Notes under the pieces: model-generated
Database searches by the model: none
Seen by the model: only the letters and a program-made list of their open reading frames with translations
What the model was told of the DNA's origin: nothing
Position numbers and translations under genes: made by a program
Assembly: GCA_964016885.1 (NCBI GenBank)
Contig: CAXHJY010000301.1
Span: 152,487 to 216,486 of the forward strand
DNA from: Eledone cirrhosa
Taxonomy: Eukaryota
Length of the DNA: 64,000 bases
Direction: 5' to 3'
Shown: positions 1-64,000 of the stretch, one piece after another
Position numbering within the stretch: the stretch's first letter is position 1
How the letters are laid out: every line of letters starts with the position of its first letter

Positions 1-1826
1 ACATTGTCTTGGTGAGGTGTAAGTGTGTGAGGTCGGAATTTATCAGCTCGTCCCAGGTTTTTCTGGGTCTGCCTATTCCGTGGCTACCGTCTATCTTTAT
101 TGCCCTGCACTTTGTTATACAGCTATCGGCCTTCATGCGCATCACGTGACCATACCAACGTAGCCTTCTCTCGAGTAAACAACATCTGATCCCTCTTATT
201 TCTAATTTTTTCCTTAGTTCGTTTATGCTTTGCCGTTCACGTATATTACTATTACACATCCAGCGGAACATGCAAGCTTCGTTTCTCTCTAGTCTGCGTA
301 TATACTCTGCACACAATGCCCAGGTCTCACTACCATGCAACATTGCTGTTCGTATGCAGGCATCGTACAACCTGCCTTTCATTTTTAGGGAGAACCCTTT
401 AGCGGCTAATAGTGGTATAAGCTCTCTGAACTTTTTCCATCCAGTTCTGACTCTAGCTACTGTACTTTCAGAGCACCCTCCCCCACTGCTGATTTTGTCA
501 CCCAGGTAACGGAAGCTGTCCACTATTTCTATAGAACCCTCTGCGCAGTTGAAAGAGCTAGTATTTTGTGGGCACTTGCTGCTACTTATTGCACCAGAGC
601 ACCGGCCACATGTAAAATCTATGTTCTTAGTTAGCTTACCTGTGATCCCACTACATCTTTTATGCACCCATACTTTGCATTTGGGACACAAAATGGAGTT
701 TCTACCTACGCCTTTCCTACACACTGAGCATGGCCACTTCCCGGAAGGGACCGCTGCCTTATTTCCTTTCTTAGAAACTAGAACTTTAGTCTTAGCCAGG
801 TTAATTTTAAGGCCTTTTGATTCTAGGTCGTGCTTCCGTGTTTGGAATTTCTTCTCTAGCTCGGCCATTGAGTGTTAGGTCATCTGCGTATAGGAGTTCC
901 CATGGGCAACCGGTCTTGAACTCCTCTGTTATAGCCTGAAGGGCAATAATAAATAGTAGGGGGCTGAGAACAGAGCCCTGATGGACGCCAACTTTTACAC
1001 TAAACTCTTCACTATATTCGTTGTTAATTCTAACCTTGCTCACTGTTTCTTTATACATGGCTTGTATAGCTCTCACAAGCCATTCGTCAACACCTAGTTT
1101 TCTAAGAGCCCACCAGATAATGGAACGGGGGACTCTGTCGAAGGCTTTCTCCAAGTCGACAAAAGCTAAGTATAGGGGTTTACTTTTAGCTAGGTACTTC
1201 TCCTGTAGTTGTCGTACAATGAAAAGAGCGTCTGTGGTACTTTTGCCTGACACAAACCCGAACTGCATTTCATCTAGATCAATTCTCTCTCTGATTAGTT
1301 GCGCTATTACTTTTTCCGTGACCTTCATGACCTGGTCGATTAATTTAATGCCTCTATAGTTACTCCTATCTAGGGCATCTCCTTTACCTTTATAACAGTT
1401 AACGATGATGCTGCTACGCCAGTCCTTCGGAACAACCCCATTCTGTACGACTTGGTTGACTATCCGGGTGACCATGGTGTGTCCCACCGTACTAGATGCC
1501 TTCAGCATCTCGGCAACTATTTCCGAAGGCCCAGCCGCCTTAATATCTTTGATTGCCTTACTTATTATACTACCCTCGACTAACACTGCTGGTCCCTCTA
1601 TTAGGTCGATGTGGGGGAGACTGTCTTTCTCCCATTTATTCTCCTCATTTAGTAGCCTTTCATAGTGACACTTCCAAGCTACCTTCTTATCAGCGTCGGT
1701 GATGGCAAGTACGCCGTCATCATTAAGTACACACTTCTCCCTGACAATATCACGGTTTTCCTTGACACTTTGCCTAGCAATCCTGAACACCTCACGTTTT
1801 TGGTCCTCGCGTTGTAGAACATGCAT
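1..1826 (-). mobile_element. RTE-clade LINE family A, 5'-truncated, frameshifted RT/PHD/C-terminal part (runs off window start)
   Basis: ORF 807-1826 has FVDLEKAFDRV, GVHQGSVLSPLLF, YADD; downstream sequence closely matches the intact copy at 57209-60229. Confidence 0.92.
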
Positions 1827-1842
1827 ATGTAGAACATATGCA

Positions 1843-2199
1843 TATCATCATCATCATCATCATTTCATTGTACGTTCGCTTTTTCCCTGCTTGCAAGAGT
1901 GGGACAGGAACTGATTCTGGCTTGATTTCTACAGCTGGATGCCCTTCCTAACACCAACCTCATTTACAGTGAGTGCTGGGTGCTTTTTTTCCGTGGCGTC
2001 TATATGTCCACTTTACAGTGTGGGCTGGGTGCTTTTTTTCTGTGGCACCTCCACGACCTCTTTGCAGTGGAATGATACGGACCCCAGTCCTATCATCTCA
2101 TTTCTACAGCTGAGTAAACTGGAGCAATGTGAAATAAAGTGTCTTGCTGAAGGAAACAACACATCACCCGGTCTGAGAATTGAACTGACAACCTTTCGA
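1843..2199 (-). mobile_element. tRNA-headed SINE, head truncated, C-type tail + (GAT)n
   Basis: Matches complete copies at 7041-7392 and 32188-32510; retains two internal subrepeats. Confidence 0.85.
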
Positions 2200-2241
2200 T
2201 ACAAAATGAAAAATAACCGAGGTGCCCTACACGAGTGAAAG

Positions 2242-2534
2242 TATAAAGAAAAAAAGATGAAATCGAAAATGCAACTGAAGTCTTATTTTAAAAAAAATAT
2301 ATTTATTTGGTTCCTTTACCGGTTTCGCAGTTCTTCTGCTTTTCAAAAGTAGAGTTGAGATGGAGGGTCTGTGGTTTTTCTCACATCTGATGTGAGAAAA
2401 ACCACAGACCCTCCATCTCAACTCTACTTTTGAAAAGCAGAAGAACTGCGAAACCGGTAAAGGAACCAAATAAATATATTTTTTTAAAAATAAGACTTCA
2501 GTTGCATTTTCGATTTCATCTTTTTTTCTTTATA
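2242..2534. repeat. Near-perfect palindrome (about 146-bp arms, centre 2388), probable head-to-head PLE terminal fragment
   Basis: ...GTGGTTTTTCTCACATC-T-GATGTGAGAAAAACCAC... with complementarity out to TATAAAGAAAA/TTTTCTTTATA. Confidence 0.9.
2427..2462 (+). ncRNA. Minimal type I hammerhead ribozyme-like motif, U3-A8 variant (mirror copy 2314-2349, minus)
   Basis: CUU-UUGAAAA-GCAG aagaa CUGC-GAAA-CCGG-UA-AAG; palindromic stem III typical of PLE hammerheads; AATAAA follows. Confidence 0.7.
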
Positions 2535-4177
2535 TATATATAGAATTAACAAGAATCAAAGCTATGTTCAAAGCATTTATTCACTTACAATTGTTTCATC
2601 CAAACCTAGGCTTGGAGTCTTCGGAGCATTTTTCAATGTTTGTACACATAATTGACCTCCTTTCCAACGCAAGAGACATACAGATACATATATATATATA
2701 TTGATGTACAGTGGAGTGACATATATTATACTATGATCAAAATTAAAATCAAAATCAAAATTAAAATACATTTGGCAGATAACACAGATAATGCAAGAGG
2801 ATAGTTTGATAGTCAGATCTAGTAGGTAGTGTATGCGTTAGTTACACATGGAGCATGCAAGTGTGTCTCATTTTTATACTATTATTGTGTGGCAGGGTGT
2901 TACGCGTAATGCAAGCACTTTAAGTGGGTAAGCAAGATTATTATGGTGGTTATAGTGGTAAGGTATTTTTTGTATAGAACAAAAAAGTATGTGTGCAGAA
3001 AAATAAAAAGAAAAAGAAGAAGCAAAAGAAAGTTATGGTTTTCGTATCCCCCACCATTTTCACATTCAGAAAAAGTAAGAAATACTTTCTACATCCATCA
3101 CATAAGTAACGATGATTCCGTATTGAATGTTTGATGTATTAAAATAAATTATTTTAGCGTATTGAGGCTCCGTGTTATTTAATCCAAGTTTATAGAATAG
3201 GTTGATTCTGCTGCGAGAATTTAAAGCGGTTTATTACCCGGAAGTATGTGTGTAATTAAGGGGAGGTAACTAGCCGAATCTCATAACTAAATTCATTGTT
3301 CTAACATACATTATAAGGCGCCTCAATTGAGTCCCTTATATAGACGGTTATACATTTATATCTAGTTTCCAATTTTAAATACAGTCTACTCTATCATGAT
3401 GTACTAAAGGTATCTATATTAGGATGATTACTCCCTATCATACAGTGCTACAATTGAATATTCCATACAAAGTGCCATACCTTTATATCAAAGTTCACTG
3501 TAAATGCAGTCTACTCTCAGAACATATCAGGGGACCTATTAGAATTTTGTCTACATAACCCCTGGCAAGTTATGGAGCAGCGTATGGCTGTTTGCATGGC
3601 AAAACAAAATACATCTCTAGGGTAGACAAATACATCTCACATTTACAATGTCATTAATCTATCCATCAAGTTATACTTGCATATATAATTCATACATAAT
3701 TCATTGCAGCACCCTACATATAAGTTAGACATATCTCTTATGTTAATAAATTAGTCTTATATATATCCAATGTTATCACTCCATACATTTAATTACAAAC
3801 GCATAAATAATTCATTGCCGTATCTAGTATTTAAAGTTTATATAGACTGTATTGTATCATTATATAATTATAAGTAATTGAAAGTAGTTATATTAAAAGT
3901 AGGTGTTCATGGGGATATTTCTAGGGTATAAAGTTATAGATAGATGGAATGATTTGTGTCGAGATAGGGTGGATCAGAGAGTGTGGAGTTGTGGTGTAAG
4001 GTGTGCCCTTGAGGTGTGTTGTTAGTAGTGGTGATGGGTTCAAGTCCGACATTGTTATATATTGGGTTTAAAGTTTTGGAAGGAGTGCAGGAAGTGGTGC
4101 TGGCACGACGCAAACACTTCCGATTTTTTATTAAGGAGGTTATGGTTTGAGAAGATTATAGTATGGGTCTCTAGTAG

Positions 4178-5511
4178 GTGGTTTGTACCGCGATGATGCA
4201 CCTTATAGATTATAAAAAATTTAATATAGAAAGAACTAGAAAACTATTGCACAAGACTTTCAAAAACTATAACCTAAATATCACCATAGACAAAAACACT
4301 AAAAACGTTAACTTCCTAGATGCCACCCTTTACCTAGACTCTAAGATTTATACACCATTCCATAAACCTAACGAAAAACTGATTTACGTAGATACCAAGT
4401 CTAACCACCCTAGATCAATATTAAGCTCTATCTCTAAAGGAATAACCAATAGAATCTCTAATCTATCTTATGACGAAAACATATTTAGCAAAAACTCACA
4501 ATACTATAATCTGGCATTAGCTAGATCAGGCCATAATAATGAGATCGAGTTCCTTCCTATAAAAACACATAGTTACAACATTATTTCGCACAATATGTCC
4601 ATGAGGAAAAATAGTAATAAGAATAATAACCACACACACACTAGTACGAAGGGTGACAACAAACGTAACCCACACCAGGGAGGACACCAAAATACCATAA
4701 ACGGAAGAATCTCACCAGACATAAAAAACAAAAATAGAAGAAATAATACATTTTTCAACCCCCCTTTCAATCTAAACGTCTCTACCAACCTACCTAAGGC
4801 TTTCTTCTCACTCCTAGATAAAAACTTCCCATCTGGCCACAAGTACCAGTCTTATAAATAAAAACACCATTAAAATCTCCTACTCTACCACGCCTAACAT
4901 AGCATACCACATAGCTAGTAGCAATAAAAGAAAAATTAATACTTACTTCCAACAAACTAAAACACAGCAGGGGGTAAACCTTCAAAACAATGTAATACCT
5001 GCAAACCCTAATATCAATAGTAATAATAGTAATAGCAGTAGTGAAAGCAATAACGCTAGGAGCGACTACCCCCATAGCCATAATGCAATACGTAGCAACC
5101 AGACTTCTACACACACAACATAATAACCGGCAGGTTAACATCCAAAATAATTGTAACTGTAGATCTAATAGAACCTGCCCTTTAGATAAAAACTGCTCAA
5201 TCAAGGACATCATATACTCATGCACCGTCAGAACTAGCAACTCTTCTGAAACCTATATAGGCTCTACTTCGAACTGCTTCAAAACCAGATACAATTCACA
5301 CCTCCATTCTTTCAAAAAACACAGTCTAGCCAACTCCACTTCACTATCTAGCTACATACACTATCTAAAAACTAGAAATAGATCTTATACACTTAAATGG
5401 GAAGTGATAGGTAGGCGGCATCGTACAAACCACCTAATAAATTCTGTAACCTCTGTCTACTAGAGACCCATACTATAATCTTCTCAAACCATAACCTCCT
5501 TAATAAAAAAT
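4178..5511 (+). pseudogene. PLE1 RT C-terminus + GIY-YIG endonuclease remnant (Naiad-like)
   Basis: VNFLDATL, PFHKPNEKLIYV..SNHP, FNPPFN, CNCRSNRTCPL (CxCx5C), IIYSCTV...YIGSTSNCFKTRYNSH; frameshifted. Confidence 0.88.
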
Positions 5512-6687
5512 CAAATAAACATTGGATATATAAGATTAATTTATTAACATAAGAGATATGTCTAACTTATATGTAGGGTGCTGCAATGAATTATGTATGA
5601 ATTGTATATGCAAGTATAACTTGATGGATAGATTAATGACATTGTAAATGTGAGATGTATTTGTCTACCCTAGAGATGTATTTTGTTTTGCCATGCAAAC
5701 AGCCATACGCTGCTCCATAACTTGCCAGGGGTTATGTAGACAAAATTCTAATAGGTCCCCTGATATGTTCTGAGAGTAGACTGCATTTACAGTGAACTTT
5801 GATATAAAGGTATGGCACTTTGTATGGAATATTCAATTGTAGCACTATATAATAGGGAGTAATCAACTTAATATAGATACCTTTAGTACATCATGATAGA
5901 GTAGACTGTATTTAAAATTGGAAACTAGATATAAATGTATAACCGTCTATATAAGGGACTCAATTGAGGCGCCTTATAATGTATGTTAGAACAATGAATT
6001 TAGTTATGAGATTCGGCTAGTTACCTCCCCTTAATTACACACATACTTCCGGGTAATAAACCGCTGTAAATTCTCGCAGCAGAATCAACCTATTCTATAA
6101 ACTTGGATTAAATAACACGGAGCCTCAATACGCTAAAATAATTTATTTTAATACATCAAACATTCAATACGGAATCATCGTTACTTATGTGATGGATGTA
6201 GAAAGTATTTCTTACTTTTTCTGAATGTGAAAATGGTGGGGGATACGAAAACCATAACTTTCTTTTGCTTCTTCTTTTTATTTTTATTTTTCTGCACACA
6301 TACTTTTTTGTTCTATACAAAAAATACCTTACCACTATAACCACCATAATAATCTTGCTTACCCACTTAAAGTGCTTGCATTACGCGTAACACCCTGCCA
6401 CACAATAATAGTATAAAAATGAGACACACTTGCATGCTCCATGTGTAACTAACGCATACACTACCTACTAGATCTGACTATCAAACTATCCTCTTGCATT
6501 ATCTGTGTTATCTGCCAAATGTATATTAATTTTGATTTTGATTTTGATTTTGAATTTGAATTGCTGTACAAAAATAGTATAGTATAATATATGTCACTCC
6601 AATGTACATCAATATATATATATATATGTATCTGTATGTCTCTTGTGTTGGAAAGGAGGTCAATTATGTGTACAAACATTGAAAAAT

Positions 6688-6732
6688 GCTCCGAAGACTC
6701 CAAGCCTAGGTTTGGATGAAACAATTGTAAGT
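6688..6732 (+). ncRNA. Hammerhead-like motif at PLE1 3' end, non-canonical core (mirror 2583-2627, minus)
   Basis: GCU-CCGAAGA-c UCCAA..UUGGA u-GAAA-CAAUUG-UA-AGU then GAATAAA; U4 replaced by C. Confidence 0.5.
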
Positions 6733-6932
6733 GAATAAATGCTTTGAACATAGCTTTGATTCTTGTGAATTCTATATAACTGCTCTGTAGAACAACTGAT
6801 GTTATTACATTGAGCTATTTATCTTACTGGTAATAAGGTAGTAATAAATTACTGACCTTCACTGTTTAGGGTTTAAAATATACATAACTATAAAAAGTTT
6901 TAATATATACATAACCATAAATAGTATCCCTA

Positions 6933-6959
6933 ATATATATATATATACACATACGTACG

Positions 6960-7017
<58 letters not shown>

Positions 7018-7040
7018 TACATACATACATACATACATAC
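6933..7040. repeat. (TA)n/(CA)n/(TACA)n compound microsatellite
   Basis: Direct reading. Confidence 0.95.
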
Positions 7041-7392
7041 CATCATCATTCATCATTTCATCATCATTTCATTTTACGTCCACTTGTCCCTGCTTGCAAG
7101 GGTGGGACGGGAACTGATTCTGGCTTATTTCTACAGCTGGATGCCCTTCCTAACCAACCTCATTTACAGTGAGTGCTGGGTGCTTTTTTTGCCGTGGCAC
7201 CTCCACGACCACTTTGCAGTGGAATGATAGGGACACCAGTCCCTATCATCTCATTTCTACAGCTGAGTAAACTGGAGCAATGTGAAATAAAGTGCCTTGC
7301 TCAAGGAAACAACACATCGCCTGCTCTGAAAATTGAACTCAAAACCTTTCGATTGCAAGGCCAATGCTCTAACCACTAAGCCATGTGCCTCC
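7041..7392 (-). mobile_element. Full-length tRNA-headed SINE, Meta/MESC-like core, C-type tail
   Basis: Head GGAGGCACATGGCTTAGTGGTTAGAGC (A box) and GAGTTCAATT (B box); core TCCTTGAGCAAGGCACTTTATTTCAC; tail matches RTE-C 3' end + (GAT)n. Confidence 0.88.
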
Positions 7393-8461
7393 ATGTATAT
7401 ATATATCTGTCCCCTTAATCTATTTTATCTCTCATTCCTCCCTCTGATGAATGTACTGTACCGATTGTGTTGTTATTTCTGTTTACCTTTTACATGTATA
7501 TATATATTAGTTTTGCGAGGTTTTTTATATGAAATCGTGTGTCGAAATAAATATTGTTATGTAAAGTAAACCCCGTATAAACTGTAAAACTAGAAACATA
7601 GTCTATAGGATAAGATGTACAGAAGGTACTTGCAGAAACATGACAATAACATACATAGGCGAGACAGCTCGTAGAATAGGTGAAAGGATAGACCAACAGG
7701 GGGGGAGGGGGGACTAAAAGGACGAAAAAACGGTTCAGTACTATACGAACATGCCAGACAACAACACGGCAGTAACATAGACAACATAGAAAAATATCTA
7801 AACATAGAAATGACCCAGCAGATAGGCAAATCAGAGAGGCCAGTGAAATAGAACTTAGAAGGCCAAGGCTAAACTGAAAAAAATGAATGGAATAACAACA
7901 ACACCCAAACAAACAACACTGACCTAAGAGAAGTATAAATAAATAAATAAATACATACACAAGCACAGTAACAACAAGCACATATAAACACACACTAGCA
8001 AACTAAGATAGAATACAATAACCAATACACAGTCACCCAAACACGAACACACGTCAAACAAAACACTATACACGCACGCAAACGCATGCGCAGAAAAGAC
8101 AAAAAAAACCAAAACAAATAAATAAATAAATAAATAAACAGACTAAATAAAGATGGCGTAAGCATACAATACAACGGGAGGAAACATAATAGCACCACTG
8201 ATGATGTTGCAGATGTGCAACGAAATAACTTTGTTAGACTATATTTATGTGTTTGTGTCTATATTGTATCTGTATTTTTGACCGTTGGCCAGTCAATGGT
8301 AACATTGAGGACCGAATAAATTAAATTAAATTAACCAATATAAAAGACACAGAAGCGAAAACCAACCAAACTGAGTGTGTTCTGTTATTAATTCTGGCAA
8401 TATGACCCTCCCCAAGTATAACAATATATATATATGCATATATATATATATGTATATATAT

Positions 8462-11042
8462 TTATTAAAATAACAGATTAAAGTTTAAGCAAAGAATCGC
8501 TGCTTTCACCCTTAACGGGATCTTCTGAAACTAACAAAGTCAATCTGTAAACGCAGAACTGGATATTTCAAAAAACGTTGCAACCGGAGGAAGACAGGAA
8601 GGCGATACTTTGGTTCGTGGTAACGTTCACTGGCAAAGAACGGGAAAAAACGAATAATACGTCATTGATAGGAGCGGTGAAAAACAATTACGCGCAAAGA
8701 CAGAACCACGTTTATGGTATAAAAGAGGTCGTAGACTAATGTTCTCTTAGGTGGTGCATAGAGACGTTCTCTGGCAATAAATGAAAAAACGAAGAAATAA
8801 GTCATATGTGGAGCATAGAGAACAATAGCACGCAAAGACAAAACCACGTAAATGGTATAGCAGAAGTCATAGACTAAAATTCTAACTAGGAGACCAAATG
8901 AATCTCCGCTACGGAGTTAAGAACAAAGTAAATAAATACAATACAGAAGTAATAGAAACAAATAAATACATACACGCAAACAGATACGTACATACACAAG
9001 CATACGCAAAACCTTACCATCCGTATACAAAACCACGCACATATAAATATGTGTGTGTGTGTGTGTGCTTGTGTACAAATAAATAAATAATTATATAAAC
9101 GTATATAAGTAAATAAATACGTATATAACAAGCGCACACGCATACCTACATATAAATACACGAATTTCGGAGACGTAAGTCAACTACAAGAGGTACACAT
9201 ATACACACACTCACCATATGTACGAACCTGCATACTCACGCAGACGCAAAAATCCCGTATACACATAGCCAAACCCTAAATACCAGAATTATACGCCATA
9301 ACAGTCAAATATACGTACAAGAAGGTATATATACCTTCACAAAACATACGGGTAATATATACTTACCTATGCAAATAAGTAAAGGAATAAACAAAACATA
9401 TACTTAGCTCCCACATCAAGATGTAAAATACCCACGTATAGATCGTGCTATCCGTTAGGGTATAACGTGGGGCTGTAATACAGGAAAGTTTTGTGCAATT
9501 TATGTTTACAAGCCGAAATTGCCTCAGATTTTTTGTTTAAGATGTGGTCTGTGGCATAGAGTATTTCCAGGGCCTCAGCGGCGCAGAGGTCACATGGTCT
9601 TTTATTTCCGTTATACGATCTAGCCCTAGCTAGGATCTCCCAGTGTAACTTATATTGGGTGCGGTTGTCTTTTAGACTCCAGATATAAGCTGAAAGTGAC
9701 GTCATATTCCTTCTTAGAGGGTAACGAAAAGAATGGGTATGCATGTAAAGACGCTGCTTGAAACTATTGGCGGTTAACCCTATGTAGGCCCTACAGGACG
9801 TGGGTGTTACAACCTTACATTTGTAGACAATGTTACTAGAGAGGCATTTCCCGGATAGGGGGCAATCAACCCGATTCCTACAATTACAATTAGTACTAAC
9901 TACAGGGTTGCACGTGTTCCTACGGCTAGGTAGTTTAGCTAAATTTGAAGCTGTGATGTTATGTGCAAGGTTAGGAGTCGTAGAGTAAGAAATTTTAATA
10001 GTATTTCTATTAAAAATTTTACTATATTTATGTGTAGGGGGAAAAATGCTTCGTAATAAGGGAAAGAAAGATCTTAGCTAATGGTGTGGCTACCTCCATA
10101 TTATATGGTGGGTTAAACCAACAAATGCGACGGGATCTATTTCTTCTAGGTCTATTTTCGTACTCTGTATATGCTACCTTATCGACAAATCCACTTCGAG
10201 CAAGAGCTTCATTGTAATAAGTGGAATGGTCGTTGAAAATGCGCTCGTTGGTGGAAAGACGGGAGAGCCTCAACGAAACGTTTCTTACCAGGTTCTTGGT
10301 TATGCTGGCAGGATGGTTGGAATGCTTACTTATGTAATTAAGCATATCATTCGGCTTTCTATACGGGTAATACAACCCATTCAATAAATTGAGGGTAACG
10401 TCGAGGTAATTAACGACCGAGAGATTGGCCTCAACCTGTATAGAGAGGTTGAAGCCTTTGAAGAAGGCTGTGAGTTCTTTTCTGAACCTGTTGCAAGCAC
10501 GAGGTCCGCACTTAGTCATGGTCAAAAGACCATCGTCACGGTACAAACCACCGCCCGCGTTGCGGAATTCGTCCTTGATAGAGAAAAGAAGGAAAAGGCC
10601 AATAAGATCAGTAACCTCCGCAGAGTCACTGGCGCCCATACTCACGTCGAATGGGCTACTATTGGCTTTTTTAATCCAAATAGAGTCGTCGAAATTAATC
10701 ACCGACTTTCGGGCATTAAGGATGACATCAACTTCAAAATCCTTAACCACTGTGAGTGTTTTAGCGAAATTGATAGCTCTAAGGAGAAGTGGTAAAGTGA
10801 TGGAGGAGTAGTACTTGTTGATGTCGAATTGGATAAAACGGCAATGTTCCTTGTTACATATGCCGTTGAACCAATCAATCACCGCGAAAGAATTGTTCCA
10901 CAGTGCGAGAGGGGCCAAACTTCTAATTTCAGGTATAATTCTATCAAGAATCGTTTTACTAAGTCTACCTAAATCGGACTTCGTAGGGTTAATAAGCCGA
11001 ATAGAGGGGTTGTTCGGAAAATTAGATTTGTGATGGATTCTA
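8462..11042 (-). mobile_element. Penelope-like element PLE3, 5'-truncated (RT + GIY-YIG + 3' UTR)
   Basis: RLINPTKSDLG, FIQFDINKYYSSI, VSMGASDSAEV, GLYRDDG, WFNPPYN; C-terminus TSLSAYIW...CDLC..E...LN..SE..S.CKH, stop at 9448. Confidence 0.9.
8482..8532 (-). ncRNA. Hammerhead-like motif at PLE3 3' end, non-canonical core
   Basis: AGUUU-CAGAAGA-u CCC guuaa GGG u-GAAA-GCA..UGC-UU-AAACU then AATAAA; U4 replaced by A. Confidence 0.5.
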
Positions 11043-11065
11043 GTCTTCAATTTTATTATTATTAC

Positions 11066-11105
<40 letters not shown>

Positions 11106-11109
11106 TATA

Positions 11110-11435
11110 TCATCATCATCATCATTTTACGTCCGCTTTTCCCTGCTTGTAAGGGTGGGACGGGAAATGATTCTGGCTTGATTTCTACAGCTGGATGCCC
11201 TTCCTAACACCAACCTCATTTACAGTGAGTGGTGGGTGCTTTTTTCCCGTAGCACCTCCACGACCACTTTGCAGTGGAATGATATGGACTCCAGTCGCTA
11301 TCATCTCATTTCTACAGCTGAGTAAACTGGAGCAATGTGAAATAAAGTGTCTTGCTGAAGGAAACAACACATCACCTGGTCTGAGAATTGAACTCACAAC
11401 TTTTCGATTGCAAGGCCAATGCTCTAAGCCATGTG

Positions 11436-11438
<3 letters not shown>
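11110..11438 (-). mobile_element. tRNA-headed SINE, C-type tail
   Basis: Same family as 7041-7392, small deletion in head. Confidence 0.87.
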
Positions 11439-11492
<54 letters not shown>

Positions 11493-11496
11493 CTAT

Positions 11497-14400
11497 CTAA
11501 GGCGGGTAAAATTCCCGAGATCCATGGACGAGTTCTCTCCAGCGGTCTCTGTCCCTCATTATCGCTGCCATGTCCTGCGTCTCCAACAGACCAGTGTCTG
11601 TCCTTAGGGCATCAACATATGTTAACCTTGGTCTTCCTCTTCCAGTGTGTCCATGTAGGGGCTCCCAAAGGAGCACGGAGTGCAATGTCAACTCTGGATG
11701 TCGGTGAGCATGTCCAGCCAACCTCAGTCTCCTCTGTGTCACTTTTGAGCTGACTTTTGGGAGGCTCCCATACAGCTCTGAGTTTTTCATCCTCAGTGTA
11801 TACTGATTAATGTTCAGAGCCATCCTCAGCATTCTCGTGTAGCACCCATCCACCATCTGAGTGAGTCTCTTGGTCAGTGTCCAAGTCTCAGACCCACACA
11901 GCAGCACAGACTCCACTACAGCAATGAAGAGGCGGATTTTCAGGTCTCTACGAAGGTCCGACTTCCACACCGATCTCAAGCTGTGGCACGCCGCCCAGGC
12001 CTTGCTCTTCCTCTCAACCACATCATCTTCCGTATTCCCAATCTCTGCTCCCAAATACAGGAAGTCCTCAACCAATTCCAGCGGCTTCCCGCCTACATTA
12101 GTGATCCCCTCTGGCTTCTCAACATTCTCTACCAGATATTTTGTTTTAGTCTCATTCTCAGCCCCACACTCATCGACACAGTCTCAACCTCCCGCATCAA
12201 ATCCTCTGCCTCCTTCACTGTATTTGTCACCAAAACTATGTCGTCGGCAAATTCAGCATCCGATACCTTTTTCGCCCCAACTCTCCTGCTCTGAGCCGGT
12301 GCTACAGTAAAGCCAGAGTCCTGGTGTTTCTCCAGTGCAAGGCGCATACAATAGTCCACTACGATGATAAAAAGGTAGGGAGCCAATGTATCTCCCTGGA
12401 GCACTCCAGCCAGTATCTCAAAGAACTCTGTCATCCCATCAGGTGTAATGACTTGGGCTTTGGTGTTGGTGTAGAGCAGTGATATCAGGTCCACTATCCT
12501 CTTGGGGATTCCATAAGCCCGCAAGATCTTCATCAGGCAGTAACGGTCCACAGAATCAAAGGCCTTCCTAAAGTCAATGAAAACCATGACCGCAGGAAGG
12601 CACTTTGCTCTAGCTCCCTCTAATATCCTCCTCAGCATCAGGATGTGACTGGTGGTTGATCTACCCTCTCTGAAGCCGTTCTGGTTGTCCCTGAGCTTCT
12701 TCTCCATCTCAGGCTGGATCCTGTTAAGAATCATCCTGTTGAGGGTCTTTGCCACAAGTGACGTCAGTGAGATCCCCCGGTAGTTGTTGGTGTTAGAGAG
12801 ATCTCCCTTCTTTGGCACTGGGACGATGTTACTGATCCTCCACTGATTCGGGGCAACTCCTTTCTCCAGTGCCCCGTTACAGAACCCCAGGATGATATCA
12901 TCAAAATCACACCACTTCATCACCTCTGATGCTACTCCATCTTCTCCATGAGCCTTGCCCTCCTTGATCTTCTTCTTGGCTCTCTGAAGCTCCTCTCTGG
13001 TGAAGGACTCTGTCTCAACATCCAGTTCCTCAAACAGCCGCCTGATCTCCCCAGTGCTCTGGGCTGTGGAGGGTGGCTCTCCTAGTAGGGTCCTAAAATG
13101 GTCTAGCCATTTCCTCTTCCTATCCTCGGGCCCCGTTCCCTGGATCTGACTCGAACACCTTTTCTTCCTCCCTGTGATCTCGTTGATGATCATCCAGCTC
13201 TCCTTACATCCAGATCTGTCAACCGCTCTCTCCACACTTCTGATCTTCTCTATCAGTGCCTCCTCTCTGACCTCAGTGTAAGCGGTACAGAGCTCTTCCC
13301 TCATCACCTCCACAGTCTCCATCCTCTCCTCCGTAGGATCAGCATAGAATTGGTCCCTGGCAGCTTTCAGGTGTTCTCTGGCTGCACACACTTTTGGGTC
13401 TGCAGAGCTGACGTGCTTCCCTTTGTTCTTTTTCCTCGGCACCAGGGTTTCACTTGCTTTCGCCACTGCATTGGTGAAGTGCCCGTACCTCCCCGTCACA
13501 CTCTCCTCAGTCCATCCAATCTCTCTCTCCTCTGACTCTCCACACAGAGCACTAAACCTGTTTCTCACTTCCACTGTGAACCTCTCCTGTAGCTTATCAT
13601 CTTCCTTGAAAGCTCCCCAGTCATAGATTGTTCTCCGGGGCTGAGCCTTGCTCTTTCTTAAGCTCACGCGGACCTCACTCATAACAAGCCGGTGGTCACT
13701 ACCCAGTGTACTGAAATAGCTGTATGGTTCCGTGTTCAGAACACTATTCCGCCACTTTTTCCTCACCAGAATGAAATCAATCTGGGACTTGGACAGGTGC
13801 ATATCTGAGATGTAGGTCCACATCTTCCCCAGATTCTTCCTAAACCTTAGGTTGGTCGCCATCAAGTTCGCCTCCAGCAGGGTGTCTCTCAGTAGTCTTC
13901 CATTTCGGTTGGTGTTGTTATGGAAGTACCAGCAAGGATCTTCACTGCCCTCCTTACTCAGATGTGCATTGAAGTCCCCCAAAACAAGCAGGATATTGTG
14001 TGCCTGAGTGGTGTTGACAGCTCTACACACTTCCTCATGGAACTCCTCGGCATTCACATCACTGTCCCCCTCGGTTGGACTATAGGCTGAGATGACTGTC
14101 AGTCTTGGGTTTCCATTGAAGGTCACCCTCAACACTCGCGGGGAGATAGGCATTATTTCCCTCACCAACAGATTGGTTTTTGCACTGAACACAAAACCCA
14201 CTCCTCCTACTGCAGCATTTGTTGTGTTCTTCACTGCCGATGTAGTGATGAGCTGGCTCTTCCTCCCGATCATCACACTCCTCACGGGCTCATCGTGTAG
14301 AATCCTGTGTTCTTGGATCGCAAGTATCTGTATACCACTCTCCTCGAACAGATGTCCCAACTCCTCTCTCTTCTCCAGCGTTCGAATAGTCCTCACATTC

Positions 14401-14559
14401 AAAGTGCCCATTTTGATGGCTCCTCTGCAGGACAAAACTGCATTCTTTATATTTGTCTCAGAGACAGCTGATCCATCATCCACTGGCCCTCTCTGTGGCT
14501 CTAAGCCAGCAGAGTCATAACGACCAGGCTGCTCCTTGACAGTGTCATTAGGGGCTCTA
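11497..14559 (-). mobile_element. RTE-clade LINE family D (endonuclease + RT, no PHD), near full length, one frame break near 12130
   Basis: MGTLNVRT, LAIQEHR, GDFNAH, SDH; FIDFRKAFDSV, GVLQGDTLAPYLF, FADD; second ORF DFLYLG...RRLRLAGH; stop codon runs into (TAGA)/(TA)n. Confidence 0.92.
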
Positions 14560-14887
14560 ATATATATATATATCTTGATCGCTCATGAAATCCACCCAGA
14601 TTATGCTGACCGGATAACCATGTTGCTTGTTTATTTTCCTATCTTCGGTTTGCTTTTATCCTTCTATGTTGTTTACTGGTCTCACTCGCTTTGCGCGATT
14701 TACTTGTCACAATAGCTTTTTTTAGTTATTGCTCGCACCAACCTGAGGTATATGATTTTTAATGCGATGAAATATCAATGATGGTTGGCAAATCACTGAC
14801 GAGGGACTAATTTTATCATATGTAACCCATGTGCAACCACGCAGTATTCTTCTTTCTTCTCGTTTTATTTATATATATATATATATA

Positions 14888-17800
14888 TCATCATCATCAT
14901 CATCATATCATTTAACGTCCATCTTCCACGCTTGCATGGGTTTGGACGGGAGTTTTCCCACTTGGGGCAAGATTGGTTGTCTTGCTCGTATAGGACTGTC
15001 TGGCGGGTTTTCTATGGCTGGATGCCCTTCCTAACACCAACCACGTTTACAGTGTGGACTGGGAGGTTTTTACCGTGTTACCTACGTGGCCACATTACAG
15101 CGTGGACTGTGTGTTTTTTTCTCGTGACACCTACACGATCTCATTTATTTCGGACCAACATAACTTTACATCGAGAGGGGTGGTGTGGATGGGAGTGGGG
15201 GTGGTGGGGCGGGGGTGTATTTTTGTTAGAGGTGCCTACTGACTGTAGGTTTCGCTTTGTACTTAGGCAAGGCGGGTCTTCTGTATTACTGTGTAGCGCC
15301 AAAGATCTCGGTCCAGTGACATTGTCTTGGAGAGGTGTAAGTGTGTGAGGTCGGAATTTATCAAGTCGTCCCAGGTTTTTCTGGGTCTGCCTACTCCGTG
15401 GCTATCGTCTATTTTTATCGCCCTGCACTTTTTTATACAGCTGTCGTCTTACATGCGCATCACGTGACCATACCAACGTAGTCTTCTTTCGAGTAAACAA
15501 CATCTGATTCCTCTTATTCCTAATTTCTCCCTTAGTTCATTTATGCTTTGCCGTTCCTGTATATTACTATTACACATCCAACGGAGCATGCACGCTTTAT
15601 TCCTCTCCAGTCTGCGTATATCCTCTGCACACAATGCCCAAGTCTCACTGCCATGTAACATTGCTGTTCGTATGCAGGCATCATACAGCCTGCCTTTCAT
15701 TTGTAGAGAGAACCCTTTAGCGGCCAATAGTGGTATAAGCTCTCTGAACTTTTTCCATCCCGTTCTGACTCTAGCTATTGTACTTTCAGAGCACTCTCCA
15801 CCACTGCTGATTTTGTCACCCAGGTAACGGAAGGTGTCCACTATTTCTATAGAACCATCTGTGCAATGGAATGAGCTAGTATTCTGTGGGCACTTGCTCC
15901 TACTTATTGCACCAGAGCACCGGCCACATATATAATCTATATTCTTAGTTAGCTTACCTGTGATCCCACTACATCTTTTATGCACCCATACTTTGCATTT
16001 CGGACATAAAATGGAGTTGCTGCCTACTCCTTTCCTACACACAGCATGGCCATCCCAGATGCGACCAGTGCCCTATTTTCCTTCCTACAAACTAGAACTT
16101 TAGTCTTAGACAGGTTAATTTTAAGGCCTTTTTATTCTAGGCCATGCTTCCATGTTTGGAATTTCTTCTCTAGTTCAGCCATTGAATCAGCTATGAGCGT
16201 TAGATCATCTGCGTATAGAAGTTCCCATGGGCAGCCGGTCTTGAACTCCTCTGTTATAGCCTGAAGAGCAGTAATAAATAGTAGGGGGCTAAGGACGGAG
16301 CCCTGATGAACACCAACTTTTACGCTAAATTCTTCACTATATTCGTTGTTAATCCTAACCTTGCTGACTGTTTCTTTATAAATGGCTTGTATAGCTCTCA
16401 CAAGCCATGCATCAACACCTAGTTTTCTAAGGGCCCACCAGACAATCGAGCGGGGTACTCTGTCAAAGGCTTTCTCCAAGTCAACAAAAGCTAAGTATAG
16501 GGGTTTACTTTTAGCTAGGTACTTCTCCTGTAGTTGTCATACAATGAAAAGAGCGTCTGTTTTACTTTTACCTGACACAAACCCGAACTGCATTTCGTCT
16601 AGATCAATTCTCTCTCTGATTAGTTGCGCTATTACTTTTTCTGTGACCTTCATGACCTGGTCAATTAATTTAATGCCTCTATAGTTACCCCTATCTAGGG
16701 CATCTCCTTTACCCTTGTAGCAGTCAATGATGCTGCTGCTGCGCCAGTCCTTCGGAATGACCCCATTCTGTATGACTTGGTTTACTATCCGGGTGACCAT
16801 AGTGTGTCCCACCGTTCCAGATGCTTTCAGCAACTATTTCCGAAGGCCCAGCCGCCTTGCCCGTCTTCATGTCTTTGATCACCTTACTTATTATACTACC
16901 TTCAACTTACACTGCTGGTCCCTCTATTGGATCGATGTGGGGGAGACTGTCTTTCTCCCAATTATTCTCCTCATTTAGTAGCCTTTCGTAGTGACACTTC
17001 CAAGCTACCTTCTTATCAGCGTCAGTGATGGCAAGTACACCATCATCATTAAGGACACACTTCTCCCTGACAATATCACGGTTTTCCTTGACACATTGCC
17101 TAGCAATCCTGAACACCTCACGCTTTTGGTCCTCGCGTTGTAGAACATGCTTGAACTTTCTTTCCTCTGCTTCCCTTCTTGCGGAGTACACTTGTCTCCT
17201 AGCTTCCCTCCTGGCCACTTGATACTCTTCTCTACACCCCCCATCTCGCCATGCTCTCCAAGCCTGCTTTTTGGCCTTGATTGGCCCCTCCACCTTACTG
17301 TTCCACCACCACGTTACTCTCCTCCTGCCTATAGGCCTGCTCCAGCCACAGGTTTCATCTGTCGCCTTCAGCAGGTTTGCTTTCAGGAATTCCCACTGTT
17401 CCTCTATATTGTACGACTCTAATTGCTCTTCCTTACTATCAAAAGCATCAAGTAATATGCTTTTAAATTTATTACTGGCTGTAGGGTCCTTTAGCTTCCA
17501 TATTTTTCTCCTGAGGATAGTCCTCTTCTGTTGTTGAGTACGTCTCGTCCTGACTATGAGGTCGCTAATTATGAGTCTATGTTGAGAGGTGCATTCTTCA
17601 TGGGGGAGGGATTTAGTGTTTACAACAGACACTCTATCACGTCTTCTGGTAAGGATATAATCTACCTGGCTGGTGTGTTCCACTGATCTGTAGGTGATCA
17701 AGTGATTGTCTCGTTTTTTGAAGTTAGTGTTACAGATAGTTAGGTTATTTGCGTCACAGAATTCCAGGATTCTGGAGCCTTCCTCATTTCTAGTACCAAA

Positions 17801-18680
17801 CCCATAGCCCCCATGGATTCCGTCATAGCTGTCACAATGTTGTCCAACGTGACCATTTAGGTCGCCAGCGATAACTATGTAGTCACTGTCTGTTATTTGG
17901 GAGGTAGTGAGCATTAGCGACTTATAGAATCTGCTGTCTTTTATAACGCCAGGTAGTCCGGATTGTTGTGCATATGCAGATATTATTGTCACAGTAGTTC
18001 TATTTAGGACAAGTCTTATTTTAATTATTCTGTCGTTCACTCTATTTACGGCAATTACCTTATCTGCCCACTTTTCTGCTATCATGATTCCTACTCCACC
18101 CAGCCCATTGTCATTTCCCATCCAGAAAAGCTTATAGCATCGTTCTTTACCCACAATGAATCTAGCAGACCCACCCCTCCACCTGGTCTCTTGAATACAG
18201 CAAACATCAACCTCCTTACATTCAAGCATCTCTACAACCTCGTTAGAGCGACCTTTTAAGGTACCTACATTCATGGTACCAACTCTGAAGTTTTGGATTG
18301 CATTTGGAGGGTGGGAATGGTGGGGCGCTGGGGGGGGGGGGGTGTTAGGGAGATGGGGTTATGTTAGCCATCCGCGGCCGAAATAAAGAGGAGGAGTCCT
18401 TGTATTCTCGTCTGGCAGCATGAGGTGAATTTGTATTTATCTTTGGCATTGTCACTGAGTGTCCAGATTTTTTCTTTTCAAACTCTCCAGAATTCCGTAG
18501 TCCATCCATCATATCGAAAGGCAACCAGGTCTAAACTTAAGTGATAGCATAGGCCGCTGACTTATGATTGGCCCACGTAATAATAGTGGTGCGTGGGGGC
18601 GGGAGGGAGGGATATGGGGTAGTTAACGAGAAGGTTAAGGTTTAAATAAGATCCTCGTACTTTGGGCATAATTTAACAAG
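14888..18680 (-). mobile_element. RTE family A, full length but disrupted (5' UTR, EN, RT, PHD, 3' UTR, (GAT)n tail)
   Basis: ORF pieces 16907-18274, 16537-16833, 16132-16479 and 15449-16042 are collinear with the intact copy. Confidence 0.93.
18565..18606 (-). promoter_or_regulatory. Candidate internal promoter of RTE-A (GC box + CCAAT box)
   Basis: GGGGGCGGGAG at 18595-18605 and ATTGG at 18567-18571; both retained in the second 5' UTR (49913-49951). Confidence 0.4.
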
Positions 18681-18753
18681 CATAATATATATATATATAT
18701 ATCTTTTGCTTGTATGACACCTTCTAGTATTACCTGGTTAACAATATATATGC

Positions 18754-18820
<67 letters not shown>

Positions 18821-18825
18821 TATAT

Positions 18826-20665
18826 ATTGTTAACCAGGTAATACTAGAAGGTGTCATACCAAACCAAAGATTGGTGCAGTAGCATCATTGTCAACTGCTA
18901 CAAAGGTAAAGGCGATGCACTAGATAGAGGAAACTATAGAGGTATAAAGCTGATGGACCAGGTCCTGAAAGTAACAGAAAGAGTTATAGCACAGTTGATT
19001 AGGGACCGGTTGAAACTAGATGAGATGCAATTTGGGTTTGTACCAGGAAGAGGCACCACTGATGCCCTCTTCCTTGTGAGGCAGTTACAGGAAAAGTACC
19101 TAGCTAAAAGTAAGCCACTCTACCTGGCATTTGTCGACCTTGAGAAAGCCTTTGACAGAGTTCCACGTGCTGTAATCTGGTGGGCTCTTAGAAAACTAGG
19201 AGTAGATGAATGGCTTGTGAAAGCTGTACAAGCCATGTATAGGGGAGCAGTCAGCAAAGTTAGGATTAGCAATGAGTATAGCGAGGAATTTAGCGTACAG
19301 GTTGGGGTCCACCAGGGCTCTGTTCTTAGCCCTCTCCTGTTCATCATAGTCCTGCAGGCAATAACGGCGGAGTTTAAGACTGGATGCCCATGGGAACTCC
19401 TGTATGCAGATGACCTCGCACTTATAGCTGAATCTATGGTAGAACTAGAGAAGAAATTCCAAACTTGGAAGCAGGGACTAGAAAGAAAGGGTCTCAAAGT
19501 CAACATGACAAAGACTAAGGTCCTTGTAAGTAGACGAGAAAACAGAACCCAGATCCCCTCAGGGAAATGGCCTTGCTCAGTATGTAGGAAAGGTGTAGGT
19601 AGGAACTCCATTCTCTGCCCCAAAGCAAACAATTTGTATACAAGAAATGTAGCGGGATCTCAGGAAGCTTAATTAAGAATGTAGGCTTCACATATAGCAG
19701 CTGTGCTGGGACAGCAAGCAGCAAACAGCCACAGGAAACAAGTACCACCAATCTCTGGGAGGGCTCTGTAGAAACAGTAGACAGCTTCTGCTACCTAGGT
19801 GACCGAATTAGCAGCGGAGGTGGGTGTTCAGAAAGTACAATAACTAGAGTAAGAACGGGATGGAAGAAGTTCAGGGAACTACTGCCACTGCTAGCTGCAA
19901 AAGGCTTCTCCCTCAAAATGAAAGGCAGACTGTATGATGCGTGTATCCGAACAGTAATGTTACATGGTAGTGAGACCTGGGCGCTGAAGGTGGAAGACTT
20001 ACGTAGATTAGAAAGAAACGAAGCCTGCATGCTGTAATAGTAATAGTAATATACGCGAACGGCAAAGCATTAATGAATTGAGAGAGAGGCTGAGCATCAG
20101 AGGAATCAAATGCTGTGTGCAGGAGAGGCGGTTGCATTGGTATGGACATGTGATGCGTATGAAGGATGACAGCTGTATAAAAAGGTGCAGAGCACTAGAA
20201 GTCAATGGAATCCGCGGATGGGGAAACCCAAGAAGACCTGGGATAAGGTGATAGGGGCCGACCTTACCCAGTTGCACCTCTCAAAGGCGATGACACACGA
20301 CTGTGACCTCTGGTGTCACACAGTAATACAGAGTACCCGACCTCCCATGGGTACAAGCTGAAGCCTATAGACAATATGCCCCACACCCTCCCACTACAAA
20401 GTGGTCATGGAGTTGCCACAGCAAAAAAGCACCCAGCGCTCACTGTACAGTGGACGTGTAGGCGCCACGGAAAAAAAGCACCCAGCACTCACTGTAAATG
20501 AGGTTGGTGTTAGGAAGGGCATCCAGCTGTAGAAATCAAGCCAAAATCAGTTCCTGTATGAGCAAGGCTTGGTCAGCCAACCAGACACTGCCCACAACAG
20601 GACAACCCGTCTAACCCATGCTAGCATGGAAGAACAGACGTAAAACGATGATGATGATGCTGATG
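18826..20665 (+). mobile_element. RTE family B, 5'-truncated (RT, decayed PHD, 3' UTR, (GAT)n tail)
   Basis: ORF 18851-19672 with FVDLEKAFD, GVHQGSVLSP, YADD; distinct 3' UTR ending CCCGTCTAACCCATGCTAGCATGG...ACGATGATG. Confidence 0.9.
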
Positions 20666-20715
<50 letters not shown>

Positions 20716-21849
20716 ATAATAATACTATTTATAGTTATGTATATAGTATAAACAACTATAAACAGGAAGGTCAGTAATTTCCTACTACCTTATTACCAGT
20801 AAAAAAAATAGCTCAATGTATGAACATCAGTTGTTTTGCAGAGCAGGAAAATAAATAAATTAGACAATTATCAAAGTTGTGTTCAAATCATTTAATAGCT
20901 GACAATCGTTTCTTCCAAACTCTCATTTGGAGTCATCGGGGCATTATCAATGTTTGTACATGTAATTAACCTCCTATTCAACTGAACAATAATATAGATA
21001 CATATATATTGACGTTGTGAGCAACAGTTTCGTATTTATAGGGTGGAATGGATGTGACATATATTTTACGAGAATTGTACAAAAATTAAAATTCAAATTA
21101 AAAGCACAGAGTGGAATACATGCAACAGATAATACAAGAGAATAGTCTAAAATTAAAGAGGCATTGTGAAAGGAGCTTTGAGAAAGAAAGAGTTCCTTAG
21201 CAATACATATGCAGTCGTGTAGAAAGTGCACATGCGTTAGTCATATATATGAGAAGGAAATAAGTAAAGTTATTATGCATATATAGATAAAAAAAATACT
21301 GTATTTTAAGCAAAAATGTAATGTACTAAAATCTAGTGTTTGAATTTGTGTGTGTTGAGAAGAATAAAGTTATTGCAGTCTCTTCCATTACATATGTTGA
21401 ATTATATTTTAGTTCATGTTTATATTGTTTGTTTTAAGTTAGTTAAAGCAATGGATTGTAAATTAGTCTTATTGTATTTATATTCATGGACTATAGTTGT
21501 TCAACAGGTAGATTTTCCAACGGTTAAATTTCCGGAAGTGGGTAAGGTGAGCTAATGCATAAGGGGAGGTAACTAGCTAATTAAATTCAGTTATTCAAAA
21601 TCTTTGCTCTAACACAACTTTGATAATTGTCTAATTTATTTATTTTCCTGCTCTGTAAAACAACTGATGTTCTTACATTGAGCTATTTCTCTTACTGGTA
21701 ATAAGGTAGTAGGAAATTACTGACCTTCCTGTTTATAGTTGTTTATACTATATACATAACTATAAATAGTATTATTATTATTTACTGCTCCATACAGTTG
21801 AGCTAACATACATTAAATTACCAGTATGCTTATCAAAGATTAGCTTCCT

Positions 21850-24269
21850 ATGTCTACTAAGAACATACCAATACCACCTAAAGATACATACGAAAAATTA
21901 TTGATTAATAGTGTCAACTCTTTTATCAATAGAGTGAGATGGAGGACATTCCATTACAATAGAAACCGTTCAGACAAAAACAGAGATATAAATAACTTCG
22001 ACACTTACGGCTTTAAAACATTTAAAAGCCCTCCTCACAACACCTTATTAAACTCTTTTGAAAATGATCTAATTAAACTAGTTAAGAACATAAAATACAA
22101 AAAACATTGTAATAGAAATAACACCTTCTTAAACTACCACTATTAAAGGATTTAAAAAAAAAAAAAAAATCCTAGTACATGCAGATAAAACTAATAATAT
22201 ATATAACTTAGATTACGATACTTATAGAAAATTTATATATAAGGAACTGAATAGGAGCTACAAGAAAACTACTACTAAAAACCTAGAAGATATAAATATA
22301 GAAGGCCGTAGTATAGTGTGTAAATTAGGACTTCAGAGACATACACAGCCATACACCCCTAATCTCCCAAGATTCTCTCTGAAGGGCCATAAAGAAGACT
22401 TCATTAGTAACCCTTCAATAAGGCTAATTTGCCCTTCCAAATCTGACATTGGTATTATCAGCAAGAAAATATTAGATAGAATCATCCCACAATTTAAGCA
22501 CAAAATATATCTTAACCAATGGGGAAATACAGGTGAAGTTATTGAATGATTCAAGGGTATTAAAGAGAGTAAAAATAAAAAATTTATAGAATTTGATATC
22601 AATTCATACTACACCTCTATTTCCCCTATCCTATTAAATAAGGCTTTAATTATGGCCATGAACAATAGTGACCTGACTAGATCCCAAATTGATGTCATAC
22701 TTGCGGTCTGAAAAACCATAATTACGTTTGAAGACCAATTATGGACCCGCAAAGATACGCATAACAACTTTGACATAACTATAGGATCTAGTACTCGGTG
22801 CAGGTCACTGATTTGGTGGGCCTATATCTACTAAATGAAATTCATAAGAACCTATCCTACCTCACTGGTGGTTTATACCGCGATGGTGCACTACTCCTTA
22901 TAGACTATAAAAAATTTAATATAGAAAAAACTAGGAAACAATTACACAAAATTTTCAAAAACTTCAACTTAAGTATCACCTTAGATAAAAACACTAAAAA
23001 TGTTAACTTCCTTGATGCTACCTTTTGCCTAGACTCTAAAATATACACACCCTATCATAAACCTAACGAAAAACTAATTTATGTGAACACCAACTCTAAC
23101 CACCCTAAATCCATATTAAACTCTATTACTAAAGGAATATCTAATAGAATCTCTAATCTATCATATAATGAAACCATATTTAACAATAATTCACAATACT
23201 ATAATGAGGCCTTAGCTAAATCAGGACATAGGAATGAGATTGAACTCCTACCTATAAAATCACATAGTTACATTATTTCTCATAATATGGCCATGAGGAA
23301 AAATAGTAAAAACACTAGCCACTATAACTCTAGGACGAAGATTAATACCAAACTTAACTCGCACCAACGTAAACACCACAATAATAATATAAACAGGGAA
23401 ATAAATACCTAAAAAAACTACTAAAAACAAAAATAGGAGAACTAATACATTCTTCAATCCCCCTTTCAATCTAAACGTCTCTACCAACTTGCCTAAGGCT
23501 TTCTTCTCAATCTTAGAAAAAAACTTCCCCTCCGGCCACAAGTACCATAACCTTATCAATAAAAATACTATTAAAATCTTGTACTCCACCACACCTAACA
23601 TAGCATACCATATAGCTAGTAGTAATAAAAGGAAGATTAATAATTATTTCTAACTAATTAAAACACAACAGGAGGTAAACTTAGTACCTGTAAACAATAG
23701 TAGTAATAATAGTAATAATGATTGTAGCACTAATGAAATCAATAACAATACGAATGACAGGCATCATTATTTTTAGTGCTATCCCTAGCAACCAGAATTC
23801 TTCAAAACATAGGAACCGGCAAGCTGACATCCAGAATAAATGTAACTGTAGAACTAATAGAACTTGCCCCTTAGGTAATAATTGCTTAACCAAAGACATC
23901 ATCTACTCATGCACCGTCAATGCAAACAACTCTTCTAAAAGATATATCGGCTCTACTTCGAACAGCTTCAAGACGAGATACAACTCGCACCTCCACTCTT
24001 TAAAAAAACACAATCTAGCCAACTCCACTTCTTTATCTAGATACATACACTCTCTGAAAACTAGGAATAGACCATTTACACTGCAATGGGAAGTAGTAGG
24101 TAGGGCCTCATCGTATAAACCACCAAATAAATTGTGTAATCTCTGTCTTCCAGGGACCCATACTATAATCTTTTCGAAACTAGACCTCCTTAATAGAAAG
24201 TCAGAGACATTTTCCTCATGCCAACACCGATACCGTCACTCGTTCCATAACTTTAAACCTAGCTGTTAG
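21850..24269 (+). pseudogene. PLE2 polyprotein (RT + GIY-YIG, Naiad-like), with stops and frameshifts
   Basis: STKNIPIP, RVRWR, YGFK, IRLICPSKSDIG, GLYRDG, CNCRTNRTCPL, YIGSTSNSFKTRYNSH, CNLC, LNRKSETFSSCQH. Confidence 0.9.
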
Positions 24270-25551
24270 TATATATCAATGTCAGATTTGAATTCCCCAC
24301 CACCATTAACACTTCACATCTAGGACTTATCTGCCCCCACAGCTACACACTCTTTGATCAGCTCTTTCCTCTACACAACTCCTATTTATCTCTAACCTTA
24401 TACTCTGCAATAACTGTTAGAATTAAACATAAAGTTACCACCTTTTGATATAACTACTATAGCTTAATTATATTATATACAGTAATGGATATTTAATATG
24501 TAGAGACATTTAATGTAATGTGTAAGAATAAACTATATATACAATTAAATACTTAAATTAATAACATGTATATAAGGGATCTACCTTTAACACAATGTAA
24601 TAATAATAAAGTATATATACATTTATAATTAAATATATATAAGGGATTAATTTTTAAACAATGTATATTATTACACAAATGATATATCTATTTGGACATA
24701 TAAACAGCCATACAATTTTCCATAACATATATCTTGTCCAGTAATGAATGGATAACAATCTTAAGGGACCTTTAATGTATTATAATAAAATACACTGTAT
24801 TTAAAATCAAGTATAAATGTATAGCAGTATGTAATAGAGATTCAATTGTATCACATGTATTAGAGCAAAGATTTTGAATAACTGAATTTAATTAGCTAGT
24901 TACCTCCCCTTACGCATTAGCTCCCCTTACTCACTTCCGGAAATTTAACCGTTGGAAAATCTACCTGTTGAACAACTATAGTCCATGAATATAAATACAA
25001 TAAGACTAATTTACAATCCATTGCTTTAACTAACCTAAAACATTCAGTGCAAACATTAACTAAAATATAATTCAACATATGTAATGGAAGAGACTGCAAT
25101 AACTTTATTCTTCTCAACACACACAAATTCAAACACTATCAACAAACTATGTCCACCTTAGATTTTAATACATTACATTTTTGCTTAAAATACAGTATTT
25201 ATTTATCTATAGATACATAATAACTTTGCTTATTTCCTTCTCATATATATGACTAACGCATGTGCACTTTCTACACACCTGCATATGTATTGCTAAGGAA
25301 CTCTTTCTTTCTCAAAGCTCCTTTCACAATGCCTCTTTAAATATTAGACTATTCTCTTGTATTATCTGTTGCATGTATTCCACTCTGTGCTTTTAATTTG
25401 AATTTTAATTTTTGTACAATTCTCGTAAAATATATGTCACATCCATTCCACCCTATAAATACGAAACTGTTGCTCACAACATCAATATATATGTATCTAT
25501 ATTATTGTTCAGTTGAATAGGAGGTTAATTACATGTACAAACATTGATAAT

Positions 25552-25596
25552 GCTCCGATGACTCCAAATGAGAGTTTGGAAGAAACGATTGTCAGC
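25552..25596 (+). ncRNA. Hammerhead-like motif at PLE2 3' end, non-canonical core (mirror 20898-20942, minus)
   Basis: GCU-CCGAUGA-c UCCAAA..UUUGGA a-GAAA-CGAUUG-UC-AGC; same position as in PLE1. Confidence 0.52.
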
Positions 25597-25644
25597 TGTT
25601 AAATGATTTGAACACAACTTTGATAATTGTCTAATTTATTTATT

Positions 25645-28808
<3,164 letters not shown>

Positions 28809-28809
28809 T

Positions 28810-31800
28810 GGAAAGTTATATTTAAATTGTTGGGTTACAACTAGTAAATATTTATAACTGATATAAAAGCACTCAACAAGTATTTGGAGTATATTTACTA
28901 TATTAAATAAATGGAAACTATATTTATAAAACCATATTTATTTCATTATATATATTTCAGGGATATCATATTAACAATATGTTATGCCTTCCTCAGACAA
29001 AATACAATATAGACAGTTTTATAGATAAATAGATTTGACATACCGTTCAACATCGACTTGTATTTGAGAAAGTTGATTTGGCAGTGAAAAAATTGTAAAC
29101 AGAAAGAAAGAAAGAGAGAAAGAAGGCAAGAAAGAAAGAAAATGAAGAAAAAGAAGAAATGCATGTGACAAAATAGAGAGATGGAAAGATAGATAAAGAG
29201 AAGAACTTCATGTAAAGAAACAGAGAGAGATATATATATAGAGAGAGGAAATAGATAGAGATAGATATATATAGAGAAAAGTAGGTAGTTGGAACGTATC
29301 AATGATACATTTATTTATTTATTTATTTAGCTCTAGTATTAATGTAAGGGAGATATATGTGGTTAGGAAAGAAACCAGCCGTTATATAGAGAGAAAAATG
29401 AAAAGTAACCAGACATAGGCGAGGCATAATTTAAAAACCCTATGTTTTAATGTAGAAGTATTAGTACGTATAAAAACCAGGCGCTATAATGTAAATATCA
29501 GTATTCCTGAATGAGACACGTATCCATAATGTGTGAAAAGTAATGATCTTATGTTTAGTTTTAAAAATTCATATGTTTATATGATAACTACAAACATCGA
29601 TGTGAATTTACGTGATCAATTCTGCAAACCCCTATTTCACACGGAGAACATTCTCATTGTGCTATAAAAATTTAAGTATACATATATGTGTATATATATA
29701 CACATATATATAGAGTCTATATTAATTTTAACAATACTATTCTTGTCTTTACTCTACATGATTATCTATCAAGCAGAAATAGAGAACAGATTTCAATATA
29801 TTAATAAAAAAATATCAGAAACAAAAACAAAAAATAATAATGATAATAATAATAATAAATAATAATAAAATAGAAAACTAAAAAATAAAATAAAAAATAA
29901 AAAATATTACAAAAAAATATTACATATTAAAAATAAAAATATTAGAAAATATTACAATAATAAAAATAAAAATAAACCACAAAGATCAACCCTTCAAAAT
30001 TAATTGACAATATATTGCCAAGTTCATTATAAGCATCAGAGTCGAAAACAGATAAAGCTAAAAAATTTATCAAATTGCGTCTAGCAAAAATCATTTAAAA
30101 AAGTTTAGGATGCCCATTTGGTCTACATGTGTTCTTATATTTAATATAGAAGTTTATCTAGTGTAACGTTTATTCGAAATATTTGGAGCATCAACTTTTA
30201 GGGTAGTTTAATTTTTCATGAAGAATGTTTAAATAAAAATAAAAATAAAAATACAAAGAAGAAATCGAAAAATAAAAAGAAGAAATCTTCAACAGCACTA
30301 TCAGGCGCACTCTGGCAACTTAAGCTAGATAACGTTAGATATTCGACGGCTTGGAATATAGTCTCAAAAGGGATTCCTTTTAATTCATCCTCTGAGACAT
30401 GTGACCTCTGCGCAGAGGAGATATTCTTTATACTAAAATCTAAAAATTCCCTTAATCTACGGACAAATTTATTCAGTTGCTGCAAACATAGATTAAACTC
30501 AACTTTTAAATATAAATTTAAATTTAAAATGTAGTATATTTAGTTTGTTTTATAATTATTTAGGAAACTAGCCGATAAATCTTTCGATTTCTTCTTTTTC
30601 TTTTTATTTTTATTTTTATTTTTATTTAAACATTCTTCATGAAAAATTAAACTACCCTAAAAGTTGATGCTCCAAATATTTCGAATAAACGTTACACTAG
30701 ATAAACTTCTATATTAAATATAAGAACACATGTAGACCAAATGGGCATCCTAAACTTTTTGAAATGATTTTTGCTAGACGCGATTTGATAAATTTTTTAG
30801 CTTTATCTGTTTTCGACTCTGATGCTTATAATGAACTTGGCAATATATTGTCAATTAATTTTGAAGGGTTGATCTTTGTGGTTTATTTTTATTTTTATTA
30901 TTGTAATATTTTCTAATATTTTTATTTTTAATATGTAATATTTTTTTGTAATATTTTTTATTTTTATTTTATTTTTTAGTTTTCTATTTTATTATTATTT
31001 ATTATTATTATTATCATTATTATTTTTTGTTTTTGTTTCTGATATTTTTTTTTTTTTAATTAATATATTGAAATCTGTTCTCTATTTCTGCTTGATAGAT
31101 AATCATGTAGAGTAAAGACAAGAATAGTATTGTTAAAATTAATATAGACTCTATATATATGTGTATATATATACACATATGTATACTTAAATTTTTATAG
31201 CACAATGAGAATGTTCTCCGTGTGAAATAGGGGTTTGCAGAATTGATCACGTAAATTCACATCGATGTTTGTAGTTATCATATAAACATATGAATTTTTA
31301 AAACTAAATAAGATCATTACTTTTCACACATTATGGATACGTGTCTCATTCAGGAATACTGATATTTACATTATAGCGCCTGGTTTTTATACGTACTAAT
31401 ACTTCTACATTAAAACATAGGGTTTTTAAATTATGCCTCGCCTATGTCTGGTTACTTTTCATTTTTCTCTCTATATAACGGCTGGTTTCTTTCCTAACCA
31501 CATATATCTCCCTTACATTAATACTAGAGCTAAATAAATAAATAAATAAATGTATCATTGATACGTTCCAACTACCTACTTTTCTCTATATATATCTATC
31601 TCTATCTATTTCCTCTCTCTATATATATATCTCTCTCTGTTTCTTTACATGAAGTTCTTCTCTTTATCTATCTTTCTATCTCTCTATTTTGTTACATGCA
31701 TTTCTTCTTTTTTTTCTTCTTTTTCTTCATTTTCTTTCTTTCTTTCCTTCCTTCTCTCTTTCTTTCTTTCTGTTTACAATTTTTTCTCTGCCAAATCAAC

Positions 31801-31972
31801 TTTCTCAAATACAAGTCGATGTTGAACGGTATGTCAAATCTATTTATCTATAAAACTGTCTATATTGTATTTTGTCTGAGGAAGGCATAACATATTGTTA
31901 ATATGATATCCCTGAAATATATATAATGAAATAAATATGGTTTTATAAATATAGTTTCCATTTATTTAATAT
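28810..31972 (+). mobile_element. Penelope-like element PLE4: about 1.4-kb inverted arms around a GIY-YIG C-terminal remnant
   Basis: About 28890-30270 is the reverse complement of about 30582-31972; the spacer on + translates SSTALSGALWQLKLDNVRYSTAWNIV...CDLCAEE..ILKSKNSLNLRTNLFSCCKHR. Confidence 0.85.
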
Positions 31973-32064
31973 CGTATATGCATATATATATATATATGCA
32001 TATATATATATATATATATATATATGCATATATATATATGCATATATATATATATATATATATA

Positions 32065-32102
<38 letters not shown>

Positions 32103-32118
32103 TATATATATATATATA

Positions 32119-32187
<69 letters not shown>

Positions 32188-32510
32188 GGAGGCACATGGC
32201 TTAGTGGTTAGAGCATTGGCCTTGCAATCAAAAGGTTGTGAGTTCAATTCTCAGAACGGGTGATGTGTTGTTTCCTTGAGCAAGACATTTTATTTCACAT
32301 TGCTCCAGAAATGAGATGAGAGGGACTGTGGTCCATATCATTCCACTGCAAAGTGGTCGTGGAGGTGCCACAGCAAAAAAGCACCCAGCACTCACTGTAA
32401 ATGGGTTGGTGTTAGGAAGGGCATCCAGCTGTAGAAATCAAGCCAGAATCAGTTCCCGTCCCACCCGTGCAAGCAGGGAAAAGTGGACTTAAAATGATGA
32501 TGATGATGAT
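32188..32510 (+). mobile_element. Full-length tRNA-headed SINE, C-type tail, in a (TA)n tract
   Basis: A box TGGCTTAGTGG, B box GAGTTCAATTC, tail CCCGTCCCACCCGTGCAAGCAGGG...ATGATGATG. Confidence 0.88.
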
Positions 32511-32529
32511 ATGCATATATATATATATG

Positions 32530-33688
32530 CATCATCATCATCATCATCATCAACGTTTAACGTCCGTGTTCCACGCTTGCATGGGTTTGGATGGGGGTAG
32601 TCCCACTTGAGGCAAGAGTGATTGTCTTGCTCGCATAGGACTGTCTGGCAGGTTTTCTACAGTTGGATGCCCTTCCTAACACCAACCACATTTACAGTGT
32701 GGGTCTGGGAGGTTTTTACCGTGTTGCCTACACGGCCACATTACAGCGTGGACTGTGTGTTTTTTTGTCGTGACACCTACACGATCTCATTTGTTTCGGC
32801 CTCGATGGCGCGGCACCAACATAACTTTACATAGAACGGGGTCGTGTGGATGGGGTGGGGGTGGTGGTGGTGGGACGGGGTGTATTTTGTTAGAGATGCC
32901 TACTGGCTGGAGTAGGTTTTACTATATATTTAGGTAAGGCGGGTCTTCTCTGTTACTGAGTACCGCCAAAGGTCTCGGTCCAGTGACATTGTCTTGGAGA
33001 GGTGTAAGTGTGTGATGTCGGAGTTTATCAGCTCGTCCCAGATTTTTCTAGGTCTGCCTATTCCGTGACTACCGTCTATCTTTATTGCCCTGCACTTTGT
33101 TATACAGCTATCGACTTTCATGCGCATCACATGTCCATACCAACGTAGCCTTCTCTCGAGTAAACAACATCTGATCCCTCTTATCTCTAATTTTTTCCTT
33201 AGTTCGTTTATGCTTTGCCGTTCACGTATATTACTGTTACACATCCAGCGGAGCATGCAAGCTTCGTTCCTCTCTAGTCTGCGTATATCCTCTGCACACA
33301 ATGCCCAGGTCTCACTGCCATGCAGCATTGCTGTTCGTATGCAGGCATCGTACAACCTGCCTTTCATTTTTAGGGAGAACCCTTTAGCAGCTAATAGTGG
33401 TATAAGCTCTCTGAACTTTTTCCAACCAGTTCTGACTCTAGCTACAGTTCTTTCAGAGCACCCTCCCCCACTGCTGATTTTATCGCCCAGGTAACAGAAG
33501 CTGTCCACTATTTCTATAGAACCCTCTGCGCAATTGAAAGAGCTAGTATTTTGTGGGCACTTGCTGCTACTTATTGCACCAGAGCACCGGCCACATGTAA
33601 AATCTATGTTCTTAGTTAGCTTACCTGTGATCCCACTACATCTTTTATGCACCCATACTTTGCATTTAGGACATAAAATGGAGTTTCT
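32530..33688 (-). mobile_element. RTE family A 3' fragment
   Basis: ORF 32930-33652 ending EKTRLT*, A-type 3' UTR and tail. Confidence 0.9.
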
Positions 33689-33760
33689 ATATATATATAT
33701 GCATATATATATATATGCATATATATATATATATGCATATATATATATATATATATATAT

Positions 33761-34248
33761 AAACCTGGGACGATTTGATAAATTCCGACCTTACACACTT
33801 ACACCTCTCTAAGACAATGTCAATGGACCGAGACCTTTGGCGCTACACAGTAATACTGAAGACCCACCTTGCCTATGTTTATACCGAATCCTACAGTCAG
33901 TAGGGACCTCTTACCAAATATACACCCCCATTCTATTACCCTTACTCCACCCCCACTCCCACCAACACCACCTGTGCAAATATATCAGATAATGAGATCG
34001 AGATCATGTAGGTGTCACAACAAAAAAACACACAGTCCACGCTGTAATGTGGCCGTGTAGGTAACACGGTAAAAACCTCCCTGTCCACACTGTAAATGAG
34101 GTTGGTGTTAGGAAGAGCATCCAGCCGTAGAAAACCTGCCAGATAGTCCTATATTAGCGAGACACGGTCTCCCAACCAATCTTGCCTCAAGTGGGACAAC
34201 TCCCGTCTAACCCATGCTAGTGTGGAAGACATTAAACGAAGATGATGA
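33761..34248 (+). mobile_element. RTE family A-like 3' end
   Basis: ORF end (KTWDDLINSDL...) plus diverged A-type 3' UTR. Confidence 0.82.
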
Positions 34249-34282
34249 GATATATATATATATATAAATATATGTATATATA

Positions 34283-34832
34283 TCATCATCATCATCATCA
34301 TCATCTTCGTTTAACGTCCATCTTCCACACTAGCATGGGTTAGACGAGAGTTGTCCCACTTGAGGCAAGGTTGGTCGGGTGACCGTGTCTCGCTGTTCGT
34401 GTACTGGCATCATACAATCTGCCTTTCATCTTCAGAGAGAAACCTTTTGTGGCCAACAGCAGTATAAGCTGTCTGAACTTTTTCCATCCTGTTCTGACTC
34501 TGGCTACTGTACTTTCAGAACACCCTCAACCACTGCTGATTTCATCATCCAGGTAACGGAAGGTGTCCACTATTTCTATAAAACCATCTGGGCAATAGAA
34601 GGAGCTAGTATCCTGTCGGCACTTGCTACTTATTGCACCTGAGCATCGGCCACATATAAAGTCTATGTTCTTAGATAGTTTACCTGTGATCCCACTACAT
34701 CTTTTATGTACCCATACTTTGCATTTGGGACATAAAATGGAATTTATGCCTTTTCCTTTCCTACACACTGAGCATGGCCGTTTCCCTGAGGGCACCTGTG
34801 CCCTATTTTCCTTTCTACAAACTAGAACTTTA
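34283..34832 (-). mobile_element. RTE family A-like fragment (PHD region joined to terminal tail by deletion)
   Basis: TKVLVCRKENRAQVPSGKRPCSVC...CGRC; terminal hairpin and (GAT)n at left. Confidence 0.8.
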
Positions 34833-34869
34833 GTGCATATATATATATACATATATAACAACACCATTG

Positions 34870-35003
34870 TCTGCAGCAGCAGCAGCATCAGTGAAATGAA
34901 CAACAACAACGGCAGCAGCAACAACAACAACTGCCATCACCATCACTGACCCCATCCACCACCATCACCATCATTGACACTATCCACCACCATCACCATC
35001 ACC
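34870..35003. repeat. (CAG)/(CAA)/(CAC,CAT) trinucleotide low-complexity tract
   Basis: Direct reading. Confidence 0.85.
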
Positions 35004-35377
35004 AGCGATCAGGCCTTAAGAAGAAGAAAACAACTATAATAATAGTAATAATTATTCTGTTTTTGGCACGGGGCAGCGATTGTCCCAGTGCATTGCTGGT
35101 GCCTTGTTTTGGGGCCCGGAGAGTGGAGGGCCGTTGCTCTATGCTGTAAAGCAAACAATTATTATTATTATAAAAATACTGAACTGTAAAAGTCAACAGT
35201 TGACATGATCTTGTATCAGTACTGACGGTAATATATGTATGTGTGTGTGTGTTTGTATGCATGAGTGTTGGTGTGTGAGTGGCATGTGTGTTTATATGCA
35301 TGAGTGTTGGTGTGTGAGTGAGTGTCCATAAGTGGTGTTTTTATTTTTTTAATTCTTATGACCATGCTGTAAAATGG

Positions 35378-38300
35378 AGGGGTAGAGAGGGCCCATGAGT
35401 CCAGTAAGACATCCTCTCTAGTGCTGGTGGCATGAATAAAAGCACCCAGTCCATGCTGTAAAGTGGCACTGGCGTTAGGAAGGGCATCTAACCAGTGTAT
35501 CAATGCCAAAACAATTATGAGCACAGCAACAAATATATAGGAATAACAAAAATATGAAGATGTCGCATCTCAGAGTTGCAACACTTAATGTTGGCACTCT
35601 CACAGGTAGATCTGGTGAAATAGCGGAGATGCTGGAGAGAAGGCATGTGGATGTGTGCTGCGTGCAAGAGGTGAGATGGAGAAGTGCCTCTGCGAGACTA
35701 GTCGCAAGCAAACATCTTAACTATAAACTTTTTGGGGTAGGTAAGGATGATGGGTTAGGGGGAGTAGTCATTTTCCTGGCTGAGAGATGGATCAATAAGA
35801 CAATAGAGGTAGTTCAAGTTAATAATCGAATAATTAAGCTTAGATTAGTTGTAGGTAGGAGACTACTGACAATCATCTCTGCTTATGCTCCCCAAGCAGG
35901 CCTAGGCAAAGAAAAGAAAGACTGCTTTTACGAGCAACTTTTACAAACAGTCACATGACAGAGGACAGAGACATCGTTATGCTAGCAGGAGACTTCAGTG
36001 GTCATGTTGGACAGCTCCAGGATGGTTACACTGGGGTACATGGTGGGCACGGTTACGGCTCAAGAAATGAAGAAGGAGTGAGACTTCTTGAATTTTGTGA
36101 TGCAAGTACACTGACTATTTGCAACACTAACTTCCAGAAACCTGCCAACCACCTAATAACCTACAAATCTGGCGAGCATATAAGCCATATTGACTTATTA
36201 CTAGTTAGGCAGCGGGACAGGCAGATGGTTTCAAATACCAAGGCACACCCTGGGGAAGAATGTACCCCACAGCATAGATTAATCGTTAGTGATATCTCAG
36301 TAAGCAAGAGATGGAATGAAACATACAAGAAGGTGTGCAGAAGAAAGGTCTGGAAGCTAAAAGACCTTTCACTAAAATACAAATTTAGGAAAGCCCTTCA
36401 AGATGTGTATGACGAAAAAGAAGACGATTTAGAGTCGTATGACATAGATAATAACTGGAATTTCTTACGTGACAACTTACTGCAGGCTACTGATGAAACT
36501 TGTGGCTTGAGCAGAGCTCCAACCAGACAGAGAGTGACCTGGTGGTGGAGCAGCCCGGTAGATAGGGCCATTAGAGACAAAAGACTAGTATGGAAGGCTT
36601 GGAAAAAGGGTGGGAGTAGAGAAGGATATACAGCCGCTAAGAGAGAAGCAAGACATCGGGTGCACGCAGGGAGGCTGAGAGTAGGAGGTTTGCCAATGTT
36701 CTGCGACGGGAAGATCAGAGGCGTGCGGTGTTCCACATTGCAAGGCAGTGTGTCAATGCAAATCAGGATGTTTTTGGAGATAAATGTGTCCAGAATGATG
36801 CCAGTGTACTTAGTGTCACGAATGATCAGAAAAAGAAGGCCTGGAAATGTCATTATGAGAGACTGATGAATGTGGAGAACGAATGGGAGAGAGAGAAATT
36901 ACCCTCAGTAGATCCGACAGAGGGACCAGCTATTGAGATTGACGAATATAGGGTCCAAGAGGCGATTAGGGAAATGGAAAATGGTAAGGTTGCTGGACCG
37001 TCGGGGATAGTTGCTGAGATGCTGAAGGCATCAGGGGACGTAGGCACTAAACTGGTTGCATGCATCATCAATCAGGCTATATATGGTGGTGTCATACCCA
37101 AAGACTAGTGCAGCAGTATTCTCATAAATTGCTACAAAGGTAAAGGGGATGCTCTGGAGAGGAGTAATTATAGGGGTATAAAACTGATGGATCAGGTTAT
37201 GAAAGTGGCAGAAAGGATATTAGCACAACTAATTAGAGAAAGGGTCAAGCTAGATGAGATGCAGTTTGGTTTTGTGCCTGGGAAAAGTACAACAGATGCC
37301 CTCTTCCTGGCGAGACAATTACAAGAGAGATTCTTAGAGAAGAATAAGCCACTATACTTAGCCTTTGTTGACCTAGAGAAGGCTTTTGATAGGGTACCCC
37401 AATCTGTCATCTGGTGGTCCCTAAGGAAACTAGGTGTTGAGGAATGGCTTGTGAGGACAGTGCAAACTTTGTACAGAGGTGCTGTCAGTGAAGTGAGGGT
37501 AGGAATGGAGTTTAGTGAGGAATTCCAGATACAAGTAGGAGTACATCAAGGTTCGGTCCTCATCCCGCTCTTGTTCATTAAAGTCCTCCAAGCCATAACA
37601 GAGGAGTTTAAGACTGGCTGTCCATGGGAACTTCTCTATGCTGACGATCTGGTTCTTATATCAGAATCAGTAGAGGAACTAGAGAATAAATTCTGGCTAT
37701 GGAAACAGCAGTTGGAAGCAAGAGGACTGAGATTGAACCTAACTAAGACAAAAGTGTTGATGAGTAGAAAAGAGGACAAAACACTGATTCCGTCAGGGAA
37801 ATGGCCATGTTCGATATGCAGAAAAGGAACTGGCATAAATTCTATAAAATGCACACAATGCAGTTCCTGGGTACACACGAGATGTAGCGGGATAGCAGGC
37901 AAACTAACAGGTAGGGAGAAATACATATGCAGTAGATGCACAGGGAAATTAGACAGTAGAAGTCGCATTGATAGACACATTTTTCAAATGCAGGTGGCTT
38001 CTATAGAAGTGGTGGATAGCTTCTGGTACCTAGGAGATCAGATTACAATGGGAGGGGGTGTTCCGAAGCCATAGTATCTAGAATAAGGATGGGTTGGAAG
38101 AAGTTTAGGGACATGCTTCCTCTGCTGATGAAGAAGAGTTTCTCCCTGCATACGAAAGGCCAGTTATATGATGCCTGTGTGAGGAGCACGATGCTGCATG
38201 GTAGTGAGACTTGGGCAGCAACTGCAGAGGATATGCGACGGCTGGAGAGAAATGAGGCAAGCATGCTCCGTTGGATGTGCAATGTCAATGTGCGTGAACG

Positions 38301-38635
38301 ACCCAGCATGGATGTGTTGAGAGAGAAACTGTCTGAGAGGGATAGAATGTAGTGTGCGAGAGAGGAGACTGAGGTGGTATGGACATGTGATGCGCATGGA
38401 AGATGACTGATGGGTGAAGAAGTGCCAGAAAATGCCAGTTAAAAGAAGACGCAGTAGAGGTAGACCACGAAAAACCTGGGCGGAGGTGGTGAGAACAGAC
38501 CCCAGATCGCTGAAGCTCACAGTGGAGATGACGAAGGACCGTGACAAGTGGAGAGATGCTGTGGTGAATAAGACCCATCCCACCCTTGCAAGCAGGGAAA
38601 ACGGACGTAAAATGATGATGATGATTATAATGATG
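35378..38635 (+). mobile_element. RTE family C, apparently full length, disrupted; ORF runs directly into terminal hairpin and (GAT)n
   Basis: LRVATLNVGTL, CCVQEVRW, QHR; RT FVDLEKAFD, YADD; PHD CSIC..CTQC..H..C..CSRC; end AAGACCCATCCCACCCTTGCAAGCAGGG...ATGATG. Confidence 0.92.
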
Positions 38636-38656
38636 ATATATATATATGCATATATA

Positions 38657-39099
38657 TCATCATCATCATCACCGTTTTAAGTCCATTCTTCCACGCTAGC
38701 ATGGGTTAGATGGGTTGTCCTGTTGTGGTCAGTGTCTGGTCGGCTAACCTTGACTTGCTCATATAGGAACTGATTCTGGCTTGATTTCTACAGCTGGATG
38801 CCCTTCCTAAAACCAACCTCATTTACAGTGAGTGCTGGGCGCTTTTTTTTTCCGTGGCGCCTACAAGTCCACTTTACAGTGTGGGCTGGGTGCTTTTTTG
38901 CCGTGGCACCTCCACAACCACTTTGCAGCGGAATGATAGGGACCCCAGTCCTATCATCTTATTTCTACAGCTGAGTAAACTGGAGCAATGTGAAATAAAG
39001 TGTCTTGCTGAAGGAAACAACACATCACCCGGTCCGAGAATTGAACTCACAACCTTTCGATTGCAAGGCCAATGCTCTAACCACTAAGCCATGTGCCTT
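38657..39099 (-). mobile_element. tRNA-headed SINE with complete B-type tail
   Basis: Same head and core as the other SINEs, but the 3' part matches the RTE-B 3' UTR to its end. Confidence 0.88.
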
Positions 39100-39103
39100 C
39101 ACA

Positions 39104-39195
<92 letters not shown>

Positions 39196-39295
39196 TATAC
39201 ATATATGCATATACATATATGCTTATATATATATATATGCATATATGCTTATATATATATGCATATACATATATGCTTATATAGATGCTTATATA

Positions 39296-39327
<32 letters not shown>

Positions 39328-39328
<1 letters not shown>

Positions 39329-39802
39329 GTAGGCACCTCTAACAAAATACACCCCATCCCACCACCCCCACCCCATCCACACCACCCATTTCAATGTAAA
39401 GATATGTTGGTACCACAACATTCAACCCAAAACAAATGAGATCGTGTAGGTGTCACGACAAAAAAACACACAGTCTACGCTGTAATGTGGCCGTGTAGGT
39501 AACACGGTAAAAACCTCCCAGTCCACACTGTAAACGTGGTTGGTGTTAGGAAGGGCATCCAGCTGTAGAAAACCCGCCAGACAGTCCACGCTGTAATGTG
39601 GCCGTGTAGGTAACACGGTAAAAACCTCCCAGTCCACACTGTAAACGTGGTTGGTGTTAGGAAGGGCATCCAGCCGTAGAAAACCTGCCAGACAGTCCTA
39701 TGCGAGCAAGACAACCACTCTTGCCTCAAGTGGGAAAACTCCCGTCGAAACCCATGCAAGCATGAAATGTGGACGTTAAACGATGATGATGATGATGATG
39801 AT
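39328..39802 (+). mobile_element. RTE-A 3' UTR-only insertion with 111-bp tandem duplication
   Basis: Units start at 39471 and 39582. Confidence 0.85.
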
Positions 39803-39870
39803 GCTTATATATATATATGCATATGCATATATGCTTACATATATATTTATACTTATATATATACTTATAT

Positions 39871-40235
39871 TGGATGTGCAGTGTAAATGTGCGTGAACGA
39901 CCCAGCATAAATGTGTTGAGAGAGAAACTGTGTCTGAGAGGGATAGAATGTAGTGTACGGGAGAGGAGACTGAGGTGGTATGGACATGTGATGTGCATGG
40001 AGGATGACCGATGGGTGAAGAAGTGCCAGGAAATGCCAGTTGAAGGAAGACGTGGTAGAGGTAGACCACGAAAAACATGGGCGGAGGTGGTGAGAACAGA
40101 CCTCAGATCATTGAAGCTCACGGTGGAGATGACGAGGGACCGTGACGAGTGGAGAGATGCTGTGCTGAATAAGACCCGTCCCACCCTTGCAAGCAGGGAA
40201 AAGCGGACGTAAAATGATGATGATGATGATGATGA

Positions 40236-40237
<2 letters not shown>
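39871..40237 (+). mobile_element. RTE family C 3' fragment
   Basis: [12 protein letters not shown]...RRLRWYGHV...[13 protein letters not shown]. Confidence 0.88.
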
Positions 40238-40328
<91 letters not shown>

Positions 40329-40374
40329 TATATGCTTATATATATATATGCATATATATATGCTTATATATATG

Positions 40375-40409
<35 letters not shown>

Positions 40410-40413
<4 letters not shown>

Positions 40414-41262
40414 AGGTGGGTGCTCAGAAAGTACAATAACTAGGGTAAGAACGGGATGGAAGAAGTTTAGGGAACTACTACCACTGCTAGCTGCAAAAGG
40501 CTTCTCCCTCAGAATGAAAGGCAGACTGTATGATGCGTGTATCCGAACAGCGATGTTGCATGGTAGTGAGACCTGGGCGCTGAAGGTGGAAGACTTACGT
40601 AGATTAGAGAGAAACGAAGCCTGCATGCTCCGATGGATGTGTAACAGTAATATACGTGAACGACAAAGCATAAAGGAATTGAGAGAGAGACTGAGCATAA
40701 GAGGAATCAAATGCTGCGTGCAGGAGAGGCGGTTACGCTGGTATGGACATGTGATGCGTATGAAGGATGACAGCTGCATAAAAAGGTGCAGAGCACTAGA
40801 AGTTGATGGAAACCGCGGAGTGGGGAGACCCAAGATGACTTGGGATGAGGTGATAAAAGCCGACCTTACCCAACTACACCTCTCAAAGTCAATGACACAC
40901 GACCTTGACTTCTGGCGTCACGCAGTAATACAGGGTACCCGACCTCCCATGGGTACATGCTGAAGCATATAAACAATATGCCCCCCCCCCCCCCCCCCCC
41001 ACCGCAAGGTGGTCGTGGAGGTGCCACGGCAAAAAAAGCACCCAGCCCACACTGTAAAGTGGACGTGTAGGCGCCACGAAAAAGCACCCAGCACTCACTG
41101 TAAATGAGGTTGGTGTTAGGAAGGGCATCCAGCTGTAGAAATCAAGCCAGATCAGTTCCTGTATGAGCAAGGCATGGTCAGCCGACCAGACACTGCCCAC
41201 AACAGGACAACCCGTCTAACCCATGCTAGCGTGGAAGAACGGACGTAAAACGGTGATGATGA
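40410..41262 (+). mobile_element. RTE family B 3' fragment
   Basis: [19 protein letters not shown]...GTRPPMGTC* plus B-type 3' UTR. Confidence 0.88.
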
Positions 41263-41295
41263 TATATATGCAGATATATGCTTATATATATATGC

Positions 41296-41822
41296 ATCAT
41301 CATCATCATTGTTTAACATCTATCTTCCACGCTAGCATGGGTTTAGATGGGAATTGTCCCACTTGAGGCAAGATTGGTCGTCTCGCTTGTATATGACTGT
41401 CTGGCAGGTTTTCTACGGCTGGATGCCCTTCCTAACACCAACCACGCTTACAATGTGGACTGGGGGTTTTTTACCGTGTTACCTACACGACTACATTACA
41501 GCTTGGACTGTGTTTTTTTGTCGTGACACCTATACAACCTCATTTATATAGGACTGGATGTTGTGGTACCAATATAACTTTACAAAGAAAGGGATTGTGT
41601 TGATGGGGGTGGGGTGAGTTGAGGTAGTGCGATGGGGGTGTATATTTGATTAAGACGTGCCTACTGACTTGGTTTTGCTTTTTATTTAGGGAAGGCGGGT
41701 CTTCTGTAATACTGCATAGCGCCAAAGATCTCGGTCCAGTGACATTGTCTTAGAGAGGTGTAAGTGTGTAAGGTCGGAATTTATCAAATCGTCCCAGGTT
41801 TTTCTGGGTCTGCCTACTCCGC
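41296..41822 (-). mobile_element. RTE-A-like 3' end
   Basis: ORF end plus A-type 3' UTR and tail. Confidence 0.82.
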
Positions 41823-41841
41823 AACTTTCATTAATTTTGAT

Positions 41842-42152
41842 CTACACCACCCCTTTCTCTGTAAAGTTATGTTGGTACCACAAGATCCAGTCCTAAATAA
41901 ATGATGTTGTGTAGGTGTCACAACAAAAAATCACACAGTCAACCCTGTAATGTAGCTGTGTAGGTAACACAGTAAAAACCTCCCAGTCCACACTGTAAAC
42001 GTGGTAGGTGTTAGGAAGGGCATCCAACCATAGAAAATCTGCCAGAGAGTCCTATACGAGCAAGACAACCAATCTTGCTTCAAGTGGGACAATTCCCGTC
42101 TAAACCCATGCAAGCGTGGAAGATAGATGTTAAACGATGATGATGATGATGA
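41842..42152 (+). mobile_element. RTE-A-like 3' UTR fragment, head-to-head with the previous one
   Basis: A-type UTR, terminal hairpin, (GAT)n. Confidence 0.8.
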
Positions 42153-42254
42153 TATATATGCATATATATATATATACATATATATATGCATACATATTTG
42201 CATATATATAATTATATATATATATATATACACACATACGCCCTTCCTATATAC

Positions 42255-42670
42255 GTTCATTTAGAATATAAAATTTTCTTATTTATTAAGGAGTGTTTGA
42301 AACATAACTTAATAAAGGTTCTTACATAAAATTATTATGGAAGGTTGTTAGATAAATGTATATATACACTTTAAATTTAAAATCAAGCCATATCGGAAAA
42401 AAATGGAGAAAACATGGATGAAAAATGGTGAGATATTATATTTATAGTTCTACTGGTGTTTAACCCTTTCATTGTAATGAATGTAGGTATGTAAGTACAT
42501 AACCATATTATTTGTTACCATATTTCCATTGAAAGACACTGCCTATAGTTTATGAATTTTTATGAAAATAATCAAGAATTTGGAGGGACATGATTACGCT
42601 GGTGTTTGGAATATAACTTTGGAAAGATTCTTACATAATATTATGATGGAAGGTTTTTAGATAAATATAC
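42255..42670. repeat. Diverged direct repeats (about 42293-42360 / 42601-42669), possibly piggyBac-type MITE remnants
   Basis: GTGTTTG.AA.ATAACTT..AAAG.TTCTTACATAA.ATTAT.ATGGAAGG twice; TTAACCCTTTC near 42460. Confidence 0.35.
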
Positions 42671-42759
42671 ACAAGAATTGAACCCACAACCTTATATTAG
42701 TTATTTCTGTTCTGTTGTAGAAATTTGAACTAACCTGGCACAAAGATATTCGTCCATGG

Positions 42760-43680
42760 AAGCGTAGTGTGTGTCTGGATGTATCACAGACAATATTGAA
42801 GGCTCCAGTCATCTTATACACCTGTCACGGAATGCAGGGTAATCAACGTTGGAAATATAACATTGTGAGTATAATGTGTCATATACATAAATATACAATT
42901 GTGATGGGTACACTGTAGATAAGTTCCATGAAGATTTAATAGCTACCTTCCGTAACGTAGAACTAAAGATAATAGTAGACTCCAACCTCTTTGAAGCTAA
43001 CTTCCTTGACTCAACTACAGCCTTTCCATAAGCCAAATGAAAAGCTACAATACATTAACATATGTTTCTGCCACCTAGCTGCATGATATTTGATTTATCT
43101 TCTACAGAAATATTTGATGAGGCAACTATTACAATAGAGCCCTCCAAGATTACAGCTTCAAAGATAAGATTCAAAATACATCAAACATCTTTCCACAAAA
43201 TAGGTCTAGGAAAATTAGCTGGTTCACAGCTTCTTACTCCCTAAATGTAAAAACTAAGGTAAGCAAAAAATTCCTAGAATAATAGATAAGCCTTTTCCCC
43301 TGCAGCACAGATATAGTAGGATCTTCAGTAGGCACTCCATAAATATCAGTTATTCATGTGGCCCTAATGTGAAGTCAATGATAACTGCATGACATACACA
43401 CAAAAACCAAGAGAAGAACATGGGTGCTCATGCAGGATAAAGGACGAATGTCCTCTACATTAAGTCCATAATATAGAAAATCAATGTTACTTGACAACAC
43501 TAGCTAAGCTGTGAGCAGAAAACAATATGTGGTTTGGTACAAGGCAGGTTTAAGCAAAGATTTTACTCACATGTCTGGCCCTTCAGACTCCCTGAAATGA
43601 AATCAGCTCCTGCCATAGCAAAACATGTGGGAATTGATTAATAGATCAACAAAATATTTTGTACCAGTGAAAATACAGAG
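42760..43680 (+). pseudogene. Highly decayed Penelope-like remnant
   Basis: Fragments ELKIIVDSNLFEANFLD, PFHKPNEKLQYIN, ISYSCGPNVKSMI, CSCRIKDECPL. Confidence 0.65.
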
Positions 43681-44189
43681 TACTCCTGGACTTTAAAATC
43701 TAATGCATACCTTAACTTCCCAAAATGAAGTTTTCAGCAGCTATTTGCATGTCAATATGTACTTGATTTTCTCTTGGCTGCATCGAACTCCAGACATACA
43801 TCCTACACAGCTACATACAAAACCCCCCTTAAAAGTACTTTACATGCTCACAGTCACAATAACCCCCCCCCCCCCCATCCTCTCTCAGCACTTCACTTTA
43901 TAAGTACCTCCCTATACTCAACAATTTGACATAATCCTCTCTCCATGATCACATCACCTTTATATCTTCCTGTTATCTCAACTTTTCTTTTTCACACATT
44001 CAATTCTATGACCTAAAAATTTACACACATTGGATAAATTTTAATTCTGGAGTTATCTCCCCTCCTCAAATTATACATTTTCTGTGACTTCACTCTTTCT
44101 TCAAGACGTTTTGCCAAATTTCGTTCAGATATTCTTTTAAGGTCTTCTCCAGAAAGGAGTGCACCAGCCAACAAAATAGGACAATAAAG

Positions 44190-44560
44190 GTAAATGCTTT
44201 GCTCCAGCAAAAATCTTTTAGTTGTTTAGTATGAACTTCCAATTGTCCTCTATATCATATGCACTTAACTACCATTTCTTCTCATCATATGAACCACATA
44301 GAGCTTTCCTGAAACTATATTTAACAGAAAGGTCCTTCAGTTTCCAAACTCTCCTCTGCAGATTTTTTTGCACTTCTTGTTCTATCTTGTGCTTATTTTG
44401 ATGTCTCTAACAACTACCTTATGTTGGGTAGTGCATTCTTCTCCAGAAAAAGACTTAACATATATAAGCATCTTTCTATCTTATTTTCTAACAAGAAAGA
44501 AGTCAATCTGGCTTGTGTGTTCATTTGATTGTTATATTATAATCACAGATGGTTAAATTT
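44190..44560 (-). pseudogene. Decayed RTE endonuclease-region remnant
   Basis: Minus strand reads EHTSQIDFFLVRK...SGEECTTQHKVVVRD. Confidence 0.55.
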
Positions 44561-44944
44561 CCAAAGCACCAAGTGTGCGTGGGTGGAGTGGCAGTAAATT
44601 AGTTGAATAGGTTTATAGTATGATTGTGATAAGTGGTTGTTGGTGGACATGAAGAGGACAGACTTGAACAGGGAGGCTGTGGAAAGGGAGGCTGGGTTGG
44701 TGTGATATGACATTGGTCAATATGCAGATAGTGTTGAGTTGGCAACAGATATTTTACATAAAATAAATGCAAAAATATTATTGGTAGAGAGCAGAGAGCC
44801 AGAATGAATATTGCAAAGCATTCTATCCAACATTCTAACAACTCTGTCAATTTGTCATCTAGCCAACCAAAGGCTTAAATAACATGCCTGTAACATCCAT
44901 CTAATTTATCTAAATATAACCTAAGCCAAAACCACCCCAATACA

Positions 44945-45192
44945 TCAGTCCACCCTGTAAGATGGTCATGCTGGTGACACAACAAAAAGTACGCAATCCA
45001 CCCTGTAAGGTTGTCATGCTAGTGACATGATAAAAAGCACCCAGTTCACGCTGTTATGTGGTTAGTGTTAGGCAGGACATTCAGCCATAGAAAACACCAT
45101 ATGAGCATGATGTGGTCTCTAATCCTGACTTGTCTCATAATGTGACAATACGTCTAACCTATAGTAGTGGGGAAAAAATAAACGTTAAATGA
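44945..45192 (+). mobile_element. Old RTE/SINE 3' module with about 50-bp subrepeats
   Basis: CAGTCCACCCTGTAAG..GTCATGCT.GTGACA..AAAAAG repeated; decayed terminal hairpin. Confidence 0.6.
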
Positions 45193-45194
45193 TT

Positions 45195-46035
45195 AGTCAT
45201 AAAACACAACTAATCACTTACAACAATCGACTGTTGACATTTGATGTAAATCGGTGGTATTTGGAGTCTGTGGATTTATAGAAAATGTCTGTTTCTATTT
45301 TTCCGTCTGTTTTTGAAATTATGATATCTCACCTGGTTAGTTCCTTGGTATTAAACTCAATTGTGAATTGGATGTTGCTGTTAAGGTTATTTATCACATT
45401 CTTTAGTTCTGTGTGTGTATCAAGGTTTTCCTGTCATAAGATAAAACAATCGTCCAGGTACCTTTTCCAGTTGTTTTTTAGTTGTGTGTGAAATCAGTCT
45501 CCCAATAATAATTGTTTCTACTTTTGGCACAAGGCCAGCAATTACCCAGTGCATTACTGGTACTTTATTTTAGCGACCCCGTAAGGATGAAAGGCAAAGT
45601 AAACCTCGGCGCGATTCGAACTCAGAATGGCAAGGGACGTAACTCATTGCGTCAAAGCATAGCGTCCGACCGTCTACCTATACTAGCTTCTGTCATGGAG
45701 TCACATGACTAAATTGGTGTATATAGGGACTACTTCCATTGTAGGTCCTGATATTTGTCAGTACACAGATCCATTGAACGAAAAGTAATTGTTATGTAGA
45801 ATTAATTTGAGTCCATCAAGGATGAAGTCTTTTGCAATTCATATTATTAGTCTCAATACAATATATCCATCTCATTGGTGTCATTTGCTGATGTAACGAT
45901 TGTATACTAGCATCACTGAAATATGTGTTGTGTAATCAATATGATTATGCAATCATAATGCTAGATATCTACTATGAGGACTGCTTTACCTGATTACACC
46001 TGTTTCTCAACGAGACATCACTGCAACTCTCTCGT
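45195..46035 (-). pseudogene. Decayed Penelope-like RT of a different (YLDD-type) lineage, interrupted by a SINE
   Basis: Minus strand FILDGLKLILHNNYFSFNG..., WKRYLDDCFIL, NIQFTIE, IETDIFYKSTDS. Confidence 0.7.
45504..45692 (-). mobile_element. Second SINE family (B box GAGTTCGAATC, (TTA)n-like tail)
   Basis: Core TTTGCCTTTCATCCTTACGGGGTCGCTAAAATAAAGTACCAG; a related tail remnant lies near 35037-35110. Confidence 0.6.
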
Positions 46036-46039
46036 ATAT

Positions 46040-46305
46040 ATCATCATCATCATCGTTTAACGTCCATCTTCCACGCTAGCATGGGTTTGGACGGGGGTTT
46101 TCCCACTTGAGGCAAGATTGGTTGTCTAGCTCGTATAGGACTGTCTGGCAGGTTTTCTACGGCTGGATGCTCTTCCTAACACCAACCACATTTACAGTGT
46201 GGACTGGGAGGTTTTTACCGTGTTACCTACACGGCCACATTACAGCGTGGACTGTGTGTTTTTTTTGTCGTGACACCTACACAACCTCATTTATTTAGGA
46301 CTGGA
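46040..46305 (-). mobile_element. RTE-A 3' UTR fragment
   Basis: A-type UTR with (GAT)n tail. Confidence 0.85.
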
Positions 46306-46317
46306 ATATATATATAT

Positions 46318-47010
46318 ACATCATCATTTTTACGTCTTTTTCCATGCTTGCATGGGTTGGACAGGTGCTTTTCAGCACAGCACCTCTTCACACACTGCAT
46401 TCCTTCATCATCTCTGTGAATCAGAGCAATTTGAGATCAGTTCTCACCATCTCAGCCCAGATCTTTCTTGGTCTACCACTACTGCAGCTTCCTTCCACTG
46501 GGATTTCCTGGCACTTATTCACCCAGTAATTATCATCCATGTACATCGCATATTCGTACCACACAGTCTTCTCTTGTACACCACTTTGGATTCCTCTTCT
46601 GTCCACTTTATCCCTCAGTTCATCCAAGATCTACCTTTCTCTCACACTTACATTGCACTTCCAACAAAGCATGGTTGCTTCATTTCTCTCCAGCCTACAC
46701 ATGTCCTCTGCAGCCACAGCTCATATTTCACTATTATGAAGCATCACACCTAACACACAGGCATCATACAGTCATATTTTTGTATGTATGGTGAAACCTT
46801 TTGTTGTCAACAGTGGTAGTAGCTCTCTAAACTTCTATCCTTTCCATGTTCTAGCTATTATGTTCTCAGAGCACCCTCCTCCACTGCTAATTAAGTCGCC
46901 TAGATAACAGAAACTATCAACCACTTCTTTGGATCCTTTCTGGGATTGGAAAAGGTTTTACATCACTGATACTCTTCCCCTCGACTACCCCTGTGTATTT
47001 TCTGCATACA
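46318..47010 (-). pseudogene. Older RTE 3' fragment with a C-like direct end
   Basis: VVDSFCYLGD, GRPRKIWAEMVRTDL, terminal hairpin CCAACCCATGCAAGCATGG. Confidence 0.72.
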
Positions 47011-47014
47011 GAGT

Positions 47015-49985
47015 CTTCATCATCATCGTTTAATGTCCATCTTCCATGCTTGCTTGGGTTTGGATGGGAGTTTTCCCACTTGAGGCAAGAGTGGTTGTCT
47101 TGCTCGCATAGACATGTCTGGCGGGTTTTCTATGGCTGGATGCCCTTCCTAACACCAACCACGTTTACAGTGTGGACTGGGAGGTTTTTACCGTGTTACC
47201 TACACGGCCACATTACAGCGTGGACTGCGTGTTTTTTTGTCGTGACACCTACACGACCTCATTTGTTTTGGACTGGATGTTGTGGCACCAACAACTTTAC
47301 ATTGAAAGGGGTGGTGTGGATGGGAGTGATCCCACTACATCTTTTATGCACCCATACTTTGCATTTGGGACATAAAATGGAGTTTCTACCTACTCCTTTC
47401 CTACACACTGAGCATGGCCATTTCCCGGATGGGACCGGTGCCCTATTTTCCTTCCTACAAACTAGAAGTTTAGTCTTAGACAGGTTAATTTTAAGGCCTT
47501 TTGATTCTAGGCCATGCTTCCATGTTTGGAATTTCTTCTCTAGTTCAGCCATTGATTCAGCTATGAGCGTTAGATCATCTGCGTATAGGAGTTCCCATGG
47601 GCAGCCGGTCTTGAACTCCACTGTTATAGCCTGAAGGGCAATAATAAATAGTAGGGGGCTAAGAACGGAGCCCTGATGAACACCAACTTTTACGCTAAAC
47701 TCTTGACTATATTCGTTGTTAATTCTAACCTTGCTGACTGTTTCTTTATACATGGCTTGTATAGCTCTCACAAGCCATTCATCAACACGTAGTTTTCTAA
47801 GAGCCCACCAGATAATGGAACGGGGGACACTATCAAAGGCTTTCTCCAAGTCGACAAAAGCTAAGTATAGGGATTTACTTTTAGCTAGGTACTTCTCCTG
47901 TAGTTGTCACACAATGAAAAGAGCATCTGTGGTACTTTTACCTGACACAAACCCGAACTGCATTTCATCTAGATCAATTCGCTCTCTGATTAGTTGCGCT
48001 ATTACTTTTTCTGTGACCTTCATGACCTGGTCGATTAATTTAATGCCTCTATAGTTACCCCTATCTAGGGCATCTCCTTTACCCTTGTAGCAGTTAATGA
48101 TGATGCTGCTACACCAGTCCTTCGGAACAACCCCATTCTGTGTGACTTGGTTTACTATCCGGGTGGCCATGGTGTGTCCCACCGTTCCAGAAGCTTTCAG
48201 CATTTCAGCAACTATTTCCGAAGGCCCAGCCGCCTTACCTGTCTTCATATCTTTGATTGCCTTACTTATTATACTACCTTCGACTAACACTGCTGGTCTC
48301 TCTACTGGATCGATGTGGGGGAGACTGTCTTTCTCCCATTTATTCTCCTCATTTAGTAGCCTTTCGTAGTGACACTTCCAAGCTACCTTCTTATCAGCGT
48401 CAGTGATGGCAAGTATGCCATCATCATTAAGGACACACTTCTCCCCGACAATATCACGGTTTTCCTTGATACATTGCCTAGCAATGCTGAACACCTCACG
48501 TTTTTGGTCCTCGATTGTAGAACATGCTTGAACTTTTCTTTCCTTTGCTTCCCTTCTTGCGGAGTACACTTGTCTCCTAGCTTCCCTCCTGGCCACTTGA
48601 TAGTCCTCTCTACACCCCCCATCCCGCCATACTTTCCAAGCCTGCTTTTTGGCCTTAATTGACTCCTCCACCTTACTGTTCCACCACCACGTTACTCTCC
48701 TCCTGCCTATAGGCCTGCTCCAGCCACAGACTTCATATGCCGCCATCAGCAGGTTTGCTTTCAGGAACTCCCACTGTTCCTCTATATTGTAAGACTCTAA
48801 TTGCTCTTCTTTACTGTCGAAAGCATCAAGTAATATGCTTTGAAATTTATTACTGGCTGTGGGGTCCTTTAACTTCCATATTTTTCTCCTGAGGATAGTC
48901 CTCTTCTGTTGTCGAGTACATCTCGTCCTGACTATGAGGTCGCTAATTATCAGTCTATGTTGCGAGGTGCATTCTTCATGGGGGAGGGATTTAGTGTTTA
49001 CAACAGACACTCTGTCACGTCTTCTGGTAAGGATATAATCTACCTGGCTGGTATGTTCCCCTGATCTATAGGTGATCAAGTGATTGTCTCGTTTTTCGAA
49101 GTTAGTGTTACAGATAGCTAGGTTATTTGCGTCACAGAATTCCAGGATTCTGGAGCCTTCCTCATTTCTAGTACCAAAGCCATAGCCTCCATGGATTCCG
49201 TCATAGCCGTCACAATGTTGTCCGTGACCATTTAGGTCGCCAGCAATAATTATATAGTCACTGTCGGTTATTTGGGAGGTAGTGAGCATCAGTGTCTCAT
49301 AGAATCTGTCTTTTATAGCGCCGGGCAGTCCGGATTGGAGTGCGTACGCAGATATTACTGTCACAGTAGTTCTATTTAGAACAAGTCTTATTTTAATTAT
49401 TCTGTCATTCAGTCTATTTACGTCTATTATCTTATCCACCCATTTTTCTGCTAACATGATTCCTACCCCACCCAGCCCATTGTCTTTCCCACCCAGAAAA
49501 GCTTATAGCATCGTTTTTTACCCACAATGAATCTAGCAGACCCGCCCCTCCACCTGGTCTCTTGGATACAGCAAACATCAACCTCCTTACGTTCAAGCAT
49601 TTCTACAACCTCGTTAGAGCGACCCTTTAAGGTGCCTACATTCATGGTACCAACTCTGAAGTTTTGGATTGCGTTTGGTGGGTGGGGCGCGGGGAAGGGT
49701 GATTGGGTTGGGGTTGGGATTATGTTGGCCATCCGCGGCCGAAACAAAGAGGAGTCCTTGCCCTTTCGTCCGGCAACATGAGGTGAATTTGTCGTTATCT
49801 TTGGCATTGTCTCCGAGTGTCCAGATTCTTCAGACTCTCCAGAAATTCCTTAGTCCATCCATCATATCGAAAAGCAACCAGGAGAAGTGATAGCATAGGC
49901 CGCTGACTTATGATTGGTCCAAATAATAATGGTGGAGCGTGGGGGCGGGAGGGAAGGGTATGGGGTAGTTAGCGAGGATTCTGGG
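47015..49985 (-). mobile_element. RTE family A with 5' UTR, disrupted ORF and internal deletion from mid-PHD to 3' UTR
   Basis: ORFs 49463-49807, 47907-49457, 47259-47849; junction near 47325. Confidence 0.92.
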
Positions 49986-50169
49986 CGATTATACAGATAT
50001 ATGGATGAATGAACCGAAAGGTGGGGAGACAAGAAGAAATGGTATTTTTACATTACATTTCGTAGAAGTGGACTGACCATTAATAAGAGTTGACAAATTC
50101 TGAGATTCGTACCTCGTAACAGGTTTATTTATATTTGGTGCGAGTAGGGAGTGATCGAGAGAGAGAGGG

Positions 50170-50675
50170 AGCCTTCCTGTTATCCCACTACATTTCTTGT
50201 GTACCGACAATTTACATTGTGTACATTGTATATAGTTTATGCCTACTCCTTTTCTAATTATTGAACAGAGTCAATTCCCTGGGGGAATCAGGGTCCTATC
50301 TTCTTTCTTACTTACTAGCACTATATTTTTCGGTAAGTTTACTCTCAGACCTTTTCATTAACTGAGGGCTAAGAACCAAATCCTGATGGACTCTTACCTG
50401 TATCTTGAATTTCATTACTAAACTCAATTCCTACTCTCTCTTTTCTGAGATTGCACTGTTCTCACAAGCCATACTTCTACACCTAATTTCCTTAAGGACC
50501 ACCAGAAAATAGATCGAGGTACTCTGTCAAAGGCCTTTTCTAGATCAACGAAAATCTAAATATAGCAGCTTATTCTTTGCTAGGAACTTCCCTTGTAGTT
50601 ACCTCACTAAAAAGAGGGCACCTGTTGTACCTTTCCCAGGCAGAAACTAAACAGCATCTCGTCTAATTTGACTCT
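50170..50675 (-). pseudogene. Decayed RTE RT/PHD remnant
   Basis: SSRVKLDEM, DLEKAFDRVPRS, CSIIRKGVGINYIQCTQCKLSVHKKCSGITG. Confidence 0.7.
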
Positions 50676-50679
50676 AGAA

Positions 50680-52090
50680 CTCTTTTCACAGTCAACACAG
50701 GCTGGACATTGGTGTAAGAAGGAGTTTGTTGCTGCTGCCCTTAGTTTACCTTCGTACTGTGCTGTGGGCTCATCCGGGATCCTGGATAGCAGAGTGTTTC
50801 TTGAAAACATCCATGTCCACACCATGCAGATCTCTCAAATTCCTTGGCAGCTTGTTGAAGAGTTGAGGGCCTTTGAACCCCAGGCTATTGCAATATCTGC
50901 TCCTTATTCTAGATGTGGAAGACAAGACCTTTGGCACCACACAATGATGTCCTTTTCAGGAGTTGGTCCAGCTCCCAATGCCAAAGTTTGGTGCTAGTCC
51001 CTCCAGGATTTTCCATATGTATATCACTGTGTATCTCTCCTGTCTTCGTTCCAAGGAGTAGAGTTTCATTTCTTTTAGCCTCTCCCAGTAGCTTATCTCC
51101 TTCATCATGGCAATCCTCTTGGTGTAGCTTCGTTGGATTGCTTCAAGCTCCTGTGGTTAGTTTGATACTATGCGTGACCACAGCTGGGAGAATTAGTCCA
51201 GTTGGCTTAGGACAAATGTCCTCCATAGTATTAACATGGTTTCTTGGTCTCTTGTCTGAAAAATCCTCAAGATCCAGCCAGCGAGTCATCTGCACATTGT
51301 TGTCACTTTCTTAATGTGTGAAGAAAAAGATGCATCATCTCGCATGTCTATTCCCAGATCTTGTATCGATTCCAACATGGGAATTTCGTTCCCTCCTTGT
51401 CCGGTGTAACTGTGTTGTACTGTATTTGTGTTTGTACGTTGGTATTGTTGGGCTTGAAATTTTCCAGCATTAAATTGCATGTTGTTGTCCTCAGCCCATT
51501 TCATCATCAACATCATCATCTTCATTTAACGTCCATCTTCCACGCTAGCATGGGTTAGACATTTGTATATGGTATCCAGATCTTTTTGTAAAAGGGCAGC
51601 ATCAGCCGGGTTTTTGATTGCCTGTGCTACCTTTCTGTCATCAGCATAGCTAGTGAGGGATGTTGTTGTATGTACTACAGAGGGCATGTCTGAGAGACCC
51701 ACCAAAAACAGTAGTGGTCTCAGGACTGTGTCCTGGGACACCCCACTTGTTATTGACGTTCCCTTTGAGAGGGCCCCGTTTGCTGCGACTGTCTGGCTTC
51801 TGTCCTTTAAGAAGTCGTGCAGCCACTCGCCTAATTTCTCAGTTAGGCCGAGTCTATGTAGTTTGTGACATATTCCGTGGTCGACCTTGTCAAAGGCCTT
51901 CACAAAGTCAAGATATATCACGTCCATATGTAAGCTGTCTAACAGTTGTTTCAGTACCCAGTTGTAGTGATGTAGCAGCTGAGTAAGGCAGCTTCTTCCT
52001 TGGTGAAAGCCATGCTGCGTGCTAGTCAGGCGGTCATTCTCTCTCGAGGAACGTGATCAGTTTCTTTCTGATGATTCGCTCCATGACCTT
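50680..52090 (-). mobile_element. CR1/L2-group LINE RT remnant
   Basis: QHGF..RSCLTQL, DVIYLDFVKAFDKVDHG, GVSQDTVL.PLLF, YADD.K, LQKDLD, WAEDNNMQFNAGK. Confidence 0.8.
51502..51560 (-). mobile_element. 59-bp RTE terminal hairpin + (GAT)n insertion in the CR1-like remnant
   Basis: Splits IYK/WAED; flanked by ATTT direct repeat (51498-51501, 51561-51564). Confidence 0.75.
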
Positions 52091-52156
52091 ACTGATATGT
52101 GTATATATATATATGTGTGTGTACATGTATATATGTATGTATATATATATATATAC

Positions 52157-52187
<31 letters not shown>

Positions 52188-52198
52188 TATATGTACAT

Positions 52199-52611
52199 GT
52201 CTGCTGTACGGGTCTGAGACTTGGGTACTGACCAAGAAACTCACTCATTAGTGGATGGGTGTCTACACGAGATTGTTGAGGATGGCTCTGAACATCAATG
52301 AGTATACACTGAGGATGAAAAAATTCAGAGCTGTATGGGAGCCTCCCAAAAGTCAGCTCAAAAGTGACACAGAGGAGACTGAGGTTAGCTGGACATGCTC
52401 ACCGATATCCAGAGTTGACATTGCACTCAGTGCTCCTGTGGGAGCCCCATGGACACACTGGAAGAGGAAGACCAAAGTTAACGTATATTGATGCCCTAAG
52501 GACAGACACTCGTCTGTTGGAGATGCAGGACATGGCAGCGATAATGAGGGACAGAGACCACCTGGAGAGAACTTGTCCATGGATCTCAGGAATTTTACCC
52601 ACCCTAGATAG

Positions 52612-52612
<1 letters not shown>
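52199..52612 (+). mobile_element. RTE family D 3' fragment
   Basis: Homologous to about 11497-11905; ends CCCTAGATAGATA. Confidence 0.85.
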
Positions 52613-52649
<37 letters not shown>

Positions 52650-52694
52650 GTATGTTTGTATATGTATGTATATATATGTATGTATATGTATATG

Positions 52695-53700
52695 TATCAT
52701 CATCACCATTTTACATCCATTCTTTCATGCTAGCATGGGTTAGATGGGTTGCCCTGTTGTGGACAATGCCAGGTCAGGTGACCATCTCTTGCTCATATGG
52801 GAACTGATCTTAGCTTGATTTCTACAGCTGGATGCCCTTCCCAACACCAACCTCATTTACAGTGAGTACTAGGAGCTTTTTTTTCGTGGCGCATACACGA
52901 CCACTTTACAGTGTGGGCTGGGTGATTTTTTGACGTGACACCTACACGACCACTTTGCAGTCGGAGTGGGTGGGGGCATATTGTCTATATGCTTCAGCTT
53001 CAGCTTGTACCCGTGGGAAGTTGGTTCTTCTGTATTACAGCGTAATGCCAGAGGTCTTGGTCCTGTGTCATTGCCTTTGAGAGGTGTAATTGGGCAAGGT
53101 CTGCTTTTATCACCTCATCCCAGGTCTTCTTGGAGCTCCCCACTCCAAGGCTTCCATCAACTTTTAGTGCTCTGCTCCTTTTTATGCATCTGTCATCCTT
53201 CATACACATCACATGTCCATACCAATGCAACCTCCTCTCCTGCACACAGCATTTGATTCCTTGTATGCCTAGTCTCTCTCTTAATTCGTTTATGCTTTGC
53301 CGTTCGCATATATTACCATTACACATCCATTGGAGCATACAAGCTTCGTTTCTTTCTAATTTACACAAGTCTTCTACAGACAGTGCCCAGGTCTCACAAC
53401 CATGTAACATTGCTGTTCGTATACACGCATCATACAGTCTGCCTTTCATTTTGCGGGAAAAACCTTTTGCAGCTAGCAGTGGCAGTAGCTCCCTGAACTT
53501 CTTCCATCCCGTTCTTACCCTGGTTATTGTACTTTCCGAACACCCACCTCAGCTGCTAATGTGGTCACCTAGGTAGCAGAAGCTGTCTACTGTTTCGACA
53601 GAGCCCTCACAGAGTTTGGTGGTACTTGTTTCCTGAGGCGGTTTGTGGCTTACTGTCCTGGTGCAGCTGCTACATGTGAAGCCTATATTCTTAACTAAAC
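52695..53700 (-). mobile_element. RTE family B 3' fragment
   Basis: ORF 53000-53449 plus B-type 3' UTR. Confidence 0.87.
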
Positions 53701-54154
53701 TCAGTAATAGAGAAGACCCGCCTTACCTAAATACAAAGTAAAACCTACTACAGTCAGTAGGCATCTCTAACAAAATACCCCCCCCCCCCCCATCCGCACC
53801 GCCCCTTTCAATGTAAAGTTATGTTGGTGCCACAACATCCAGGCTGAAACAAATGAGATCGTGTAGGTGTCACGACAAAAAACACACAGTCCACACTGTA
53901 ATGTGGCCGTGTAGGCAACACGGTAAAAACCTCCCAGTCCCACACTGTAAATGTGGTTGGTGTTAGGAAGGGCATCCAGCTGTAGAAAACACGCCAGACA
54001 GTCCACGCTGTAATGTGGCCGTGTAGGCAACACAGTAAAAACCTCCCAGCCCCACACTGTAAATGTGGTTGGTGTTAGGGAGGGCATCCAGCTGTAGAAA
54101 ACCCGCCAGACAGTGGAACATGGACGTTAAACGATGATGATGATGATGATGATG
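53701..54154 (+). mobile_element. RTE-A 3' end with duplicated unit and partly deleted terminal hairpin
   Basis: EKTRLT* followed by A-type UTR. Confidence 0.85.
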
Positions 54155-54307
54155 AAACTTCCTGAGATCCCACTACATCTCTTATGTACCCATTGTTTCC
54201 ATTTAAGGCAGAGGATGGATTTCCTACGTACTGAGCAAGGCTATTTCCCTGAGGGGATCTGGGTTCTGTTTTCCCAGATCCCCTCAGGGAAATGGCCTTG
54301 CTCAGTA
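54155..54307 (-). mobile_element. Small RTE-B fragment ending in a 35-bp fold-back
   Basis: Arms 54229-54263 / 54273-54307, one mismatch. Confidence 0.8.
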
Positions 54308-54349
54308 TATATGTATATGTTTATATATGTATATGTGTATATGTATATA

Positions 54350-56547
54350 TGTGTGTCCTTAATGATGATGGTGTACTTGCCATCACTGAAGCTGATAAGA
54401 AGGTAGCTTGGAAGTGTCACTACGAAAGGCTACTAAATAAGGAGAATAAATGGGAGAAAGACAGTCTCCCCCACATCGATCCAATAGAGGGACCAGCAGT
54501 GCGAGTTGAAGGTAGTATAATAAGTAAGGCAATCAAAGATATGAAGACGGGTAAGGCGGCCGGGCCTTCAGAAATAGTTGCTGAAATGCTGAAAGCATCT
54601 GGAATGGTGGGACACACTATGGTCACCCAGATAGTAAACCAAGTCATACAGAATGGGGTCGTCCCGAAGGACTGGATTAGCAGCATCATCATTAACTGCT
54701 ACAAGGGTAAAGGAGATGCCCTAGATAGGGGTAACTATAGAGGCATTAAATTAATCGACCAGGTCATGAAGGTCACAGAAAAAGTAATAGCGCAACTAAT
54801 CAGAGAACGAATTGATCTAGATGAAATGCAGTTCGGGTTTGTGTCAGGTAAAAGTACCACAGACGCTCTTTTCATTGTACGACAACTACAAGAGAAGTAC
54901 CTAGCTAAAAGTAAACCCTTATACTTAGCTTTTGTTGACTTGGAGAAAGCCTTTGACAGAGTCCCCCGCTCCATTATCTGGTGGGCGCTTAGAGAACTAG
55001 GTGTTGATGAATGGCTTGTGAGAGCTATACCAGCCATGTATAAAGAAACAGTCAGCAAGGTTAGAATTAACAACGAATATAGTGAAGAGTTTAGCGTAAA
55101 AGTTGGTGTTCATCAGGGCTCTGTTCTTAGCCCCCTACTATTTATTATTGCCCTTCAGGCTATAACAGAGGAGTTCAAGACCGGCTGCCCATGGGAACTC
55201 CTATATGCAGATGATCTAACGCACATAGCTCAATCAATGGCTGAACTAAAGAAGAAATTCCAAAAATGGAAGCATGGCCTAGAATCAAAAGGCCTTAAAG
55301 TTAACTTGTCTAAGACTAAACTTCTAGTTTGTAGGAAGGAAAATAGGGCACCGGTCCCATCTGGGAAATGGCCATGCTCAGTGTGTAGGAAAGGAGTAGG
55401 TAGAAACTCCATTTTATGTCCCAAATGCAAAGTATGGGTGCATAAAAGATGTAGTGGGATCACAGGTAAGCTAACTAAGAATATAGATTTTATATGTGGC
55501 CGGTGCTCTGGTGCAATAAGTAGGAGCAAGTGCCCACAGAATACTAGCTCATTCCATTGCACAGATGGTTCTATAGAAATAGTGGACACCTTCCGTTACC
55601 GGGTGACAAAATCAGCAGTGGTGGAGGGTGCTCTGAAAGTACAGTAGCTAGAGTCAGAACGGTATGGAAAAAGTTCAGAGAGCTTATACCACTATTGGCC
55701 GCTAAAGGGTTCTCTCTAAAAATGAAAGGCAGGTTGTACGATGCCTGCATACGAACAGCAATGTTACATGGCAGTGAGACCTGGGCATTGTGTGCAAAGG
55801 ATATACGCAGACTGGAGAGAAACGAAGCTTGCATGCTCCGCTGGATGTGTAATAGTAATATACGTGAACGGCAAAGCATAAATGAACTAAGGGAGAAATT
55901 AGGAATAAGAGGGATCAGATGTTGTTTACTCGTGAGAAGACTACGTTGGTACGGTCACGTGATGTGCATGAAAGACGACAGATGTAAAAAAGTGCAGGGC
56001 GATAAAAATAGACGGTAGCCATGGAGTAGTCAGACCCAGAAAACCTTGGACGATTTGATAAATTCCGACCTCACACACTTACGCCTCTCCAAGACAATGT
56101 CACTGGACCGAGATCTTTTGCGCGACACAGTCATACAGAAGACCCGCCTTGCCTAAGTACAAATCGAAACCTACAGTCAGTAGGCACCTCTAACAAAATA
56201 CTCCCCGCCCCACCACCCCCACTCCCATCCACACCATCCCTTAAATGTGAAGTTATGTTGGTACCACAACATCCAGTCCGAAACAAATGAGGTCGTGTAG
56301 GTGTCACAACAAAAAAACACACAGTCCACGCTGTAATGTGGCCGTGTAGGTAACACGGTAAAAACCTCCCAGTCCCACACTGTAAATGTGGTTGGTGTTA
56401 GGAAGGGCATCCAGTCGTAGAAAACCTGGCAGACAGTCCTATACGAGCAGGACAACAAATCTAGCCTCAAGTGGGAAACCTCCCGTCCAAACCCATGCAA
56501 GCGTGGAAGATGGACGTTAAACGATGATGATGATGATGATGATGATG
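54350..56547 (+). mobile_element. RTE family A, 5'-truncated, frameshifted
   Basis: RT+PHD ORF to 55647, continuation 55557-56018, A-type UTR and tail. Confidence 0.92.
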
Positions 56548-56639
56548 TATATGTGTATATATGTATTTATATATATGTATATGTGTATATGTATATATAT
56601 ATATATATGTGTATATGTGTATATATATATATATGTATA

Positions 56640-56696
<57 letters not shown>

Positions 56697-56698
56697 GT

Positions 56699-59600
56699 AT
56701 CATCATCATCATCATCATCATCAGGTTTAGCGTCCGTGTTCCACGCTTGCATGGGTTTGGACGGGGGTTTTCCCACTTGAGGCAAGAGTGGTTGTCTTGC
56801 TCGCATAGGACTGTCTGGCGGGTTTTCTACAGTTGGATGCCCTTCCTAACACCAACCACATTTACAGTGTGGGGCTGGGAGGTTTTTACCGTGTTGCCTA
56901 CACGGCCACATTACAGCGTGAACTGTCTGGCGGGTTTTCTACAGCTGGATGCCCTTCCTAACACCAACCACATTTACAGTGTGGGGCTGGGAGGTTTTTA
57001 CCGTGTTGCCTACACGGCCACATTTACAGCGTGGACTGTGTGTTTTTTTGTCGTGACACCTACACGATCTCATTTGTTTCGGCCTGGATGTTGTGGGACC
57101 AACATAACTGTACATTGAAAGGGGCGGTGTGGATGGGGTGGAGGTGGTGGGACGGGGGGGTGTTTTGATAGAGATGCCTACTGACTGTAGTAGGTTTTTA
57201 CTTTGTATTTAGGTAAGGCGGGTCTTCTCTATTACTGAGTACCGCCAAAGGTCTCGGTCCAGTGACATTGTCTTGGAGAGGTGTAAGCATGTGAGGTCGG
57301 AATTTATCAGCTCGTCCCATGTTTTTCTGGGTCTGCCTACTCCGTGGCTACCGTCTATCTTTATTGCCCTGCACTTTGTTATACAGCTGTCGTCTTTCAT
57401 GCGCATCACGTGACCGTACCAACATAGCCTTCTCTCGAGTAAACAACATCTGATCCCTCTTATTTCTAATTTTTTCCTTAGTTCGTTTATGCTTTGCCGT
57501 TCACGTATATTACTATTGCACATCCAGCGGAGCATGCAAGCTTCGTTCCTCTCTAGTCTGCGTATATCCTCTGCACACAATGCCCAGGTCTCACTGCCAT
57601 GCAGCATTGCTGTTCGTATGCAGGCATCGTATAACCTGCCTTTCATTTTTAGGGAGAACCCTCTAGCGGCTAATAGTGGTATAAGCTCTCTGAACTTTTT
57701 CCATCCAGTTCTGACTCTAGCTACTGTACTTTCAGAGCACCCTCCCCCACTGCTGATTTTGTCACCCAGGTAACGGAAGCTGTCCACTATTTCTATAGAA
57801 CCCTCTGCGCAGTTGAAGGAGCTAGTATTTTGTGGGCACTTGCTGCTACTTATTGCACCAGAGCACCGGCCACATGTAAAATCTATGTTCTTAGTTAGCT
57901 TACCTGTGATCCCACTACATCTTTTATGCACCCATACTTTGCATTTGGGACATAAAATGGAGTTTCTACCTACGCCTTTCCTACACACTGAGCATGGCCA
58001 TTTCCCAGATGGGACTGCCGCCATATTTTCTTTCCTACAAACTAGAACTTTTGTCTTAGCCAGGTTAATTTTAAGGCCTTTTGATTCTAGGCCGTGCTTC
58101 CATGTTTGGAATTTCTTCTCTAGTTCGGTCATTGATTCAGCTATGAGCGTTAGATCATCTGCGTATAGGAGTTCCCATGGGCAGCCGGTCTTGAACTCCT
58201 CTGTTATAGCCTGAAGGGCAATAATAAATAGTAGGGGGCTAAGAACAGAGCCCTGATGGACACCAACTTTTACGCTAAACTCTTCACTATATTCGTTGTT
58301 AATTCTAACCTTACTGACTGTTTCTTTATACATGGCTTGTATAGCTCTCACAAGCCATTCGTCAACACCTAGTTTTCTAAGAGACCACCAGATAATGGAA
58401 CGGGGGACTCTGTCAAAGGCTTTCTCCAAGTCGACGAAAGCTAAGTATAGGGGTTTACTTTTAGCTAGGTACTTCTCCTGTAGTTGTCGTACAATGAAAA
58501 GAGCGTCTGTGGTACTTTTGCCTGACACAAATCCGAACTGCATTTCATCTAGATCAATTCGCTCTCTGATTAGTTGCGCTATTACTTTTTCCGTGACCTT
58601 CATGACCTGGTCGATTAATTTAATGCCTCTATAGTTACTCCTATCTAGGGCATCTCCTTTTCCCTTATAGCAGTTAACGATGATGCTGCTACGCCAGTCC
58701 TTCGGAACAACCCCATTCTGTACGACTTGGTTAACTATCCGGGTGACCATGGTGTGTCCCACCGAACCAGATGCCTTCAGCATCTCAGCAACTATTTCCG
58801 AAGGACCAGCCGCCTTACCCGTCTTCATATCTTTGATTGCCTTGCTTATTGTACTACCCTGGACTAACACTGCTGGTCCCTCTATTGGGTCGATGTGGGG
58901 GAGACTGTCTTTCTCCCATTTGTTCTCCTTATTTAGAAGCCGTTCGTAGTGACACTTCCAAGCTACCTTCTTATCAGCGTCGGTGATGGCAAGTATGCCA
59001 TCATCGTTAAGCACACACTTCTCCCCGACAATATCACGGTTTTCCTTGACACATTGCCTGGCAATCCTGAACACCTCACGTTTTTGGTCCTCACGTTGTA
59101 GAACATGCTTGAACTTTCTTTCCTCTGCTTCCCTTCTTGCGAAGTACACTTGTCTCCTAGCTTCCCTCCTGGCTACCTGATAGTCTTCTCTACTTCCCCC
59201 ATCCCGCCATGCTTTCCAAGCCTGCTTTTTGGCCTTAATTGACTCCTCCACCTTACTGTTCCACCACCATGTTACTCTCCTCCTACCTACAGGCCTGCTC
59301 CAGCCACAGACTTCGTCTGCCGCCGTCAGCAGGTTTGCTCTCAGGAATTCCCACTGTTCCTCTAATTTATACGACTCTAATTGCTCTTCCTTACTGTCGA
59401 AAGCGTCAAGTAATATGCTTTGAAATTTATTTCTGGCTATGGGGTCCTTTAGCTGCCATATTTTTCTCCTGAGGATAGTCCTCTTCCGCTGTCTAGTACG
59501 TCTCGTCCTGACTATGAGGTCGCTAATTATCAGTCTATGTTGGGAGGTGAATTCTTCATGGGGGAGGGATTTAGTGTTAACAACAGACACTCTGTCACGT

Positions 59601-60368
59601 CTTCTGGTAATGATATAATCTACCTGGCTTGTGTGTTCCCCCGATCTATAGGTGATCAAGTGATTGTCTCGTTTTTTGAAGTTAGTGTTACAGATAGTTA
59701 AGTTATTTGCGTCGCAGAATTCCAGGATTCTGGAGCCTTCCTCATTTCTAGTACCGAACCCATAGCCTCCATGGATTCCGTCATAGCCGTCACAATGCTG
59801 TCCAACATGACCATTTAGGTCGCCTGCAATAACTATATAGTCACTGTCGGTTATTTGGGAGGTAGCGAGCATCAGTGTCTCGTAGAATCTGTCTTTTATA
59901 GCACCGGGCAGTCCGGATTGTGGTGCGTACGCAGATATTACTGTCACCGTAGTTTTATTGAGGACAAGTCTTATTTTAATTATTCTGTCGTTCACTCTAT
60001 TTACGTCTATTATCTTATCTGCCCACTTTTCTGCTACCATGATTCCTACCCCACCCAACCCATTGTCATTTCCCACCCAGAAAAGCTTATAGCATCGTTC
60101 TTTACCCACGATGAATCTAGCCGACCCTCCCCTCCACCTGGTCTCTTGAATACAACAAACATCAACCTCCTTACGCTCAAGCATTTCTACAACCTCGTTA
60201 GAGCGACCCTTTAAGGTGCCTACATTCATGGTACCAACTCTGAAGTTTTGGATTGCGTTTGGAGGGTGGGAGCGGTGGGGCGCGGGGGGGGGGGGGTTAT
60301 GTTAGCCATCCTGGGCCGAAACAAGGCGGAGTGCTTGCATTCTCGTCCACGAGGTGAATTTGTCCAAG
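56699..60368 (-). mobile_element. RTE family A, young copy lacking the 5' UTR
   Basis: Intact ORF, complete 3' UTR, microsatellite on both sides. Confidence 0.95.
57209..60229 (-). CDS. RTE LINE protein: AP-type endonuclease + reverse transcriptase + PHD finger (1006 aa)
   Basis: NVGTL, IQETRW, GDLNGH, VDY, SQHR; QFGF, FVDLEKAFD, GVHQGSVLSP, YADD; C4HC3 at 57863-57994; FRYLG; WYGHV. Confidence 0.93.
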   Translation of the reverse strand: MNVGTLKGRSNEVVEMLERKEVDVCCIQETRWRGGSARFIVGKERCYKLFWVGNDNGLGGVGIMVAEKWADKIIDVNRVNDRIIKIRLVLNKTTVTVISAYAPQSGLPGAIKDRFYETLMLATSQITDSDYIVIAGDLNGHVGQHCDGYDGIHGGYGFGTRNEEGSRILEFCDANNLTICNTNFKKRDNHLITYRSGEHTSQVDYIITRRRDRVSVVNTKSLPHEEFTSQHRLIISDLIVRTRRTRQRKRTILRRKIWQLKDPIARNKFQSILLDAFDSKEEQLESYKLEEQWEFLRANLLTAADEVCGWSRPVGRRRVTWWWNSKVEESIKAKKQAWKAWRDGGSREDYQVARREARRQVYFARREAEERKFKHVLQREDQKREVFRIARQCVKENRDIVGEKCVLNDDGILAITDADKKVAWKCHYERLLNKENKWEKDSLPHIDPIEGPAVLVQGSTISKAIKDMKTGKAAGPSEIVAEMLKASGSVGHTMVTRIVNQVVQNGVVPKDWRSSIIVNCYKGKGDALDRSNYRGIKLIDQVMKVTEKVIAQLIRERIDLDEMQFGFVSGKSTTDALFIVRQLQEKYLAKSKPLYLAFVDLEKAFDRVPRSIIWWSLRKLGVDEWLVRAIQAMYKETVSKVRINNEYSEEFSVKVGVHQGSVLSPLLFIIALQAITEEFKTGCPWELLYADDLTLIAESMTELEKKFQTWKHGLESKGLKINLAKTKVLVCRKENMAAVPSGKWPCSVCRKGVGRNSILCPKCKVWVHKRCSGITGKLTKNIDFTCGRCSGAISSSKCPQNTSSFNCAEGSIEIVDSFRYLGDKISSGGGCSESTVARVRTGWKKFRELIPLLAARGFSLKMKGRLYDACIRTAMLHGSETWALCAEDIRRLERNEACMLRWMCNSNIRERQSINELRKKLEIRGIRCCLLERRLCWYGHVMRMKDDSCITKCRAIKIDGSHGVGRPRKTWDELINSDLTCLHLSKTMSLDRDLWRYSVIEKTRLT

Positions 60369-60406
60369 TATATATATATATATATATACTTATATATATA
60401 TATGGA

Positions 60407-62755
60407 AACACTGGGGTACATGGTTACGGCTCAAGAAATGAAGGAGTGAGACTTATTGAATTTTGTGGTGCAAGCACACTAACCATTTACAACACTAACT
60501 TCCAGAAGCCTACCAACCACCTAATAACCTACAAATCAGGTGAGCATATAAGCCAGATTGGCTTCCTGCTAGTTAGACAGCGAGACAGACAGATGGTGTC
60601 AAATACCAAGGCATACCCCGGGGAAGATTTAGATTTAGAGTTGTATGACATAGATGATACCTGGAATTTCTTACGTGACAACTTACTGCAGGCTACTGAA
60701 GAAACTTGTGGTTGGGGCAGAGCTTCAACCAGACAGAGAGTGGAACAGCACAGTAGATAGGGCCATTAGAGACAAAAGACTGGCATGGAAGGCTTGGAAA
60801 ACCGGTGGGAGTAGGGAAGGATACACAGCTGCTAGGAGAGAAGCTAGACATCAGGTGTACTTAGCACGCAGGGAGTAGAAAGTTTGCCAATGTTCTGCAG
60901 CGGGAAGATCAGAGACGTACGGTGTTCTGCATTGCAAGGCAGTGTGTCAGTGCATATCAGGATGTTGTTGGAGATAAGTGTGTCCGGAATGATGCCGGTG
61001 TACTTAGTGTTACGAATGATAAAAAAATGGAGGCCTGGAAATGTCACTATGAGAGACTGATGAATGTGGAGAATGAATGGGACAGAGAGAAATTACCCCC
61101 AGTAGACCCAACAGAGGGGCCAGCTATTGAGATTGACGAATATAGGGTCCAAGAGACAATTAAGGAAATGAAGAATGGTAAGGTTGCTGGACCGTCGGGG
61201 ATAGTTGCTGAGATGCTGAAGGCATCAGGTGAAGTAGGCATTAAACTGGTTGCACGCATCATCAATGAAGTTATATATGGTGGTGTCATACCCAAAGACT
61301 GGTGCAGCAGTATTCTCATTAATCGCTACAAAGGTAAAGGGGATGCTCTAGAGAGGAGCAATTATAGGGGCATAAAGCTGATGGATCAGGTTATAAAAGT
61401 GGCAGAGAGAATATTAGCGCAACTGATTAGAGAAAGGGTCAAATTAGATGAGATGCAGTTTGGTTTTGTGCCTCGGAAAAGTACAACAGATGCCCTCTTC
61501 ATAGTGAGGCAACTACAAGAGAGGTTCTTAGGGTACCCAGATCTGTCATCTGGTGGTCTCTAAGGAAACTAGGTGTAGAGGAATGGCTTGTGAGGGCAGT
61601 GCAAGCTGTGTACAGAGGTGCTGTCAGTAAAGTGAGAGTAGGTATGGAGTTTAGTGAGGAATTCCAGATACAAGTAGGTGTACATCAGGGTTCGGTCCTT
61701 AGCCTGCTCTTGTTCATTATAGTCCTCCAAGCCATAACAGAGGAGTTTATGACTGGATGCCCATGAGAACTTCTCTATGCTGATGATCTGGTTCTTATAG
61801 CAGAATCAGTAGAGGAGCTAGAGAATAAATTCTGGGTATGGAAACACCAGTTGGAATCAAGAGGACTGAGAGTGAACATAGCTAAAACTAAAGTGTTGAT
61901 AAGTAGAAGAGAGGACAATACTCCGATTCCATCAGGGAAATGGCCATGTTCAATATGTAGGAAAAGAACTGGCATAAATTCCATAAGATGTATGCAATGC
62001 AGATCTTGGGTACACAAGAGATGTAGTGGGATAGCAGGCAAACCCTCAGGTAGGGTAAACTACATATGCAGTAGATGTACAGGAAAAGTTGGCAGTGATA
62101 GACACATTTTTCCAATGCAGGTGGGTTCTATAGAAGTGGTTGATAGCTTCTGGTACCTAGGTGATCAGATTAGCATGAGAAGGGGGGGGGGGTTCAAGTC
62201 CATAGTATCTAGAATAAGGACGGGCTGGAAGAAGTTTAAGGAACTGCTTCCTTTGTTGACAAAGAAGGGTTTCTCCCTGCGTATGAAAGGACGGTTATAT
62301 GATGCCTGTGTGAGATGCGCGATGCTGCATGGTATTGAGACATGGACAGCAACTGCAGAGGATATGCGACGGCTGGAGAGAAATGAAGCAAGTATGCTCC
62401 ATTGGATGTGCAATGTCAATGTACGTGAACGACCAAGCATAGACGAGTTGAGAAAGAAACTGGGTATAAGAGGGATAGGCTGCAGTGTGTGGGAGAGAAG
62501 GCTGAGATGGTATGGACATGTGATGTGCATGGAGGATAACCGCTGGGTAAAAATATGTGCCAAGAAATTCCAGTAGAACGAAGACGCTGTAGAGGTAGAC
62601 CAAGTAAAACATGGGCGGAGGTGGTGAGAGCAGACCTCAGATTGCTGAAACTCAAGAAGGAGATGACGAAGGACTGTGACAAGTGGAGAGATGCTGTGCT
62701 GAATAAGACCCGTCCAACCCTTGCAAGCAAGGAAAAGCGGACATAAAATGATGAT
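60407..62755 (+). mobile_element. RTE family C, decayed, with internal deletions
   Basis: ORF pieces homologous to 35955-38610; C-type end [13 protein letters not shown]. Confidence 0.88.
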
Positions 62756-62756
62756 A

Positions 62757-63015
62757 AGAAGGGCATCCAGCTGTAGAAAACCCGCCAGACAGTCCACGCT
62801 GTAATGTGGCCGTGTAGGCAACACGGTAAAAACCTCCCAGCCCCACACTGTAAATGTGGTTGGTGTTAGGAAGGGCATCCAGCTGTAGAAAACCCGCCAG
62901 ATAGTCCTATGCGAGCAAGATAATCACTCTTGCCTCAAGTGGGAAAACCCCCCCGTCCAAACCCATGCAAGCGTGGAACACGGACGTTAAACGTTGATGA
63001 TGATGATGATGATGA
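62757..63015 (+). mobile_element. RTE-A 3' UTR fragment inserted at the RTE-C tail
   Basis: A-type duplicated-unit UTR and (GAT)n. Confidence 0.85.
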
Positions 63016-63152
63016 TATATATATGTATGTAATATATACATACATATATATATATATATGTATGCAATCTATATGTATATGTATGTATGTAATATATATA
63101 TATGTATGTATATGTATGTAATATATATATATGTATATGTATGTATGTAATA

Positions 63153-63455
63153 TCTATAATATTATAAAGCTGAGTGTCGTGTGTATTATGTATGTATGTA
63201 TCCTACACACCTCCCTATAATTTCTTAGCTTTACTCTCTCCATTGCTCTTCCCTCTCTCTATAATAGATCATTCCCCCTCTCTATAATTTAACTGCTTTA
63301 CTCTCTCTCTGTCGCTCTTCACTCTCTAATATTATAAAGCTGAGCGTCGTCTCTCTCTCTCCCGCTTTCACTCTTTCTATAATTTAACTGCTTTACTCTC
63401 TGTCTCTCTTCACTCTCTATATTCCGTATCTACCTTCAATATATCAATATATACC
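63153..63455 (+). repeat. Possible non-autonomous Helitron 5' end with internal CT-rich subrepeats
   Basis: A|TCTATAATATTATAAAGCTGAG followed by (TGTA)n; partial repeat near 63325; no 3' hairpin/CTRR found. Confidence 0.35.
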
Positions 63456-63461
63456 CAGGTT

Positions 63462-63750
63462 CTGCTGCACGTCGGGCTGAGGGAGCCAAACTCCTCAAAT
63501 ACCGGTCGCTCTGCAACAGGTTTGCGGTTGTACCCCTGGCAGTGGAGACTTCTGGTGTCCTCGGCCCCAGGGCTACCTCCTTACTCACCACCATTAGGCG
63601 CTGAGCTGGCTAGCCACAAGTGTGAGCCCCGCGAGTTGGAGTGGCTTTTCTAGTGCGTCTCCCTTGCCGTCCTCCGGGGAAACGCCTTCTCCATTCTGTC
63701 TGCCAGGGCTGTGGGTGGGCCCCATCGCGTACCATTGTAGTTGTTGTATA
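63462..63750 (+). pseudogene. CRE-clade non-LTR retrotransposon C-terminal (restriction-like endonuclease) remnant
   Basis: AARRAEGAKLLKYRSL..FAVVPLAVETSGVLG...VSLAVLRGNAFSIL, with stops and a frameshift. Confidence 0.7.
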
Positions 63751-64000
63751 CAGATATTAACTCATCAATCCCATTATTTATATAGTATATCAACATAGAG
63801 ATGAGCATCGTATGTATGTTTATTTCAAAAGGATAACCTCCTTCAAATTCGGTCAACACACAGGCAGGTAATACATACATCAAAAGGTAACCCTCTTAGA
63901 GAGACAGAGAATGAAAGAGACAGATTAGGAAAACTACACACACACACATCTAAAGAGAGAGAGAGAGACGGAAAGAGAAACAGAGGGACGGGCAAGCAGG

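What the first reader, a model, noticed from the sequence alone, without database searches (positions are those of the whole stretch)
35421..35512. One RNA module lies upstream of the ORF in RTE-C but in the 3' UTRs of RTE-A and RTE-B and in the SINE body
Seen: just upstream of the family C ORF is GTGCTGGTGGCATGAATAAAAGCACCCAGTCCATGCTGTAAAGTGG..GGCGTTAGGAAGGGCATC..TCAATGCCAAAAC. The homologous block (AAAAGCACCCAG..CTGTAAATGAGGTTGGTGTTAGGAAGGGCATCC..TCAAGCCAAAATC) is downstream of the stop codon in family B (about 20455-20550), in related form in family A 3' UTRs, and in all five copies of the main SINE family. Family C ends right after its ORF; A and B extend about 300-500 nt past the equivalent point, and I do not see the block in the two A 5' UTRs. 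Known: bipartite non-autonomous RTEs and some SINE bodies consist of RTE 5' UTR + 3' end. Inference: autonomous A/B LINEs captured such a bipartite unit or SINE body as a new 3' UTR, moving a 5' cis-element to the 3' end, possibly a SINE-to-LINE transfer.
Basis: partly seen in the sequence, partly recalled or inferred. Interest (0 to 1): 0.75.

Follow-up and report, generated by a model that had tools for sequence, protein, structure and literature searches.

The report
Retrotransposon start element moved to tail
A short conserved sequence that sits just before the gene in one jumping-gene lineage sits after the gene in its sister lineage, most likely because that lineage captured a shortened copy of an element as a new tail, and its near-unchanged survival there suggests it is a signal that works from either end.

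Summary
The block is in the 5' UTR of family C (24 of 30 copies whole, the rest cut inside it) and of the older sister family D. It is in the 3' UTR of A, B and their old relatives, and absent from A and B 5' UTRs. The 5' position is ancestral: the same core lies before the start codon in an unrelated RTE contig and in published hagfish RTEs, whose SINEs also carry it. The ORF tree gives one gain on the A/B stem. The captured unit keeps the old start codon and a second tail, so it looks like a bipartite 5'UTR+tail piece. SINE-to-LINE transfer is not supported: the window's SINE matches B (94%), not C (67%), and no old SINE carries the A/B unit. A 24-nt core is identical in A and B while silent sites are near saturation, which points to selection at the 3' end. 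RNA structure and function are untested; 'RNA module' is unproven. Earlier scan notes covered the 48-nt repeat and the 5' monomers; none of the 8 shown (of 29) reported this relocation.

The parts
34857..35553 (+). Family C 5' UTR (this copy is 5'-truncated; about 1 kb in the longest copies)
   Evidence: shared by L101-L110
35421..35523 (+). The block in C: predicted hairpin part (about 35440-35474), core (35471-35492), spacer, ancestral ATG (35517)
35517..35540 (+). Short upstream ORF (MSTATNI*) opened by the ATG that is homologous to the start codon of outgroup RTEs; C's long ORF starts at 35554
35554..38612 (+). Family C ORF (endonuclease, RT, PHD finger); broken by stops and frameshifts in this copy
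38571..38637 (+). C tail hairpin inside the ORF end, then GAT repeats
18830..20361 (+). Family B ORF, 3' part, stop at 20359-20361
20394..20564 (+). B 3' UTR: 48-nt partial repeats, block (20455-20550) and retained ATG context (20558-20564)
20606..20667 (+). B terminal tail hairpin and GAT repeats
57209..60229 (-). Family A ORF, intact, 1006 aa (Exo_endo_phos, RVT_1, PHD)
56700..57208 (-). A 3' UTR: decayed old tail, C-rich spacer, two 113-nt block units (56810-57070), terminal tail
14890..15270 (-). 3' UTR of a second A copy with one block unit
32188..32510 (+). Young SINE: tRNA-like head (by eye; ARAGORN calls none), B-type block, C tail. Like copies at 1842-2200, 7050-7393, 11111-11438 (minus)
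38661..39098 (-). Young SINE with the B tail, the likely older form
46313..47008 (-). Family D fragment (old sister of C), ends at its ORF
44940..45195 (+). Old A/B-lineage 3' unit (48-nt repeats, block, tail), 5'-truncated

Best explanation
The block lies just upstream of the start codon in RTE families C and D and downstream of the stop codon in A, B and their old relatives; the 5' position is most likely ancestral, and the A/B ancestor likely gained the 3' copy once by capturing an internally deleted unit (end of 5' UTR, start codon, short spacer, tail) as a new 3' end, where the core is likely kept because the element's protein would need it on the RNA wherever it sits. Shown: positions, tree, retained ATG, second tail, loss from A/B 5' UTRs, conservation. 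Inferred steps: (1) an RTE of this clade gave a bipartite derivative; (2) read-through into such a unit inserted just downstream, or an RT template switch, joined it to an intact ORF; (3) reverse transcription then started at the distal tail and the old tail inside the ORF end decayed; (4) with the core now supplied at the 3' end, A and B replaced their 5' UTRs with unrelated tandem monomers; (5) the young SINE then took B's 3' end as its body and later swapped to the C tail at a 5-nt shared word. The role as a position-independent packaging or recognition signal is inferred from its retention in non-coding SINEs and in 3' UTRs.
For: Outgroups: contig L127 (45% aa identity) has the core at 218-256 and an in-frame ATG about 35 nt after it. 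[quoted passage not shown] 4 of 120 database relatives contain the translated core, all N-terminal of the endonuclease. 0 of 24 outgroup loci that reach the ORF end have it before their terminus. 36 of 120 relatives end in the translated tail (control 8 of 6000 windows), as C does. Tree: genome clade 100, C+D 99, A+B+old relatives 97 (SH-aLRT). D: core in 11 of 14 copies that reach the region, 0 of 19 3' ends. Random 780 kb: 11 of 11 A/B-type ORF ends are followed by the block, 0 of 5 C-type. Old-tail remnant after the A/B ORF: 19 of 19 above their shuffle mean, 16.8 against 12.3. Constraint: 24-nt core identical in A, B and old A/B, 23 of 24 in D, while four-fold sites are 101 of 271 (A-B) and 72 of 219 (A-C).
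Against: No free bipartite donor of the A/B type was found; 52 of 97 units had no informative upstream flank. Only 2 of 79 metagenome loci reached the ORF start and one (L161) shows no core upstream. The tail remnant reaches p<0.05 in only 7 of 19 copies, which share ancestry. The tree is the quick search, without bootstrap, from degraded single copies. No significant fold, no Rfam match, and the hairpin part is not shared with L127 or the metagenome repeats. Recombination between families at the core could mimic selection. No functional test.
Confidence: 0.65

Rival explanations
1. SINE-to-LINE transfer: an old tRNA-headed SINE carrying the bipartite unit was the donor, joined inside its body so that no head remains.
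For: Old SINEs with the block exist here (L210, L217), and a further old short repeat resembles hagfish SINE2-10_EBu (L261, L080, L407, by eye). The old A/B unit is as close to old SINEs (77%) as to D (77%) or C (75%).
Against: The old SINEs have the D-type base in the core and a different spacer without the retained ATG context. 0 of 97 A/B-type units are contiguous with an old SINE head (one head 600 nt away is separated by unrelated DNA). No head or CORE-like match was seen between stop and block. The young SINE derives from B.
Confidence: 0.17
2. Same history, but the core is a DNA promoter or translation element; at the 3' end it drives a downstream tandem copy or is kept by recombination between co-active families, not by a role in retrotransposition.
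For: It sits 24-34 nt before the ATG; head-to-tail B copies occur (L091, L093); a B 3' fragment inserted exactly into a D block (L336) and a C/A chimera (L110) show that families do recombine.
Against: It is kept in non-coding SINEs with tRNA-like heads, in hagfish and here; A and B have their own 5' monomers; flanks of the core stay family-specific.
Confidence: 0.2
3. The block is ancestrally 3' (or a chance SINE fragment upstream of this C copy) and moved to the 5' end in C.
For: 3' and SINE copies greatly outnumber 5' copies: 0 of 43 block elements in random DNA were 5' UTR copies.
Against: C and D carry it family-wide; outgroups have it 5'; the 3' unit keeps a start-codon context.
Confidence: 0.03

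Closest known systems
[quoted passage not shown]
   Same: The same core (21 of 24 nt against RTE-4_EBu, compared by eye) lies in RTE 5' UTRs before the ATG and in SINE bodies ahead of an RTE tail.
   Different: There the flow is LINE 5' UTR to SINE. Here an autonomous lineage carries the unit behind its ORF and lacks it in front.
[quoted passage not shown]
   Same: RTE 5' UTR + 3' end units, tail exchange among SINEs, function of the conserved 5' domains left open; transfer into other LINEs' 5' UTRs (Ingi-3_AC, R4-1_ADi) is noted.
   Different: The block is not that domain (its words were absent from the supplement). The Ceph-type domain appears separately, in tandem, further upstream in D (by eye). 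No move into a LINE 3' UTR is described in the parts read.
5' UTR switching in tobacco RTEs (bioRxiv 10.1101/2022.11.04.512097; passages)
   Same: RTE families replace 5' UTRs and have a variable plus a conserved part in the 3' UTR.
   Different: The passages seen give no 5' origin for the conserved 3' part.
RTE-2_OV of Octopus vulgaris (PMC9115989; passages)
   Same: Single-ORF RTE with a zinc finger, microsatellite starting at the ORF end, as in C and D.
   Different: Sequence not compared; no UTR module in the passages; the core word was absent from 8 supplement files searched (4 not searched).
LINE 3' transduction and RT template switching (general knowledge, recalled)
   Same: Likely route of the capture.
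   Different: Usually single copies; here it became the fixed 3' end of a long-lived lineage.

Membership tests
RTE-clade LINE | Single ORF with apurinic endonuclease and RT, no ORF1 | tested here: met
   A ORF 1006 aa: Exo_endo_phos, RVT_1, PHD; no shared ORF seen in 5' UTR sequences (by eye)
RTE-clade LINE | 3' tail hairpin followed by microsatellite | tested here: met
RTE-clade LINE | RT-tree placement among named RTE references | not tested
   tree held only unnamed relatives; likeness to RTE-4_EBu by eye
Bipartite non-autonomous RTE unit | Part of an RTE 5' UTR joined to an RTE 3' end with the ORF deleted | tested here: met
   A/B 3' unit = 5' UTR end, ATG context, about 50 nt, tail
Bipartite non-autonomous RTE unit | Exists as an independently mobile short family | tested here: inconclusive
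   52 of 97 A/B-type units lack informative flanks; no headless family shown
tRNA-headed SINE with RTE-derived body | tRNA-derived head, body, LINE tail, uniform copies | tested here: inconclusive
   uniform head+body+tail in 17 copies; head tRNA-like by eye only, ARAGORN found none
Ceph-domain 3' half (Kojima 2018) | Sequence match to the conserved RTE 5' domain of Ceph-SINEs | tested here: not met
   block words absent from that supplement; the domain resembles a different stretch in D
Self-cleaving ribozyme (HDV-like, twister) of RTE 5' ends | Match to a curated ribozyme model | tested here: not met
   no Rfam ribozyme hit at E<=10 in 35020-35560 or L127 100-480
Structured RNA element | Stable fold with covariation | tested here: inconclusive
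   z +0.4 to -1.1; one hairpin recurs in 6 of 7 family majority folds with one double change in B, by eye; no formal covariation test

The most novel reading that the evidence does not exclude
A 24-nt core shared from hagfish to this genome is a second, position-independent recognition signal for RTE retrotransposition. An autonomous lineage moved it from the 5' to the 3' UTR, which freed its 5' end for promoter replacement and handed the young SINE a ready body plus tail. This would explain why unrelated SINEs keep RTE 5' UTR pieces as conserved bodies.
Probability: 0.4. Interest if true: 0.72.

Novelty: new variant of a known kind. Interest (0 to 1): 0.5.

Why it matters
Why SINEs keep RTE 5' UTR fragments as conserved bodies is left open in the papers read (PMC5786205). 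Two sister lineages in one genome, one with the element in front of the ORF and one behind it, are a natural swap experiment, and family A is young (99-100% between copies, intact ORF), so the question can be tested in a retrotransposition assay. It also shows the bipartite unit flowing back into an autonomous LINE and then out again into a SINE. The parts are known; the 5'-to-3' relocation with constraint was not found in print, on weak searches.

Tried and rejected
Chance SINE fragment upstream of one C copy: rejected. Young SINE as donor: rejected. Ribozyme identity: no Rfam match. Ceph- or Meta-domain identity: core words absent from the supplements searched (one MetaSINE file not searched). 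Viral-contig scan for the core: 0 hits. A genome search with B 40500-40900 returned nothing because common words are skipped; another B stretch worked. No RNA holder listed for the C stretch, so expression and RNA ends were not examined. The careful tree did not finish; the quick tree is reported. Literature searches for capture of a 3' UTR found nothing relevant but are weak, since 5' and 3' cannot be searched with the prime sign; PMC13295347, PMC6036668, PMC13282606, PMC4758252 and PMC8501958 (passages) described no such case; the BovB paper PMC3549140 was not held; Repbase and Dfam were not available.

Full report
Setting. The window lies in a 3.0-Gb animal genome of 1796 contigs; its repeats look octopod-like (inference; earlier AI notes say the same). 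It is crowded with three related single-ORF LINEs: A (intact 1006-aa ORF with endonuclease, RT and PHD finger), B (75% nt to A) and C (65-69% to both).

Observation. The block at 35421-35512 is real and far above chance against B, A and all five SINE copies (scores 59-76, best shuffle 29-34). Homology extends to an ATG context at 35517-35523 that B also has after its 3' block. In C it is family-wide: 24 of 30 copies whole, 4 core only, 2 cut just inside it, and 10 of 10 long copies, within a 5' UTR of about 1 kb. Of 9 C 3' ends printed, 7 stop at the ORF, one is truncated and one is an A chimera. B has it after the stop (26 of 30 complete, 4 with internal losses), A in 13 of 13. It is absent from the shared 5' sequence of 30 A copies (hits in 6 loci belong to neighbours) and 20 B copies. 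In 780 kb taken at arbitrary round coordinates, 11 of 11 A/B-type ORF ends were followed by the block and 0 of 5 C-type; one end was cut by the locus edge.

Polarity. An older family D (fragment at 46313-47008) ends at its ORF (0 of 19 ends with the core) and has the block in front of it (11 of the 14 copies that reach the region; 11 of 25 did not reach it). Many older relatives of A and B have the extended 3' UTR. A quick ML tree of the C-terminal 440 aa groups C+D (99) and A+B+old relatives (97), both together (100) against 22 unnamed outgroups (SH-aLRT only, degraded copies, three rows under half filled). Among outgroups, contig L127 has the core about 35 nt before an ATG that reads in frame into the endonuclease; the only other locus reaching the ORF start, L161, shows no core. 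0 of 24 outgroup loci reaching the ORF end have the core before their terminus; 18 show a terminus within 150 nt, 4 have under 40 nt of flank, and L186 has a core beyond its terminus. 4 of 120 related proteins contain the translated core, all upstream of the endonuclease, and 36 of 120 end in the translated tail hairpin. [quoted passage not shown] So 5' is ancestral and the 3' copy was gained once on the A/B stem (inference from these results).

What was captured. The A/B 3' unit reads: partial 48-nt repeats, block, ATG context, about 50 nt, tail hairpin, GAT repeats. That is the layout of a bipartite RTE derivative (PMC5786205, PMC7245038). At the ORF end, where C, D and outgroups have their tail, A/B copies keep a weak likeness to it: 19 of 19 above shuffle mean, 7 of 19 at p<0.05, not independent, one of 20 inputs not anchored. 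The old A/B unit is about equally far from C (75%), D (77%) and old SINEs (77%), which fits a donor that split near the A/B-C/D divergence, perhaps the lineage's own former 5' UTR.

SINE direction. The young SINE's block is 94% identical to B and 67% to C. B's 3' UTR descends with its ORF from older relatives, so B to SINE is the simple reading. SINE copies with the B tail exist (38661-39098, L344, L363), and the commoner C-tailed form joins at a 5-nt word shared by both tails (by eye). Old SINEs carry the D-type block with another spacer. Of 97 distinct A/B-type units, 41 were linked to an ORF end, 3 to the young SINE head, 1 lay 600 nt from an unrelated old head, and 52 were uninformative (loci were not a random sample). 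SINE-to-LINE is therefore unsupported, though a vanished donor cannot be excluded.

Function. Four-fold sites are 37% identical between A and B and 33% between A and C, near saturation, yet a 24-nt core is identical in A, B and old A/B majority sequences and differs by one base in D; it matches hagfish RTE-4_EBu at 21 of 24 (by eye). The spacer between stop and block does not align well between A and B. Retention in 3' UTRs and in non-coding SINEs argues against a purely translational or promoter role and for a signal used in retrotransposition (inference). Recombination at the core is a live alternative (L110, L336). Folding gives no significant stability (z +0.4 to -1.1) and Rfam no match, so an RNA-structure role is not shown.

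Known and new. The core as RTE 5' UTR and SINE body is in print (PMC7245038, passages and supplement passages). The LINE 5' UTR to SINE body route is in print (PMC5786205, parts 1-4 of 5). RTE 5' UTR replacement is in print (bioRxiv 2022.11.04.512097, passages). I found no description of an autonomous RTE lineage carrying the unit as its 3' UTR, but these searches are weak, four supplement files of PMC9115989 and one of PMC4824008 were not searched, and Repbase and Dfam were out of reach. Earlier scan notes e1-9585604 and e1-8673048 agree on the 48-nt repeat and the 5' monomers; they are AI notes and are not counted as support.

Verdict. Observation confirmed; relocation well supported (about 0.85); bipartite donor more likely than a SINE; function as a position-independent signal about even. 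New variant of a known kind, interest 0.5.

Noticed in passing
L336, L340, L349, L350, L355, about 1000-1250 of the oriented locus: [quoted passage not shown]
   Followed up: partly
window 35517-35556: C lost the N-terminal extension that D appears to keep; the old ATG now opens a 7-codon upstream ORF out of frame with the main ATG.
   Followed up: partly
L261 about 5340, L080, L345, L407, L317: An old short repeat closely resembles hagfish SINE2-10_EBu and the RTE-4_EBu 5' UTR over about 90 nt (by eye); ancient retention or horizontal transfer.
   Followed up: no
PMC7245038 supplement 2, RTE-2_EBu 5' end: The stretch just before the core looks like a twister ribozyme (recalled consensus, not tested); no such word in loci held here.
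   Followed up: no
L110: C 5' part joined to an A 3' part in register-like order, a possible template-switch chimera.
   Followed up: no
L336: A B 3' fragment sits inside the homologous hairpin of a D block, suggesting homology-guided 5' joining.
   Followed up: no
L275 9250-9850 minus, L281 6220-6820: The 48-nt partial unit of the 3' UTR expands into arrays of 12 or more copies, as an earlier scan note reports on larger scale.
   Followed up: no
L304, L307, L314, L318: The oldest A/B-lineage 3' UTRs hold one more decayed tail copy between the ORF end and the block, hinting at serial 3' captures.
   Followed up: partly
L058, L045, L059: Family A 5' UTR is built of about 490-bp tandem monomers; B has unrelated tandem pieces.
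   Followed up: partly
L135, L147, L154, L186, L192 (metagenome): A short abundant repeat in these contigs begins about 30 nt before the same core.
   Followed up: no
window 12129-14582 minus; 9448-11203, 22792-24269; 50740-52056 minus: Other retroelements: a distant endonuclease+RT ORF, GIY-YIG-like Penelope-type fragments and a CR1-like fragment (named by recall).
   Followed up: no
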